Shown: positions 1 through 36,267 of the stretch, piece by piece | How the letters are laid out: the number at the start of each line of letters is the position of its first letter | Position numbering within the stretch: position 1 is the first letter of the stretch | UHGV virus genome: UHGV-0220921 | Length of the DNA: 36,267 nucleotides | Source: a virus | Strand: one strand, 5' to 3' | Program-made: the position numbers and the translations under genes | The notes under the pieces: model-generated | Seen by the model: only the letters and a program-made list of their open reading frames with translations | Told to the model about the DNA's origin: nothing | Databases searched by the model: none

Positions 1-311
1 TCCTCCTCGAAATACTCATTCAGTATCTCTCTATACTTTTCTACAAATTTGAAACGATCTTGATGAAGTTTCTGGCTCCAATTTGTTTGCTGATCCAGCT
101 CACGCATCTGATCGAACCCTTTTTGAATTTCGTTGTAATAAAATTCAATGTTTGCCGCTGCTTTCCAATGCCTGCTACTTCGCACTCCTGCTCCTGTTTC
201 AGCCATTTCTAACTTAACTAATTCCGCTCGTTCTTTTGATTTTTTGTCTTTCTGAATCTTCATCATGATTTTCTTGAGGATGATATCACTGTATTGTGTA
301 ATGAGATCCAT
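1..311 (-). CDS. hypothetical early protein; ATG at 309-311, 3' end runs off window position 1 in linear view
   Basis: Manual minus-strand translation gives MDLITQYSDIILKKIMMKIQKDKKSKERAELVKLEMAETGAGVRSSRHWKAAANIEFYYNEIQKGFDQMRELDQQTNWSQKLHQDRFKFVEKYREILNEYFEE. Its start overlaps the stop of 311..610 as TAATG. If the window end is joined to the start, the frame closes as ...EED then TAG at 36264-36266. Confidence 0.5.
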   Translation of the reverse strand, partial: MDLITQYSDIILKKIMMKIQKDKKSKERAELVKLEMAETGAGVRSSRHWKAAANIEFYYNEIQKGFDQMRELDQQTNWSQKLHQDRFKFVEKYREILNEYFEE

Positions 312-610
312 TATTTCTCCTCCACATACCTAAATTGTCGTCCTTTTGAATCAATCCATAAGCTCCTAGCTCTATCCCAGATAATGTTTTTGCTTAATCC
401 AGTAATTTCAGATAACTGTTCAGCAGTACCTGTTACTAGAATTCGATCACCATGCCAGATTGCAATTTTTCTCGGCGTTTTCCGTTTAGGCTTTTCAGTC
501 CACATTGATTTACCGATCTTTTGGACTTCTGCAACTATTTCTTTGTCTTCTTGCCAATTCTCAGAATGTGTCAGTTCGATGATTCGTTTCATTGCTGCTT
601 TCTTATCCAT
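311..610 (-). CDS. hypothetical small early protein with HTH-like segment (ILVTGTAEQLSEITGLSKNIIWDRAR)
   Basis: ORF track entry. Packed in the minus-strand early operon with start/stop overlaps on both sides. Confidence 0.45.
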   Translation of the reverse strand: MDKKAAMKRIIELTHSENWQEDKEIVAEVQKIGKSMWTEKPKRKTPRKIAIWHGDRILVTGTAEQLSEITGLSKNIIWDRARSLWIDSKGRQFRYVEEK

Positions 611-767
611 CCTGAAGTTCTCCTTTCAATAATTTGAGTACTTGATCAAGTGCGCTCTCACGTCCACCATGGAACGTGTTGAGCCACTTGTCTTCGTACG
701 AGGCGCTTTGTCTTAAAGCTTCTTGATGCATTAGTTCGATCTGTGCTGTAAATGTTTTTAGATCCAT
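603..767 (-). CDS. hypothetical small protein; start trimmed to MDLKTF
   Basis: The track ORF 603..824 overlaps the upstream gene by 53 nt. The internal ATG at 765-767 is preceded by AGGTG and sits just after the TAA of 772..1041. Confidence 0.35.
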   Translation of the reverse strand: MDLKTFTAQIELMHQEALRQSASYEDKWLNTFHGGRESALDQVLKLLKGELQDG

Positions 768-771
768 CTGA

Positions 772-1041
772 TTACACCTGCTCAAGTTCACTAAGATGTT
801 TTTGCAATCCTTTAACACAATCAATGAATAGTAATTTGGTATATGCTAAATTTATTAATTGCGTTCCATCGATATAGAGTGCGAAATAGTATCTGAGTTT
901 ACTCCAACTCGAACGATCATTCTTAATTCCTTCAATTCCAGCTTCTTCGAGTTGATCATATACGTCTCTCAGGACGTCTAATTCCTCGCCCTTTTTATAA
1001 TTCGCTATTTCATTAATTAGTTCTAGATAATCGATCTTCAT
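772..1041 (-). CDS. hypothetical replication-module protein
   Basis: ORF track entry. Lies directly downstream of the replisome organizer on the same strand. Confidence 0.45.
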   Translation of the reverse strand: MKIDYLELINEIANYKKGEELDVLRDVYDQLEEAGIEGIKNDRSSWSKLRYYFALYIDGTQLINLAYTKLLFIDCVKGLQKHLSELEQV

Positions 1042-1052
1042 TTTTCCACCTC

Positions 1053-1904
1053 TTAGAATGGTGCTTTTGATTGTCTATTAGCTCGTTCTAGCGCTTTTTT
1101 CTTGAGATAGGCTTCTTGGTCGATTGCCCATTCAGGAAGCTTCTCTCGTCTTCCTGTGCGCTTGTATCCACTGCTTGCATTCTTAGGCTCACTTTTTTCT
1201 TTCCTTGCCCAACTTCGAATAGTTGCCAAATAGTTTTTATAAGTCTTACCAGATGATTCACAATACTCAGATAGCCGTTCTATTCGTTCTTGATAGTCAT
1301 TAGGGAATTCTATTTTGAGTTTCTCCATCTGCTCATCTGACAAAAGAACATTTTTATACTCTCCATACTTATGACGGTTGGGCGTAGCCTTCGGTTTTTT
1401 CGGAGGCGTTACATTCTCTATATCTTTCTCTAACTCTATATCTTTCTCTAACTCTATCTCTAACTCTGGTGTAGTTTTGTCTGGACATTTGTCCGACACT
1501 TGTCCTCCAGTTATTAAATTTCGTTTTGCCTCTTCTATTTTCTTTCTGTATTCTCTTTTTCTATCTGCTTCAGTTGAGGATTTTCCAATGAAACTTTGTA
1601 TATCAGACATATAAATTGCTCCGTTATCTAATACGTCAATAAGCTGCAAATCACGGAAAATTTGTACCGCTTTTTCTACGACTCCTACAGAATGTCTTGT
1701 AATAGTTGCGAGCATTGTAGAGTTAAATGGAATCCTGTCATTAAACATCAACTTACCTTCGTGTTTTAGACTTCTTAAATAAAGTTTGAGAAGAATATTA
1801 GAATAAATATAGCCATCTGGCATACTTTCTAAGAGAACCATCTCGTCACTATCGAAAAAATTCTCTTTTAGTTTTAAATAGTAGTAGCGTTTGTTGTCAG
1901 ACAA
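1053..1904 (-). CDS. phage replisome organizer (N-terminal replisome-organizer domain with DnaD-like C-terminal domain)
   Basis: N-terminus MSDNKRYYYLKLKENFFDSDEMVLLESMPDGYIYSNILLKLYL is typical of Gram-positive phage replisome organizers. C-terminus YKNYLATIRSWARKE is DnaD-like. An internal acidic repeat ELEIELEKDIELEKDIE is encoded by DNA iterons. Confidence 0.75.
   Translation of the reverse strand: MSDNKRYYYLKLKENFFDSDEMVLLESMPDGYIYSNILLKLYLRSLKHEGKLMFNDRIPFNSTMLATITRHSVGVVEKAVQIFRDLQLIDVLDNGAIYMSDIQSFIGKSSTEADRKREYRKKIEEAKRNLITGGQVSDKCPDKTTPELEIELEKDIELEKDIENVTPPKKPKATPNRHKYGEYKNVLLSDEQMEKLKIEFPNDYQERIERLSEYCESSGKTYKNYLATIRSWARKEKSEPKNASSGYKRTGRREKLPEWAIDQEAYLKKKALERANRQSKAPF
1417..1464. 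repeat. 18-bp direct repeat CTATATCTTTCTCTAACT, two full copies plus a partial third, inside the replisome organizer gene; candidate ori iterons
   Basis: Read directly at 1417-1434, 1435-1452 and partial 1453-1464. In-gene origins with iterons are established for lactococcal and streptococcal phage replisome-organizer genes. Confidence 0.5.
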
Positions 1905-1910
1905 TATTTT

Positions 1911-2597
1911 TTACCCTCCTATTCTAAGTTTCTTAATTGTTTCCTGGTTTAACTTGATCCCTTTGATTTGATATTTATTTTTGAAATTGATCACACCTAT
2001 CTTGTGTTTCTCCGTGTGATGAATCCTGCAGAGTGCTGCAAATGTGTACTCTGAATGATCAACTTCTTTGCGCTTTCGTCTTCCTAGCGCTTTGTCAAAG
2101 TGATCGATATCAGCTCCTGTTTTGCCACAGATGCAACAAACTCTTTTTGTGATGCATTTGTAGAAGTAATATTCTTGATTCGCTGGTAAAATCTCATAGC
2201 CTTCTTTGAAAGGAATATGGTGTTCAAATATGAAATCTAAAATGATATTTGCTAAGACATTAGCATCACTCACGGTTGTGCTCGATTCGTCTTTGAGGCT
2301 TATTTCGCGCCCTGTGACACCTTCGAAACGGAAGTAGAAGAATTCCTTCCAGAAGTCCGTTGGCATGCCTGTATCGATAAAAATATCGCCTATCAGCGCA
2401 TAGATGAAGTTTCGTTGCTGTACGGTGAAACGTCTAGGATCAATAAAACGAATTTCAATAACTCGATCACCATCGTAGCCGTCATACATCGTCTTTAGTC
2501 GATCAATGTTCACTTCCTCATTGATGGTTGCGCCTATGTCTTTCCCTTTGAACTTTTTCAGAACCGCTGAATATGAATCGATTAATGGTTTAAACAC
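1911..2597 (-). CDS. HNH nuclease-domain protein (C-terminal CxxC...DxDH...C..HH..KH)
   Basis: C-terminal CCICGKTGADIDHFDKALGRRKRKEVDHSEYTFAALCRIHHTEKH matches the HNH motif layout. It sits between the annealing protein and the replisome organizer. Confidence 0.55.
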   Translation of the reverse strand: MFKPLIDSYSAVLKKFKGKDIGATINEEVNIDRLKTMYDGYDGDRVIEIRFIDPRRFTVQQRNFIYALIGDIFIDTGMPTDFWKEFFYFRFEGVTGREISLKDESSTTVSDANVLANIILDFIFEHHIPFKEGYEILPANQEYYFYKCITKRVCCICGKTGADIDHFDKALGRRKRKEVDHSEYTFAALCRIHHTEKHKIGVINFKNKYQIKGIKLNQETIKKLRIGG

Positions 2598-2602
2598 TCA
2601 TA

Positions 2603-3337
2603 TCACTTCTCTTTTGTTTCTTCTCTGTACTGATCTTCAAGCCAATTAACGCCTCGTTTTAGAATGCCCAAGTCTCTCTTGGTCCATTTACTGTCATCAG
2701 CGGTTATAGAAGCCGCATCAGTCAATGCAACAATTGCTTCATCAATTGATTTTTCGTACTTGTTAGCAACCAGTTGTAAAGCATCCAAGAATAGCTTTTT
2801 GCTTCTTTGAGTAGCTGGTTCAAGCATCGAGACATCTTCTGGCATGTCTTCACCTGCAAAAATATATAAACCAAGTCCAAACATAGCAAGATTCTTTACT
2901 AGGCAGCGCATGATCGTCTTATTGATATCAAACATAGTTGCTGCTTCAACTCGCTTTTCGATTTTTCCAACAATCTCTTTTTTCTTCGTTTCGTTATTCC
3001 ACTGATAATCATTGACTTCGTAGGTATATGGCTCATCTTTCATTGCCTTGTTTGCACCATCCATGACTGGTAACCACATGTCACGCTTTACTCCGTTGAC
3101 TGTGATACTGGTAAAAACCATATAGCCTGTTTTTTCATCAAAGAGGTATGGACGATGCGTTTCTGGATCACGATAGATTTCGTAGTCTACTTCTTCGCAG
3201 ATTTTGCTGACTTCTGCCCATGCCCATGCCCAGGACAGATAAGTTAGTTTGTTTCTTTTTTCGACAACATCATTGACGGTTATCTTGTATAGACTATTGA
3301 ATAATTTGTTATCGTTGCGTTTCGTTCCTTCACTCAT
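2603..3337 (-). CDS. putative single-strand annealing protein (Sak/Rad52-like, DUF1071-type), recombination module
   Basis: No Walker motif. The YLSWAWAWAE segment and position upstream of replication genes match the recombinase slot. Start trimmed to MSEGTKR (ATG 3335-3337, GAGG RBS, ATGAGTGA overlap with the upstream stop). Confidence 0.45.
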   Translation of the reverse strand: MSEGTKRNDNKLFNSLYKITVNDVVEKRNKLTYLSWAWAWAEVSKICEEVDYEIYRDPETHRPYLFDEKTGYMVFTSITVNGVKRDMWLPVMDGANKAMKDEPYTYEVNDYQWNNETKKKEIVGKIEKRVEAATMFDINKTIMRCLVKNLAMFGLGLYIFAGEDMPEDVSMLEPATQRSKKLFLDALQLVANKYEKSIDEAIVALTDAASITADDSKWTKRDLGILKRGVNWLEDQYREETKEK

Positions 3338-3671
3338 CAAATTCTGCCTCCATTTCAGCAATGTATTTCTTACCTGGTCCGTAATAAGAGATATCAATCA
3401 AGTTATCCCTTTCATACTCTTCTAATGCATCAATCAAGCCATCTTCGATGACGTAAATATATTCAGGTTTATTTGAATGTTTTAATAGATGAATAAGGTA
3501 AACATGATCCCAAATACTCACAAAATTGCCCAAATCGTCTTGATCGCACGCTAGCTCTTCATTTGTCAAAAGATTTCGTCTGATTTTTCGATTATTTGTT
3601 TCCTCGACATTCGATTTGCCCCAACTAGGATCAGTCAAATATTGATCTAGAGTGGAAAGTTCTTTTTTCAT
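3330..3671 (-). CDS. hypothetical early protein
   Basis: ORF track entry. AAGGAG RBS lies 10 nt upstream of ATG 3669-3671. Confidence 0.5.
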   Translation of the reverse strand: MKKELSTLDQYLTDPSWGKSNVEETNNRKIRRNLLTNEELACDQDDLGNFVSIWDHVYLIHLLKHSNKPEYIYVIEDGLIDALEEYERDNLIDISYYGPGKKYIAEMEAEFDE

Positions 3672-3847
3672 GTGGTAACATCTCCTTAGATGTATTTTGT
3701 ATGTGACTCTATGCTTGCCGGCTGAGTCACTTTTTTATTTGTTGCCATGCCTTTTTCTTGTCGATTTGTTGTTGGCTTAGGATGATTGGTTTGTTATGTC
3801 TCCACCAGCGATTAGCAATTACCGTCCCTATTCTTAGCGCTTCAGCT

Positions 3848-4573
3848 CTATTCATTGTCATCACCAAAAAGTCTCTGTTGTCTGTTCAGTTGATCAATTT
3901 CCATACGGATCGCAGTTTCTGGCAACCACATTTCAATAAATGAAACAGCATCATCGAATCTCTTACGAGGTAACTCGCCATATCTTGGGATTGAAAAGGT
4001 ACGTTTAAATTCAGACCAAAATTTTGAGAATACTTTTTTGCTGATTTCTTCATAAGCTCGGCTTTCTTTACCTCCTAAAACTTCCATAACTTTCATATTT
4101 CCTTTTTGCTTAATTTCAAACTCTTGTTGTCCGCTAATTCGCATAGTATCTTTAAGCATGGAGACATCTTTTTTTACATCTTTCATTTCTTCTAATTGGT
4201 AGATCATCATGTCTTCAATCGTTTGAGGAACAGTATTTTTACGAATGACATCTTCCATCTCGTTGAATGCTTCAATAAATTTGAGTTTGAAACTTATTGC
4301 TTTACTTCCAGTGAATCCCATAGCTAACAAGGAAAATCCATCTCTATTCATGAAAAAAACTCTCCGACTTCTCCCATACGTGTCCGGCTCGTTTCCTTCT
4401 ACAAACATCTTCTCAAAATTGAGCACATCTTCAACATTGGCCGAATTTTCGACCGATCTTTTTACTGATTCAATTGCTTCTAGCACATGCTTATGTTTCT
4501 TTTCGAAAGCTTCAGCTACTTGCAAGCTCGTAGTCACAGCTTCTTTATTTTTCAAAATTACTAATTCTTGCAT
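3848..4573 (-). CDS. phage antirepressor (Rha-family N-terminal domain with ORF6C-type C-terminal domain)
   Basis: N-terminus KEAVTTSLQVAEAFEKKHKHVLEAI is Rha-like. The C-terminal half resembles ORF6C domains. Position is typical, downstream of cro. Confidence 0.7.
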   Translation of the reverse strand: MQELVILKNKEAVTTSLQVAEAFEKKHKHVLEAIESVKRSVENSANVEDVLNFEKMFVEGNEPDTYGRSRRVFFMNRDGFSLLAMGFTGSKAISFKLKFIEAFNEMEDVIRKNTVPQTIEDMMIYQLEEMKDVKKDVSMLKDTMRISGQQEFEIKQKGNMKVMEVLGGKESRAYEEISKKVFSKFWSEFKRTFSIPRYGELPRKRFDDAVSFIEMWLPETAIRMEIDQLNRQQRLFGDDNE

Positions 4574-4602
4574 TTTTATTTCTCTCCTTTTGGTATAATT
4601 TA

Positions 4603-4611
4603 GGTAAAAAC
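4603..4611 (+). promoter_or_regulatory. extended -10 promoter (TGGTATAAT) for the plus-strand DUF2513-like gene
   Basis: The sequence ttggtataat sits immediately upstream of ATG 4614 and 4626. Confidence 0.4.
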
Positions 4612-4613
4612 TG

Positions 4614-5015
4614 GTGGTGTTTATAATGAAATTAAATCAAGATTGCGTACGTGACATACTCCTTCTAATCGAGGATGAGATTTCTTTTGGAAGTTTTCTA
4701 CGATTAGACTTCTTCTTAGCCTCTGAAAAACTATCGAAATATGATAGTGAGACTATAAAATACACACTTGCTAAACTTGATGAAACAGAATTTCTGAAAT
4801 CAAATACTAGATGGGTAAATAATGATTTAGCATCTTTTTCTACTGGAATGATTACGTGGAAAGGTCACAAATTTTTAGATACAATCCGTGATGAAAAAGT
4901 TTGGTCAAATACAAAATCGATTATCTCTAAATTTTCAAGCGTATCTATAAGCATGGTAGAATCAATCGCATCCAATGTAATAACTCAACTTATAGAAAAA
5001 CAGTTACGCGTTTAA
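4614..5015 (+). CDS. DUF2513-like small phage protein, opposite strand to the surrounding early operon (likely start MKLNQDC at 4626)
   Basis: The MKLNQDCVRDILLLIEDE N-terminus resembles DUF2513-type phage proteins (recalled from memory). It has its own extended -10 and converges on 5004..5189. Confidence 0.55.
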   Translation: MVFIMKLNQDCVRDILLLIEDEISFGSFLRLDFFLASEKLSKYDSETIKYTLAKLDETEFLKSNTRWVNNDLASFSTGMITWKGHKFLDTIRDEKVWSNTKSIISKFSSVSISMVESIASNVITQLIEKQLRV

Positions 5016-5189
5016 TTTAAATTCAGTTCTTCCAACCAGTACGTATAAATTGTTTTTTGCTTCAGGAAATTGCTTTATCATTTCATTGAATTCTTCAGTG
5101 TTTAATAAACTTGATGATAGGTTATTAGTATGCTCGACAACAATTGGGATATTGTTTTCTTCATCTTTGTAGAAATAAATAATCTCCAT
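5004..5189 (-). CDS. hypothetical small protein
   Basis: ORF track entry. ATG at 5187-5189 lies directly after the TGA of the upstream small membrane ORF. Confidence 0.4.
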   Translation of the reverse strand: MEIIYFYKDEENNIPIVVEHTNNLSSSLLNTEEFNEMIKQFPEAKNNLYVLVGRTEFKLNA

Positions 5190-5192
5190 TAG

Positions 5193-5363
5193 TCAGTCCC
5201 TCCCGACTGGCTTTTTCGCTCTATACTCAGCTTCATCCAGCCCTATAAAAATCCAAACCATGTAAACGATCGTTCCTATCAACGCTTGTCTATTTCCCCA
5301 AAGTCCTAAAGCGTAGATGATTAGCGGTGCGCTGAATACTAATGTTCGATTAAACTTTCCCAT
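5193..5363 (-). CDS. small two-helix membrane protein (56 aa), absent from the ORF track because it is under 60 aa
   Basis: Manual translation gives MGKFNRTLVFSAPLIIYALGLWGNRQALIGTIVYMVWIFIGLDEAEYRAKKPVGRD. It has a strong RBS, AAAGGAGGAAAAAC, before ATG 5361-5363. Confidence 0.5.
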   Translation of the reverse strand: MGKFNRTLVFSAPLIIYALGLWGNRQALIGTIVYMVWIFIGLDEAEYRAKKPVGRD

Positions 5364-5375
5364 GTTTTTCCTCCT

Positions 5376-5672
5376 TTAAATTTTGTATTTAGCCATCAGT
5401 TCATCGATGTCCTTTTTGTCATATCTCAAAAAGCCATCTATACGAATTTCTTTTAAACCGTGAGCTATTAACTTCTCAAAGCCTTGATCGTTTACACCTC
5501 CCACATATTTTCTAGCTTCGATTTTTTTCAAATATCGTGTTTCTGAAAGATTCTTTTTTGAAAGCTGATTAAGTGCGTCCTTCACAACTTCAACAATTGC
5601 AATTCTCAAACGAGTCAGAAACTCTTCGCTTAGAATATTCATGACTAGCCTCCTATCGAATTCTGTAATCAC
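5376..5672 (-). CDS. hypothetical early protein; possible excisionase-like or DNA-binding fold
   Basis: ORF track entry. It is the second gene of the rightmost minus-strand early operon after cro. Function not recognisable from sequence. Confidence 0.45.
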   Translation of the reverse strand: MITEFDRRLVMNILSEEFLTRLRIAIVEVVKDALNQLSKKNLSETRYLKKIEARKYVGGVNDQGFEKLIAHGLKEIRIDGFLRYDKKDIDELMAKYKI

Positions 5673-5844
5673 GGATGATCTCTAGAATAGTTCTGTTTGC
5701 CTTTGGTCCACTCCAGTGTCCATCAAGAATTTGTTGCATTCGTACACGCGTGTGACCATAAGCAGTAGCCAAATCATCCATAGTTATTCCATTCTCTTTC
5801 ATAAATTCTTTGATCGCCGCACGACCGTTATCCAAGTTTGACAT
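5653..5844 (-). CDS. Cro-like HTH regulator (start trimmed to MSNLDNG)
   Basis: ITMDDLATAYGHTRVRMQQIL is HTH-like. RBS AAGGAAGTGGG precedes ATG 5842-5844. It is divergent from the cI-like gene. Confidence 0.6.
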   Translation of the reverse strand: MSNLDNGRAAIKEFMKENGITMDDLATAYGHTRVRMQQILDGHWSGPKANRTILEIIRDYRIR

Positions 5845-5903
5845 TAACCCACTTCCTTTTTTATAAATTTGTAAGTTAAAGTGATAGAAAAATATAATTT
5901 CCA

Positions 5904-5931
5904 TTGACATTTTTACACTATAGAGTAAAAT
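5904..5931 (+). promoter_or_regulatory. rightward sigmaA-type promoter TTGACA-16-TAAAAT overlapped by a 20-bp palindrome TTTTACACTATAGAGTAAAA (5911-5930); candidate PRM-like promoter with operator
   Basis: Read directly. Further TTTAC/GTAAA half-site-like motifs occur at 6065-6070, 6085-6090 and 6097-6102 in the cro/cI intergenic region. A second candidate extended -10, TGCTATAAG, lies at 5994-6002. Confidence 0.45.
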
Positions 5932-6132
5932 GAATACATAGAGAAATAAGCCTATAACAAAGCCTTTTATTTGCACTTGGTCGCCAAACTTTATGCTATA
6001 AGGTGTGTTTTTAGTTTGCTTTTTTCTATCAAATTAACTTACGGATAAATAATAACTCTATATCGTAAAATTGTAAAGCTATTTTTACTCTTTTTCGTAA
6101 ATTATTTTTTCGTGTTGGAAAGGAACGTTGGA

Positions 6133-6555
6133 ATGACAACATTTGAAAGAATAAAAGAACTAGCGAAAAACAAGAATAAAAACCTTCAACAAGTCGCTAA
6201 AGATTTGAAGTACGGAGAGAATTACTTTTATAGTTTAAATGCAGGAAAACAGCCAACTGCCGAAAAGTTACAAGAAATTGCTGACTACTTCGACGTATCT
6301 GTAGATTATTTGCTAGGACGTACTGAGAAAAAAAGATACTATGATTTAACAGAAAAAGACGAGCGTGATATTCAACAAGAATTACAGTCATTAATCGACG
6401 ATTTATCTAATGCTGATGGAATGGCTTTTTCGAAGAAAGATAATGAAATGAGTGAAGCGACACGTGAAGCTCTCATTATTTCTTTAGAGAATGCTTTGCG
6501 AATAGCTAAAATAGAAGCTAAGAAAAAATACACACCTAAAAAATATCGCGATTAA
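6133..6555 (+). CDS. XRE-family HTH repressor (cI/ImmR-like)
   Basis: N-terminal HTH FERIKELAKNKNKNLQQVAKDLKYGENYFYSLNAGKQPTAEKLQEIADYFDVSVDYLLG. RBS AAGGAA precedes ATG 6133 (the track start at 6112 lacks an RBS). It is followed by ImmA. Confidence 0.85.
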   Translation: MTTFERIKELAKNKNKNLQQVAKDLKYGENYFYSLNAGKQPTAEKLQEIADYFDVSVDYLLGRTEKKRYYDLTEKDERDIQQELQSLIDDLSNADGMAFSKKDNEMSEATREALIISLENALRIAKIEAKKKYTPKKYRD

Positions 6556-6565
6556 AAGGAGTACG

Positions 6566-6994
6566 TTGTTTATGTATTTACCTCAAATTGATAACAAAAT
6601 TAATAAGCTGGTAAAACTATATCAAACACGCAATCCTTTTAGAATTGCACGAGAATTGAAGATACTAGTTTTAGAAGAAGATTTGGGAGAAATTTATGGT
6701 TACTATAGTAAATTCAAACAGATAAAAATGATCCACATAAATTCTAGTTTAGATGAGATGGGAAAATGGATAACTTGTAGTCATGAATTAGGCCACTGTG
6801 TTTTGCATCCGAATGAAAACACACCTATGTTGTCTAAAAAAACGCTAGTATCTGAATTAAAAATTGAAAAAGAAGCAAATTATTTCGCAACTCATCTGAC
6901 TATTGATCCAACTTTAGACGGCTTTGATCATATGACAAAATATGAAAAGCTCGTCTGCTTTGGATTACCAGATGAATTCGATCGTTTCTTGTGA
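6566..6994 (+). CDS. ImmA/IrrE-family zinc metalloprotease (anti-repressor protease)
   Basis: HEXXH motif in CSHELGHCVLHP. Canonical position directly downstream of the XRE repressor. Confidence 0.85.
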   Translation: MFMYLPQIDNKINKLVKLYQTRNPFRIARELKILVLEEDLGEIYGYYSKFKQIKMIHINSSLDEMGKWITCSHELGHCVLHPNENTPMLSKKTLVSELKIEKEANYFATHLTIDPTLDGFDHMTKYEKLVCFGLPDEFDRFL

Positions 6995-7022
6995 ATTATA
7001 ATACAACGTAAGGAGGATATAG

Positions 7023-7223
7023 ATGAAAATAGGAATGAGAAAACCAAGTATAAAAAAATCCATAAGCGCTAGAACCACTGGAAAAGCAAAAAGAAAAGTA
7101 AAAAAAGCAGTTATTCCTGGTTATGGGAAAAAAGGTAGCGGCTGGATTAAAGACCCAAAAAAGGCTGCTTACAATAAAGTTTATAAAAAGACTACGTTTA
7201 GCTTTTGGGACTTATTTAAATAA
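7023..7223 (+). CDS. very lysine-rich small protein (66 aa) in the immunity operon
   Basis: AAGGAGG RBS. MKIGMRKPSIKKSISARTTGKAKRKVKKAVIPGYGKKGSGWIKDPKK is strongly basic. No family recognised. Confidence 0.45.
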   Translation: MKIGMRKPSIKKSISARTTGKAKRKVKKAVIPGYGKKGSGWIKDPKKAAYNKVYKKTTFSFWDLFK

Positions 7224-7308
7224 AAAAAGCCCGTGCAGCAACACGGACTCGAAACCTTATTTCTAAGATTCCCCAATAAAATAATATCATAGAGATAAGG
7301 AGTAGAAA

Positions 7309-7749
7309 ATGAAATTTATTAAATTTGGAATTATTGGATTACTAGTAGTGACAGTTATGGGAGGATGTGGAACATCAACAGCTGAAACAAAGGAATCAAA
7401 AAATTATAGTGAGACAAACAGTACTATCAAAGAAGTAGACTCTGATCAAACCGCTGAGTTTGCAACTATTGCCGAGAAACACATTAAAGAAATATATTCA
7501 ATAGATAATTTGAAGATGGATTTAAAATCTATCAAAGTTACTCAATTTCCTGACGATAAAAATGCAGAAACTGGTGAAGAGTACAAAAATGTCTACAATG
7601 GTACTGGAGATTTTACTTGGCAAGACAAAAAATACAACTTTTCTTTGATTTATTCGAAAAAAGATGCAACTAATTATACCGTCCTATATCTATATAGCAA
7701 TCTAGACCCTAATAAAGGTGTAGATACACCATTAGAAAGCGATCAATAA
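7309..7749 (+). CDS. lipoprotein (signal peptide with lipobox VMGGC), candidate superinfection-exclusion or lysogenic-conversion protein
   Basis: MKFIKFGIIGLLVVTVMGGCGTS. It lies between the repressor/ImmA genes and int, a typical sie position. GGAG RBS. Confidence 0.65.
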   Translation: MKFIKFGIIGLLVVTVMGGCGTSTAETKESKNYSETNSTIKEVDSDQTAEFATIAEKHIKEIYSIDNLKMDLKSIKVTQFPDDKNAETGEEYKNVYNGTGDFTWQDKKYNFSLIYSKKDATNYTVLYLYSNLDPNKGVDTPLESDQ

Positions 7750-7886
7750 AAAAGCACATTTACCGCCCGACCAAGAACGCAAATGTGCAAAGAGCTACGG
7801 TAAAGTAGGTCTATTTGTTGTACCCTATTTTACCATCTCGAAATCCGCTGTACAACCGAACAAACGTACGAAAGGAAAGATAAAAG

Positions 7887-9092
7887 ATGGCAAAAAAAGA
7901 AATTGATAAACGAATTAAAAAGCACTTAACAAAAAAAGGAGAAGAAAAATATCAGTTTAGTCTGTACTTAGGAGTTGATCCGCTAACAGGAAAAAAAAGA
8001 AAAACAACGAGACGAGGTTTTAGTACGCCATTAGCCGCTGAGAGAGCTTTAAAAAGATTGGAGGCAGATATACAGGAAAAAGGACTGCAAGCTTCTACAG
8101 CTCAAAAGAGCAAGAAATTCGAATATGTTTACGGCTTATGGTTTGAAAATTATAAAAAGACAGTTAAAGAAAGCACTTGGTCCTCCACCAAACAAATTTT
8201 TGACACACACATCTTAAAAGTGTTTGGAGATAAGTTCATTGACAAAATAGACGTTTTTTTCTGTCAAGAAGCAGTAAACACTTGGTCCGATAGCCATCCT
8301 AAAATTTTTAAGAAAATAAAAAATTACACATCTAATGTTTTTGATTACGCTGCTTCTTTACAAATTATAACTAGCAATCCTATGAAATTAGTTTCTATTC
8401 CACGTGGAGAAGCTCTAGATATCGAAGATAAAAATATCGAATTTTATACTAAAGAAGAATTAATCGAATTTTTAGAAGCAATAAGAAACGATGATGATGA
8501 AAGATATTTATTCTTTTCCCTATTGGCTTTTACAGGTATAAGAAAAGGAGAAGCTTTTGCACTGACCTGGTCGGATATTGATTTTAAGAGCAAAACACTC
8601 AATATTAATAAAACTGTAACAAGAGGTTATCAAGGGAGATTGATCGTAAATACTCCTAAATCAAAATCTGGAAAAAGAAAAATTTATCTGGACAATGATT
8701 TGATCAGTTTATTGAGAAAGTATTATACAAAAAACAAAACGATCGTTACAATCCAAAGCGAAAACTTAATTTTTCACCATGATGGTCTTCTCTATAACCC
8801 TACAGTTTCACGTTCGTGGCTTAATGTCATATATAAGCATCATCCAGAATTAACTAAAAGAATCACTACTCATGGTTTTCGACATACTCATGCCTCTCTC
8901 CTTTTTGAATCAGGAGCTTCTTTAAAAGATGTTCAGGAACGTTTAGGGCATGCAGACATTCAAACTACTTCAAATATTTACACTCATGTAACTGAAACTC
9001 AAAACAAAAAAGTTATCAATAATTTTGTAGCATTTATGAAGAATAGTACTCAGGGGGAGTCAAAAGGGGAGTCAAAAAATATTTTAGGTTAA
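7887..9092 (+). CDS. int: tyrosine site-specific integrase
   Basis: C-terminal catalytic region HGFRHTHASLLFESGASLKDVQERLGHADIQTTSNIYTHV carries the R..HxxR..Y signature. It is followed by the attP-like region. Confidence 0.95.
   Translation: MAKKEIDKRIKKHLTKKGEEKYQFSLYLGVDPLTGKKRKTTRRGFSTPLAAERALKRLEADIQEKGLQASTAQKSKKFEYVYGLWFENYKKTVKESTWSSTKQIFDTHILKVFGDKFIDKIDVFFCQEAVNTWSDSHPKIFKKIKNYTSNVFDYAASLQIITSNPMKLVSIPRGEALDIEDKNIEFYTKEELIEFLEAIRNDDDERYLFFSLLAFTGIRKGEAFALTWSDIDFKSKTLNINKTVTRGYQGRLIVNTPKSKSGKRKIYLDNDLISLLRKYYTKNKTIVTIQSENLIFHHDGLLYNPTVSRSWLNVIYKHHPELTKRITTHGFRHTHASLLFESGASLKDVQERLGHADIQTTSNIYTHVTETQNKKVINNFVAFMKNSTQGESKGESKNILG
9054..9077. repeat. tandem 12-mer GGGGAGTCAAAA x2 at the int 3' end (encodes GESKGESK); candidate integrase arm-type site
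   Basis: The exact 17-mer AGTCAAAAGGGGAGTCA at 9058-9074 recurs at 9301-9317 in direct orientation, flanking the tRNA-like core. Confidence 0.45.
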
Positions 9093-9143
9093 ATTACAAC
9101 AAAAAAAGACACGATCGAAATCGTGTCTAATCGTTGATATATA

Positions 9144-9200
9144 AGGAAGGTACGGGGATTGAACCCGTGCGCCGGTATTAGCCGGTTCGCCGGATTTCGA
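9144..9200 (-). other. tRNA 3'-end-like fragment (T-arm ACGGG-TTCAATC-CCCGT plus acceptor 3' strand ACCTTCC, no matching 5' acceptor); putative attP core
   Basis: The reverse complement of 9145-9168 reads GGAAGG/TACGGGGATTGAACCCGT. The GC-rich CCGGCG repeats are unlike the AT-rich genome. Phages integrating into tRNA genes carry the tRNA 3' portion in attP. Confidence 0.4.
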
Positions 9201-9295
9201 GAATAGGGTTTAAAGCTGATTTTAAGTGTTTTTCGCTTATTATCAGCTTTTTATTATCTAAAAAAACAACTTTTAGAGACATCCATATACTGCTT

Positions 9296-9317
9296 GGGAG
9301 AGTCAAAAGGGGAGTCA
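9296..9317. repeat. second copy of the GAGTCAAAAGGGGAGTCA arm-type repeat
   Basis: Exact 17-mer match to 9058-9074. Confidence 0.45.
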
Positions 9318-9355
9318 TTTTTATATTTTATTCGCAATTTAAATCACTTAGAGTA

Positions 9356-9429
9356 TGTACCCTGTAGGACTCGAACCTACGACCGGACGGTTATGAGCCG
9401 TCTGCTATGACCAACTGAGCTAAGGGTAC
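9356..9429 (-). tRNA. tRNA with CAT anticodon (elongator tRNA-Met or tRNA-Ile2 type), 74 nt, CCA not encoded
   Basis: Manual fold of the minus strand: acceptor GTACCCT/AGGGTAC (7 bp), D-loop with GG, anticodon stem GACGG/CCGTC with loop CTCATAA, variable loop CGGTC, T-arm GTAGG-TTCGAGT-CCTAC, discriminator A. The paired 1-72 position argues against an initiator. Confidence 0.8.
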
Positions 9430-9583
9430 GGAAAGCCATAAACAGTCAACCAGTAGAATGTGTGGCAACAAACCTGTTATCGCATATCTTGGAGTGTGAC
9501 TATTTATGAGTGATAGTGAAGATATGCGACAACATCACTATTTTATCGAATGATTTTTATAGTTTTCAATATAATTATGTACT

Positions 9584-9611
9584 TCCCCTCAAAAATGAGG
9601 GGCTATTTTTA
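9584..9611 (+). terminator. intrinsic terminator (TCCCCTC-AAAAAT-GAGGGGC followed by TATTTTTA)
   Basis: Hairpin plus T-tract. It is near-identical to the terminator at 10567-10590: TATGTACT[T/G]CCCCTCA...GAGGGGCT. Confidence 0.6.
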
Positions 9612-9728
9612 TAACGTCAAATAGAACAGATGGTCGAGGAACGGAAAAAATAATTAAATAATTTGATTATTTTTTCAAAATGCTTTACTAAAGTCTATTT
9701 CCATTGATATACTGTAAGAGAGCAAAAT

Positions 9729-9757
9729 TTGACTTTCATTATTTTATGAAGTACAAT
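9729..9757 (+). promoter_or_regulatory. sigmaA-type promoter TTGACT-17-TACAAT driving the small-ORF/GNAT cassette
   Basis: Read directly. It lies about 45 nt upstream of the AGGAGG RBS and ATG 9803. Confidence 0.6.
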
Positions 9758-9802
9758 GTGAAAGTTTCAAACTAAATATAGTCCATTTAGGAGGTCATAA
9801 AA

Positions 9803-9982
9803 ATGCGTCTAAATTTAGAGCAGAATCCATCCATTTTTGTTGCAAATTCTACAGAAATGAAGAGAATTACTTCAGTCGCATCAAATAAAAAGAAAACATT
9901 TCTATCAGAAAAAGATTACAATAAAAGTGTAGAATCTGCAAAAAAAGCTTTTAATAATCTAGCATTTGAATTATCACGATGA
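9803..9982 (+). CDS. small protein (59 aa), translationally coupled (ATGA overlap) to the downstream GNAT gene; candidate antitoxin-like partner
   Basis: Strong RBS TTTAGGAGGTCATAAAAATG. Manual translation gives MRLNLEQNPSIFVANSTEMKRITSVASNKKKTFLSEKDYNKSVESAKKAFNNLAFELSR. The TGA at 9980-9982 overlaps ATG 9979-9981. It is not in the ORF track because it is under 60 aa. Confidence 0.5.
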   Translation: MRLNLEQNPSIFVANSTEMKRITSVASNKKKTFLSEKDYNKSVESAKKAFNNLAFELSR

Positions 9983-10554
9983 CAATTAAGAGCTGTGCAT
10001 ACAATGCATATATAGACACACAAAAAATAAAGGGTTTTTATTGTGAAAATGAACGTATCAACAATTTTTTTCATGAAGAAGCCGAAGAATTAGAAAAATG
10101 TGGTGCTGGAAATACAATAATCTATTATGAAGATTCAACTGGTGAAATATTCGGATTTTACACCCTATCGCTTCGTCCTTTAAATATTACAGAGCTAAAA
10201 AAGTATGATAGATTTAATAAAAAATTCTTAAGTGACTTTGCTAATTCATTCGAAATAGAAGAATTCCCTGCTCTCGAAATTATGAGATTGGGAGTAAGTT
10301 ATGATCATAGACTTAAACGTATAGGCGCTTCTATGATTTATGATATTTATAAGCAAGTTATTGAATTGCAAATTTACTATAATCTGCCAATAAACGTTAT
10401 CTTTATAGAAGCTTTATATGAAGTTACTGAATTTTATGAGAAACTAGGGTTTGAGTTCATTAAATATTCTGATGAAGAACATCGTCTCGAAAAATATCCT
10501 ATGTTGATCAACACAAAAAAAATAATTGACATTGTATATCCAGAATCAAAATAA
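9979..10554 (+). CDS. GNAT-fold N-acetyltransferase (moron gene; candidate toxin of a GNAT-type toxin-antitoxin pair)
   Basis: GNAT motifs LEIMRLGVSYDHRLKRIGASMIYDIYKQV and FIEALYEVTEFYEKLGFEF. Located between attP and the lysis cassette on the strand opposite to the lytic genes, with its own promoter and terminator. Confidence 0.65.
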   Translation: MTIKSCAYNAYIDTQKIKGFYCENERINNFFHEEAEELEKCGAGNTIIYYEDSTGEIFGFYTLSLRPLNITELKKYDRFNKKFLSDFANSFEIEEFPALEIMRLGVSYDHRLKRIGASMIYDIYKQVIELQIYYNLPINVIFIEALYEVTEFYEKLGFEFIKYSDEEHRLEKYPMLINTKKIIDIVYPESK

Positions 10555-10566
10555 TTTCTATGTACT

Positions 10567-10590
10567 GCCCCTCATCGAGGGGCTTTTTTT
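10567..10590 (+). terminator. intrinsic terminator (GCCCCTC-ATC-GAGGGGC followed by TTTTTTT)
   Basis: Hairpin plus T7 tract directly after the GNAT stop. It is a near-duplicate of 9584-9611. Confidence 0.7.
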
Positions 10591-11605
10591 ATCGTTGCGG
10601 AATATTTAAATACCAACGCTTGTCATGAAAATCTTGCGCTCCACCTTTAGTGTTCCCTTTTGGATCATTCGTTGCCCGCATCATGACGTATACTTTCTTA
10701 TTAGGAAAATTACGCATATTGAAAGATACGTGGTATCCGACATTTCCAGAAGTATTATAAGCTTGATTTACATCTGGTCTATATACTCCGTCAGCTTTTA
10801 CTCTAGCTAATTCTTTCCCAGTATTGTAATCCATAATGAAAATATACTCGTATTTATAGTTAGCGATGTGCCAACCAGCTACATGCAAGTTTGCGTTTTC
10901 GATTTCTCCGAACTGATCAATGTGGGCGTAATTCGTTCCATCTGTCAGTGTAGGGTTTGCTGCACCTGCTCTAGTTGGATCAATGACTGGTTTATCATCT
11001 GAAGTTGTCGGATTTTCATCGGTAAATCCATGAGCTAAATCATAGGCTAATTTTTCTTTACTTACGCCCATTTCAGAAAAATAACCGTAAGGATCTGTAT
11101 GATCGCCCCAAATATTTTGTGTTACCCATAAATGCGATTTGATTCCTGGTTGGTTATAAGGCGTGTCTAACGTAAGTGGAATACCATATTTCTGAGCAGA
11201 ATCTCTTGCCAATTCAACGTATGCCTTGTAGTTTTTCTCAAACGTTGCTTTATCATGTGTGTGTTGTAACTCAATCTGCACAGAACTGTTGGCATTAGCA
11301 TATGAACCAGCGCCATACTGCACATAACCAGGTTGACCGACTTGGTAAACGATTCCGCCATCACCCACAATGTAAGCAGTGTAAGCACTAGTCCATGAAC
11401 GTTGCATATACTGCGCTTCATTGCGTCCTGTTGCTGTTTCATTAGCCGTTTCATGCAGTAAAATGTACTGATTATTTGCTACTTGTGAGCTACCTTCATT
11501 TGCGCCCAAATTAAATTCATTGTTAATCGTGTAGGCAAATCCATTTACTGGCAACAAAAAAAGAGCCATTAAAAGGCTCAATGACAATACTATTTTCTTT
11601 TTCAT
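10589..11605 (-). CDS. endolysin: N-acetylmuramoyl-L-alanine amidase (Amidase_2/PGRP-type) with N-terminal Sec signal peptide and C-terminal wall-binding region
   Basis: N-terminus MKKKIVLSLSLLMALFLLPVNGFAYT is a signal-peptide-like sequence. The ILLHETANE amidase motif is present. It is the last gene of the late operon, directly after the holin region. RBS AGGAGG. Confidence 0.85.
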   Translation of the reverse strand: MKKKIVLSLSLLMALFLLPVNGFAYTINNEFNLGANEGSSQVANNQYILLHETANETATGRNEAQYMQRSWTSAYTAYIVGDGGIVYQVGQPGYVQYGAGSYANANSSVQIELQHTHDKATFEKNYKAYVELARDSAQKYGIPLTLDTPYNQPGIKSHLWVTQNIWGDHTDPYGYFSEMGVSKEKLAYDLAHGFTDENPTTSDDKPVIDPTRAGAANPTLTDGTNYAHIDQFGEIENANLHVAGWHIANYKYEYIFIMDYNTGKELARVKADGVYRPDVNQAYNTSGNVGYHVSFNMRNFPNKKVYVMMRATNDPKGNTKGGAQDFHDKRWYLNIPQR

Positions 11606-11608
11606 TTG

Positions 11609-11813
11609 TTTCCTCCTATTTTTTCAAATTATAAGCCGACACACCAGTGATAACGCCTAAAAATGTTGCTACTGCATTGATAGTGAGTACTGCCATATCT
11701 GTTCCATTCCATCCATATGCTTTTCCTAACATGGCTACTAAAGCAGATGCAGCTGGCAATACTGTTAAAACTGTCCATTTAATGACTTGATAATACTTAT
11801 CTGGTAAAATCGT
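11609..11813 (-). other. 68-codon in-frame extension downstream of the holin-like ORF's TGA, encoding two TM helices (class II holin-like); no canonical start codon
   Basis: Same-frame translation directly after TGA 11814-11816 gives TILPDKYYQVIKWTVLTVLPAASALVAMLGKAYGWNGTDMAVLTINAVATFLGVITGVSAYNLKK. Its TAG overlaps the lysin RBS AAAATAGGAGGAAACAAATG. Confidence 0.4.
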
Positions 11814-12032
11814 TCACTCACCCCCTCTCACATCTTGAATATCATGCTCAACTACTTTCATTCGGCCTTCTAATTGATAGGTTCTTTCTACCAAATTATT
11901 ATGTTTTTCAACTTTTTTCTCTAGTTGATCAATTCGATAAATTGTCAATTTATTAGAGATAACAATTCCTGAAAAAGTTCCCACCAATGAACCAGCTAAG
12001 CTAAAAATTGAAATGACCGCATCTATACTCAT
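11814..12032 (-). CDS. holin-like membrane protein (N-terminal TM helix with coiled-coil tail; XhlA-like), ends in TGA
   Basis: MSIDAVISIFSLAGSLVGTFSGIVISNKL is a TM segment followed by a charged coiled-coil. It sits immediately upstream of the endolysin. Confidence 0.55.
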   Translation of the reverse strand: MSIDAVISIFSLAGSLVGTFSGIVISNKLTIYRIDQLEKKVEKHNNLVERTYQLEGRMKVVEHDIQDVRGGE

Positions 12033-12049
12033 AATTCACCATCTTTTCT

Positions 12050-12085
12050 ACAAAATAAAAAGACGCATCACTTAAGATGCGCTCT
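12050..12085 (-). terminator. intrinsic-terminator-like hairpin (GAGCGCATC-TTAAGT-GATGCGTC then TTTTTATTTTG) enclosing the XkdX stop codon
   Basis: Read on the minus strand. It lies between the tail-fiber/XkdX genes and the lysis cassette. Confidence 0.45.
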
Positions 12086-12209
12086 TATCTTTATTAATGA
12101 TTTTATCTGCTTCTTCGTCCGTAATACATAATGGAACGAATTGTCGAACTTGGTCAGCAGTAAAACAATTCCAGTCATACATCATCTTGATATCATCATA
12201 AGAATACAT
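12072..12209 (-). CDS. XkdX-family small phage protein (45 aa)
   Basis: Manual translation gives MYSYDDIKMMYDWNCFTADQVRQFVPLCITDEEADKIINKDKSAS. RBS GGAGG lies 9 nt upstream. The W...T.DQV...V....IT.EE pattern matches the XkdX family (from memory). Not in the ORF track because it is under 60 aa. Confidence 0.55.
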   Translation of the reverse strand: MYSYDDIKMMYDWNCFTADQVRQFVPLCITDEEADKIINKDKSAS

Positions 12210-12210
12210 A

Positions 12211-12618
12211 TTATTTTCCTCCGTCAAGTTGTTCTTTGATAGTAGCAATGGCTTTTGTGTTTTGAAGGGATGTCAGCATGGTTTTCGAATTAATTTGTGC
12301 TAGTGATTCTGCTTTTGTAGTAAGCTCTTCATTTGCTTTTTTCAATGCAGCATTATCTACCTGTAAACCTATAGATAAATTTTCTAGTAGTTCCAATTTT
12401 TTAGAATAATCTTGTGTAACTGCTTCTTCCCACTTATTTTCAGTGAAGTTAAAAAATTGCGACTGTTGTCTTCTTCCGAAACCTTCATCCGTTTCATCTT
12501 CCTTCTTTTCAAACAAAATAGGTGGAACTTCGACAAATGGTAAAGTTGTTGGAAAGTTATCTTCTACTTGATGTTCTTCATATCCCATTGGATACAACAC
12601 TTTATAAATTGTTTTCAT
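12211..12618 (-). CDS. hypothetical tail-fiber-associated protein (coiled-coil C-terminus)
   Basis: ORF track entry. Positioned between the fiber genes and XkdX, as XkdW/XkdX-type pairs are in Gram-positive phages. Confidence 0.45.
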   Translation of the reverse strand: MKTIYKVLYPMGYEEHQVEDNFPTTLPFVEVPPILFEKKEDETDEGFGRRQQSQFFNFTENKWEEAVTQDYSKKLELLENLSIGLQVDNAALKKANEELTTKAESLAQINSKTMLTSLQNTKAIATIKEQLDGGK

Positions 12619-12644
12619 TTACTCTTCCTCCAATTAGTAATTTG

Positions 12645-13169
12645 TTAAGCTGGCCAAGGATCTTGAGTGATCCACATACCTGAAATATATGAACTACCTG
12701 AACCTGATTTGGCTTGTATGATGCTACTTTGATCAATGAATGCACGTGCATCCGCTGGCTGACTTGCATTTCTAACTAGTGAAAGCGCGGTTTGCGCTGG
12801 ATAGCCTTGATCACGTTTGAAACCGTCCGGGATTTTTAAAATCCAACGAGTTTCTGATCCTTCGGGCCATGTGCCACATTTAAAATTAAAAGTAAGAAAT
12901 ACGATGTTTCCGATTCTGATTATTTTTCCATTCACATCAGTTACGTTTGTTGTATCACTTCGATCAGCTAGTGTGATAGCTCGCTCGATCATACCTGCTT
13001 GCACAGGCAATCCATTGAATTGCAATCCGTCTTTAAAATTTTTCGTTCCTAAGACCGTTTCATTACCTGTGGCTTTTACTAAAACACCCTCCACACCATC
13101 AATTCCTTTGGCATGAGTTTTCAAATACTTAGCAACTCCGTCTTCTTTTAATTGCACAATATCAGCCAT
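12645..13169 (-). CDS. tail fiber distal / receptor-binding domain protein
   Basis: ORF track entry. It is the last of the fiber genes and overlaps the upstream collagen-like gene by ATGA-type coupling. Confidence 0.45.
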   Translation of the reverse strand: MADIVQLKEDGVAKYLKTHAKGIDGVEGVLVKATGNETVLGTKNFKDGLQFNGLPVQAGMIERAITLADRSDTTNVTDVNGKIIRIGNIVFLTFNFKCGTWPEGSETRWILKIPDGFKRDQGYPAQTALSLVRNASQPADARAFIDQSSIIQAKSGSGSSYISGMWITQDPWPA

Positions 13170-13537
13170 TAAACCGTCCCCACTTTCTCAAATGTAATAT
13201 TGGCTAATCCATCGAGTTTCACTTTATCTTCTTTGGACATCAAACCATTTGCTGTCGTCGTAGCCACAGCTGTCGTTGTTGCATTGGCTCCAGGATCGCC
13301 TTTGTCCCCTTTATCACCTTTTGGCAATACAAAATTAAACTTTGCTGCACTTGCAGTACCAGCATTTGTGACACTAGCTGTTGTACCACTCGTTACTGTC
13401 CCTACAGTAATTGTGGCAGCCTGTCCAGGGTCTCCTTTATCTCCCTTGATAGTTTCGGGTTTACCCTCAACAGCATCCCAATGGGTTTGAGGGTAAACCT
13501 GAACATCATTCTGTTTTACTTTTACAATATCTGTCAT
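13169..13537 (-). CDS. collagen-like (G-X-Y repeat) tail fiber protein
   Basis: Contains GDKGDPGQAATI and KGDKGDKGDPGANATT. The C-terminus ends ...NITFEKVGTV. Confidence 0.55.
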   Translation of the reverse strand: MTDIVKVKQNDVQVYPQTHWDAVEGKPETIKGDKGDPGQAATITVGTVTSGTTASVTNAGTASAAKFNFVLPKGDKGDKGDPGANATTTAVATTTANGLMSKEDKVKLDGLANITFEKVGTV

Positions 13538-13541
13538 TTGT

Positions 13542-14330
13542 CTATACCTCCCCTACTTTTTCAAACGATACATTTGGTATTTTGGAATCTGTATAAGCTT
13601 GTGCATTTTGATAAGCTTCACTCATTTTTTGATCAACATATTCTTGAGTGACGCCGCCACCTTCTCCACCACCTGTTGCAGAGATTACTCCTGTGTTTGA
13701 AATACTGATATTAGCTCCGGCAGTATAGTTGAATTGCTTATCGGCCGATAAAACATCATCAGTCATCGTTAAACCTTCACCGACACGAATACCACCTTTT
13801 ACAAATTCGGAGGCAGTGGGTAAAACGTAAAAACCAGTCACTTCTGCATTTATTTTTCCATCTTCATCAATAGTGATGTTTTCTCCTGCAGTATAGTTTT
13901 TCAGTGAATCGAGTTTTTCTTTTAACTCCAGCGAAAAATTGACATCAGATTGTCTGACTGCAGAGACTTTTCCTGTCTCATCAATCGTCAATAATTCACC
14001 AATTTTTATGCCACCCAAACGGTCGATAGTGGCAACTGGCAACACGTAGTCACCTTCTCCACTGTTTAAAATTTTTTGATACATTTCTGACGTGATAATG
14101 CCGTCATCTTCTTCACTTGCATAGGGTAATTCTGTGAGAACATTCTCTAATCCCAAATCTTCTTTAGTAATGACGACGGCTCCAATTTTGCCATTAACAG
14201 ATAAAACTGTTGCTTCTCCTGCTATTATTTCTTCTAACCCAAGAACTGCGGAAGCATGTGTGATTGGAAAGAATTGGCGTTGTACACCTGTTTTTTCATC
14301 CGTTTCCATCATTCGTTTAGTTTTAGCCAT
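13542..14330 (-). CDS. tail fiber protein (Gly-rich GGGEGGG segment)
   Basis: ORF track entry. The C-terminus ends ...NVSFEKVGEV, the same motif as its neighbours. Confidence 0.5.
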   Translation of the reverse strand: MAKTKRMMETDEKTGVQRQFFPITHASAVLGLEEIIAGEATVLSVNGKIGAVVITKEDLGLENVLTELPYASEEDDGIITSEMYQKILNSGEGDYVLPVATIDRLGGIKIGELLTIDETGKVSAVRQSDVNFSLELKEKLDSLKNYTAGENITIDEDGKINAEVTGFYVLPTASEFVKGGIRVGEGLTMTDDVLSADKQFNYTAGANISISNTGVISATGGGEGGGVTQEYVDQKMSEAYQNAQAYTDSKIPNVSFEKVGEV

Positions 14331-15238
14331 TAGATCACCCCAACTTTCTCAAGAGTGAACACATTTTGCTTTGGATCATCAACGGTTGCGATGATCAAGG
14401 CTCCTTCTTCAATCGGGAATTCTACAGTTCCAACTTTTTCGACTTCGTGATTATCTGAAAAGAGATCATCCTGCAAAATATCAGTCACTTCAATCTCACC
14501 GTATTCAATCGTGAAAAGTGTTGCTCGTAATTTCTGATATAGATAATCCATATCTGCCAGCAAGCGCTCTGAAATAGACGCATGACGAACTCCTTGAATA
14601 TCAACACGTGCATCCATTAATTCGGCTAACATTACTCCACCTGGATCGATAGACTTCAAAATATCTTTGATTGATTCAAACCATTTTAAATAATCGGTTT
14701 CTTGTCCTTCTCTCCATGCCTCAAATGTATTTTGTTGGTCTTGTCGCCATTGTTCAAATTCCTTTTTACGTGCATTCATCCAATCTGTGAAGTCACCTTT
14801 GTTTTCATTGATAAAAGCTGACATATCCGCAATTAAATCTTCGACTGTCTGCCAATACGATCCCATTTCACCCTCTGTTTTTGAGACAGCTTTAATCACA
14901 AAATAAGAGAAATCTTGCGTCGTAGCAATTAACTCATCATCTTTATAAATGATAAAATCTGCTGTTTGGCGATGTAGGCATTGCATCGAATATTGATCAA
15001 ATGTGTACTGAATTTTTCCTTTTTTTGCATCAATGACTTTAGTACCTAATTGAACTGGGTATTTGTCTCCGACAACTGATTCAAAATAGACTTTACAACC
15101 AGTTAGATCATAGGGCATTCCATTTTCAGTGATGGTTGCTTCCATAACCTCTGAATTCTTATTACCTTGCCGTACCTGAATCATACCGACATAGTTATAA
15201 GGTTCAGTTGTGCTGAGTACTACGTTCCACTTTGCCAT
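14330..15238 (-). CDS. baseplate or upper tail fiber protein (BppU-like position)
   Basis: ORF track entry. The C-terminus ends ...FTLEKVGVI and has an internal EVEKVGTVEF. It follows the Tal/CHAP genes. Confidence 0.45.
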   Translation of the reverse strand: MAKWNVVLSTTEPYNYVGMIQVRQGNKNSEVMEATITENGMPYDLTGCKVYFESVVGDKYPVQLGTKVIDAKKGKIQYTFDQYSMQCLHRQTADFIIYKDDELIATTQDFSYFVIKAVSKTEGEMGSYWQTVEDLIADMSAFINENKGDFTDWMNARKKEFEQWRQDQQNTFEAWREGQETDYLKWFESIKDILKSIDPGGVMLAELMDARVDIQGVRHASISERLLADMDYLYQKLRATLFTIEYGEIEVTDILQDDLFSDNHEVEKVGTVEFPIEEGALIIATVDDPKQNVFTLEKVGVI

Positions 15239-15770
15239 TAATTACCACTCCTTTCTCAAAATCAGGTGGGATACAAATAGAAGCTATCTGACCAGATCCG
15301 AAGAATTCACGATCATATTCCGCCACAATTCCACCTGATTCTGCATTTTGTTCATAGGTTTGAATACGCCCATTTTCTAGACCTTTGATTACACCTGTGT
15401 GGCCGTAATATTCATGGCTTTCAAATGTATCACTGATTTTTGCGTTTCTTTCCCAATTGATAATTGAGCCAACAACTAGTTGGTCATACTCGGGATGAAC
15501 AATAACCGTCCATAAATACAATGCCCATGAGTAGGCTCGTCCAATTTCCGCAGCGGAAAACACATTGCCGTGACGTACTTTGATCTCGTATTGTGTACCT
15601 GCCCCCATGTCAGGACCAATCATCACACCGGCATATTCCGCAGATAATGCATAACATTGATGGTTTCCGATAGGTTGATTCAACAAACTTTTCAAATGAT
15701 TTAATCCTTTTTCTTCGATCACAAAATCACCTCTATTTCTTCGCTCTGGCGAGACAAACATCGCCGCCAT
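15204..15770 (-). CDS. CHAP-domain peptidoglycan hydrolase (virion-associated)
   Basis: Cys in NHQCYALSAEYAG and His in YYGHTGVI at CHAP spacing. Confidence 0.55.
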   Translation of the reverse strand: MAAMFVSPERRNRGDFVIEEKGLNHLKSLLNQPIGNHQCYALSAEYAGVMIGPDMGAGTQYEIKVRHGNVFSAAEIGRAYSWALYLWTVIVHPEYDQLVVGSIINWERNAKISDTFESHEYYGHTGVIKGLENGRIQTYEQNAESGGIVAEYDREFFGSGQIASICIPPDFEKGVVINGKVERSTQHN

Positions 15771-18555
15771 TTAATAAATACCCGAAGGACCAATCGACGC
15801 GACCGATACCAACACCATTGGAATTCATGCCACCCATTTCAACAATAGAAGTGCTATATCCCTTCCAATCCTCTGCTAAAATAGCGGTATGTCCATCATT
15901 ACCAGCACCTGCACCTAAATTAACAATGATGATATCTCCGGCTTTCGCTTCATTTGGGGATATTTCAGTAAGATACTGACGTGCTCCTCTTGCATCTGCA
16001 GACATTGAGCCTGTATACCACAGAGTTCCACGTGTTGCGGTTTTATATCCCGCTTTTGTCAAAGCTAACCAAACAAAAGAAGAACAGTCAGCATACCCAT
16101 TACGATCAGGATTCTCGACGCTACCAAAATTCCAACGTAACGGTTGCGAGTAATGGAAATAACCCATCAAGCTTTTGGCTGTACTGAGAATACTGCCAGC
16201 AGATGGGACTTGAAGATCTTTGAATCTGTTATACCAATTAACTGCCCATCCTTGTCTTTCTGGATGAGTTGTGGCTGGTCTTTCATAGTTTCGTTCAAAT
16301 GTATAAGCAGCAGCTGCTGGATCAGTCATTGCTTTAAATCCAGAAACACTTGCCGGTTGAACAATTCCTAACCATTGACCGTTATACATTGTCCAATCTA
16401 ATAACTTTCCTTGAGCTGACATTGTTCGATAATCTTCTGTAATTCCTGCAGCTCTCATCAGGTTTTGAACATAAGTCCTGCCATCCCATGTTGCTGGAGG
16501 AACCAAAGGATATGCTGAACCATCCCATTGAACGATTCCATAGGCTGGACCGCCAACTTGTGCAATATCTGGATTCATTGCAGCACCGGCTTCTCCTTGA
16601 ACATTTCCAAGGATTCCAGCAATGGATGCTTTGGAATAACCTCTAGAAAGAAGCATAACCCATAGCTCCCAAGCAAATTTGTCCGCTTGACTGGTAACCT
16701 CTGGTGGGTACATGCCATTCCAACTTCCCCCGCCGTTATTCCCACTTCCCCCTTGTCCAGGAAATACTTCTTGCCCATTAATTGTAAGTTTTCCGCGTAT
16801 ATTGACATTTTTCATAAATTCCGCATCACCAAAGGCATTTAGCTTTTCCTGTAGGTTTAAACTTCCAAATAATATAGAAGTTCCATTCCCAAGTATTACC
16901 CAACCTTTTCCTTCTTTTGGTGAAATGAGAATATATTTTCCATCGCCGTTTGTTCGAATGACTAACGAATTATCTTCTAACGGTGTAGGAGTGGATGCGC
17001 CAGGAAAAGGATTGCCTGCAGAATCAGTCGTACCAATTGTGCCGATAGATTCCTTGGTGTTCCAGAACTCCATTCCTTTCTTGGTTAGTTCCATGATTTT
17101 TTTATTATCATTCCAAATTTGTAACGTACCTTTGACAATTTTTAGCACATCACCTAGATCATTAATTGAGCTTTCAAGAACTTCTGCATTAATAATCCCA
17201 ACTTTAATGAAATCAGCTACGATTTCACCCTTCGACGTCATTGCGATACCGAATGGGCCATTTACTCCATCGTCTGAATAACCTAAGCCATTTAAATTCC
17301 AACGCCACACACGCTTCGCATTCGCTACATTGGAAGTATCCATAATAAGAATCTCTGATGGAGCTTTTTCTGGGCGAAAAACGACATGCCCACCAGAATT
17401 ACCAGTGATCCATGCCGTCGCATTCAACACATTTTGAACTAACGTTTCTGTTCGATTGTCGATTTTCTTTTTCAATTCTTGTGCTTGAGTATTTACTGCC
17501 GAAGTGTACAGTGATAAATCATTACCTAAAACAATATCCTTATATTTCCCAAGCGTTGGGAAATAAGTGTATTCGACCATACGCTCTTTTATCTCGATAT
17601 CTAGCTCTTTCGCCCTAACATGAGCGACATCACCAAAGTGTAAAGACGCTAGCTCTTGATACATCTCACCGTATTCGAGTGTGTGTTCCAACGCCACCAT
17701 GCTGACTGTATGAGTAGCTTTTGGCTCATGGATACGATCATTGTCAAATAAGGTTTTGCCCCATTTGATCAATTCATCAACTGTTTTACAATCTCCGTTT
17801 TCACGCTTGGCAATACGTCGATTCTCGTTGGTTACTCCATCAATTTCTAAATAACCATATTCGATAGGTTCTTTGTCTTCATCATAATCGTTATCAGGAA
17901 CCCCGCCAACCAAATACAAACTATTGACAATTGATTCTTCATCAATTTCTTCTTCGATTGCTTCTAAATTGATGCCAAAATCAATCCGAAAACCATTATC
18001 TGATCCAATCTGTTTTACCAGTTTCAAATCATAGTTATCCATATCAAGTTCCGCGCTAGTCACGCCAGTCAAATTTTGATTACCGTTATTTGAACCGATA
18101 ATCGCTTCAACTGGTGCGACTTGTCTTGCTGTAAATTGGTGCGTTGTACCTACATTCGACAGATAGTTGAATTTTTGATCAAATGCCAAACTGTTTTTAA
18201 GATTGGTCATGATTTGAGAACCGTTGCCGTTATCCGTGAATGACTTAACGATAAAGTTTTTATTGGCCATAAAACCAATATGTCTGGCTGTCACAGAAAC
18301 GGATGTCAAATTCTTTTTGATATTGTAAATTTCGAAGTATTGCCATGATCCATCTGGTACCTTCGCTTTTATGAAATTTCCTTTTTTTAAGTAAGACCGA
18401 TACTGACCGCCTCGTGAATAGTTACCATAAAAACGATATTGACCATTTAATACACGATTGATTTCTGGCAAATCTTCCCAGTCAACCAACGACGCTCCGT
18501 TAACACTCAAATCATCTGGCATTTTTTTGTAAGCATAAATAAATTCTTGTGTCAC
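15733..18555 (-). CDS. tail-associated lysin (Tal): phage tail endopeptidase N-terminal region with lysozyme-like and NlpC/P60 domains
   Basis: 940 aa, directly after Dit. Contains a GNVQGEAGAAMNP glycosidase-like segment and the NlpC/P60 motif YADCSSFVWLALTKAGYK...GHTAIL. Confidence 0.75.
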   Translation of the reverse strand: MTQEFIYAYKKMPDDLSVNGASLVDWEDLPEINRVLNGQYRFYGNYSRGGQYRSYLKKGNFIKAKVPDGSWQYFEIYNIKKNLTSVSVTARHIGFMANKNFIVKSFTDNGNGSQIMTNLKNSLAFDQKFNYLSNVGTTHQFTARQVAPVEAIIGSNNGNQNLTGVTSAELDMDNYDLKLVKQIGSDNGFRIDFGINLEAIEEEIDEESIVNSLYLVGGVPDNDYDEDKEPIEYGYLEIDGVTNENRRIAKRENGDCKTVDELIKWGKTLFDNDRIHEPKATHTVSMVALEHTLEYGEMYQELASLHFGDVAHVRAKELDIEIKERMVEYTYFPTLGKYKDIVLGNDLSLYTSAVNTQAQELKKKIDNRTETLVQNVLNATAWITGNSGGHVVFRPEKAPSEILIMDTSNVANAKRVWRWNLNGLGYSDDGVNGPFGIAMTSKGEIVADFIKVGIINAEVLESSINDLGDVLKIVKGTLQIWNDNKKIMELTKKGMEFWNTKESIGTIGTTDSAGNPFPGASTPTPLEDNSLVIRTNGDGKYILISPKEGKGWVILGNGTSILFGSLNLQEKLNAFGDAEFMKNVNIRGKLTINGQEVFPGQGGSGNNGGGSWNGMYPPEVTSQADKFAWELWVMLLSRGYSKASIAGILGNVQGEAGAAMNPDIAQVGGPAYGIVQWDGSAYPLVPPATWDGRTYVQNLMRAAGITEDYRTMSAQGKLLDWTMYNGQWLGIVQPASVSGFKAMTDPAAAAYTFERNYERPATTHPERQGWAVNWYNRFKDLQVPSAGSILSTAKSLMGYFHYSQPLRWNFGSVENPDRNGYADCSSFVWLALTKAGYKTATRGTLWYTGSMSADARGARQYLTEISPNEAKAGDIIIVNLGAGAGNDGHTAILAEDWKGYSTSIVEMGGMNSNGVGIGRVDWSFGYLLNGGDVCLARAKK

Positions 18556-19271
18556 AGATACACACTCCTATTCCAAAACCGCACTTCTTTAAATTTTCCG
18601 GATACTTTTACCTGATTCCATTCAGGCTGCAATACTGGCCAATCACCACGCGTAAATAAATTCAAACCTTCTTGTATTGCTTTCCCAAGCTGAGTATCAA
18701 CCACGATTGTTGCAGCTAAAGTATTAAGTATTGTTAGGCTTTTGTCACCGACAGCGATCGTAATATCTCCTCCGTTCGATTCTATTTCCAGATAAGGATG
18801 TGCAATTTCGTCACCATGATCAAAAATATCCATAACACTAGAATGAAAAATTTTAGGTGCTTCACCGATTTTTCTTTTGAGTGGCTGACAACGAAAAGTA
18901 ACATCGAATGTATAAAAGAAGCCCCACTCGTTTTCGAATGGGACTTCTTTATCCATGCTGCAGATAGCATCTAGATACTTGTCTGGATCATTATGAGTGA
19001 TTAATTGGCTTTTACCAGTAAGCCATCGTTTGACTTCCCTCAGTTTCGAATGTGGGATAGTGATCCCTTCTATTTCCAAATCAAAAGGTTCATAATCATC
19101 AAACGTCTCCGTCAATTCTCCGCTTCGGCCCTGAATCGTGTAAGTTTCGTATCGCTTGTTCGGCATAATATCTGGAAGCTCTACCTCAATGATGCAATCC
19201 ATATCAATTACTGCATTCCGATTTTTCCAAATAAAATTTGGTTCATCTGGATTCATAAATTGTCGACTCAA
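18552..19271 (-). CDS. distal tail protein (Dit)
   Basis: Size and position between the tape measure and Tal. Confidence 0.65.
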   Translation of the reverse strand: MSRQFMNPDEPNFIWKNRNAVIDMDCIIEVELPDIMPNKRYETYTIQGRSGELTETFDDYEPFDLEIEGITIPHSKLREVKRWLTGKSQLITHNDPDKYLDAICSMDKEVPFENEWGFFYTFDVTFRCQPLKRKIGEAPKIFHSSVMDIFDHGDEIAHPYLEIESNGGDITIAVGDKSLTILNTLAATIVVDTQLGKAIQEGLNLFTRGDWPVLQPEWNQVKVSGKFKEVRFWNRSVYL

Positions 19272-21571
19272 ATAGGAACACCCCCCAAATCATAAATAGC
19301 CTGTTGGTTTGCTTTAGCAAATTTACGATTCATACGATCTAACTCAGATGGATTGTTTGCATCGACTTTGCCAATGTGTATATGCTGTTCAATGCTACCT
19401 CCGGAAACTCTTCCGCTGATTCCTTTGCGTTTTTCTTCGTCTGATAATGGAGTAACTGTGGTTTTACCATTCTTGGCAGTCAGTAACTCAGGTCCAGCTT
19501 CACCAACAATTGCTTGCCCATTGATTAAGTGACCGCCTTTAGCCAGATAAGGAATTTTATCAAAATGAATTCCTTTTCCTCCGACGATTGGAACTCCTTT
19601 TGGCACTTTAATTTTGTTTGCTAGACCAATAAAATCATTGATCAATCCAATCAGACCGTTAATTGGTGCTTTTGCAATTGCCACAATCCCATCAAATATA
19701 CCTCCAAAAATATTCACGACACCTTCCCATGCTTTCGACCAGTTACCAGTGAATACTCCTGTAATAAAATCTAGAAATCCGTTAAATATTCTTTTGCCAG
19801 CATTAAAGTAGTTATTGAAGTTTGCTATGATTCCACCGAATACACCACCGATAAAGCCACCTAGAAAATTGAATACTTGAACAGCTATATCTGATATGCC
19901 TTGAAAGAATGCGTTGACACCATCTCGAAACCATTTGACTTTGTTATAAGCCAAAACAAATCCAGCAATCAATAATGCTATACCAGCAATCACTAAGACA
20001 AACGGATTTGCAGCGAGAAACACAGACATCTTTTGCCAAATTCCTATGAAACTGTTGATACCACCGACAATTTTTGTAACAGATCCCATAAGTGAACCAA
20101 GAACGATTAGTACTGGTCCAACTGCTGCCGCTATCCCAGCAATTGTTATGATCCAATTCTTTGTATCTTGATCTAGAGACCCCCACCATTTAGAGAATTC
20201 CTGTAATAAGGAAGTTGCTTTTTCAAAAAAAGGCAAAAGGCTTACTTGGACTGCTTCACCTACGTCAGCCATTGCTAATTTTGCATTGTTCATAGCTTGA
20301 TCGGCTTGATCAATTGGGTCGAGAGTAGCATCGAATGTGTCTCCTACAGCTCCCCCACTTTCTCCAGCAGTTTTTGCTAAATCTTCCAGGTTCAAAGTAC
20401 CTCTACGAATTGCATCGGCCATTCTAGGACCGCCTTTAGTCCCGAATACTTCTGCTGCTGCATTGATGGCTTCTGTTTCAGAACCTGCATTTTTTACCTT
20501 GTCTTGTAGTTCTTCTAGTCCTTGACTTAAAGATTTTCCGTCTTTCGCATAAGCCACTGTTGCTTTAGATAAACTACTTAAAGCTGCGCTTGAATCAACA
20601 CCAGATTGCTCAAATTGTCCAAGTAAAGTGACCCCTTCACCAAAGCTCAACCCTAATTGTTTAATTTGTGGTGCGCCATCAATTGCTTTTTGCATCAAGT
20701 CGTCTACAGATTGACCAGTATTCTGCGATGTTTTCGTTGTTACATCAAGGACAGAATTCAAATCATCATATTCTAGTCCATAAGCATCAATAGCTTGTCG
20801 AGCAGATATTGCTGATTGCGAAACATCTGTATCATTGATTTCAGCGTACTGTAGGAGATAATTGGTTGAATCTTCCAGTTTTTTATCCATGAATCCAAAT
20901 TGTGTATTTACCTCACCAATAGCTTCCCCAACCGTTTGTAAAGGTAAATGAGTATTTGAACCAACGTTTTTGAAAGACTGTGAAAGTCTATCAGCTTGAT
21001 CACCTGTTGCTCCGGTTTTTGTAATGATGGTATCAAGTGCCTCGTCAACTTCACCAAATGCTGCAAGTCCTGCTGCTCCTGCCGCTACAATAGGCGCGGT
21101 TACTCCAACAGACATTTTTTCACCAACGCCTTTTACTTTCTCACCTGTTTCTTCGATTTTCTGGAGTTTTTTTGCTGTATCAACAGAAACGTCACCTTGT
21201 TCTTTAAGTGCATCGTTCGTCTGTTCTAATGCTGTACGAAGTTTATTTTCTCCGGTTTCAGAATTGAGTAATTGTTTATAAAGTTTTTCTGATTCAGCAG
21301 AATATTCACCGGTTTCTTTGACAGATTTTTCATATTCCTCTCTCAGCATTTGAGATCGTTGTTCAGCCAATCCTAATTGTTTTTCTAATTTTTGTTTAGC
21401 CGCTCGCAATTTTTCTGTTTGAGTTGCATCCTTGTCCATCGCAGACACTTGGTTTTTGTACTCGGCAGCGGCTAAGTTCATTTCTTTGTTGATTTCTTTG
21501 ATTGTTTTCGAATAACTGACTTCGCCATTCGTTTTAAAATTAAGAACGACATCAGATTCTTTACCAGCCAT
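19268..21571 (-). CDS. tail tape measure protein
   Basis: 767 aa with a coiled-coil N-terminus and hydrophobic or Gly-rich central segments. Follows the G/GT chaperone. RBS GAAAGGAG. Confidence 0.9.
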   Translation of the reverse strand: MAGKESDVVLNFKTNGEVSYSKTIKEINKEMNLAAAEYKNQVSAMDKDATQTEKLRAAKQKLEKQLGLAEQRSQMLREEYEKSVKETGEYSAESEKLYKQLLNSETGENKLRTALEQTNDALKEQGDVSVDTAKKLQKIEETGEKVKGVGEKMSVGVTAPIVAAGAAGLAAFGEVDEALDTIITKTGATGDQADRLSQSFKNVGSNTHLPLQTVGEAIGEVNTQFGFMDKKLEDSTNYLLQYAEINDTDVSQSAISARQAIDAYGLEYDDLNSVLDVTTKTSQNTGQSVDDLMQKAIDGAPQIKQLGLSFGEGVTLLGQFEQSGVDSSAALSSLSKATVAYAKDGKSLSQGLEELQDKVKNAGSETEAINAAAEVFGTKGGPRMADAIRRGTLNLEDLAKTAGESGGAVGDTFDATLDPIDQADQAMNNAKLAMADVGEAVQVSLLPFFEKATSLLQEFSKWWGSLDQDTKNWIITIAGIAAAVGPVLIVLGSLMGSVTKIVGGINSFIGIWQKMSVFLAANPFVLVIAGIALLIAGFVLAYNKVKWFRDGVNAFFQGISDIAVQVFNFLGGFIGGVFGGIIANFNNYFNAGKRIFNGFLDFITGVFTGNWSKAWEGVVNIFGGIFDGIVAIAKAPINGLIGLINDFIGLANKIKVPKGVPIVGGKGIHFDKIPYLAKGGHLINGQAIVGEAGPELLTAKNGKTTVTPLSDEEKRKGISGRVSGGSIEQHIHIGKVDANNPSELDRMNRKFAKANQQAIYDLGGVPI

Positions 21572-21589
21572 TTATCTTAGCGCTCCTTT

Positions 21590-22230
21590 CTACCACCAAG
21601 GCGATTTATCCATAGTTACAGATTGAGGTGGTTCAAAATCGGTGTTTTGTTGTAACCACTGTAAATAAGATTTGAGCCACAAGTTAGGTGTAGACTTCAA
21701 AAAGAAACTCTCACTCCAATTCAATAGAGTGAGAGCAACGTAAATATAAAAACTCCAAGGAGTTCCTATCTCTTCCGATTCTTTTTGTTTACCTTTCTTT
21801 TTGCTTGCGTTTTTTGAAAGTCTTGTGGCTTCTTGGATTTTTTTAGGTCTTCCACCTGAAATGTCTGGCTAGCAAAAATTTCCATGCAAGTACTATAAGC
21901 AGACAACACCTCTCCACTCATTCCCAAAAATTTGAAAATAGTTTCTGGATCTTCATCTAAACCACCAGTACGCAGCATGGCATAAATTAAGGCGCGCATG
22001 ATTTTTAGGTCACTAGGCGATAAGTTAGCAGAAGAAATTTGTCCTTCTTTTTTAGATAGCATGGCATTCATATCAGATTCGAATTGCGAATAATCTCCAC
22101 CATATACATCTGCTATAAATTCCATTGTTTGCATAGTAAATGAGATAGGGAATTCTACACCTTGAATAGTGACAGTAGCAGAATTTTTTAAGTCTTCAAC
22201 GTTAATTCCATAATCAGATAACCGAGCCAT
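21590..22230 (-). CDS. tail assembly chaperone GT fusion, made by -1 programmed frameshift at A_AAA_AAA (plus-strand 21838-21844)
   Basis: The -1 frame is open for about 86 codons from the slippery heptamer to TAG 21590-21592 and has no start codon of its own. This is the classic G/GT arrangement upstream of the tape measure. Confidence 0.55.
21766..22230 (-). CDS. tail assembly chaperone (gpG-like)
   Basis: Located between the major tail protein and the tape measure. Lys-rich C-terminus. Confidence 0.65.
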   Translation of the reverse strand: MARLSDYGINVEDLKNSATVTIQGVEFPISFTMQTMEFIADVYGGDYSQFESDMNAMLSKKEGQISSANLSPSDLKIMRALIYAMLRTGGLDEDPETIFKFLGMSGEVLSAYSTCMEIFASQTFQVEDLKKSKKPQDFQKTQAKRKVNKKNRKR

Positions 22231-22856
22231 TAGCCTGCACCTCCAACTTTAGCCAATGTTTTCCACTGTTCTTCATCGTATACAGGTTGAGCAATGAATT
22301 TTCCAAATAGATCCATTGTCGCTTCTTCACGATTCGAATCAAAACTTGCATACATCACATTATTGTATTTCAGTCCTGTAGAAACAAAGTTTGCAGTTAC
22401 ATCATCGATTTTTGTTTCATCTTCAGCAGTAGCGTATTCTTCATCAATTACATTAGATAGTTGCGTGTTTGGATACCATACAGCTTTTTTACCTCCGCCT
22501 TCAATATTTCCAATGAATCCAAATGCAAGGTAAGGAAATTCTCGTGCGGTATTTTTACTAAATGTTACTCCGCTTTTTGCAATCATCCCTTTGATTTCAT
22601 CCATTACCGCAATTGGAATACCTACATGATCCAACGCAATTTCATGTTTTGTTTCTCGGGACACGCGTCGGAACATTTTGCTTGATGCCCATTTTTCCAA
22701 TGCTGTACCATTACCTTTGACTCCAATTTTTGTAGCGATAGGCAACCGGACAACTTCACTATAAGTCGGAGCAGTTCCAACAGAATCTGGCGTTGCCATC
22801 ATCGCGATTAAAATGTCGTCCAATCCTTCAAAATAAAAAGTATCTTGCTTTCCCAA
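22230..22856 (-). CDS. major tail protein
   Basis: 208 aa, immediately upstream of the chaperone pair. Typical position and size. Confidence 0.75.
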   Translation of the reverse strand: MGKQDTFYFEGLDDILIAMMATPDSVGTAPTYSEVVRLPIATKIGVKGNGTALEKWASSKMFRRVSRETKHEIALDHVGIPIAVMDEIKGMIAKSGVTFSKNTAREFPYLAFGFIGNIEGGGKKAVWYPNTQLSNVIDEEYATAEDETKIDDVTANFVSTGLKYNNVMYASFDSNREEATMDLFGKFIAQPVYDEEQWKTLAKVGGAG

Positions 22857-22862
22857 TTAAAA

Positions 22863-23237
22863 TCATCCTTCCCATAAATCAAGTATTTTTCTAGTCATAA
22901 TTTCTTCAATTTTTTCTTTGTTTTGTTCATACGTACCACTTGCAAAATGTTGGGCACGTTGATTTGTTGTGCCATTTTCGGCAAAGCGCCAGTAAAAGGC
23001 AGTCTCTTCAAATTGAACTTTCACTTGATCGTTTTCAACTACTACTTTTATTTGTTCGTTCATGTGTTTTTTCTTAAGCAGAGACTTAGGAATATTAGGA
23101 AGCAACTGCTTTAGATAAAAGTTAGCTGCTTCTTCTAAAGATTCCAACGATAATTTTTTCGGATCAACTTTTGAAAGGTTTCCTAAATAATCCGATATTT
23201 CAGAAAAACCATTCTTATTACTTGGCATTTTCCACAC
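22863..23237 (-). CDS. neck / tail-completion protein (HK97 gp10-like or tail terminator class)
   Basis: One of four small genes between the capsid and the major tail protein. Confidence 0.45.
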   Translation of the reverse strand: MWKMPSNKNGFSEISDYLGNLSKVDPKKLSLESLEEAANFYLKQLLPNIPKSLLKKKHMNEQIKVVVENDQVKVQFEETAFYWRFAENGTTNQRAQHFASGTYEQNKEKIEEIMTRKILDLWEG

Positions 23238-23556
23238 ACCTCACATATGTGTAATAGTTGGTTACGGTATCGTCGTTCTCATCACCTTGTATACCTGTAA
23301 AATCTGAATATGGAATACCAGCATTTTGTAACGCTTCTTCAATAACAGCTAAATCCTGTTCTGTTCCAAGTGTGAAAAAAGAAATTTGATAATACGGTAA
23401 TTTTTTATAGACTTTACCGGATGCCATTTTTTTACTGTTACTCACATTTGAGTACACGATGTATGGATACATCGTCCCTAATCTGGCTTTATCTCTGAAC
23501 ACTGGCAACTTTGTTGATTTCAGCGCTGTTTTCAATTCATCAAAGCTAATCGACAT
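23218..23556 (-). CDS. neck protein (head-tail joining)
   Basis: Position in the neck cluster. Confidence 0.45.
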   Translation of the reverse strand: MSISFDELKTALKSTKLPVFRDKARLGTMYPYIVYSNVSNSKKMASGKVYKKLPYYQISFFTLGTEQDLAVIEEALQNAGIPYSDFTGIQGDENDDTVTNYYTYVRCVENAK

Positions 23557-23872
23557 AAGCTAAACTCAACTCCATTTCTCTTGTATCAGGATTCGTATAA
23601 ATGCGAGTAATGTTATACGTTACAGAATCAATTTTGAGCGCACTTAATTTCTCTGTGATAGTTTTATCCCATCGAACCTTAATACGCCTGACAACGTCCG
23701 TCTTGGCTTGCTGTGATAAATATTTTTCTTGAGAAGTCACACCGAGTTCTTCATAGAAAATTAGACGCTTGGATTCATAAACCGTAGTTGGACGATCGTT
23801 CTCATCTGTTCCTGTTTTGATTTCTAGCAATTCAGCTTTCCATCGCAGATTATTGGTCTGTCGTTTCGGCAT
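23546..23872 (-). CDS. head closure / head-tail adaptor protein
   Basis: Position and size (108 aa) in the neck cluster. Confidence 0.5.
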   Translation of the reverse strand: MPKRQTNNLRWKAELLEIKTGTDENDRPTTVYESKRLIFYEELGVTSQEKYLSQQAKTDVVRRIKVRWDKTITEKLSALKIDSVTYNITRIYTNPDTREMELSLAYVD

Positions 23873-24206
23873 TTTGAATCACTCCTTGTACAATAAATGG
23901 CGTAATAGCGCTCAAAGCTTTGTCTAACTCATCTTCAGATACTCGGTATTCGTAGGCGATGCCAGCAACCATCAAAATAAGATATTCTTGTTGGCCACCA
24001 GTTGCTGTTTTGACATAATCTTTTGCCATATTTAAATAAAAAGAGAGCAAAGAATCATCCATGCCCTCTTCAAAATGAATATGTGATTTGAATTTTTCCT
24101 CTAAAGACAATTCTTTAGTTTGCTCTTCCATCTTAACCACCAACTGGTTTTGTAATTTCGTAGCGATATACTGCCGGTTCAAATGGAGAATAAACCAATT
24201 GACCAT
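23850..24206 (-). CDS. head-tail connector (gp6-like)
   Basis: First gene after the capsid gene. Confidence 0.5.
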   Translation of the reverse strand: MVNWFILHLNRQYIATKLQNQLVVKMEEQTKELSLEEKFKSHIHFEEGMDDSLLSFYLNMAKDYVKTATGGQQEYLILMVAGIAYEYRVSEDELDKALSAITPFIVQGVIQNAETTDQ

Positions 24207-25497
24207 CTAGCAAGTTGTAAATTTGGAATCCAATTTGATTTTTACCAGAGAATTTTTCAACAAGTTTTTGAATTTCCAAGGCACCAATAACTTCTTGAAT
24301 TTTAAATGCAGAAAAATCGCCAAAATATAAAACTGGTGTGTCTGGTTTACCCTTTTTATCTGCTGCATCTGTCCAATCCACAGGATAGCCAACTAATTGG
24401 TAACCTATTCCACCTTCTGCTTGTGTAAATGGACGCAACAAAGGAAATCCATCATCTGTTTTCATTTTTTCAATAGCAGTCAAAGCAGCTCGATTAATAA
24501 TAAAGCGTCCCTTTTTCATCACTTCTGTCACTGGTGTATTTTTAAATTCGATTAATGCATCATATAATTTTTGCCCAGCACCTGCAGCAGTTAGATCTAA
24601 AGGTTTTTCAAATGCTACAGCCTTTTTGGCTAATGCACCAGGATTTTCATTTCCAGCGTCATCACCATTGAACATATAATTGATTTCTTTACGCACATAA
24701 GCTTTTTTCAATTCTTCCACAACAATATCTTCAACTGGAACACCAGACATTTTTAGTAATTTTTTAGTTACTGTTGCCAAAGCATCGAATTCGGCAGGAT
24801 CAAGCAAAATTTCATCAAACTGAATAGCTGTTTCAGCAATATCAGTTGAACGCTCTTTCTTGTTTACATTCGCATCTGCTTTCTTCACAAGAATTGGATA
24901 TTTGACATCTCCTGATGTTCGCACCACTGTTCCGTATTTACGAAGTAAATTTTCTTCTTGAGCATAAGTAATAACTTCAGATGCAATTACTTCTGGGACA
25001 GTAACTGAACCGTTGCCAGCTTCAATCCCTAAAGCTCGAGCTTCTGCTTCAGAAATATTTCCAACTACAAAATTAGCAAATGCTGTTCGTAGTTGTTGAT
25101 CTTTTTGTTTATTGGTCATTTTTGCACGTGCCTCCAATCCGTTCTTAATTGATCCAAGTAATCCATCTCGTTGCTGTTGAGTAATCATTCCAGAACGATT
25201 TTCTGAACTATCTTCACTGTCTGAATCTTCTTCTTGATCGTTGTCTTCACCAGAACGGCTTTCGTCTGAATCCGTACTATTCGATTGATCATCTGTATTG
25301 TCGTCTGTTTCATCAGTTCCAGAATCTGCGCCTAATTCGTCTTTAATTCCGTTCAATTCATCAATAACACTGTCAATTTCTTCTTTCACGGCTTCTAAAT
25401 CTGCTTCACGTACTTCACCAGATTCGATTCGTCCGCGTAATTCCGTTAAGCGTTGCTCATGACGAGCTTGTAATTTTTTCAATAATTTTTTGTTCAT
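24133..25497 (-). CDS. major capsid protein, HK97-type, with N-terminal coiled-coil delta (scaffold) domain and acidic linker
   Basis: 454 aa, directly after the prohead protease. Coiled-coil N-terminus then a D/E/S-rich stretch, then the capsid fold region. Confidence 0.9.
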   Translation of the reverse strand: MNKKLLKKLQARHEQRLTELRGRIESGEVREADLEAVKEEIDSVIDELNGIKDELGADSGTDETDDNTDDQSNSTDSDESRSGEDNDQEEDSDSEDSSENRSGMITQQQRDGLLGSIKNGLEARAKMTNKQKDQQLRTAFANFVVGNISEAEARALGIEAGNGSVTVPEVIASEVITYAQEENLLRKYGTVVRTSGDVKYPILVKKADANVNKKERSTDIAETAIQFDEILLDPAEFDALATVTKKLLKMSGVPVEDIVVEELKKAYVRKEINYMFNGDDAGNENPGALAKKAVAFEKPLDLTAAGAGQKLYDALIEFKNTPVTEVMKKGRFIINRAALTAIEKMKTDDGFPLLRPFTQAEGGIGYQLVGYPVDWTDAADKKGKPDTPVLYFGDFSAFKIQEVIGALEIQKLVEKFSGKNQIGFQIYNLLDGQLVYSPFEPAVYRYEITKPVGG

Positions 25498-25508
25498 GGT
25501 GTATCCTC

Positions 25509-26090
25509 CTATGCGTTAAGCGCCCCGTTAATTTTTTGAATCATTTTTTTACGTGTTGCAATGTCTTGCTGGACTTCCTGTTTGCTTCTAGCAAGTGCTG
25601 CTTCTGTATCCTGATAGGCAGGAAGAGAAACGATTGATACTTCGAATAATTCCACTTCATTCACCGTACGCAAAACAGGATCGGTGTTGTAATCCCACGT
25701 TTCTTCTGTTGGAATAAAACCGAAGCTACATTGATCAATATCTCCACGACTCATAGATTCGATAAGGTTATTAGCATCGGTTGTGTTGGGTAACTCAACT
25801 TCAAATTTCAACCCACGTTCGTCTTCTTCAAGCCGAAGTGTTCCACTTTTTGTTCGTCCTAGAACTTTCCCCCAGTCATGATCAAATAGACATCGGACGT
25901 CCGAATTTGATAATGCCTTCGAAAATGCACCAGGAGAAATTACTTCTTCTAAGCCTTCCCAAAGTAACGTTCGACTGTTGAACACAGCAGCATACCCAGT
26001 TACGATTCGACTATTATTTTCTGTAACATCTCTAGTACTCAAGTTGGTGATATCAAATGTCCGAATTTCCTTCTTTTTCATTTCCATCAC
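25509..26090 (-). CDS. prohead serine protease (HK97 family)
   Basis: 193 aa between the portal and capsid genes, overlapping the portal 3' end. Confidence 0.8.
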   Translation of the reverse strand: MMEMKKKEIRTFDITNLSTRDVTENNSRIVTGYAAVFNSRTLLWEGLEEVISPGAFSKALSNSDVRCLFDHDWGKVLGRTKSGTLRLEEDERGLKFEVELPNTTDANNLIESMSRGDIDQCSFGFIPTEETWDYNTDPVLRTVNEVELFEVSIVSLPAYQDTEAALARSKQEVQQDIATRKKMIQKINGALNA

Positions 26091-27282
26091 CCCCTTTCAC
26101 GTTTTGATCATTCGTTGGTAAGGAATCATCTGTTGCATTTTTCTGGCCAATCCTAGATAAGTCATTTGAAATATAGATAGCTTGTGTTTCTGGAGTGTTC
26201 TGTTTAGGGAAACCAAGCATTTCTGCCACATTATCTGGACTTGTAATCCCAGTACGTACGATATTGTAGCCAATATTTGTTTTTGTTGAGTAAGGAACAA
26301 AATCCAAAATGTTAATTTTCCATTCCACTCGATAGCCAGAATTAGGCATAAAAAAAAGAGCGGTGTAATGTTCGCTCTTGTTCTTCAATATTGGTTTGAT
26401 TGCTTTGTTGTGCAGATACATCATCGCTTTTTCGATGTCTGTTTTCATCAACGATTGATACGTATCAACATTGATTCCTAAAAATTTACCTAAGTCTTTT
26501 TTATAAACACCTAAATAGTTCAAAATAGCCGCGTCATCAACAGGACTTTTTAACGTCTCGATGGAATATCCTTTTCCCAGAGGAATCATCTTAACAGAAT
26601 GATCACTGTCATTTTGCGTTCCTTCCAGTTGATCCAATATAGCTTTGACAATTTTCGTTTGGGCGCTATTATTTGGATTGATGTGGGCGTCCAGTTTAAG
26701 CATGAATGCGAGTAAACCACCTTTAGTATATTTGTCCGTCAAAACTTTTTCAGCGCTCAGAACGCCTTCCAGAGTGTTTCTTGCAAGGTCAATTATTCCA
26801 GCACCTTTTAATGAATCAGTTCCGATGTTCTTAATATGTCGAATCATTTGACCAGGTATTTTTTGTCCATTCATTTCAAATTCTTCTTGAAGTCGTTCAT
26901 TGATTTTAGTGGTTACACCGTATGCCAAATGAAGCTGGTCCCGATCTGTTAATGGGAATGTCTCACCATTGATCAGTAGGGTATTTGTTTCCAATTTGGT
27001 AAATTCGAATCCGGTCAAATAATCATTGGGATTCTTCAAAATTTTTAGCAAGTGGTGGTCCTTCACTTCATTACCGTCTGGACCTATGACAACAGGTGAG
27101 GACAACGCTACCTGGTTTGAGATATCCTGGACCAATTCATAAACATCAGAAGATTCCATGATAGAGGAATCTGTTACATATCTTTGACCGTAACGCGTAT
27201 AGTGGCCAAACATATCCTCGATGTACCCACGCTTTTCCATAAAGGAATAGACTGCATTCGATAACCGATCACGTAATTTCAA
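26053..27282 (-). CDS. portal protein (HK97 family)
   Basis: 409 aa, downstream of terL. Confidence 0.85.
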   Translation of the reverse strand: MKLRDRLSNAVYSFMEKRGYIEDMFGHYTRYGQRYVTDSSIMESSDVYELVQDISNQVALSSPVVIGPDGNEVKDHHLLKILKNPNDYLTGFEFTKLETNTLLINGETFPLTDRDQLHLAYGVTTKINERLQEEFEMNGQKIPGQMIRHIKNIGTDSLKGAGIIDLARNTLEGVLSAEKVLTDKYTKGGLLAFMLKLDAHINPNNSAQTKIVKAILDQLEGTQNDSDHSVKMIPLGKGYSIETLKSPVDDAAILNYLGVYKKDLGKFLGINVDTYQSLMKTDIEKAMMYLHNKAIKPILKNKSEHYTALFFMPNSGYRVEWKINILDFVPYSTKTNIGYNIVRTGITSPDNVAEMLGFPKQNTPETQAIYISNDLSRIGQKNATDDSLPTNDQNVKGGDGNEKEGNSDI

Positions 27283-27303
27283 TATTTCTCACCGCCTTTC
27301 TAT

Positions 27304-29031
27304 TTATCTATAGATGGAACTAAGGTAATCATCTAATTCATCCGAATCAATATCTGTCATCTGATTCATCGTTTCCTTATGACCACACAAAAACGCCACG
27401 AAACCATCAATCTTTTTCTTTGATTGACGTTTACTTGGCGCTTTTTGTCCGTTGATGTTAGTGATTGCTACAACGTTCAAGGTGCAATAAAGGAACAATG
27501 GATTATCAAATTGAATTCGTTTCTCATAAAACAACCGTTCGACATCATCAAAAGGAGCGTTCAACACTTTAGGATATTGGGCAACCTCAACGCATTCCAA
27601 TCCTAAGTTCTCCAATTTCTCAACAAGTTTGTCGCTCATCGCTGGATCATAATTCACTTGTTGTATATCGTATAAATCCATGCAGTCTTCGATGTACTGC
27701 AAGATTTGATCTTGATCAATCATTTTACCATCGCAAAATTCAACAAAACCTTGTTCAGCTAAATCGCTGTAAGGCACGTTATCTTCTTTTTCTCGAAACT
27801 CTAAATCTTCATTGGGAATAAAATAAAGCTGCTTCACTTTAAGGACCGCTTTTCCATCTTCATCCCACGTTGGGAAGTTTAAAGACACACAGGTCAAATC
27901 TCGTGTGCGTGATAAATCCAAACCAATGTAACAAGGTTCACCACTTAAATTTCCAAGCTCTTGGGTAGTAACCAAACACGGCTCTACTTGATCCTGTTCA
28001 AAGAAATTATCCGCACCGTTTACAAATACATCCAAGTGCTTCGTTAGAAACTCGGCTTTTGAATGTGCTGAACGTTGTGCCGTTTTAAACGCTGACTCCA
28101 AGGCGGAAAGATCAACTGATATTCCCCAGTTAGGATTGCACATTTCCCAAACTTTTCTATCCGTCCAATCATAGTTTTTATTTGGTTCATAGATTAGAAC
28201 AAAGTTCGAATCATTATCATCACGTTTCAACACTTCTTTTGCTTCACGATATACGCGCATTCCAACAGACGATGAACCTTTCCCAGCAGTTGAAATATTA
28301 AACATCAATGGTTGTGGCAAAGAGATTTGTGCAGACTTAAAATTGTCATACTGTTCCATTTTCTCTTGCTTATGCAGCTCATCATTCAATACAAAATATG
28401 GATTAGAACCCTCAATGTTATCGATATTCTTCGTTTGAACAATAAATTTATTCGAATAAGCCATATCTTCATGAATATAATCATAAGTAATACTAGAAAC
28501 AGTTCCCTTTGGTCCTTTGAATATTTTAGTTCCTTCAAGTAGGATTGGATTGTTTAATATTGTAGCTGCAAAAGGTTTGGCAGCATATTGAGCTTGAGCA
28601 AAGTCAGAAGCGCATGCATAACAATCGACTGACAAAGCACCTTCTCCATACATTGCATAGCCTAATGAACCGACAGCAATCAATGTTTTACCGTTCTTTT
28701 TAGGGATTTGGACATACGCTTCACGAGTAACACGGACAATTTGCCCTTTTTCATTTTCTTTAACCCATCCATACATCCACGAGTAAATAAATTTTTCCCA
28801 AGGTTCTAAAATGAATGGCTTTCCAACCATCTCACCTTTTGTGTGAACAATAAACGACTCAACCCAGTCCATCATTTCATTCGCACGATCTACATCAAAC
28901 CAAATATCTTTACGTTTTTTCCACCGATACCAACGATCCACTGCCAAACGAACAGTTTTAGGATATTTCCCAGGTTTCTTTCTTACTTCTTTTGCAAATA
29001 AATCGGCATAATTTACACCAGGTTCGATCAT
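27304..29031 (-). CDS. terL: terminase large subunit
   Basis: 575 aa, overlaps the terS 3' end, has ATPase and nuclease halves. Confidence 0.9.
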   Translation of the reverse strand: MIEPGVNYADLFAKEVRKKPGKYPKTVRLAVDRWYRWKKRKDIWFDVDRANEMMDWVESFIVHTKGEMVGKPFILEPWEKFIYSWMYGWVKENEKGQIVRVTREAYVQIPKKNGKTLIAVGSLGYAMYGEGALSVDCYACASDFAQAQYAAKPFAATILNNPILLEGTKIFKGPKGTVSSITYDYIHEDMAYSNKFIVQTKNIDNIEGSNPYFVLNDELHKQEKMEQYDNFKSAQISLPQPLMFNISTAGKGSSSVGMRVYREAKEVLKRDDNDSNFVLIYEPNKNYDWTDRKVWEMCNPNWGISVDLSALESAFKTAQRSAHSKAEFLTKHLDVFVNGADNFFEQDQVEPCLVTTQELGNLSGEPCYIGLDLSRTRDLTCVSLNFPTWDEDGKAVLKVKQLYFIPNEDLEFREKEDNVPYSDLAEQGFVEFCDGKMIDQDQILQYIEDCMDLYDIQQVNYDPAMSDKLVEKLENLGLECVEVAQYPKVLNAPFDDVERLFYEKRIQFDNPLFLYCTLNVVAITNINGQKAPSKRQSKKKIDGFVAFLCGHKETMNQMTDIDSDELDDYLSSIYR

Positions 29032-29492
29032 TTTTCAGTACCTGCCTTCTTACGCCATTTGTTTCTGTGCGCTGCTAGTTCATCTACTGGCTTTTCTTCT
29101 GGACGTGTAATTTCTTCATCTTTTCTTGCAGTCGATCCGCCAGTTATTTGTCTACCAGTTTTAGCCTTATTCGTTAGCCCCAACAAATCTAGAGCTTTCA
29201 TTTTCTTATCTGACCAAGTTTCTACTTGCTGCGCCAATGGATGCTTCGATTGATTAGTGGCACCTGATTTATTCGTGAATTTTTGCGTCTCCGGAAAGCC
29301 TTTTTCCTTCCACAAAAGATATTTGTGTTGGTAAATTTCAAAAATATCCAAATATGATTCGATTAATGGATCAAGAGTGATAGTGTACAAATCAGACAAA
29401 TTCATTATTTTTAAAATACGAGCTTTTTCAGCACTTACTTTTTCATCAACAATCGCTTTACGTTGCGCTTTAGTCGTCATACTTGTATACAC
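29028..29492 (-). CDS. terS: terminase small subunit (P27-like; start GTG 29490-29492 or ATG 29478-29480)
   Basis: About 150 aa, immediately upstream of terL and downstream of the HNH/cos region. Confidence 0.75.
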   Translation of the reverse strand: MYTSMTTKAQRKAIVDEKVSAEKARILKIMNLSDLYTITLDPLIESYLDIFEIYQHKYLLWKEKGFPETQKFTNKSGATNQSKHPLAQQVETWSDKKMKALDLLGLTNKAKTGRQITGGSTARKDEEITRPEEKPVDELAAHRNKWRKKAGTEK

Positions 29493-29592
29493 CCCCCTTT
29501 GTTTTTTGAAAAATTTGACCTAACGATGCGCGTGACTCCCCGCTACCCTATCTCCCCACGCGAAAAAATTTTGAAAATGGATAGGGGGGGCT
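29493..29592. other. putative cos site region (C7 and G8 runs, CCCTATC/GATAGGG inverted repeat, direct repeats TTTTGAAAA(A)T) between HNH endonuclease and terS
   Basis: GC-rich homopolymer runs sit in an AT-rich genome. The HNH-cos-terS order is established for HK97-like cos phages. Confidence 0.45.
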
Positions 29593-29973
29593 TCAGTTGA
29601 AATACGAAGGGAAAACTTTTTTGTCTTCCGTTTCGTTTTCAACAATTGGATGACATTTTGAACATAAAAGCATGAGATTGTTTGGATCAAGCTTAAGCAG
29701 TTCATTGTCTTTGATTGGTACAATGTGATGGACGTGTGCCCTCTTGCCAAAGATGAACTGACCACATCGCTGACAGTGGCCACCTTCTCTTTCGTAAATA
29801 AATTGGCGCATATCTTTCCATGCCTGTGTTCGATAGAATGGTTTGTTCTCATGATGATAAACAGACTTTGCTTGCTGCTTCTTCTTGCGTGATCTGCTTG
29901 ATCTCTTGTGTTCAGTACAGTAGATACCCTTTGCTATCTTGTTCGTGCATCCGTCAAACTGACAGTACTTCAT
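29593..29973 (-). CDS. HNH endonuclease (terminase-associated)
   Basis: Contains HCQRCG...HVHHIVP...NNLMLLCSKCH. Confidence 0.9.
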   Translation of the reverse strand: MKYCQFDGCTNKIAKGIYCTEHKRSSRSRKKKQQAKSVYHHENKPFYRTQAWKDMRQFIYEREGGHCQRCGQFIFGKRAHVHHIVPIKDNELLKLDPNNLMLLCSKCHPIVENETEDKKVFPSYFN

Positions 29974-30371
29974 TCTGCTTCACGGATAAGATTGATGATG
30001 TCTCCTTTTGCACGGACAGCACCAGGAATATCAATGCCATGTTTCTTAGCATATGCACGTAATTCTTTTGCAGTCATATCTTCCAACTCATCTGTTGTTC
30101 CATCGAACTGATCATCGGTAACTTTTTCTCCATCAAAGTCAGCAGCGGTGTTTCCATCGCTATCTAATTCTTCTCCCGATAAATGAATTTCTTCACCACT
30201 CTTGAACAAGACACCATCACCAACGATTGACTTGGCAACTACAGTCATATCAGTCTGTTCACTTGTATCAAATTTAGGTTCTTGACCTTTCGGAACTGCA
30301 ACAGTCTTTTTCTTTTCTGAATCCCAATACTCTGTTCCTGTGATGGATGTTCTAATTTTGATTATTGCCAT
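29970..30371 (-). CDS. hypothetical protein with C-terminal HeH/Rho-N-like motif (MTAKELRAYAKKHGIDIPG)
   Basis: ORF track entry. Confidence 0.5.
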   Translation of the reverse strand: MAIIKIRTSITGTEYWDSEKKKTVAVPKGQEPKFDTSEQTDMTVVAKSIVGDGVLFKSGEEIHLSGEELDSDGNTAADFDGEKVTDDQFDGTTDELEDMTAKELRAYAKKHGIDIPGAVRAKGDIINLIREAE

Positions 30372-30738
30372 TTTGATTCTCTCCTTTGTAATTTGTACTG
30401 ATTACTTTTGCGCCCATCCGCTCATACCATTCAACCTGTTCTTTTAAATTCGGTAAGGTCCTAGAAATCAATGCTATGGTTAGGTGAGTTTTGCGTTCTG
30501 TTCTATCAATTATTGCTCCGGAATATTTTTCAATAGTCAGGCTATTATCAATACTGACACTACAGTGGTTGCCATTCCAGCTTGGCTTGATATCGCTAAT
30601 CACAATATTTCCATCGGCATCTTTTATTTCATTTTTAATCCAACGTCTACTGTTGTCATCTTCAATCGCTTTTTTATAAACTTGCCCCATACCCGTTGGA
30701 ACATCAAAAGTAAGTACAGCCTCATGAAAATCATTCAT
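30352..30738 (-). CDS. hypothetical protein (start trimmed to MNDFHEAV)
   Basis: RBS AAAGGAG lies 9 nt before ATG 30736-30738. The track's N-terminal extension would read through the upstream terminator hairpin. Confidence 0.5.
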   Translation of the reverse strand: MNDFHEAVLTFDVPTGMGQVYKKAIEDDNSRRWIKNEIKDADGNIVISDIKPSWNGNHCSVSIDNSLTIEKYSGAIIDRTERKTHLTIALISRTLPNLKEQVEWYERMGAKVISTNYKGENQNGNNQN

Positions 30739-30753
30739 AGATAAAACTCCTTT

Positions 30754-30784
30754 CAAAATAAAAAGACCACTCAAAGAGTGATCT
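30754..30784 (-). terminator. intrinsic terminator (AGAUCACUC-UUU-GAGUGGUCU then UUUUAUUUUG) closing the ORF-free structured region
   Basis: 9-bp stem with one G-U pair plus a U-tract on the minus strand. Confidence 0.55.
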
Positions 30785-31330
30785 AATATGTAATAGCAAC
30801 CTACACACAGACAAGTCTAATACTTCCTGCGCCTCACCACTGCCACATCCCTCGGTTGCTAACGAATACTGAAACAGAATACCGTCTCTGTTCATGACCA
30901 ACGCGACAGTACAAAGCTTTGTCGCAAGCAGGTTATCGTATTCCTAATAACCCCAACTAATGTTTCTCTCCTAACCTACACCTGAGAGTGGCACACGTCT
31001 GCGCTAGTATTTTATGCCTTCTAACTGCTAGTCGCATCCCGACTAGTCAGCCAATTCATCGGCATCCGATAAGATGAATTGTTTCCGTAGGTTCCTTAAG
31101 TCACTGGCAATGAATCGAACATTGCAACACCATTTTCCGATATTTTACAGACTCTTCATCATAAAAGCTCTCACCTCTAGAATTGTCTATCTTTAGGGGA
31201 ATTATTCAAGATGCCTCTTGCCCATTACCCTCGACGGTCTCTTGCCTAGCTGCATAAACTAAGCTCAGGTGCTCATTACCACTGATTTAAGTTATTAGCG
31301 TTACCTTTCCGCCACAGTGACAAATTAATA
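30785..31330 (-). ncRNA. candidate large structured noncoding RNA (about 0.55 kb, G-rich on the minus strand, ends at an intrinsic terminator); class unknown, possibly ROOL/GOLLD-like ornate large RNA
   Basis: No ORF of 60 aa or more lies in any frame across about 700 bp of an otherwise gene-packed genome. G+C is 25/60 and 28/60 in two hand-counted lines. Local hairpins are listed under findings. Confidence 0.35.
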
Positions 31331-31410
31331 TTGTGAAAATAAATACTAAGCGTATAATTTTATTTATCAGCGAGTGGTCCGCTGAAATAATTGATAAGGA
31401 GGTGGAAATT
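31331..31410 (+). promoter_or_regulatory. promoter TTGTGA-16-TATAAT followed by the conserved hairpin CAGCG-AGTGGTC-CGCTG and RBS AAGGAGGTGG (copy 1 of a duplicated promoter-leader element)
   Basis: Read directly. It leads into a 19-codon micro-ORF (31411-31470) antisense to 31477..31677. Confidence 0.5.
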
Positions 31411-31476
31411 ATGGTGCAGGTTCCTTATGCTGAATCCAATTGTTCGTGGTGGCGGGCAATACAAATATAGATTCTA

Positions 31477-31677
31477 TTAATCTTTAATTTGAGCTGGCAT
31501 GCCAATTGTCAGCTCTGTTAATGTGGCATTTTTTTTCATATAATCTTCCACTTTTGATACAGCATTTTGCAAATTAGAAATCGTCCAGCCTTTCTCGGTT
31601 ACAAAACTAATAACCGTTTCAATAAATTCTTTTTCCTCTGTTTCTAAAACAATCCTTTGCGTGTCCATTCTATTCAT
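31477..31677 (-). CDS. hypothetical small protein
   Basis: ORF track entry. RBS AAAGGAA lies 8 nt before the ATG. Confidence 0.5.
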   Translation of the reverse strand: MNRMDTQRIVLETEEKEFIETVISFVTEKGWTISNLQNAVSKVEDYMKKNATLTELTIGMPAQIKD

Positions 31678-31684
31678 TCCTTTC

Positions 31685-31745
31685 TGTTGTATAATTTCCT
31701 TATCAGCGAGTGGTCCGCTGAAATGAATTATAGGTGGTGAAAAAT
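31685..31745 (+). promoter_or_regulatory. copy 2 of the duplicated element: TATAAT (31691-31696), hairpin CAGCG-AGTGGTC-CGCTG (31704-31720), RBS AGGTGGTG
   Basis: An ungapped 25-nt match (TTATCAGCGAGTGGTCCGCTGAAAT) to 31362-31386 plus shared flanks. It drives the DUF1508 gene. Confidence 0.5.
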
Positions 31746-31925
31746 TTGTACTTTGTTATAAGAGAAGCAACTAATGGCCAATATTACTTCGTTATTAAGT
31801 CCGATAACAATGAAGTAGTAGCAACTAGCGAAACATACTTGACTAAATATTCCGCTGAACAAACCATTAATTCTATAAAAAACGGAATCACCAAAGACTC
31901 TCAAGTTATCGATATGACTAAATAA
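31734..31925 (+). CDS. DUF1508 (YegP-like) small protein on the plus strand (start GTG 31734 or TTG 31746)
   Basis: YFVIREATNGQYYFVIKSDNNEVVATSETYLTKYSAEQTINSIKNG matches the DUF1508 repeat pattern. Confidence 0.6.
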   Translation: MVKNLYFVIREATNGQYYFVIKSDNNEVVATSETYLTKYSAEQTINSIKNGITKDSQVIDMTK

Positions 31926-32331
31926 GACGACTAACTTCATTTGCTAGGGAGTTCATTTCAGCTGCTTTTTCTACTAAAGCAGTTGAGATACTTTCTAGCT
32001 TTTCTGATTTAACAGAATTAAATACTGGCGTCTTGATACTGATCGATACATCTTGACGAGGATCAGGACTCGTTGCTCTATTTTTTTGCACCACTGATCT
32101 GTACTTTTCTACTGAATGATACTCAATTACTTGTTCCAAATGTTTTTTGTACTCTTTACATACAGCTTCTTTTTGGATCAATTCTAAACGTTGTTGCTCA
32201 ATAATATCAATCAACCGTTTTCGATCCATACCTTGATACTTTATTTGTTCGACTTGGTCACTAGCCTTGTTGAGCAGTTCTTTTAGTTCAGTCAAATCTA
32301 ATTTGACAGTTGCTTTGATTTCTTTATCCAT
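31918..32331 (-). CDS. hypothetical coiled-coil protein (start trimmed to MDKEIK)
   Basis: RBS GGAG precedes ATG 32329-32331. The track's N-terminal extension lacks an RBS. Confidence 0.45.
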   Translation of the reverse strand: MDKEIKATVKLDLTELKELLNKASDQVEQIKYQGMDRKRLIDIIEQQRLELIQKEAVCKEYKKHLEQVIEYHSVEKYRSVVQKNRATSPDPRQDVSISIKTPVFNSVKSEKLESISTALVEKAAEMNSLANEVSRLI

Positions 32332-32560
32332 TCGTTTTTTCTCCAATACATAAATTAATAGACAGCAACGGATGATAGATAATAAGAACAATTTAGAAGG
32401 AGTTGGAATTCACATCCTTATTCTTAATATTTCCGTCGCTATCTATCGAAGCTTAATTGTGAAACAATAATAAAACGATGTTCCTTTTATTATTATTTTG
32501 TCTCAGACCTATCACTAATCTTTCGACACTATCATAATACAACATTGAATAGGTAAGTGA

Positions 32561-32626
32561 TTGGTATAAAAAAGGTATAAAATGGAAACCAAATTGGTAA
32601 TAAAAGGGTATAAAAAGTGTAAAAAC
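32561..32626. repeat. array of 4-5 direct GGTA(T/A)AAAA repeats
   Basis: Copies at 32563-32571, 32574-32582, 32596-32605, 32607-32616 and a degenerate one at 32619-32626. The array lies between the sigma-like gene's stop and the next operon. Confidence 0.5.
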
Positions 32627-32629
32627 TGG

Positions 32630-33097
32630 CTACTTGAAAGCAACCAGTTCTAACGATGAAGCAAATTGGATGATAATTCTGTTTGATTCTACTTTAACCG
32701 ATTCTTCGCTAGTATTATTCCTTTGAGCAGTTACATAAATGGGCAGACCATTGATATAACGATCATAGAATATCTTCTTGCGCCTTTCAGTCACATCGGG
32801 TTTGTGCGGATGCTGTATAGCAGAGTATCCTCTAATAAACAATTTATGCAAATACTCAAATTCTTCTTGTGCTTCTTCTTTATCAATCAACATTCTTTCG
32901 GCTTCAAAATCATGATTAGCTGTAGATGGTGGAACCAAGGAGTATGATGCTGTCACTTTTGGTTCTCGAGGTTGCCCTACTCTACATCTAGCTGATAGAT
33001 ATGCTGAAAGGAAAACACCAACATTATGTTTTGTGCGGTCCATATCAACATCTTTCGCGCTTGGTGTCTCATATTTCTTTACATCGAAAAGTACCAT
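32630..33097 (-). CDS. sigma-factor-like late regulator (region-4-like C-terminus)
   Basis: ERRKKIFYDRYINGLPIYVTAQRNNTSEESVKVESNRI fits the sigma-70 region 4 pattern. Confidence 0.45.
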   Translation of the reverse strand: MVLFDVKKYETPSAKDVDMDRTKHNVGVFLSAYLSARCRVGQPREPKVTASYSLVPPSTANHDFEAERMLIDKEEAQEEFEYLHKLFIRGYSAIQHPHKPDVTERRKKIFYDRYINGLPIYVTAQRNNTSEESVKVESNRIIIQFASSLELVAFK

Positions 33098-33171
33098 CCT
33101 CTGATTCCCCCAATTATGATATAATACTTATGTCGGAAATATTATTCATAGTCGGAGGAATCCGACTTTTT

Positions 33172-33639
33172 TTATTTTGTACGTGAAATGAGTTCTCCTG
33201 ATTTATACGCCTCAGCAAATTCAACCAAAGCTACTGCCTTCATTCTCTCGATAGTTCTATCGGAATATCCTAATTTTTCTCCTATTTGATACATCGTCAT
33301 CTTATTAGGAAAACAATAACTATAATAAAGTACCTGGAAATGGATTCTACTTAGCCGTGTTAATGCATCGATAACCGAATCTCGAGTACTTATCGCTTCA
33401 ATGATTTCTTCGTTTTGACTGTCAATTGTGAATTTCAAATTTTTGGTAACAGTCATCACGGAAAAGTCTATTTTCACTGGTCCGACCAAACGTTCTAAAT
33501 TTCTGTATCTTTTTAGTAATCGTCTAGCATTTTTCCTTGTTTGCTTAATATCTATATTCTCTAAAATGTTCACAATTGCCTCTTCTCCTTCCAGTTGTGG
33601 GATAACGCTCATTGTTGTAGGATAGTTGTAAAAAAGCAA
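33172..33639 (-). CDS. ArpU-family phage transcriptional regulator (late gene activator)
   Basis: LKRYRNLERL and the C-terminal HTH YQIGEKLGYSDRTIERMKAVALVEFAEAY are typical of ArpU/RinA-type regulators. Confidence 0.7.
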   Translation of the reverse strand: MLFYNYPTTMSVIPQLEGEEAIVNILENIDIKQTRKNARRLLKRYRNLERLVGPVKIDFSVMTVTKNLKFTIDSQNEEIIEAISTRDSVIDALTRLSRIHFQVLYYSYCFPNKMTMYQIGEKLGYSDRTIERMKAVALVEFAEAYKSGELISRTK

Positions 33640-33641
33640 AA

Positions 33642-33935
33642 TTAAGATTTTATAACTTCCATATCCACCAATCTCGCTACTGCTAAATTCTCTTTGCTTT
33701 TCGCTAACCGCTTGTCACATTCCATCGTGTTTTCAATGCGAATGATCGCTGAGTGATTATAGAGATGCTCTACATATCCACGAAATGGATAGATGAACCC
33801 TTCTGCTTCGCAGCGAACCATGTCACCGACTTTGAATTTTGGTTTCTTACGTGTTTTAGGATTCTTTGTCTGCATATCTAGCATTAAACCGCCGATACCA
33901 TGACTACTAGCGTAAAATCCGTCTTTTAGTTTCAT
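33642..33935 (-). CDS. small protein, DUF2187/YkvS-like
   Basis: KFKVGDMVRCEAEGFIYPFRGYVEHLYNHSAIIRIEN resembles YkvS-type proteins (from memory). Confidence 0.35.
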   Translation of the reverse strand: MKLKDGFYASSHGIGGLMLDMQTKNPKTRKKPKFKVGDMVRCEAEGFIYPFRGYVEHLYNHSAIIRIENTMECDKRLAKSKENLAVARLVDMEVIKS

Positions 33936-34129
33936 TCTTCTACCACCTCTTCCACTGGCACAGCAAATGGCCAGAATCTTTCATCAATTGCTTTTATTTC
34001 TGATTCCGTAAAACGAGTTACTCTGATCGCATCAATGCTGATATTCTCTTCGATATCATAATTCACATAAAGTTTATTCTGTTTTGCTGGTAATTCTATA
34101 AAATATTCAGCTTCTTCTGTGATATTCAT
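33932..34129 (-). CDS. hypothetical small protein
   Basis: ORF track entry. Confidence 0.4.
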   Translation of the reverse strand: MNITEEAEYFIELPAKQNKLYVNYDIEENISIDAIRVTRFTESEIKAIDERFWPFAVPVEEVVEE

Positions 34130-34130
34130 T

Positions 34131-34790
34131 TCACACCTCCACTTTCTCGGCTTCCAAATTCTCTTTCTTTGCTAACAATCTAAAATTTTCATAAAAGTAG
34201 TTGATTGATTCTTCGTCAACCGAACGATCGTCCAAATCAGTAAAAAATTCATCTTTAATACCGTTCACCAAAAGTATTCCATCATCATCAACGCTCTCAA
34301 CGAAATATACCTTCGCCTCATGCTCACCTTTACGAATGACTAAATCGCCTTCGTTTACCACCCACTTAGATTCCTCAACCTCGTAGCCGTCTTTCATGCG
34401 GACAAGGGTTTCGATTGGTTTATTTTTAGAAACATCTAACCAATTCTCAAAATCTGTCTTGTGTGGCCATTCTTCATCATCTAATCCTCTGATTGCTATA
34501 AAAATCGCTAAATCTAACGCATGTTTACTAGCCTCAAACCACTCCGCCACAAACTTCGGTACCACTGGCTTTTGCGTTTCGTCTAGTGTTACTTTTGGTT
34601 GTTCCTCTTTTAGTTTAAATTGATTGTTAAATGTTCTTATATAGCTTGAATACCGCTTGTCACCATCATCATCTTTAATTGCTGGTTCGTTGTAACTATC
34701 CAAAAATACTGGATATTCTTTACCTACTGTCCACCAAGGTCTATCTGATTTTGTACAAATATATGTTTGTCCTTTTTTAATTGTTAACAT
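34131..34790 (-). CDS. hypothetical early protein (DUF1642-like; start trimmed to MLTIKKG)
   Basis: RBS AAGGAG lies 7 nt before ATG 34788-34790. Confidence 0.45.
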   Translation of the reverse strand: MLTIKKGQTYICTKSDRPWWTVGKEYPVFLDSYNEPAIKDDDGDKRYSSYIRTFNNQFKLKEEQPKVTLDETQKPVVPKFVAEWFEASKHALDLAIFIAIRGLDDEEWPHKTDFENWLDVSKNKPIETLVRMKDGYEVEESKWVVNEGDLVIRKGEHEAKVYFVESVDDDGILLVNGIKDEFFTDLDDRSVDEESINYFYENFRLLAKKENLEAEKVEV

Positions 34791-34850
34791 TGTTTTCTCC
34801 TTACCCAAGTTCGACTTCTATCTCGTATTTATCAATCAATTCCTGTTTAT

Positions 34851-35270
34851 TCATCGCTGTTCCTCCAATAACTCGCTATTCTCGTATATATTTCCGATGA
34901 CTTCGTACGTGTATTCTTCAAACAGCTCTGTGTTAAAAATTCGATACTCTAAGTCTTCATCAACAGTGGCACAAACTAGTCCCGAATGTCCTATTGAATT
35001 TTTGACAATACAAACTTTATTATCTAAATAGTCGAATCCATTTTGTACGCTGACTAATACTACATCCCCTTCAAATATTTCTACGCCATTCTTATCTTTC
35101 ATTCCTGTGGATTGCATGAGGTCGATGTTTCGCACGTGATATGATTTCAATTCGGTAGGATTTATCCAATATTCAATAGAGTTTGTTTTGCCGTTTTTAG
35201 TAAAATGCAAGACGGCTACATCTCTCATAACGCTCTTTCGTTTATCCCAAGCTCGAAATCTCGTTATCAT
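34851..35270 (-). CDS. YopX-family protein
   Basis: MITRFRAWDKRKSVM... is the hallmark YopX N-terminus. Confidence 0.65.
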   Translation of the reverse strand: MITRFRAWDKRKSVMRDVAVLHFTKNGKTNSIEYWINPTELKSYHVRNIDLMQSTGMKDKNGVEIFEGDVVLVSVQNGFDYLDNKVCIVKNSIGHSGLVCATVDEDLEYRIFNTELFEEYTYEVIGNIYENSELLEEQR

Positions 35271-35548
35271 TTGCTGTCCTCCTGATTAATATATTTCCTC
35301 AAACTACGTATCCCTTTACCACGTTTTTTTGTTTTGCGCTCAATCCACGTTCCTGTAGTTCCCCAGTAGTCAATAATTCCATTATGGGTATTAATTGCAA
35401 ATTGATGATTGTTTGGATAATGAGTAAATTCAAATCCCAAGGCTTCAATATTTTTAGTTGCTGAATTGCCCATCTTTCTGACATGTTGTTTTCTACGTTC
35501 TTTTAGATGCGGTTTAATATCTTTCCAGTATTCGCCCATATCACCCAT
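35267..35548 (-). CDS. hypothetical protein
   Basis: RBS AGGAGG lies 8 nt before the ATG. Confidence 0.5.
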   Translation of the reverse strand: MGDMGEYWKDIKPHLKERRKQHVRKMGNSATKNIEALGFEFTHYPNNHQFAINTHNGIIDYWGTTGTWIERKTKKRGKGIRSLRKYINQEDSK

Positions 35549-35560
35549 TTCGCTGTCCTC

Positions 35561-35779
35561 CTATCTCCTTGTCCACAATAAAAACCACATCAACTCTTCT
35601 GTCGTACCGTTTAAATAAAGATTTATTTCTGCACCAATCGCAACTAAAATTCCGACAACAAACAAAATAATCCCTACTGCTGTATATTTTTTGCCTTTTG
35701 CACTCTCGTAAATGAGGTATGCTCCTAACATCGCTAGTAAGCCGCCAATTACACACCAAAATATTGTTAGGCTGATCAT
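35561..35779 (-). CDS. small membrane protein (two TM helices)
   Basis: Hydrophobic MISLTIFWCVIGGLLAMLGAYLIY...ILFVVGILVAIGAEI. ATGA overlap with the MazG stop. Confidence 0.5.
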   Translation of the reverse strand: MISLTIFWCVIGGLLAMLGAYLIYESAKGKKYTAVGIILFVVGILVAIGAEINLYLNGTTEELMWFLLWTRR

Positions 35780-36087
35780 TTGTTACCCTCCAAATCACTC
35801 GACTTCACGAATACACCATCTACCATTTTCCCTGTGCGTCCTTTGATTTCGTCGTATGCTTGGTTCAGACACTCGTACAAATCCATATCATTTTGCATAG
35901 CTAAAATAATCAAGGTTACCACTACATCACCAATGCCATCTCTCAAAGCATCCTTCTCTTTTCTAGCTAACGCTGCTGCGACCTCCCCAACTTCTTCGAC
36001 AGTTTTTAACATTTGCTTACTAGATTGGGCTTGATCTAGTCCTTTATCTTTAGCCCACTGCTCTACTTTTGTGATTAGTTCGTTCAT
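35776..36087 (-). CDS. MazG-like nucleotide pyrophosphohydrolase
   Basis: Contains the EEVGEVAAAL and GDVVVTLIILA motifs. Confidence 0.75.
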   Translation of the reverse strand: MNELITKVEQWAKDKGLDQAQSSKQMLKTVEEVGEVAAALARKEKDALRDGIGDVVVTLIILAMQNDMDLYECLNQAYDEIKGRTGKMVDGVFVKSSDLEGNK

Positions 36088-36263
36088 TATTCATTCTCCT
36101 TTATATATTTAAGTTGGATAATACAACTTGTAACAAATGAAGCTAATGTTAAAATTGTGCCGATTGGTGTTAAAAAACCGCTTTTTATCGTATTAATTAA
36201 TATAGCTACAAATATCGTTATATAGAATAAAAAGTGAATTGACGCTAACATTGAATTAAACAT
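36088..36263 (-). CDS. small hydrophobic protein (58 aa) starting 4 nt from the window end
   Basis: Manual translation gives MFNSMLASIHFLFYITIFVAILINTIKSGFLTPIGTILTLASFVTSCIIQLKYIKENE. Its TAA lies just before the MazG RBS. Its own RBS (GAGGAGGA) is only present if window positions 1-9 are joined to the window end. Confidence 0.4.
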
Positions 36264-36267
36264 CTAG

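Follow-up and report, generated by a model that had tools for sequence, protein, structure and literature searches.

A mobile phage cassette pairing a diverged relative of GNAT toxins with a small basic protein: a candidate variant of the toxin-antitoxin module

The virus genome UHGV-0220921 (36,267 nucleotides, analysed over its whole length and called the window here) carries a two-gene cassette that is a mobile moron, autonomously transcribed, of temperate Firmicute phages. Sequence comparison firmly establishes that the product of its second gene is a diverged member of the lineage of tRNA-acetylating toxins, its predicted catalytic residues being intact. The first gene encodes a small basic protein. 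Judged from its alignments, this partner is likewise firmly established as a conserved new family that accompanies the enzyme at 13 of 13 loci. The partner belongs to no known antitoxin family, so the pair is probably a new variant of a candidate toxin-antitoxin (TA) module in phages of Gram-positive bacteria. The cassette would represent a sister lineage carried by phages of Enterococcus, Listeria, lactobacilli and streptococci, in which the partner family is another one and the charge pattern is inverted.

To our knowledge, GNAT toxins have been well studied in Proteobacteria, always together with DUF1778 (or DUF4065) antitoxins. In Firmicutes, homologues of these toxins are reported to be almost absent (PMC9177977). 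Bikmetov et al. (2022) described TA-like bicistronic GNAT loci outside a "true TA clade", with short divergent upstream ORFs that lack a recognisable DNA-binding domain (PMC9177977). According to the authors, such outlier loci could have antitoxins that are yet to be identified or could serve other functions (PMC9177977). The window cassette fits the outliers by description, but the paper neither characterises such loci nor links them to phages. A literature search found no study of the phage GNAT clade and no experiment on any of its members.

Organisation and mobility of the cassette

We read the window as a temperate siphophage genome of the Enterococcus/Listeria type, circularly permuted. 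Early genes (encoding a Rha antirepressor, a Sak annealing protein, an HNH nuclease and a replisome organiser) occupy positions 1-5300 on the minus strand. The lysogeny genes (cI-like HTH protein, ImmA-like peptidase, lipoprotein and integrase) lie on the plus strand at 6112-9092, with the integrase itself at 7887-9092. The cassette is located in the interval between a tRNA(CAU) gene (9356-9429, minus strand) and the lysin gene (10589-11605, minus strand). From 10589 onward, the lysin gene is followed by the holin, tail, head and terminase genes, all on the minus strand. Both cassette genes are on the plus strand, opposite to the lytic genes, as an earlier note on this DNA had described them.

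The cassette is bounded by two copies of the same terminator. The left copy (9576..9612, plus strand) consists of a hairpin at 9585-9602 followed by the T-run CTATTTTTAT. The right copy (10559..10593, plus strand) consists of a hairpin at 10567-10583 followed by TTTTTTTATC, and its T-run and the stop codon of the lysin gene, which lies on the other strand, overlap. The hairpins are predicted to fold with -12.4 and -13.6 kcal/mol (z about -3.2), and three terminator-like sites were observed in the 2 kb around the cassette versus 0.9 expected. The duplication extends past the stems: the 16-nt blocks 9576-9591 and 10559-10574 are 94% identical, as are 9597-9612 and 10577-10592. The difference between the two copies is confined to the loops.

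Inside these boundaries, a sigma-A type promoter, TTGACT-17-TACAAT (9729-9757, plus strand), agrees with the consensus at 10 of 12 positions. The promoter region is almost unchanged among three of the loci compared (L009, L011 and L012). A Shine-Dalgarno sequence, AGGAGG (9790..9795, plus strand), ends 7 nt before the ATG of the small partner gene (9803..9982, plus strand). The stop codon of this 59-codon ORF overlaps the start codon of the GNAT gene (9979..10554, plus strand) as ATGA at 9979-9982. The earlier note had claimed near-duplicate terminators on both sides of the cassette, a strong promoter, a strong ribosome-binding site in front of a 59-aa ORF and the ATGA overlap; these and all other sequence features that it named were found in their places.

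Upstream of the promoter lies a candidate operator, a near-perfect 33-bp palindrome at 9644..9676 (GAAAAAATAATTAAAT-A-ATTTGATTATTTTTTC) that contains two AAAATAATNAAA half-sites. A third operator-like half-site is located at 9734-9745, inside the promoter spacer. In the 36 kb window, the 12-mer AAAATAATNAAA is found at three sites, all of them in the promoter region of the cassette. Other loci, such as L021 and L006, also have repeats or palindromes of their own over their promoters. The candidate half-sites fit autoregulation, a post hoc reading made in AT-rich DNA.

Comparison with related phages shows the cassette to be an insertion. In Enterococcus phage 4995_1, a single terminator is found at the cassette site. 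The left flank of this terminator corresponds to the left flank in the window, and its right flank corresponds to the 3' end of the lysin gene, which in the window lies to the right of the second terminator. Both 4995_1 and Listeria phage LM 4-11-1 have about 1.4 kb where the window has 2.38 kb. The closest relative overall is Siphoviridae sp. ctekg1 (94-97% identical in its structural and lysogeny modules), in which the integrase gene is directly followed by a different lysin gene, with neither the tRNA nor the cassette. The IMG/VR locus L011 carries the same cassette (99% protein identity) with an IS30-like transposase on its left. Homology between L011 and the window starts precisely at the left terminator hairpin, and the flank to the left of it is different. 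The GC content of the cassette is 28-30% versus 35-42% in the flanks. By the 4995_1, ctekg1 and L011 comparisons and the base composition, a unit of about 980 bp (9613..10593, plus strand), comprising the promoter, the two genes and one terminator copy and bounded by the duplicated terminator, moves between phage backbones. The term moron, already used in the earlier note, is appropriate: the cassette is equipped with a promoter and a terminator of its own, is present in some syntenic phages and missing from others, and has an atypical base composition with GC below that of its flanks. The check on syntenic relatives that the earlier note had suggested gave its absence from 4995_1, LM 4-11-1 and ctekg1.

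The acetyltransferase and its relationship to GNAT toxins

The GNAT gene encodes a protein of 191 aa with a pI of 4.99 and a net charge of -9. Pfam returned only sub-threshold GNAT matches for this protein, and no NCBIfam model matched it. The protein matches PHROG 1758, annotated as "acetyltransferase", with an E-value of 7.4e-29 (residues 7-183 against profile positions 13-182 of 184). When the single sequence was searched against the sequences of the PDB, the best five matches were GNAT toxins. A profile of five close homologues matched ItaT (7BYY; PMC7367177) over the full length with an E-value of 2.4e-9, followed by KacT (7.6e-6), TacT3 (3e-5) and AtaT (4e-4). The same profile also matched GmvT, AtaT2, TacT1 and TacT2, and no non-toxin GNAT was matched in the PDB at E<0.1. 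With a broader profile, 16 toxin sequences scored between 1e-26 and 1e-32, and the next GNAT reached only 1e-9, over the C-terminal part only. Among the entries of these toxins, 5FVJ is TacT (PMC4942678) and 7F36 is TacT with tRNA (PMC13219725).

The fold leads to the same group of proteins. An AlphaFold (AF2) model built from 112 sequences (pLDDT 91.5) was compared with the PDB by Foldseek, and the top 38 matches were GNAT toxins with query-normalised TM scores of 0.64-0.80. The best was ItaT (TM 0.80/0.86); after the top 38, the score drops to about 0.53. The product of the second gene is shown by these searches to be a dimer-type GNAT that shares ancestry and fold with ItaT, TacT, AtaT and KacT. 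The PDB profile and fold searches placed it with TA toxins and not with housekeeping or antibiotic acetyltransferases, the outcome on which the proposal of the earlier note depended. Homologues were collected by exhaustive HMMER search, which gave 827 representative clusters at E<=1e-3, 63 of which reach E<=1e-10. A scan of genome contigs with the five-sequence profile found no relative, and a scan of viral contigs with a narrow alignment found two near-identical loci only.

Residues were mapped by sequence alignment, with their roles taken from published work (PMC7367177; PMC7595197). Y153 aligns with the general-acid tyrosine of the toxins (ItaT Y150, KacT Y145, AtaT Y144 and TacT Y140) and is invariant among the 112 sequences; the KacT residue is Y in entry 5ZGN and F in the Y145F entry 5XUN. 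In the acetyl-CoA loop, G116 aligns with ItaT G115 and AtaT G108 and is conserved in at least 90% of the 112 sequences. The first glycine of the Q/RxxGxG loop is R114 in the window and is Arg, His or another bulky residue across the clade. The aminoacyl-pocket residues I37 and F40 of ItaT have their aligned counterparts in I27 and F30, and its dimer-interface residues L133-P134 in L136-P137; the N-terminal family motif FxC(G) is kept as F20-x-C22. ItaT and the window enzyme have in common the catalytic Tyr, the acetyl-CoA-loop Gly, an FDCG-type N-terminal motif, a hydrophobic aminoacyl pocket and an xLPx dimer-interface motif (PMC7367177).

The system of ItaT and ItaR (E. coli HS, a GNAT/DUF1778 type II TA) is the best match in both sequence and fold, and it likewise has the partner gene upstream. 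The two enzymes share only about 17% identity, and the window enzyme differs in being acidic and in having an extra segment. This insertion lies between beta-3 and beta-4 (approximately residues 70-93), amounts to 11 residues relative to TacT and roughly 11 or more overall, and is modelled at lower confidence (pLDDT 75-78). Because of it, the enzyme is longer than the canonical toxins, as had been suggested for TacT in particular. The charge of helix alpha-1 (ERINNFFHEEAEELEK) is also different. The helix carries the acidic residues E33, E34, E36, E37 and E39, and the basic alpha-1 residues of ItaT are replaced by N, H, E, E and K. E34, E37 and C41 sit at the tRNA-contact positions H34, R37 and N41 of AtaT, and E36 and E37 at the positions of ItaT K46 and K47. 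A basic patch (K74, K75, R78, K81 and K82), located in the extra segment, is retained near the position of the tRNA-binding segment.

The acidic character is a property of the clade. The nearest 32 representative homologues have an average pI of 5.0, versus about 9 in canonical toxins; among DUF1778-linked plasmid toxins, six of seven have a pI of 8.7-9.8. A rough neighbour-joining distance tree of 171 sequences was rooted on the window sequence (midpoint rooting was uninformative) and carries no support values. In this tree, every toxin with a solved structure or a DUF1778 link falls into one clade of 35 (mean pI 8.5, mean length 172). The window protein, gp27 of Listeria phage A118 and 134 others lie outside this clade (mean pI 6.1, mean length 190). 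On plasmids, tblastn of the window protein returned two matches, both of them DUF1778-GNAT pairs, and a canonical toxin query returned 3,617 plasmids. The clade is nearly absent from plasmids and is therefore not a typical addiction module.

The small partner and comparison with known systems

The partner protein has a pI of 9.9, a net charge of +5 and no place in a classified family. A homologous ORF of 49-64 aa was found upstream of the GNAT gene in all 13 loci examined. These loci come from phages and prophages of Enterococcus, Listeria, Latilactobacillus, Lactiplantibacillus, Lentilactobacillus, Tetragenococcus and Streptococcus. Among them are the window itself, four close homologues from metagenomes, loci from IMG/VR, phage A118 (where the ORF is gp26), a phage of Latilactobacillus and Streptococcus phage Javan126, as well as contigs of Lactiplantibacillus, Lentilactobacillus and Tetragenococcus. 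In Javan126, the GNAT itself is without annotation. Across the loci, the junction between the two genes is an ATGA, an overlap of -14 or -17 nt, or a gap of a few bases. The partner proteins can be aligned with one another and all are basic (pI 9.5-11.3). Between the window and locus L008, dN/dS is 0.09 for the partner and the same for the GNAT, which indicates purifying selection on both. The small ORF proposed earlier is, in short, a conserved gene under selection and coupled to the GNAT gene.

To which family does the partner belong? The 17 clusters homologous to it are all named hypothetical, and none of them contains a Pfam domain, DUF1778 included; for 11 partners, Pfam gave nothing relevant, and NCBIfam had no match for the window partner. 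A partner profile searched against the PDB gave chance-level matches only. The AF2 monomer (pLDDT 67) is predicted to be extended over residues 1-15 and helical over 16-28 and 36-58, and Foldseek with this low-confidence model found no match. When the partner was compared by hhalign with six DUF1778 antitoxins from plasmid loci, the probability was 0.2% and the score 9.7 (shuffled-column null 7.4 +/- 1.05). Against the whole of DUF1778, its N-terminal half and its C-terminal half, the scores were within the shuffled null. Other DNA-binding similarity was not detected in the profile, PDB and fold searches either. The suggestion that the partner is loosely RHH/DUF1778-like, made by eye in the earlier note, was not upheld by Pfam, PDB, Foldseek or hhalign. 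A by-eye likeness to the C-terminal neutralising segment of DUF1778 (phi-x-phi-x-x-E-x-F...N-P) is not claimed here. The partner, a basic protein of 59 aa, differs in this way from ItaR, which is of the type of the DUF1778/RHH antitoxins of about 90 aa.

Beyond ItaT-ItaR, the systems TacT/TacA, AtaT/AtaR, KacT/KacA and GmvT/GmvA belong to the same superfamily, have the same fold and outrank every non-toxin GNAT as relatives of the window enzyme. They are found on proteobacterial chromosomes and plasmids (thousands) and combine basic enzymes with DUF1778 antitoxins. Unlike them, the window clade is phage-borne and occurs in Firmicutes. The TerI system of Listeria was also checked as a possible relative and is unrelated.

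A homologous pair is present in Listeria phage A118 as gp26/gp27, directly after the endolysin gene and with its own annotated promoter and terminator. A118 gp27 and the window GNAT are both members of PHROG 1758, with an identity of only about 26%. Unlike the window cassette, the A118 cassette shares its strand with the lysis genes. The pair lies directly beside AcrIIA1, AcrIIA2 and AcrIIA3 and is convergent with the acr operon. A functional study of gp26/gp27 was not found in the literature. Since this homologue beside an anti-CRISPR locus resides in a tractable phage, the question of its function is directly testable.

Possible functions of the pair

The most parsimonious mechanism would be that of a type II TA-like module, with the acidic enzyme neutralised by its basic partner; we hold this reading with belief and doubt in about equal measure. 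In such a module, the partner would bind and silence the enzyme. Loss of the partner, for example upon infection by another phage, transcription shut-off or prophage loss, would free the enzyme to acetylate charged tRNA using acetyl-CoA. Translation would then stop, and growth arrest or abortive infection would follow. The repeated half-sites around the promoter would serve autoregulation.

Several findings point towards a TA-like module. These are the profile and fold searches, the conserved residues, the gene order in 13 loci, the purifying selection, the complementary charges of enzyme (-9) and partner (+5), the restriction of the 12-mer to the promoter region, and the fact that the only plasmid matches by tblastn are DUF1778-GNAT pairs. 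Other findings point away from it. The partner lacks DUF1778/RHH likeness, the clade is acidic (mean pI 5.0) and lies outside the toxin clade in the rough tree, positions of AtaT/ItaT contacts are acidic, the loop lacks its first Gly and the clade is rare on plasmids. PADLOC-DB 2.0 gave no defence model at E<=1 for either protein. The earlier note had proposed a TA or abortive-infection module and had named PADLOC as a check. A GNAT of the toxin lineage and a conserved, coupled partner stand from this proposal; the RHH/DUF1778 antitoxin does not, and the PADLOC search returned no match for the GNAT or the partner.

We regard it as unlikely that the cassette is a prophage abortive-infection or superinfection-exclusion system acting through charged-tRNA acetylation and held in check by a small basic antitoxin. 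If it were, it would be the first anti-phage module based on a GNAT toxin, and one at home in Firmicute phages, among them the model phage A118. A TA or abortive-infection module would also bring a new type of antitoxin, and prophage cargo of a new class. If the cassette is neither, it would be an example of a toxin scaffold repurposed.

Such repurposing is the substance of the main alternative, which we consider possible but doubtful. In this alternative, toxin function has been abandoned and the GNAT acetylates another target, for example a basic protein of host or phage or a small molecule resembling a polyamine. The small protein would then be a substrate, adaptor or regulator of the GNAT, and the cassette a factor of lysogenic conversion or phage competition that is not toxic to the host. 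The change of substrate is credible because the charge is inverted relative to canonical toxins, with helix alpha-1 acidic at tRNA-contact positions, and because the protein lies outside the DUF1778-linked clade in the neighbour-joining tree. The insertion between beta-3 and beta-4, with its lower pLDDT, and the rarity of the clade on plasmids are consistent with it, and another function for such outlier loci was left possible in the earlier survey (PMC9177977). It is countered by the FxC(G) motif, the hydrophobic residues of the aminoacyl pocket and the dimer-interface motif, which have all been kept, and by the lack of any non-toxin GNAT near the enzyme in sequence or fold. An acidic protein overall may still hold a local binding site for the tRNA 3' end, so that the acidity of the whole protein is compatible with a toxin of this kind.

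Two other readings have far less weight than the TA-like module. Acetyltransferase anti-CRISPRs of the AcrVA5 type exist, and the GNAT could be an anti-defence enzyme that inactivates a host immune protein. The homologous pair of A118 does adjoin the acrIIA1-3 operon, but with a sigma-A promoter and terminators of its own the cassette is transcribed apart from the acr operon, to which it is convergent in A118. No acr genes are near the cassette in the window and at most other loci, the nearest relatives of the enzyme are toxins and the expression signals look lysogeny-type rather than early lytic. An anti-defence role is very improbable. An ordinary housekeeping or antibiotic-resistance acetyltransferase, carried by a phage by chance and preceded by a spurious ORF or a leader, has next to no probability. 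The generic, sub-threshold Pfam matches and the weak NCBIfam matches of some family members to RimI, PaiA or AAC models would be in keeping with it, but the window protein itself has no NCBIfam match. It was rejected on the PDB sequence and fold evidence, where all significant matches are toxins, and conservation of the small ORF in different genera, with a dN/dS of 0.09, also speaks against it.

A tRNA(CAU) gene and a conserved non-coding block beside the cassette

The cassette lies next to a tRNA(CAU) gene (window 9356-9429, minus strand), which is positioned between the integrase gene and the cassette. A G-to-T change breaks a D-stem pair in this tRNA. The copy in the syntenic Enterococcus phage 4995_1 differs from it by 1 nt and is labeled tRNA-Ile by PGAP. 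Other coordinates for the tRNA(CAU) gene are L001 2912-2985, L012 1281-1356 and L006 3989-4064. The L006 tRNA has diverged, carries compensatory changes in the acceptor stem and D-stem, and is located about 750 bp upstream of a cassette with 48% identity. At the corresponding site of Siphoviridae sp. ctekg1, the closest overall relative, the tRNA is absent. ItaT, which is the closest homologue of the GNAT with a solved structure, has Ile-tRNA as its preferred substrate. The presence of a tRNA(CAU) near the cassette, set against this preference, could be a meaningful link, or simply a coincidence or the mark of a shared integration site.

The tRNA and the first terminator are separated by a 178-bp non-coding block (window 9432-9612), which Listeria and Enterococcus phages share at 92-93% identity. 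The block contains a 16-nt inverted repeat (window 9475-9490 and 9519-9534; 94% complementary), and it could be attP-related or encode a small RNA.

Homologous pairs in other phages and hosts

In Streptococcus phage Javan126, a 178-aa GNAT homologue (L005 2947-3483) shares an ATGA overlap with the annotated 49-aa ORF Javan126_0050. The homologue itself is unannotated in the Javan126 record, where only a 56-aa fragment has been called. It is flanked by the lysin gene on one side and by the streptodornase and paratox genes on the other. A small-ORF/GNAT pair with no adjoining lysin gene was found in Lentilactobacillus sunkii (L016 3819-4588). Its neighbors, namely IS elements, an Eco57I-type restriction-modification gene and a gene for an OLD-type ATPase-Toprim nuclease, give it surroundings similar to those of a defense island.

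In Listeria phage A118, the gp26/gp27 cassette directly adjoins the acrIIA1-acrIIA2-acrIIA3 operon in convergent orientation (L003 2790-3552 and 3622-4835). The A118 RefSeq record gives the product name of the endolysin Ply118 as "ferredoxin," an obvious annotation error.

Promoter repeats and exchange of the lysis cassette

In L006, the 48%-identical cassette has an (A)AATAGTTTAAAAA unit repeated four times in tandem in its promoter region (approximately 4600-4700), which precedes the small ORF at 4816. In another locus, L021, a 20-bp palindrome is found within the promoter spacer. The promoter repeats seem to be lineage-specific, each lineage having its own type.

The lysis cassette of the window (10589-11605) has likewise been swapped relative to that of ctekg1 (L029 2589-3365). 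The two genomes are 94-97% identical across the structural and lysogeny modules; the endolysin and holin of ctekg1, encoded immediately after the integrase gene, differ from those of the window.

What the first reader, a model, noticed from the sequence alone, without database searches (positions are those of the whole stretch)
11609..12032. Holin locus split by an in-frame TGA: coiled-coil/TM ORF followed by a start-less two-TM holin-like ORF; possible stop-codon readthrough or reinitiation timer
Seen in sequence: the 72-aa ORF 11814..12032 (one TM helix plus coiled-coil) ends in TGA. The next 68 codons in the same frame encode a typical class II holin-like core (two TM helices, basic C-terminus). 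This frame has no ATG or GTG before the first helix. The only candidate starts are a TTG inside helix 1 or ATT. The frame ends at a TAG embedded in the lysin RBS. Established knowledge: UGA is the leakiest stop codon in bacteria. Holin/antiholin pairs are often made from one reading frame by alternative N-termini. Inference: the holin may be produced by UGA readthrough, which would give a 141-aa three-TM product, or by termination-reinitiation. Either would be an unusual lysis-timing device. A sequencing error or an inactivating mutation is the null explanation.
Basis: partly seen in the sequence, partly recalled or inferred. Interest (0 to 1): 0.6.

Follow-up and report, generated by a model that had tools for sequence, protein, structure and literature searches.

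The report
Phage holin with mutated start codon
The "start-less" holin is an ordinary Enterococcus phage holin gene whose ATG start codon has mutated to ACG in one young phage lineage; it is not a holin split by a stop codon, and the mutation is real and heritable, so the holin is probably made at a low level or not at all.

Summary
A 72-aa transmembrane plus coiled-coil ORF ends in TGA. A Dp-1-family holin frame follows in the same frame with no ATG, GTG or TTG before helix 1. Its TAG lies inside the lysin ribosome-binding site.

The locus is not a split holin. It holds two separate genes of a known Enterococcus lysis cassette: XkdX, an XhlA-like membrane protein, a Dp-1 holin, and an amidase with a signal peptide.

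All 24 relatives first fetched read ...GGGGGTGAGTGA-ATG-ATT...; 12 of them have the identical upstream gene. The window reads ACG where they read ATG, a single T-to-C change.

It is not a sequencing error. The same ACG occurs in six other assemblies, and NCBI already annotates it as a 64-aa holin starting at the next codon, ATT. Carriers have E. lactis-like and E. faecium-like flanks. The window is a complete, otherwise intact 36,267-bp circular phage genome.

The upstream stop is in frame with the holin only in this clade, no suppressor tRNA is present, and TGA is an ordinary stop here. Programmed readthrough therefore has no comparative support.

Most likely this is a weakened allele, translated poorly from ACG or AUU with help from a 12-bp Shine-Dalgarno pairing. 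Interest is low.

The parts
12072..12209 (-). XkdX-family gene (45 aa), the first gene of the conserved block that ends in the lysis cassette
   Evidence: Pfam PF09693 Phage_XkdX, E 1.1e-11. NCBIfam TIGR01669 gives E 2.9e-5 at 23.7 bits, below its 28.2-bit cut-off. The same position is occupied in relatives.
11814..12032 (-). 72-aa membrane protein with an N-terminal transmembrane helix and a coiled coil. It occupies the slot that XhlA holds in related cassettes. Its stop is TGA at 11814-11816.
   Evidence: ORF. PHROG 1863, E 3e-15. The exact protein is in 245 collection blocks. The family alignment A1 has invariant G14, G18, G22, R33, L37, E38, H44 and N45. Ten of 31 family members hit PF10779 XhlA weakly; this protein does not.
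11818..11829 (-). Extended Shine-Dalgarno sequence GAGAGGGGGUGA for the holin, lying inside the 3' end of the 72-aa gene
   Evidence: RNA duplexfold against the Firmicutes 16S 3' tail gives 12 paired bases and -20.7 kcal/mol, the strongest of the cassette types compared. It is identical in the ATG relatives. The spacer from GGGGG is 7 nt to ACG and 10 nt to ATT.
11811..11813 (-). ACG codon at the position of the ancestral ATG start of the holin. The T-to-C change is at 11812.
   Evidence: All 24 relatives L001-L024 have ATG here, as do L044 and L045. ACG is present in L025-L027 and L124-L126. The base is unpaired in the predicted mRNA fold, and the fold is the same for ATG and ACG.
11808..11810 (-). 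ATT codon, the second holin codon, which NCBI annotation uses as the start in genomes carrying the ACG allele
   Evidence: P0156 is the 64-aa 'phage holin [Enterococcus faecium]', MLPDKYY..., accessions MBG7974787.1, MBK1320584.1 and HFQ3896713.1. Its contigs carry ACG-ATT.
11616..11813 (-). Dp-1-family holin reading frame: 65 sense codons plus TAG (11616-11618), otherwise intact
   Evidence: PF16938 at 67.4 bits. PHROG 881 holin. Within the holin frame it differs from the closest ATG allele (L020) only at 11812 and at one synonymous site, 11802.
10589..11605 (-). Endolysin (338 aa, Amidase_2) with an N-terminal signal-peptide-like segment, MKKKIVLSLSLLMALFLLPVNGFA (about 11534-11605). Its GGAGG ribosome-binding site overlaps the holin TAG.
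   Evidence: PF01510, E 5.7e-14. PHROG endolysin profiles begin at residues 21-24 of the protein. Named N-acetylmuramoyl-L-alanine amidase, MBG7974786.1. The signal peptide was read by inspection only.

Best explanation
The window carries a conventional Enterococcus temperate-siphovirus lysis cassette on the minus strand. Its genes are XkdX, a 72-aa XhlA-like membrane and coiled-coil protein, a Dp-1-family holin, and an Amidase_2 endolysin with its own signal peptide.

In the ancestral arrangement the upstream gene's TGA is followed directly by the holin ATG (TGA-ATG). This is a normal stop-start junction served by a strong Shine-Dalgarno sequence.

In this phage lineage one T-to-C substitution turned that ATG into ACG. 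Shown here:
- The change is a real, heritable and recent allele.
- The rest of the holin gene and of the phage is intact.
- Near-identical prophages with the allele occur in at least two different host backgrounds.

Inferred: the allele is hypomorphic, meaning it reduces function rather than abolishing it. Ribosomes held by the 12-bp Shine-Dalgarno pairing, or terminating at the adjacent UGA, would start inefficiently at ACG (original position, 7-nt spacer) or at the next codon AUU (10-nt spacer). The product would be a holin with a normal or one-residue-shorter N-terminus, at roughly 1-10% of the normal rate. Low-level UGA readthrough may add a minor 138-aa fusion protein.

The expected phenotype is delayed or weakened triggering of lysis. 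The endolysin probably reaches the wall through Sec on its own. The holin would then be needed only to collapse the membrane potential.
For: The substitution:
- All 24 relatives L001-L024 have ATG exactly where the window has ACG. Twelve of them (L006-L017) have the same ...GGGGGTGAGTGA upstream context.
- Within the holin frame the closest ATG allele differs only at 11812 and one synonymous site.

A real allele, not an error:
- ACG is present in ENA ERZ1743335 and ERZ1743345 and in NCBI GCA_964191955.1.
- It is also in GCA_015770255.1, GCA_043688255.1 and GCA_016534725.1.
- L026 carries it on a background with 20 other SNPs upstream of the lysis cassette (14474-12251).
- NCBI annotates a 64-aa holin from the ATT codon.

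The phage is intact and mobile:
- The window length equals the prophage unit length computed from ERZ1743335 NODE_48, 36,267 bp. The window also spans the attachment site, within 9103-9201.
- Terminase, portal, protease, capsid, tape-measure and tail proteins match their Pfam families.
- The host flank on the integrase side is 99.85% identical to E. lactis CCM 8412 and 91.8% to eight other Enterococcus genomes.
- The flank on the lysis side differs by 5.2% between two ACG carriers, and one of them has an extra CBAH gene.

Plausibility of weak initiation:
- The Shine-Dalgarno pairing is 12 bp at -20.7 kcal/mol.
- The mutation does not change the predicted mRNA structure.
- In E. coli, AUU, AUA, AUC and CUG start translation at 1-2% of AUG. 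Other codons, including ACG, start at 0.1-1%, and ACG gave a Met N-terminus by mass spectrometry (10.1101/063800).
- In S. aureus, AUU and AUA starts with extended Shine-Dalgarno sequences give about 10% of AUG (PMC13009471).

Expected phenotype:
- Lowering holin translation delays lysis in phage lambda (10.1101/2025.05.14.654169).
Against: - There are no expression or lysis data.
- The efficiency of ACG or AUU starts in Enterococcus is unknown.
- The lineage is so young that its lysis cassette is identical in all six carriers. Purifying selection on the holin after the mutation therefore cannot be tested.
- The cross-host distribution could come from homologous recombination between resident related prophages rather than from infection. 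The same integrase is listed in 707 blocks of the collection.
- The immediate ATG ancestor with the same mosaic (72-aa gene plus this holin allele) was not found. The seven contigs with the exact 65-aa ATG holin all have a different upstream gene.
- The signal peptide of the lysin was judged by eye only.
Confidence: 0.55

Rival explanations
1. Null allele. The ATG-to-ACG change effectively silences the holin. The prophage is then lysis-defective, which could benefit its host. Alternatively it lyses slowly through the Sec-exported amidase together with the 72-aa membrane protein, or through spontaneous loss of membrane potential.
For: - Gene callers leave the holin uncalled in the ENA contigs and in GCA_964191955.1.
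- ACG belongs to the 0.1-1% class of start codons in E. coli.
- The lysin has its own export signal.
- No second holin-like ORF lies in the late region.
- XhlA-type proteins are reported as needed for lysis in PBSX (PMC10630273).
- The allele is young, so a defective gene would not yet have decayed.
Against: - Near-identical ACG prophages sit in host backgrounds that differ by about 5% next to the attachment site.
- The window is an excised circular genome. Both points fit a phage that still completes its cycle.
- The strong Shine-Dalgarno sequence and the adjacent AUU make zero expression unlikely.
Confidence: 0.3
2. Readthrough. The functional holin activity comes mainly from UGA readthrough, with Trp inserted, producing a 138-aa fusion of the 72-aa protein and the holin with three transmembrane helices.
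For: - TGA is in frame and is followed by A.
- UGA is the leakiest stop codon and is read mostly as Trp (PMC11126739).
- By the positive-inside rule the fusion would have a compatible topology. This is an inference from the sequence.
- A natural in-frame fusion of the two genes exists in another clade: P0001, 140 aa, on 8 contigs.
Against: - Relatives with the same in-frame TGA all keep ATG, so readthrough is not needed there.
- The frame relation is not conserved across 80 viral relatives.
- P0001 differs from its out-of-frame relatives by one extra A in a homopolymer (A7 to A8), and it keeps the internal ATG and Shine-Dalgarno sequence.
- The 138-aa database entry P0148, with W at the TGA position, sits on a 583-bp contig and still has M after the W. 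It looks like a gene call made with genetic code 4.
- The phage has no suppressor tRNA. Its only tRNA has a CAU anticodon.
- TGA ends 15 of 45 phage ORFs, and TGA followed by A ends 7 of them.
- No Rfam recoding element was found.
Confidence: 0.07
3. The C at 11812 is a sequencing or assembly error, and the gene really starts with ATG.
For: It is a single-base difference from all 24 relatives first fetched.
Against: The same base is found in six other assemblies from at least two archives and several projects. One of them is on a diverged background. It was also annotated independently by NCBI in three genomes.
Confidence: 0.01

Closest known systems
Enterococcus phage lysis cassettes of the type XhlA-like protein + Phage_holin_Dp1 + endolysin (PMC10630273), modelled on Bacillus PBSX xhlA-xhlB-xlyA
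   Same: The gene order is the same: XkdX, a small membrane and coiled-coil protein, the holin, then the endolysin. The holin is PF16938 and the lysin is Amidase_2. Modules are shuffled between phages in the same mosaic way.
   Different: The holin start codon is ACG instead of ATG. The accessory protein has its transmembrane helix at the N-terminus and does not itself reach the XhlA Pfam model.
Genes with conserved non-AUG starts that limit expression (E. coli infC and pcnB with AUU; S. aureus infC, cvfC1 and ccpN with AUA or AUU plus extended Shine-Dalgarno sequences)
   Same: A strong, extended Shine-Dalgarno sequence lies close to a near-cognate codon, and the expected output is reduced.
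   Different: In those genes the non-AUG start is conserved across species. Here it is confined to one very young lineage, and all 24 relatives first fetched use ATG. ACG itself has no confirmed natural bacterial example that I know of; this rests on my own knowledge.
Phage lambda S holin translational control of lysis timing
   Same: The rate of holin translation initiation should set lysis time, and weaker initiation should delay lysis.
   Different: There is no dual-start motif and no antiholin. The reduction comes from a point mutation, not from a conserved regulatory structure. The holin family and the host are unrelated.
Sec-exported endolysins (Lys44 of Oenococcus phage fOg44; LysTP712 of Lactococcus TP712)
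   Same: The N-terminal segment has a positively charged start, a hydrophobic core and a small-residue cleavage motif, ahead of the catalytic domain. The holin gene is retained, presumably to collapse the membrane potential.
   Different: The catalytic domain differs (Amidase_2, against the GH25 domain of LysTP712). Export and processing have not been tested here.

Membership tests
Phage_holin_Dp1 (PF16938) holins | Match to the family profile above the curated threshold | tested here: met
   67.4 bits against a cut-off of 25, covering profile positions 2-63 of 63. PHROG 881 holin, E 5e-35.
Phage_holin_Dp1 (PF16938) holins | Small protein with two hydrophobic helices, encoded immediately upstream of the endolysin | tested here: met
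   65 codons. Hydrophobic stretches are VIKWTVLTVLPAASALVAMLG and MAVLTINAVATFLGVITGV. The lysin starts 10 nt after the TAG.
Phage_holin_Dp1 (PF16938) holins | Own canonical translation start | tested here: not met
   ACG stands where all 24 relatives first fetched have ATG. This is a defect of the allele and does not remove it from the homologous family.
Phage_holin_Dp1 (PF16938) holins | Membrane permeabilisation that triggers lysis | not testable with these tools
   Needs expression and lysis assays.
XhlA family (PF10779) | Match to the XhlA profile | tested here: not met
   The 72-aa protein has no XhlA hit. Ten of 31 homologues hit it weakly, best E 4.3e-6.
XhlA family (PF10779) | Small membrane-anchored coiled-coil protein encoded directly upstream of the holin in an XkdX-XhlA-holin-lysin block | tested here: met
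   It occupies the same slot as the bona fide XhlA genes of L001, L018 and L021. The transmembrane helix is N-terminal here, but C-terminal in the XhlA of phages 4995_1 and 4995_2 (L001, L005).
Programmed stop-codon readthrough | In-frame stop and a start-less downstream ORF conserved among relatives | tested here: not met
   All 24 relatives first fetched have ATG after the stop. The frame and overlap type vary across 80 viral loci.
Programmed stop-codon readthrough | A readthrough-promoting element or a suppressor tRNA | tested here: not met
   The only tRNA has a CAU anticodon. No Rfam element other than that tRNA was found. The predicted local fold is weak, and the Shine-Dalgarno-to-start stretch is about 60% unpaired on average. 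TGA is an ordinary stop in this phage.
Dual-start holin/antiholin (lambda S type) | Two start codons a few codons apart in one frame, conserved among relatives | tested here: not met
   Relatives have a single ATG followed by ILPDKYY.
Regulatory non-AUG start codons (infC type) | Non-AUG start conserved across orthologues | tested here: not met
   It is found only in one near-clonal lineage.
Regulatory non-AUG start codons (infC type) | Strong or extended Shine-Dalgarno sequence at suitable spacing | tested here: met
   A 12-bp pairing at -20.7 kcal/mol, with spacers of 7 nt (ACG) and 10 nt (ATT). The Shine-Dalgarno sequence is inherited unchanged from the ATG relatives.
Sec-exported endolysins | Cleavable N-terminal signal peptide | tested here: inconclusive
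   MKKK, a 14-residue hydrophobic core and G-F-A were seen by inspection. Endolysin profiles start at residues 21-24. No signal-peptide predictor was available.

The most novel reading that the evidence does not exclude
The only holin of a circulating temperate phage found in both E. lactis-like and E. faecium-like hosts is translated without any canonical start codon. Translation would start at ACG or AUU, driven by a 12-bp Shine-Dalgarno pairing and stop-start coupling to the upstream gene, with a minor UGA-readthrough fusion product. On this reading the strongly reduced holin output has been selected as a delayed-lysis or low-cost-prophage strategy rather than being a neutral or deleterious accident.
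Probability: 0.12. Interest if true: 0.5.

Novelty: new member of a known kind. Interest (0 to 1): 0.22.

Why it matters
Mostly it matters as a caution. A holin that seems split by a stop codon and lacks a start is a one-base start-codon mutant of a standard two-gene arrangement. Comparison with relatives settles this at once.

There is modest positive value. The allele is a natural knock-down of a holin in an otherwise intact phage, and it occurs in both E. lactis-like and E. faecium-like hosts. Paired with its ATG relatives, it gives a ready-made experiment on two questions: how much holin a Gram-positive phage with a Sec-exported endolysin really needs, and how well ACG or AUU start translation in Enterococcus.

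It also shows that gene callers skip this holin, while NCBI's pipeline rescues it with an ATT start.

Tried and rejected
- Sequencing error. Rejected: the allele is in six other assemblies.
- Unique lesion in a decaying prophage. Rejected: the structural genes are intact, the genome is a complete circle, and the allele occurs in two host backgrounds.
- Start at the TTG at 11759. Rejected: it lies inside helix 1, has no Shine-Dalgarno sequence upstream, and no such 47-aa product is on record.
- Conserved in-frame design. Rejected: across 80 viral relatives the junctions are ATGA or TAATG overlaps, upstream GTG starts or spacers, in all three frames.
- Natural fusions as support for readthrough.
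  - P0001 is explained by one extra A in a homopolymer.
  - P0024 and P0036 look like frameshift artefacts, because the XhlA C-terminal helix is replaced by unrelated sequence.
  - P0148 looks like a genetic-code-4 gene call on a 583-bp contig.
- Phage-encoded suppressor tRNA or recoding RNA. None found.
- An mRNA-structure effect of the T-to-C change. None: the predicted fold and accessibility are the same.
- A second holin elsewhere in the late region. None seen in a hydrophobicity scan.
- Pattern scans that found nothing: the junction with either base was absent from IMG/VR and from the GTDB species representatives. Four JGI metagenome hits were all ATG.
- Tracing the ENA study by accession in the literature library. 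Nothing found.

Full report
**Observation.** On the minus strand a 72-aa ORF (12032->11814) ends in TGA (11816-11814). The same frame continues ACG ATT TTA CCA GAT AAG... for 65 codons to TAG (11618-11616). That TAG overlaps the GGAGG of the lysin ribosome-binding site, and the lysin ATG is at 11605. There is no ATG, GTG or TTG before the TTG at 11759, inside the first hydrophobic helix. The only slip is the count: 65 sense codons rather than 68.

**What the genes are.**
- The downstream frame is a Dp-1-family holin: PF16938 at 67.4 bits against a cut-off of 25, and PHROG 881 'holin'.
- The next gene is an Amidase_2 endolysin of 338 aa. Its first 24 residues (MKKKIVLSLSLLMALFLLPVNGFA) look like a Sec signal peptide, and endolysin profiles only begin at residues 21-24.
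- Upstream lies an XkdX gene.
- The 72-aa protein belongs to a conserved family of 72-83-aa proteins with an N-terminal transmembrane helix and the motif YRIEQLEKKVEKHNNLVERTY. Ten of 31 members hit the XhlA Pfam model weakly; this one does not.
- In related Enterococcus phages the same slot holds a true XhlA gene or a 97-aa membrane and coiled-coil protein.
- The block XhlA-like + Dp-1 holin + endolysin is a described cassette type of Enterococcus phages, modelled on PBSX xhlA-xhlB-xlyA (PMC10630273).

**The key comparison.** I fetched 24 related loci:
- five phage records;
- eight NCBI genomes carrying the identical 72-aa gene;
- four metagenome contigs found with a junction pattern that allowed any base at the position in question;
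- seven contigs encoding the identical 65-aa holin.

Every one reads ATG-ATT-TTA-CC at the holin start. The 12 with the same upstream gene read ...GGGGGTGAGTGA ATG ATT..., where the window reads ...GGGGGTGAGTGA ACG ATT.... The window therefore differs by one T-to-C change at 11812, in the start codon. Within the holin frame the closest ATG allele (L020) differs only at that base and at one synonymous site.

**Not an error and not unique.**
- A look-up of the window's exact lysin found 22 contigs. The three distinct places shown (ENA ERZ1743335 and ERZ1743345, NCBI GCA_964191955.1) all carry ACG, and their gene callers left the holin uncalled.
- The holin's protein cluster contains a 64-aa 'phage holin [Enterococcus faecium]', MLPDKYY..., under three NCBI accessions. 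One of them, MBG7974787.1, is numbered next to the exact lysin, MBG7974786.1. NCBI's pipeline therefore starts this allele at the ATT codon.
- Its three contigs (GCA_015770255.1, GCA_043688255.1, GCA_016534725.1) also carry ACG.
- L026 has the allele on a background with 20 other SNPs between 14474 and 12251, 17 of them within 13704-14474.

**The phage.**
- In ERZ1743335 NODE_48 the prophage is integrated between a TetR gene and asnB.
- Its integrase side is 100% identical to window 1887-9201. Its lysis side is 100% identical from 14605 down to 9187, then imperfectly similar down to 9103.
- The unit length computed from the contig coordinates is 36,267 bp, exactly the window length. The window spans the junction, so it is a complete circular, excised genome.
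- Terminase, portal, protease, capsid, tape-measure, tail and baseplate proteins match their Pfam families.
- The integrase-side host flank is 99.85% identical to E. lactis CCM 8412 and 91.8% to eight other Enterococcus genomes.
- The asnB-side flank of another ACG carrier (L124) is only 94.8% identical to that of ERZ1743335 and has an extra CBAH gene. The prophage parts of the two are 99.8-100% identical.

This suggests that the ACG phage has lysogenised at least two host lineages. Recombination between resident related prophages is an alternative, because the same integrase is very widespread.

**Testing readthrough and fusion.**
- Across 80 IMG/VR relatives of the 72-aa family, the junction to the next gene is an ATGA overlap, a TAATG overlap, an upstream GTG or a spacer, in all three frames. 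TGA-ATG adjacency in frame occurs only in the window's own clade.
- A search with the conceptual 138-aa readthrough product found a 140-aa natural fusion, P0001, on 8 contigs. It differs from its out-of-frame relatives (...GCA AAA AAA TGA, with the ATG overlapping the stop) by one extra A in the homopolymer. It keeps the internal ATG and Shine-Dalgarno sequence.
- Two 'XhlA+Dp1' proteins look like frameshift artefacts. A 138-aa entry with W at the TGA position is on a 583-bp contig and still has M after the W, which points to a genetic-code-4 gene call.
- The phage encodes one tRNA, with a CAU anticodon and G1-C72. Its homologue in phage 4995_1 is annotated tRNA-Ile. It is not a suppressor.
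- Rfam finds nothing else.
- TGA ends 15 of 45 ORFs, seven of them as TGA followed by A.

Programmed readthrough therefore has no comparative support. Basal UGA leakiness, up to a few percent in E. coli and mostly read as Trp (PMC11126739), could still give a little fusion protein.

**Most likely mechanism.**
- The Shine-Dalgarno sequence GAGAGGGGGUGA (11829-11818) can pair over 12 bases with the 16S 3' tail at -20.7 kcal/mol. This is stronger than in the other cassette types, which give -17.9 and -12.9.
- ACG lies 7 nt and AUU 10 nt after GGGGG.
- The mutation leaves the predicted mRNA fold unchanged.
- In E. coli, AUU-class codons start translation at 1-2% of AUG. Other codons, including ACG, start at 0.1-1%, and ACG gave a Met N-terminus (10.1101/063800).
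- In S. aureus, AUU and AUA with extended Shine-Dalgarno sequences reach about 10% of AUG (PMC13009471).
- Ribosomes terminating at the adjacent UGA could add to local initiation. This is an inference.
- Reduced holin translation delays lysis in phage lambda.
- Secreted endolysins still need the membrane potential to be collapsed (PMC6832245).

I therefore read the allele as a hypomorph that delays or weakens lysis. I put this at about 0.55, against about 0.3 for a true null and about 0.07 for readthrough as the main source of holin.

**Limits.** The lineage is too young for any test of selection: its lysis cassette is identical in all carriers. No expression data exist.

**Verdict.** This is a known kind of lysis cassette in an uncharacterised Enterococcus temperate phage. 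No close record exists in the phage collection. The cassette carries a real start-codon point mutation. The 'split holin / readthrough timer' reading is not supported as a designed feature. Interest is low, about 0.2. The remaining value is as a natural holin knock-down allele for experiments.

Noticed in passing
window 9356-9429 (-): The phage encodes a tRNA with a CAU anticodon. ARAGORN calls it tRNA-Met and Rfam scores it at 64.9 bits. It has G1-C72 and C4-G69/C5-G68, so it is not an initiator tRNA. The tRNA in the corresponding position of phage 4995_1 is annotated tRNA-Ile, so it probably reads AUA. The 85-nt island around it is conserved in many related prophages whose flanking DNA differs.
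   Followed up: partly
window 9103-9201: Attachment region. The integrase-side junction (L028) matches the window up to 9201. The lysis-side junction (L025) matches perfectly down to 9187 and imperfectly down to 9103. The segment GGGTTCAATCCCCGTACCTTCC resembles the 3' end of a tRNA-like gene. The prophage unit length equals the window length, so the window is a whole circular genome.
   Followed up: partly
L027 4552-4717 (ENA ERZ1743345 NODE_1, 36,417 bp): This contig is 100% identical to the window until position 10055, inside the acetyltransferase gene. It then ends in 166 nt of GC-rich sequence that matches neither the window nor any other locus fetched by then. This could be an insertion or a chimeric assembly end.
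   Followed up: partly
L042/L043 2501-2923; protein P0001: A natural single ORF fuses a 72-aa-type protein to the Dp-1 holin (...ELKGAKK-MILPDK...). It is on 8 contigs from at least two sequencing runs. It differs from its relatives by A8 instead of A7 in a homopolymer at the ATGA overlap. This may be a real slippage variant or a homopolymer error.
   Followed up: partly
L020, L024; proteins P0003, P0138, P0139: Recurrent mini-prophages keep only the repressor and regulatory genes, XkdX, the membrane and coiled-coil gene, the holin and the lysin; L020 also shows the acetyltransferase and integrase before its end. A 211-aa protein joins a pRha-type N-terminus in frame to the 72-aa protein and occurs on dozens of contigs. 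These are deletion derivatives that retain the lysis cassette.
   Followed up: no
window 10589-12211 compared with L006-L024: The lysis region is a mosaic at gene boundaries. XkdX is 100% identical to the L019 type, the 72-aa gene is 100% identical to the L006-L014 type, and the holin is closest to the L018-L022 and L024 type (L023 a little less). The lysin is 98.2% identical to L020. The mutated start codon sits at the boundary between the 72-aa module and the holin module, and no ATG version of this particular combination was found.
   Followed up: partly
phage records OR846730.1, OR848098.1, PQ554527.1: Records named 'Listeria phage LM 4-11-1', 'Listeria phage LM 4-14-1' and 'Acinetobacter phage D2SVT' carry this Enterococcus-type holin and lysin at 88-94% identity. 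D2SVT is almost the same locus as Enterococcus phage vB_ElaS_B1578. The host labels look doubtful.
   Followed up: no
window 15733-18555 (-): The 940-aa tail protein combines Prophage_tail, Phage_lysozyme2 and CHAP/Amidase_5 domains. It is a virion-associated cell-wall hydrolase, separate from the endolysin.
   Followed up: no
window 35561-35779 (-) and 36087-36263 (-): Two small ORFs of 72 and 58 aa, each with two predicted transmembrane helices, lie outside the lysis cassette at the high-coordinate end of the window. Their function is unknown and they are not in a holin position.
   Followed up: no

Follow-up and report, generated by a model that had tools for sequence, protein, structure and literature searches.

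A modular structured RNA with a tRNA-Leu-like first domain upstream of the late genes of an Enterococcus prophage

The window analyzed here, a 36,267-nucleotide stretch of viral genome UHGV-0220921, contains a 702-nt gap between positions 30775 and 31476 that holds no open reading frame (ORF) of 60 aa or more, the second longest such gap of the window. An earlier sequence-only reading had recognized this gap and proposed for it a candidate large structured phage RNA, read from the minus strand and ending in an intrinsic terminator. Our analysis upholds that proposal: it is highly probable that 31321-30755 encodes, on the minus strand, a modular structured RNA of ∼565 bases, non-coding and borne by an Enterococcus prophage. 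The extent first suggested holds for 31321-30755, whereas 31331-31470 of the gap lies outside the RNA. Here ∼130 nt of ORF-free sequence consist of a divergent promoter cassette and a gene remnant, both of which had been overlooked. The locus contains the following features.

32534-32613, minus strand: probable ArpU-type late promoter region with sequence repeats
31331-31470, plus strand: divergent cassette, outside the RNA
31331-31358, plus strand: promoter of the cassette, TTGTGA-16-TATAAT, matching 10 of 12 consensus positions
31368-31384, plus strand: 5′-UTR hairpin of the cassette
31396-31405, plus strand: ribosome-binding site (RBS) of the cassette
31411-31470, plus strand: 19-codon remnant ORF, an internally deleted copy of a 79-aa gene
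31099-31321, minus strand: tRNA-Leu-like domain, from a constrained fold and covariation in the class
31321-31315, minus strand: acceptor 5′ strand, GUCACUG
31312-31298, minus strand: D arm of tRNA-Leu type, GCGG-AAAGGUA-ACGC
31297-31129, minus strand: insert in place of the anticodon and variable arms, structure predicted
31125-31107, minus strand: T arm GCAAUG-UUCGAUU-CAUUGC (helix GCAATG-TTCGATT-CATTGC in DNA letters), with a 6-bp stem and a 7-nt loop of UUCRAnn type
31106-31100, minus strand: acceptor 3′ strand, CAGUGAC
31099, minus strand: discriminator U, with no encoded CCA
30957-31098, minus strand: module M2a, folded with alifold from 16 distinct sequences
31081-31052, minus strand: helix CAATTCATC/GATGAATTG
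31046-31028, minus strand: helix CTAGTCG-GGATG-CGACTAG
30862-30956, minus strand: module M2b, predicted fold
30925-30903, minus strand: helix GCGACA..TGTCGC
30795-30860, minus strand: 3′ domain (M3 motif), found in at least 120 viral contigs
30794-30785, minus strand: linker AUUACAUAUU upstream of the terminator
30755-30784, minus strand: intrinsic terminator AGAUCACUC-UUU-GAGUGGUCU with U tract UUUUUAUUUU
29593-29973: HNH endonuclease, downstream of the RNA
29028-29492: TerS, downstream of the RNA
27304-29031: TerL, downstream of the RNA

The composition of the gap is largely as first described. Positions 30760-31318 have the raised G+C reported earlier (43.5% versus 37.0% for the whole window), a level reached by only 0.8% of same-size sliding windows. 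The G-richness of the minus strand (27.4% G, 16.1% C) is also real, but its skew of 0.26 (window mean 0.13 ± 0.11) places it in the top 7%, making it less distinctive than had been implied. All of the helices named in that description occur on the minus strand where they had been placed, and the terminator is clean, with a 9-bp stem, a 3-nt loop, and a U tract at 30784-30755, directly before the RBS (30754-30747) and ATG (30738) of the next gene. Folding energies are weakly better than those of shuffled sequences on both strands (z = −2.7 for minus, −3.5 for plus) and therefore do not identify the strand. We assigned the RNA to the minus strand because of its G-U pairs, strand-fixing examples of which are present in M2a and the D stem, its terminator, and its tRNA-like fold. 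Two more aspects had been overlooked: a tRNA-like domain makes up the first 223 nt, its T arm being a hairpin that had already been named, and the RNA as a whole is a mosaic of exchangeable modules.

That the first domain adopts a tRNA-like fold is very highly probable. An acceptor stem of 7 bp, GUCACUG with CAGUGAC, closes the domain; U8 and G9 stand between the acceptor 5′ strand and the D arm; and the T arm, whose stem has 6 bp rather than 5, adjoins the acceptor 3′ strand. Constraining the RNA to this cloverleaf-type fold costs only 3 kcal/mol over the minimum free energy. We regard the acceptor, D, and T arms as retained from tRNA-Leu, with the acceptor and T stems forming a stack of 7 + 6 bp. 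The insert at 31129-31297 is predicted to consist of an A/U-rich linker and then branched hairpins, which we model as a linker plus a long variable-arm-like element replacing the anticodon arm. This insert variant is common to 8 loci with only 4 distinct sequences, too little variation to give it covariation support.

Covariation in the wider class argues strongly for the fold. We selected 104 distinct class members by D-arm and T-loop sequence only, ignoring pairing. Among them, 98.2% of cells are paired; sliding the partners lowers this to 35-48%. Covariation is seen at all 7 acceptor pairs, each with 2-6 standard pair types, and at 3 T-stem pairs, and the acceptor strand occurs in 74 distinct versions. 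The score for covariation, 0.658, compares with 0.159 for shuffled data, none of 500 shuffles reaching the observed value, and a mixed set of Enterococcus and other members gave the same result. The D stem GCG/CGC and the GG of the D loop (G18G19) are present, near-invariant, and in part set by the search patterns. Covariation among homologues, which the sequence-only reading had put forward as a check on its RNA, is present, and the conserved small-protein gene that it had named as evidence to the contrary is nowhere within the RNA.

The modules that follow the tRNA-like domain differ in how they vary. M2a has an outer helix AACCUACG/GUGUAGGUU, a second helix CAAUUCAUC/GAUGAAUUG, and the hairpins CUAGUCG-GGAUG-CGACUAG and GCGCA-GACG-UGUGC. 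It is ∼86% identical to copies in the lytic Schiekvirus phages. Across the 16 aligned sequences, 4 pairs survive substitution of both partners, and the strand is fixed by many G-U pairs; the CUAGUCG hairpin is swapped for unrelated hairpins in Schiekvirus and in one other locus (L126). M2b, with three predicted hairpins including GCGACA..UGUCGC around a HindIII-like palindrome, is nearly invariant in 27 loci and missing from the Schiekvirus copies; it lacks covariation support because there are too few variants. In the 3′ domain, helix P1 pairs AGCAACC with GGUUGCU, the distal hairpin is CAGAC-UU-GUCUG, the 5′ side of the loop reads GAGG followed by a purine-rich stretch, and the 3′ junction is GUGUA. 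Its 38 distinct sequences include ∼12 unrelated distal variants. A hairpin adjoins GUGUA in most copies, with at least 8 unrelated arm sequences, and EH-TP1 carries a compensatory change in P1 (GCAAUC/GAUUGC). The terminator is common to 114 loci, and in relatives the RBS of at least 4 different downstream genes lies within ∼10 nt after it.

We define the family by a tRNA-like 5′ domain, an AGCAACYGAGG..GUGUAGGUUGC 3′ domain, and a terminator on the same strand; the window copy has all three, in order, on one strand. There are 95 complete copies in viral contigs, 75 of them distinct, with conserved ends and lengths of 202-690 nt, a range that arises by module swapping. Genuine tRNA-Lys(UUU) is embedded in two copies (L001 and L003). 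In lytic Schiekvirus, the RNA begins 13 nt after a full-length ROOL RNA, within a tRNA island. More broadly, genuine tRNAs lie within 2 kb of 32 of the 122 class sites, always on the same strand, and at one locus (L165) a drum RNA follows 115 nt downstream of the class member. The host range is based on GenBank phage matches (Enterococcus, Lactiplantibacillus) and on three genomes, Paenibacillus (L255), Dysgonomonas (L267), and Agriterribacter (L262), these being the only class-like hits among 15 matches in a scan of genome contigs with a pattern whose T stem was one N too long. A second tRNA-like subtype had no BLAST match among GenBank phages. A full-text search of openly accessible papers found no description of the family or of tRNA-Leu-like phage RNAs; within the literature searched, the class is a widespread phage RNA without a description.

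Known RNA models do not account for it. Rfam searches of the whole window (gathering score) and of 30400-31800 (E ≤ 10) returned chance-level matches only, to SBWMV UPD-PKh, a Ref1C fragment, SNORA7, and HOTAIR_3. Rfam applied to 37 related loci found tRNAs, ROOL, drum, int-alpA, and Ref1C, and nothing on the family RNA itself. With no curated RNA family matched, the fallback offered by the sequence-only reading, an unclassified phage RNA, proves apt. A decoding tRNA was rejected: ARAGORN calls none of the 122 class sites, the Rfam tRNA model (RF00005) is silent, and the sole tRNA in the window is a tRNA-Met at 9356-9429. So was an intron-containing tRNA-Leu gene, for which relaxed ARAGORN settings gave inconsistent anticodons and “introns” and the default and intron modes do not call the tRNA-like domain. 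ARAGORN also finds no tmRNA in the window; the single Rfam tmRNA match among the related loci is a 15-nt fragment in L011 (E = 0.35), and inspection of a few inserts by eye revealed no consistent frame for a tmRNA-like tag ORF.

How might this RNA be transcribed? Directly upstream on the minus strand there is no convincing sigma-70 promoter for it, the strong match there facing the opposite way. Farther upstream, the probable late promoter region contains direct repeats TTATACC at 32613-32607, 32580-32574, and 32569-32563, a variant at 32603-32596, and a −10-like TATTAT at 32539-32534 on the minus strand, with phrog_248 activator genes directly upstream. This architecture fits the published Ltr/ArpU binding repeats (PMC3753634). 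In loci L003 and L009, ArpU-type repeats, promoter, and leader run straight into the tRNA-like domain, and a homologous leader is also found in the window. The RNA is thus probably part of an ArpU/Ltr-activated late transcript, within its leader, and would therefore be made when the late genes switch on. PHROGs annotation places an Ltr-type activator upstream in all 5 loci to which it was applied, an HMM search does so in at least 21 of 78, and no locus has one downstream. In several upstream classes, −10-like hexamers abut G1 of the tRNA-like domain; if these are promoters, their transcripts would lack the 5′ acceptor strand.

We propose that this is a dispensable late-transcribed RNA that is cut out by tRNA-processing enzymes and acts as a tRNA mimic, an explanation to which we give an even chance. 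RNase P would cut at G31321 and RNase Z after U31099, which would set free the mimic, as a stable molecule, and a structured RNA downstream of it. Such putative processing of the window RNA is somewhat favored on our assessment, and the class is compatible with it: U or A predominates at position −1, and none of the trailers inspected starts with CCA. The mimic would engage a factor that recognizes the acceptor/elbow half of tRNA, candidate partners being LeuRS, the CCA-adding enzyme, and a tRNA-targeting defense toxin. We advance this putative role in trans, as mimic or decoy, only tentatively. Aminoacylation of the window copy is doubtful because its 13-bp acceptor/T stack and discriminator U differ from tRNA-Leu; about half of the wider class has A as the discriminator, and such variants, L188 and L176 among them, would be the likeliest to be charged. 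The close relative ctekg1 speaks for accessory cargo rather than an essential cis element: its late genes are 92% identical, it has a terminator at the same junction, and a protein-coding moron replaces the RNA, which is therefore dispensable.

The most serious competitor, in our view a possible but not a probable one, is a cis-acting late-operon leader, in which the tRNA-like element and 3′ domain act on their own transcript alone, either as RNase P/Z punctuation that sets the 5′ end of the late mRNA or as a terminator/antiterminator gate like lambda pR′-6S-tR′. The RNA does follow the ArpU repeats and promoter and precede the first late gene, and activator homologues occur solely upstream. 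We also count against the mimic model two facts that suit a cis role, namely that the terminator sits ∼10 nt before the RBS of the first late gene, whichever of at least 4 such genes that is, and that in phage H1-Guo the tRNA-like element enters the mRNA directly, 18 nt upstream of an RBS and without a terminator. However, ctekg1 keeps the same late genes and a terminator at that junction without the RNA, so the RNA is not needed in cis. Moreover, lytic phages have this RNA in their tRNA islands, where tRNA genes rather than late genes follow, and a regulatory switch would hardly be expected to swap modules over 202-690 nt or to embed tRNAs. A packaging site (cos/pac), an origin, or a similar element acting at the DNA level has in its favor that the locus lies upstream of the HNH endonuclease, TerS, and TerL genes. 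It is nonetheless extremely unlikely, given strand-specific pairing with G-U, a tRNA-like fold with compensatory changes, occurrence in tRNA islands of unrelated lytic phages, and the ability of ctekg1 to package with the same terminase genes although the RNA is absent.

The remaining candidates concern origin and content. We consider it very unlikely that the locus is a decayed tRNA-Leu pseudogene or att-site relic in a functionless spacer. The D arm is tRNA-Leu-like, and tRNA-Leu 5′ halves at prophage ends also matched in the D-arm scan, but 74 acceptor strands keep perfect or near-perfect pairing with partners 80-250 nt away, the T stem is consistently of the derived 6-bp form, and the element is not adjacent to an integrase. 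The sequence-only reading had suggested membership in ROOL or GOLLD, and the context is shared: these RNAs are carried by phages, lie close to tRNAs, sometimes have tRNAs embedded in them, and extend over several hundred nucleotides (PMC5737381, PMC12286853). Yet cmscan gave zero matches to either at E ≤ 10 on 30400-31800. ROOL (RF03087) likewise gave none at gathering score on the whole window, while the same tool scored the ROOL of two Schiekvirus loci at 259.3 bits (L002) and 262.9 bits (L011); the Rfam GOLLD model was also without a match on the window, the positive control being for ROOL only. Since the bona fide ROOL of L002 and L011 is a separate adjacent RNA and minimal family members have just 202 nt, a divergent ROOL or GOLLD has next to no likelihood. 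The same holds for a concealed small protein-coding gene. Minus-strand ORFs of 26 aa (30957-31037), 26 aa (30834-30914), and 56 aa (30731-30901) exist, but homologues vary by gain and loss of whole modules, the ATG of a 26-aa ORF lies inside a hairpin and is missing from Schiekvirus copies, the 56-aa ORF passes through the terminator, and an RBS precedes no ORF in the gap except the plus-strand 19-codon remnant, which lies outside the RNA.

It is useful to contrast the mimic that we propose with known systems. tRNA-like processing signals and mimics include the tRNA-like domain of tmRNA, the MALAT1 mascRNA, bacterial YrlA, and the TLS elements of plant viruses. As in these, the anticodon arm has been lost or exchanged for other sequence, whereas the acceptor stem, the T arm, and a putative D/T elbow persist; unlike them, the window domain precedes further modules and a terminator. 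A large insert separating the D and T regions gives the domain a topology resembling that of tmRNA, but the D arm is of tRNA-Leu rather than tRNA-Ala type and the T stem has 6 bp in a 13-bp stack. RNase P generates the MALAT1 3′ end at mascRNA, and the class RNA directly 3′ of ROOL recalls that arrangement. With regard to YrlA, no Ro/Rsr-type context was noted around the window RNA. Class II tRNA-Leu shares U8, G9, the GCG/CGC D stem, A14, A15, G18G19, U48, and a T loop of UUCGAUU type. The class RNA differs in having a 33- to 200-nt insert instead of an anticodon stem-loop, a 6-bp T stem (5 bp in true tRNA-Leu in the same scans), often G55, and, in the window copy, discriminator U.

Lambda offers a parallel in position. 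At pR′-6S RNA-tR′, a short terminated RNA lies between the late activator's target promoter and the first late gene, and the terminator of the window RNA likewise directly precedes late genes. The window RNA differs from 6S in being highly structured, tRNA-like, dispensable, and present in lytic phages too. We know of no Q-type antiterminator for this late operon; the ArpU/Ltr proteins have been described as promoter activators (PMC3753634). Drum, skipping-rope, and DUF3800-I are compact structured RNAs ending in intrinsic terminators (PMC5737381). They resemble the window RNA in being structured, with a 3′ intrinsic terminator, and not obvious riboswitches; their architecture differs and their models do not match it. 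Like ROOL (RF03087) and GOLLD, the class occurs in Lactobacillales phages and prophages, in or beside tRNA arrays, co-oriented with tRNAs, at several hundred nucleotides. A variable linker region of GOLLD can hold a genuine tRNA (PMC12286853, PMC12990946), as can the variable region of our class. The differences are the tRNA-like 5′ domain, the 202-nt minimal forms, and swappable cassettes in place of the one conserved ornate core of ROOL and GOLLD; in Schiekvirus, moreover, the class RNA is a separate RNA immediately 3′ of ROOL.

A joint reading of these elements, which we offer as a putative and rather speculative synthesis, is of an undescribed widespread class on a tRNA-Leu scaffold that combines RNase P/Z punctuation, a mimic acting in trans, and exchangeable cargo. 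The RNA would be made with late genes or tRNA arrays, and punctuation would, for example, form the ROOL 3′ end. The mimic, CCA-tailed and possibly leucylated, would tie up either a tRNA-binding factor of the host or an anti-phage toxin that targets tRNA, and the scaffold would carry swappable RNA modules, genuine tRNAs included.

ROOL and GOLLD are abundant phage RNAs whose cage-like structures have been solved, and the one constant clue to them is their association with tRNAs. With our finding, a third kind of phage RNA joins their neighborhood, one in which the first domain is itself a putative tRNA mimic. The Schiekvirus RNA that abuts ROOL raises the hypothesis that RNase P and RNase Z may excise ROOL-type RNAs and their neighbors from long transcripts. 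In many temperate Lactobacillales phages the mimic probably lies in the leader of an ArpU/RinA-controlled late operon, which hints at a connection of late gene expression with tRNA-directed functions or defenses of the host. Hundreds of phage genomes hold the element unannotated, and our alignments could serve to build a covariance model for annotating it. The divergent cassette beside the RNA has a distribution of its own: among relatives it drives a wide variety of small genes, and in the window a second copy drives a DUF1508 gene at 31734-31925.

The window derives from a temperate Enterococcus siphophage or prophage, carries most of its genes on the minus strand, and shares 92% identity in its late genes with the gut virus ctekg1, with further kin in E. 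faecalis and E. faecium phages. It contains a minus-strand structured RNA gene in which a tRNA-like domain is joined to exchangeable modules and a terminator. A sequence-only reading had proposed a large noncoding RNA here from a G-rich, hairpin-dense gap. Indeed, the interval 30775-31476 is free of ORFs reaching 60 aa and is the second-longest such gap in the window, and G+C is raised as claimed (43.5% in 30760-31318 vs 37.0% for the window, a value reached by 0.8% of equal-sized windows). The minus strand is G-rich (G 27.4% vs C 16.1%), which places it in the top 7% of windows, a real but not extreme bias. Each named helix was found where it had been placed, and a consensus scan recovered the minus-strand terminator at 30784-30764, beyond which come a U tract, an RBS, and an ATG at 30738. 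Folding energy adds little, since it is only modestly better than that of shuffles, on both strands alike. The longest ORF-free gap, at 9093-9978, holds a tRNA-Met (9356-9429, minus) directly past a 401-aa plus-strand ORF and may be a prophage end or attachment region.

The suggestion that the RNA belongs to ROOL or GOLLD did not hold: neither matched in a permissive Rfam scan of 30400-31800 (E to 10), whose four matches were all at chance level. The same tool returned full-length ROOL from two related Schiekvirus loci with 259 and 263 bits and was thus able to detect it. At gathering thresholds, Rfam 15 reported nothing in the whole window but a tRNA-Met outside the gap, and the window RNA matched no family. 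A description of the family RNA was not found in full-text literature, the coverage of which is incomplete, so an earlier description is possible. ROOL and GOLLD are its nearest known counterparts in context, and other tRNA-like structures are the nearest in design principle.

Relatives of the RNA form a family built from modules. A BLAST search of GenBank phages yielded two types of match, both within unannotated DNA: E. hirae phage EH-TP1 matches the two ends of the region, and lytic Schiekvirus myophages match ∼150 nt at 86% identity. Pattern scans of IMG/VR placed the central core in 13 contigs, one 3′ motif in 27 true matches, and a degenerate 3′-domain pattern in at least 120 contigs. 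The 95 complete copies extracted (75 distinct) range from 202 to 690 nt. In all of them, 5′ element, 3′ domain, and terminator keep this order, and whole blocks between them come and go. The window copy and the tRNAs embedded in two relatives are as follows.

Window copy and embedded tRNAs
31321-30755, minus: family RNA in five parts (5′ element, central modules M2a and M2b, 3′ domain M3, terminator)
Related locus L001, 3351-3425: embedded tRNA-Lys(UUU)
Related locus L003, 4189-4263: embedded tRNA-Lys(UUU)

The 169-nt insert of the window 5′ element is common to 8 loci only, M2a occurs in ∼35 loci, Schiekvirus among them, and M2b in 27. A genuine tRNA-Lys(UUU) sits between modules in EH-TP1 and five IMG/VR contigs. 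A degenerate tRNA-Lys copy at ∼8850-8927 of locus L126, labelled tRNA-Stop(tta) by ARAGORN, has the look of a decayed gene and not of a real suppressor.

The 5′ element reads as the acceptor and elbow half of a tRNA-Leu, in the following order.

Parts of the window 5′ element, 5′ to 3′
Acceptor 5′ strand: GUCACUG, then UG
D arm: GCGG-AAAGGUA-ACGC, of tRNA-Leu type, followed by the insert
T arm: GUU after the insert, then GCAAUG-UUCGAUU-CAUUGC
Acceptor 3′ strand: CAGUGAC, then discriminator U

We take the D arm to resemble that of E. coli tRNA-Leu. From its place in this order, the third hairpin of the sequence-only reading is the T arm. With the D arm alone as query, viral contigs yielded ∼35 elements of like design from non-Enterococcus viruses, along with authentic tRNA-Leu genes and att-site halves of tRNA-Leu. 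Members of this class have a 7-bp acceptor stem, U8, G9, a D arm, an insert of 33-200 nt, (C/U)AU ahead of the T arm, a 7-nt T loop, and no encoded CCA; their T stem is 6 bp, vs 5 bp in every genuine tRNA-Leu gene of the same scan. The inserts share no sequence yet follow a common plan, ∼10 A/U-rich unpaired nucleotides and then a long irregular hairpin that reaches the T arm exactly. The anticodon arm is thus lost, and a variable-arm-like extension has grown instead. ARAGORN called none of the 122 class sites a tRNA, and under relaxed settings it proposed mutually contradictory anticodons and "introns."

Covariation supports this fold. The initial alignment, with 51 distinct sequences, paired at 98.9%, with a covariation score of 0.476 vs 0.114 when shuffled, but these sequences had been prefiltered for pairing. 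A second scan was therefore run that held nothing constant but the D arm and a UGCAAAU T loop; it left flanking positions unfiltered and hit at least 120 contigs. Among its 104 distinct sequences, 74 different acceptor strands occur; 85 of the sequences pair at 7/7 acceptor positions and 17 at 6/7. Overall, 98.2% of cells pair, vs 35-48% when partners are slid by 1-3 columns. Two-sided changes affect every one of the seven acceptor pairs and three pairs of the T stem, and the covariation score (0.658 vs 0.159 shuffled) was equalled in 0 of 500 shuffles. Several alignment columns say nothing about structure because the search patterns fixed them. These elements are a true class of structured RNAs, built like the acceptor/elbow half of tRNA-Leu as mimics that cannot decode. 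A second, stand-alone element (T loop UGCAAAU, discriminator A) lies at 6262-6390 of the Schiekvirus-type locus L011, farther along its tRNA island, and tandem pairs of tRNA-like copies occur in L018, L089, L095, L099, L102, L113, and L132. A pattern scan of bacterial genomes also gave tRNA-Leu-like matches in Flavobacteriia (Aquimarina and Gaetbulibacter; L256-L266 and L268), in which an anticodon arm and a long variable region are present but the matched stretches show no obvious acceptor closure.

Among the other modules, M2a was folded with Alifold from 16 distinct sequences, which supported an outer helix AACCUACG/GUGUAGGUU, the previously named helix CAAUUCAUC/GAUGAAUUG, where three different compensations are seen at two neighboring pairs, and a small hairpin GCGCA/UGUGC. 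Double changes occur at four pairs in total, and G-U pairs are numerous. At the site of the CUAGUCG hairpin, also named earlier, Schiekvirus and L126 carry unrelated hairpins, so shape is conserved there and sequence is not. The 38 distinct M3 sequences have about a dozen unrelated distal versions. Their constants are the closing helix P1 (GCAACC/GGUUGC, with its return strand), GAGG followed by a purine-rich strand, and a hairpin adjoining GUGUA, with at least eight unrelated arm sequences that are complementary at 5/5 positions. P1 carries a compensatory change in EH-TP1, its invariance otherwise being in part imposed by the search pattern. M3 stands alone in L057; in L093, an unrelated AT-rich viral contig, it occurs without the tRNA-like domain (2837-3131, minus), and a pair of genuine tRNA-Leu genes (CAA, AAG) follows ∼55 nt downstream. 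M2b and the window-type tRNA-like insert are near-invariant among the loci compared, and their hairpins are predicted.

The family RNA is linked both to tRNA islands and to late-operon leaders. In both phiSHEF16 and a contig of 105 kb, full-length ROOL ends 13 nt ahead of the family RNA, which in turn precedes tRNA genes.

Full-length ROOL in Schiekvirus phages, unannotated in GenBank
L002, 2297-2883: ROOL
L011, 2307-2894: ROOL

Since ROOL ends 13 nt before G1, the first nucleotide of the tRNA-like acceptor, in L002, RNase P is suggested to form the ROOL 3′ end. In L. plantarum phage Satyr, a class member lies between tRNA-Leu and tRNA-Arg, and real tRNAs occur within 2 kb of 32 of the 122 class sites, on the same strand every time. 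Between a tRNA-like element and two tRNAs, a 116-kb viral contig (L165) carries a drum RNA (RF02958, 71.5 bits; 3449-3554), 115 nt downstream of the former.

In temperate phages the setting is the late operon. HNH, TerS, and TerL follow the window RNA, and two activator genes precede it, an order shared by EH-TP1 and L. plantarum H1-Guo.

Tandem late activator genes upstream of the window RNA
32630-33097, minus: phrog_248 (ArpU-type)
33172-33639, minus: phrog_248 (ArpU-type)

In 5/5 non-Enterococcus loci examined, the upstream ORF at a distance of 650-1000 nt encodes an activator of phrog_248 or phrog_36, and two of these loci continue with terminase genes. A custom HMM found an activator upstream at no fewer than 21 of 78 sites and downstream at none. 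Quiles-Puchalt et al. (PMC3753634) showed that the 7-nt direct repeats bound by ArpU, RinA, and Ltr proteins lie just past the gene of the activator itself and ahead of the late promoter. The window has this layout: three TTATACC and one variant (32563-32613, minus) sit just past the stop codon of the arpU-like gene, and a −10-like TATTAT comes next. Loci L003 and L009 have three TGGCGG(T/A) in place of TTATACC, which suggests a different activator specificity, and their G1 lies ∼242 nt past the stop codon of the upstream ORF. From the −10 box on, the window leader is homologous to theirs, with a 1.07-kb accessory-gene block standing between it and the family RNA. From the repeats, the promoter, and this shared leader, we infer that the RNA is part of the late transcript.

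The RNA would then be transcribed from the ArpU-dependent late promoter and may be cut by RNase P at G1, where the −1 nucleotide is mostly U or A; RNase P prefers U at −1. That CCA is not encoded is consistent with an RNase Z cut past the discriminator, after which CCA would be added; B. subtilis RNase Z acts on CCA-less precursors. Leucylation is speculative. Bacterial LeuRS does not require the anticodon and uses A73 and tertiary features of the D loop; the window copy has U73 and a 13-bp stack. Equally speculative is a role as decoy or sponge for factors that read the acceptor/elbow half of tRNAs.

The main rival to such a processed RNA is a purely cis-acting leader that works by punctuation or attenuation. 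A terminator stands ∼10 nt ahead of the RBS of the first late gene both in the window (30755-30784) and in ctekg1 (L272, 630-690), downstream of unrelated cargo, and late transcription must therefore pass a terminator in both phages, perhaps by antitermination or through leakiness. This terminator–RBS junction favors a cis-acting leader, as does H1-Guo. Yet ctekg1, with the same first late gene and its terminator at the same junction, carries a gene for a protein, under a sigma-70 promoter of its own, where the window has the RNA. The RNA is thus dispensable cargo at what is an accessory-gene hot spot, which weakens a cis-acting role, as do the copies in lytic phages.

Beside the RNA lies a divergent promoter cassette of ∼75 nt.

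Divergent cassette and its second copy
31331-31358, plus: strong promoter TTGTGA-16-TATAAT, upstream of the family RNA
Within cassette 31331-31408, plus: 5′-UTR hairpin CAGCGAGTGGTCCGCTG, then RBS
31411-31470, plus: 19-codon ORF
31690-31733, plus: second cassette copy, driving a DUF1508 gene (31734-31925)

In relatives, this portable cassette drives small genes of at least 25 different kinds, which as a set resemble morons. The 19-codon ORF corresponds to a 79-aa gene (MVQVPYAESS...GGGQYKYRFY), intact in L036, L090, and L119, that has suffered an internal deletion; its C-terminal end persists in another frame. A fuller cassette in L101 (8460-8578) scores 93.7 bits, above threshold, against the E. 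faecalis sRNA family Ref1C.

Follow-up and report, generated by a model that had tools for sequence, protein, structure and literature searches.

Phage morons are autonomous promoter-gene-terminator units that lie between phage genes, as in the HK97/HK022-type lambdoid phages, and the mosaic genomes of phages carry conserved boundary ('linker') sequences at the junctions of their modules. Among the Firmicutes, 5'-terminal stem-loops act as mRNA stabilisers, with the aprE leader, the ermC leader and the phage SP82 stabiliser as examples and the cryIIIA STAB-SD as a related principle; in Bacillus, such 5' stabilisers protect mRNA against 5'-end-dependent RNases. Here we describe a sequence unit of Enterococcus prophages with features of each of these already known kinds of element. 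What appears to be new is that a single structured promoter-leader unit is reused for dozens of gene families across the phages of a genus. Like morons, the unit lies between phage genes and brings a sigma-70-type promoter of its own to a small accessory gene, often with a terminator-like site behind it, and comparable prophage genes of Enterococcus faecalis V583 are expressed from the prophage (PMC6356687). Unlike morons, one promoter-leader unit with a covarying hairpin has been adopted across hundreds of phages for 56 or more unrelated genes, and the resulting cassettes are almost always antisense to their neighbours and able to form arrays. As in the Firmicutes stabilisers, the stem-loop lies a few nucleotides from the predicted 5' end and is followed by an open, strong Shine-Dalgarno (SD) sequence; the near-fixed loop sequence and flanks set it apart from the known examples, and its stabilising effect is putative. 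The unit also resembles boundary linkers in being a short conserved intergenic sequence between unrelated genes with recombinant junctions inside it, but differs from them in having clear expression parts (promoter, leader and SD) and an RNA structure under selection.

The window, by which we mean the whole stretch of DNA analysed here (36,267 nt), belongs to an Enterococcus temperate phage. The 25-nt sequence TTATCAGCGAGTGGTCCGCTGAAAT occurs in it exactly twice, at 31364-31388 and 31700-31724, both times on the plus strand; no further copy was found in the window when up to 3 mismatches were tolerated, and none in 100 shuffles. The copies lie 336 nt apart, and their similarity reaches 38 nt at 87% identity. 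They are embedded in the following features:

31331..31358, plus strand: promoter of cassette 1, with -35 TTGTGA (31331-31336), a 16-nt spacer and -10 TATAAT (31353-31358), matching the consensus at 10 of 12 positions
31367..31385, plus strand: 5' hairpin of cassette 1, with stem 31367-31372 / 31380-31385 and loop AGTGGTC (31373-31379)
31386..31413, plus strand: A/U-rich unstructured linker of cassette 1, its SD AAGGAGGTGG (31396-31405) and ATG start (31411-31413)
31411..31480, plus strand: remnant of a DUF1883 cargo gene, consisting of its first 9 codons, a net 170-nt deletion at about 31437 and an out-of-frame C-terminus ending in IVRGGGQYKYRFY and a stop
31477..31677, minus strand: 66-aa gene converging on the DUF1883 remnant and abutting the -10 box of cassette 2 with its start codon and ribosome-binding site
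31690..31695, plus strand: -10 TATAAT of cassette 2, in a 'class B' context (CAT-N-TTCCTTTCTGTTG-TATAAT)
31703..31721, plus strand: 5' hairpin of cassette 2, with stem 31703-31708 / 31716-31721 and loop AGTGGTC (31709-31715)
31722..31925, plus strand: linker of cassette 2, its SD AGGTGGTG (31732-31739) and the cargo, a DUF1508 gene with a TTG start at 31746 and its stop at 31925
32054..32085, plus strand: terminator-like hairpin with a T-run that lies within the convergent gene, 130 nt beyond the DUF1508 stop
32350..32629, minus strand: putative late promoter region, with three TTATACC-type direct repeats at 11-bp spacing (32548-32629) followed by conserved leader 'A' (32350-32540)

This anatomy agrees with the sequence-only reading of the locus, which had proposed two copies of a module of promoter, 5' hairpin and ribosome-binding site: the 25-nt repeat is exact, both copies have a TATAAT box and an SD, and the 6-bp stem with its 7-nt loop (AGUGGUC) is present in the minimum-free-energy fold of both leaders. 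The -35 element and 16-nt spacer that had been assigned to copy 1 likewise hold. The hairpin is small. Folding energies of the whole leaders are ordinary relative to shuffled sequences (z of -0.2 and -1.5). A covariance model built from 45 leaders matches the two copies and nothing else in the window (66.6 and 62.5 bits, with the next score at 17 bits). Transcription start, which we place 7 nt past the -10 box as a prediction, would fall at 31365/31366 in cassette 1 and at 31702 in cassette 2, the stem then beginning at +2. The promoter of cassette 1 is the class A promoter, ATTGTGAAAATAAATACTAAGCGTATAAT, which a majority of the first 120 loci collected have ahead of the hairpin. Copy 2 has neither a -35 element upstream of its TATAAT (31690-31695) nor a TG extension at it; its class B upstream context is seen again in loci L155, L161, L162 and L202.

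The genes behind the two copies differ in their state of preservation. The 19-codon ORF behind copy 1 (31411..31470) reads MVQVPYAES before running into an early stop, and had been taken for a micro-ORF in its own right. In the related loci L046 and L161, an intact 79-aa DUF1883 gene (Pfam DUF1883, 5.5e-14) starts as the window ORF does and ends in the same IVRGGGQYKYRFY, and the window aligns with these loci on either side of the net 170-nt deletion (a split BLAST alignment), because of which the C-terminal part of the remnant is out of frame. The ORF is thus the pseudogene stump of a DUF1883 gene, and not a designed small ORF. The convergent 66-aa gene, which has no match in Pfam or PHROG, recurs beside a module with 93-100% identity in at least 15 loci, and the two-unit layout as a whole (module, DUF1883, convergent 66-aa gene, module, cargo) is kept in at least 13 loci, so that the duplication is present in relatives. 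Copy 2 leads, as had been read from the sequence, into a plus-strand DUF1508 gene that overlaps the convergent gene 31918..32331 by 8 nt. Its product is a 59-aa YegP/UPF0339 protein (Pfam 9.5e-13; PDB YegP 6.5e-14), the likely start being the TTG at 31746 rather than the GTG at 31734, and the identical leader and DUF1508 gene occur together in 26 instances of the collected family. No terminator precedes the entry of the cassette 2 transcript into the convergent gene; the sole candidate in the window is the hairpin at 32054..32085, which may possibly mark the end of the cassette 2 transcript.

In the window, the plus strand carries a cI-like HTH gene, an ImmA/IrrE gene and a 401-aa ORF of integrase size, marking it as the lysogeny strand, while nearly all other genes, including those for terminase, structural proteins and lysis, are on the minus strand. 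Upstream of the cassettes in the minus-strand direction lie two ArpU/RinA-like activator genes (PHROG 248), then a terminator and then the TTATACC-type repeats, which sit a short way past the second of these genes. In phage phiFL2A, three 7-nt repeats just distal to arpU are needed for activation of the late (terS) promoter by ArpU (PMC3753634). Since the minus-strand genes that face the cassettes are downstream of ArpU-type boxes and a putative late promoter, as in phiFL2A, they probably represent the start of an ArpU-dependent late region. The earlier description of the plus-strand transcripts as antisense to a minus-strand early operon is therefore right as to orientation and needs revision as to the operon, which by this analogy would be late and not early. 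The opposed orientation is seen family-wide, with 72% of the long-ORF bases within 3 kb of units on the opposite strand. In phiFL1A and phage 4995_1 the unit is in the early region by the cro-side genes, pointing to cI and integrase; in this window and most E. faecium-type loci it is between late leader 'A' and terminator 'B', before the first late genes. The position of the unit in the genome evidently varies while the unit itself stays constant.

Comparison across phages indicates that the two repeats are not a local duplication but members of an expression cassette shared by Enterococcus prophages. The unit is found in at least 300 Enterococcus phage contigs of IMG/VR: a scan with the exact 24-nt core returned at least 120 contigs, a further scan used a degenerate (free) stem, and a third, anchored on the linker and SD alone, returned 95 contigs. 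The element occurs in at least 6 Enterococcus species (E. mundtii, viikkiensis, durans, wittei, casseliflavus and lactis) and in Pisciglobus. Published phages of E. faecalis, among them phiFL1A to phiFL3B, carry it as well according to BLAST searches. Among the 320 instances collected as the family sample, 301 have TATAAT. Between the -10 box and the UAUC (TATC) flank of the hairpin, 181 instances have a 5-nt spacer and 136 a 6-nt one; 148 of the 320 carry a TG extension, and most others have the -35 TTGTGA. The family SD, AAGGAGGUG or GGUGGUG, is very strong, and the start codon follows 19-26 nt past the GAAAU flank across the family. Arrays of 2-3 units occur. Rfam returned no matches at the gathering threshold over the whole window and no relevant match at E<=10 in 30700-32700; a search of 30740-31345 at E<=10 likewise placed no family over the hairpin or the neighbouring ORF-free region. 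A full-text literature search for the hairpin sequence found nothing, and the literature searched on Enterococcus prophage morons and hotspots does not describe the element.

There are 37 distinct hairpin variants. When 34 of these are aligned, standard pairs make up 96.4% of stem cells, with changes on both sides in 3 of the 6 stem pairs and the loop-closing pair occurring as GC, AU, CG and UA. The covariation score was matched by 0 of 500 shuffles, and sliding the 3' partners lowered the paired fraction to 21-41%. Wobbles are confined largely to one strand: G·U pairs on the plus strand occur in 11 variants (69 instances), and A·C combinations, which would be G·U on the minus strand, in only 2 variants (3 instances). 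RNAalifold applied to 45 complete leaders recovers this hairpin alone as conserved and leaves the rest of the leader, from the linker to the SD, unpaired. Selection acts on the structure of the hairpin as a plus-strand RNA. Two other roles for it were rejected. A translational switch, in which the 5' arm UUAUCAG would pair with a CUGAUAA by the SD, concerns a stretch that is absent in many leaders, including copy 2, and is predicted by neither RNAfold nor RNAalifold; for a minus-strand terminator the hairpin has no T-run, and its wobbles become A·C mismatches on the minus strand.

The flanks UAUC and GAAAU are nearly fixed while the stem drifts, and the loop too is held close to one sequence. 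Among 97 hairpins taken from a scan that left the hairpin unconstrained, 56 have the loop AGTGGTC, 13 differ from it by 1-2 bases, 23 fall into a GTGACAG class and the other 5 have unrelated loops. The helix is universal; for the loop, AGUGGUC is a strong preference without being obligatory. An 8-mer, GAGTGGTC, is common to the hairpin and, on the opposite strand, to the conserved minus-strand terminator B (30764-30784), and the heptamer AGTGGTC occurs in only three places in the window, namely the two cassettes and terminator B. Module loop and terminator B are both nearly invariant, and the few variants of B (GAGTGATCT) coexist with an unchanged loop. In 12 loci, a CAG[C/U]C-AGUGGUC-GGCUG hairpin forms the top of a plus-strand terminator. 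The loop may also resemble a tRNA D-loop and the complement of the 16S rRNA 3' tail, likenesses that play no part in our argument.

Of the first ORFs past the unit, the 306 that are complete sort into 56 unrelated families and are mostly of 45-160 aa, and it is this cargo that differs between related phages, the 56 families lying between conserved flanks B, M and A. The commonest cargo is a solo Cas2-like protein (41 instances; PADLOC Cas2b, 3.9e-8), which corresponds to gp05 of phiFL1A, a gene with the complete promoter-hairpin-gene-terminator layout; next comes DUF1508/YegP (26 instances), and others include DUF1883, YjzC, KTSC, DUF2513, zinc ribbons, a TIR-like protein and many without any match. 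Searches of PADLOC, Pfam and PDB supplied domain names for the cargo but no established function. Most cassettes carry a single gene, and a terminator-like site is found within 200 nt past the stop of 161 of 296 cargo genes (54%), compared with 49 of 296 random control segments (17%). Unit and cargo are combined freely: as many as 5 hairpin variants, and more than one promoter class, can precede a single cargo family, and a single hairpin can serve up to 21 cargo families. The window provides two examples. Copy 1 joins a class A promoter and CAGCG hairpin to a linker, SD and gene that are found behind other hairpins in L161 and L162, and in copy 2 the class B upstream context (L155, L161) is followed by the CAGCG hairpin and by a DUF1508 leader of the kind usual in class A loci. 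Both copies are recombinants with junctions inside the unit.

We consider it probable, with moderate confidence, that the unit is a portable moron expression cassette, in which a stabilising stem-loop at the 5' end stands between a sigma-A promoter and a strong SD, and that it also serves as a recombination junction. The sequences show the anatomy, conservation and covariation of the unit, the diversity of its cargo and its orientation; the transcription start, expression during lysogeny and the stabiliser function are inferred. Under it, host sigma-A would recognise the near-invariant TATAAT with the help of either the -35 TTGTGA or a TGn extension, and the fixed spacing of 5-6 nt between the -10 box and the hairpin would place the 6-bp stem and 7-nt loop at position +2 of the RNA as predicted. 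Next would come an A/U-rich linker without structure, then the strong SD, with the start codon 19-26 nt past the hairpin. Small accessory ('moron') genes would in this way be driven, presumably from the prophage, in the direction of the lysogeny genes and opposite to that of the lytic genes; in the array of the window, one of two such units would head the dead DUF1883 gene and the other the DUF1508 gene. By analogy with the Bacillus mRNA 5' stem-loop stabilisers, the 5'-terminal stem-loop most likely guards the mRNA against 5'-end-dependent decay, so that of the hairpin roles offered earlier it is the 5' stabiliser that we prefer. The conserved unit may further act as a patch of homology at which phages exchange cargo, and the combinatorial shuffling of cargo would arise because it permits homologous recombination. 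A regulatory switch had also been suggested; one private to this locus is contradicted by the presence of the unit at the head of 56 unrelated gene families at varied genome sites.

Expression of such cassettes in lysogens is indirectly supported by prophage 6 of E. faecalis V583, in which a few genes of similar placement (ef2833/abi-alpha, ef2847 and ef2850) each have a promoter of their own, with a mapped start, and are expressed constitutively (PMC6356687); taken together with the co-orientation of the cassettes with the lysogeny genes, this suggests that cassette genes may be similarly active. EF2850 has a 45-nt 5' UTR flagged 'Primary, Antisense' in the supplement of PMC7724050, which is close to the 42-49 nt predicted for the unit; the likeness is one of UTR length. 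In the part of the Michaux 2020 table of transcription start sites that precedes prophage 6, module-type upstream sequences gave no relevant match.

Several observations sit uneasily with a portable expression cassette. A plain stabiliser leaves the near-fixed loop AGUGGUC and the flanks UAUC/GAAAU unaccounted for; the hairpin is small, with ordinary folding energies for the whole leaders; copy 2 lacks both the -35 and the TG extension, and copy 1 now drives a pseudogene. Also unaccounted for are the GAGTGGTC shared with terminator B and the reuse of the hairpin in 12 plus-strand terminators.

The conservation of the loop bears most directly on two alternatives that invoke its sequence. The loop may be a sequence-specific recognition element, bound by an RNA-binding protein of host or phage or engaged in loop-loop pairing, that unites the prophage cassette genes in a post-transcriptional regulon; such a role, which we regard as unlikely, would explain why AGUGGUC is kept over at least 8 different stems, why the flanking U-A and C-G and the GAAAU tail are invariant, and why the same hairpin tops a plus-strand terminator in 12 loci. 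However, some 29% of hairpins in the unconstrained sample have unrelated loops, of the GUGACAG class and others, in cassettes that are otherwise intact, no candidate binding protein co-occurs with the hairpin, and the conservation may in part mirror recent spread driven by recombination. A variation on the theme is that the AGUGGUC hairpin pairs in trans, or via a protein, with the GACCACU loops of minus-strand lytic transcripts that cross the cassettes, so that prophage leaders would act on lytic transcripts, including the terminator at 30764-30784 (GAGTGGTC) before the first late gene, and on those of superinfecting relatives. This would amount to an RNA-based layer of lysogeny maintenance or cross-immunity if true, but we judge it improbable, and less likely than a recognition element serving a regulon. 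Equally improbable in our estimation is that the plus-strand transcripts function mainly as antisense RNA, or by transcriptional interference with lytic transcripts, with the ORFs secondary, in a manner comparable to P22 sar or lambda PRE/OOP; this corresponds to the switch that had been suggested. The cassettes indeed face the ArpU-dependent late region convergently here, as they do the early genes of the cro side in phage 4995_1 and phiFL1A, the promoter and leader of cassette 1 are intact despite a dead ORF, and the cassette 2 transcript meets no terminator before entering the convergent gene. Yet the 56 intact and diverse cargo families, with strong SDs at fixed spacing, argue that protein expression is selected, a terminator-like site lies near the stop in over half of the cassettes, and the genome positions of the cassettes vary.

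Two further alternatives place the function of the inverted repeat in DNA. The shared operator that had been proposed on first inspection would be the binding site of a common dimeric repressor just downstream of the -10 box, and it is true that the palindromic repeat lies at +2 to +20, at a fixed distance from that box, and that the cargo resembles defence and anti-defence genes (Cas2-like, TIR-like). The acr promoters controlled by Aca or AcrIIA1 similarly place a strong conserved promoter and an inverted repeat before variable small accessory genes; the cassettes differ from them in being without an HTH repressor gene and in having the repeat in the transcribed leader, where it covaries like an RNA helix. 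An operator fits poorly with a stem that covaries through all four Watson-Crick pairs at one position and has strand-specific G·U wobbles: the half-site bases are not conserved (the innermost pair being GC, AU, CG or UA), only one of the strands tolerates asymmetric G·T pairs, 13 bp separate the centres of the half-sites, and no HTH cargo or partner gene was seen with the cassettes, all of which makes this role very unlikely. We give still less credence to the hairpin being a single-stranded DNA recombination site that mobilises gene cassettes in the manner of integron attC. Integron cassettes too form arrays of variable promoter-proximal small genes with a hairpin conserved in structure over sequence, and here variable cargo stands beside a structure-conserved hairpin with strand-specific wobbles, arrays of 2-3 units exist, and module and cargo are combinatorially shuffled. 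In contrast to integrons, the cassettes lack an integrase and have their hairpin 5' of the gene, joined to a promoter and SD, and their exchange looks homologous. No recombinase lies beside the arrays, the cassettes occupy several genome positions, the hairpin is locked to the -10 box and SD at fixed spacings that a recombination site would not need, and crossover points vary (hairpin, linker and upstream classes), as in homologous and not site-specific exchange. A portable expression cassette, exchanged by homologous recombination and headed by a stabilising stem-loop, thus continues to be the explanation that we favour.

Together these analyses show that what had been noticed as a local repeat in two copies is a motif of a whole family, in which a promoter and SD are combined with a covarying hairpin in the 5' leader and for which there is no Rfam family. 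The motif may be used as a flag in searches for candidate genes of lysogenic conversion, defence or anti-defence in the prophages of Enterococcus, a clinically important genus, much as Aca-controlled promoters have been used in the discovery of anti-CRISPRs, and the cassette would offer a compact natural expression part for enterococci. The near-fixed loop hints at an additional, testable layer of regulation. Furthermore, the unit provides a concrete case of a conserved junction through which phages may exchange their cargo.

The minus-strand region opposite the two cassettes (units of a promoter, a 5' hairpin and a Shine-Dalgarno sequence) was found to have the following organization:

33172..33639 and 32630..33097: two tandem ArpU/RinA-like genes (PHROG 248)
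32548-32629: three TTATACC-type direct repeats with 11-bp spacing, directly past the second ArpU/RinA-like gene
32350-32540: conserved leader, next after the repeats
31477-31677, minus strand: gene of 66 aa
30785-31330, minus strand: ORF-free region, ~530 nt long, that separates cassette 1 from the first late gene
30764-30784, minus strand: conserved intrinsic terminator with the sequence AGATCACTC-TTT-GAGTGGTCT and then a T-run

The placement of repeats and leader behind the tandem ArpU/RinA-like genes fits the ArpU box model (PMC3753634). The leader is kept in nearly 100 loci, and its 32350-32500 portion shares 97-98% identity with Enterococcus phage 4995_1 and two 'Listeria' phage records. 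The terminator is common to ~90-100 loci with differing flanks and lies immediately 5' of the RBS and ATG (30738) of the first gene past the leader; its position within the late leader suggests that read-through is regulated. Its 3' arm also contains GAGTGGTC, which is present in the cassette loop region.

The ORF-free region folds well on the minus strand (MFE -177 kcal/mol, z -3.6) and could represent a structured ncRNA or a leader of the late operon; a search of Rfam returned no matching family, even at E<=10. Part of it (30957-31107) has a counterpart with 86% identity in Enterococcus Schiekvirus myophages, Porthos among them; there it is unannotated DNA that lies within the tRNA gene cluster, on the tRNA strand.

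The 66-aa gene, which had no match in Pfam or PHROG, was found together with the DUF1883 cargo (the small gene directly behind cassette 1, a remnant in this window) in nearly every case, the two being convergent. The conserved upstream edge of the next cassette, of 'class B' (one of the sequence contexts that precede the cassette -10 box), includes the start codon and RBS (AGAAAGGAA) of the 66-aa gene.

In 12 loci carrying the module (L004, L006, L009, L011, L032, L035, L059, L061, L066, L067, L087 and L092), the hairpin CAG[C/T]C-AGTGGTC-GGCTG is found again at the top of a plus-strand terminator (GGACAGCCAGTGGTCGGCTGTCTTTTT) located 1.2-2.1 kb downstream of the module and on the same strand. 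Some of these loci have a TGATATAAT box ~55 nt upstream of this recurring hairpin, and the pair could yield a short sRNA-like transcript.

Enterococcus-phage sequence (80-97% identity) also appeared in records labelled Stenotrophomonas (NZ_RHPP01000297.1, L124, a 1.1-kb contig), Acinetobacter phage D2SVT (PQ554527.1, H12/H15) and Listeria phages LM 4-11-1 and 4-14-1 (OR846730 and OR848098, H2/H3), which may represent wrong host labels or assemblies.

The commonest cassette cargo, with 41 instances, is a solo Cas2-like protein of ~90 aa (PADLOC Cas2b, 3.9e-8; Pfam CRISPR_Cas2, 2.4e-4, narrowly under the Pfam cut-off), exemplified by phiFL1A gp05 (L296, 3066-3344), whose existing annotation is 'sinR-like'. 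CRISPR-Cas is often missing from multidrug-resistant Enterococcus lineages, and this Cas2-like cargo is prophage-encoded in that same genus.
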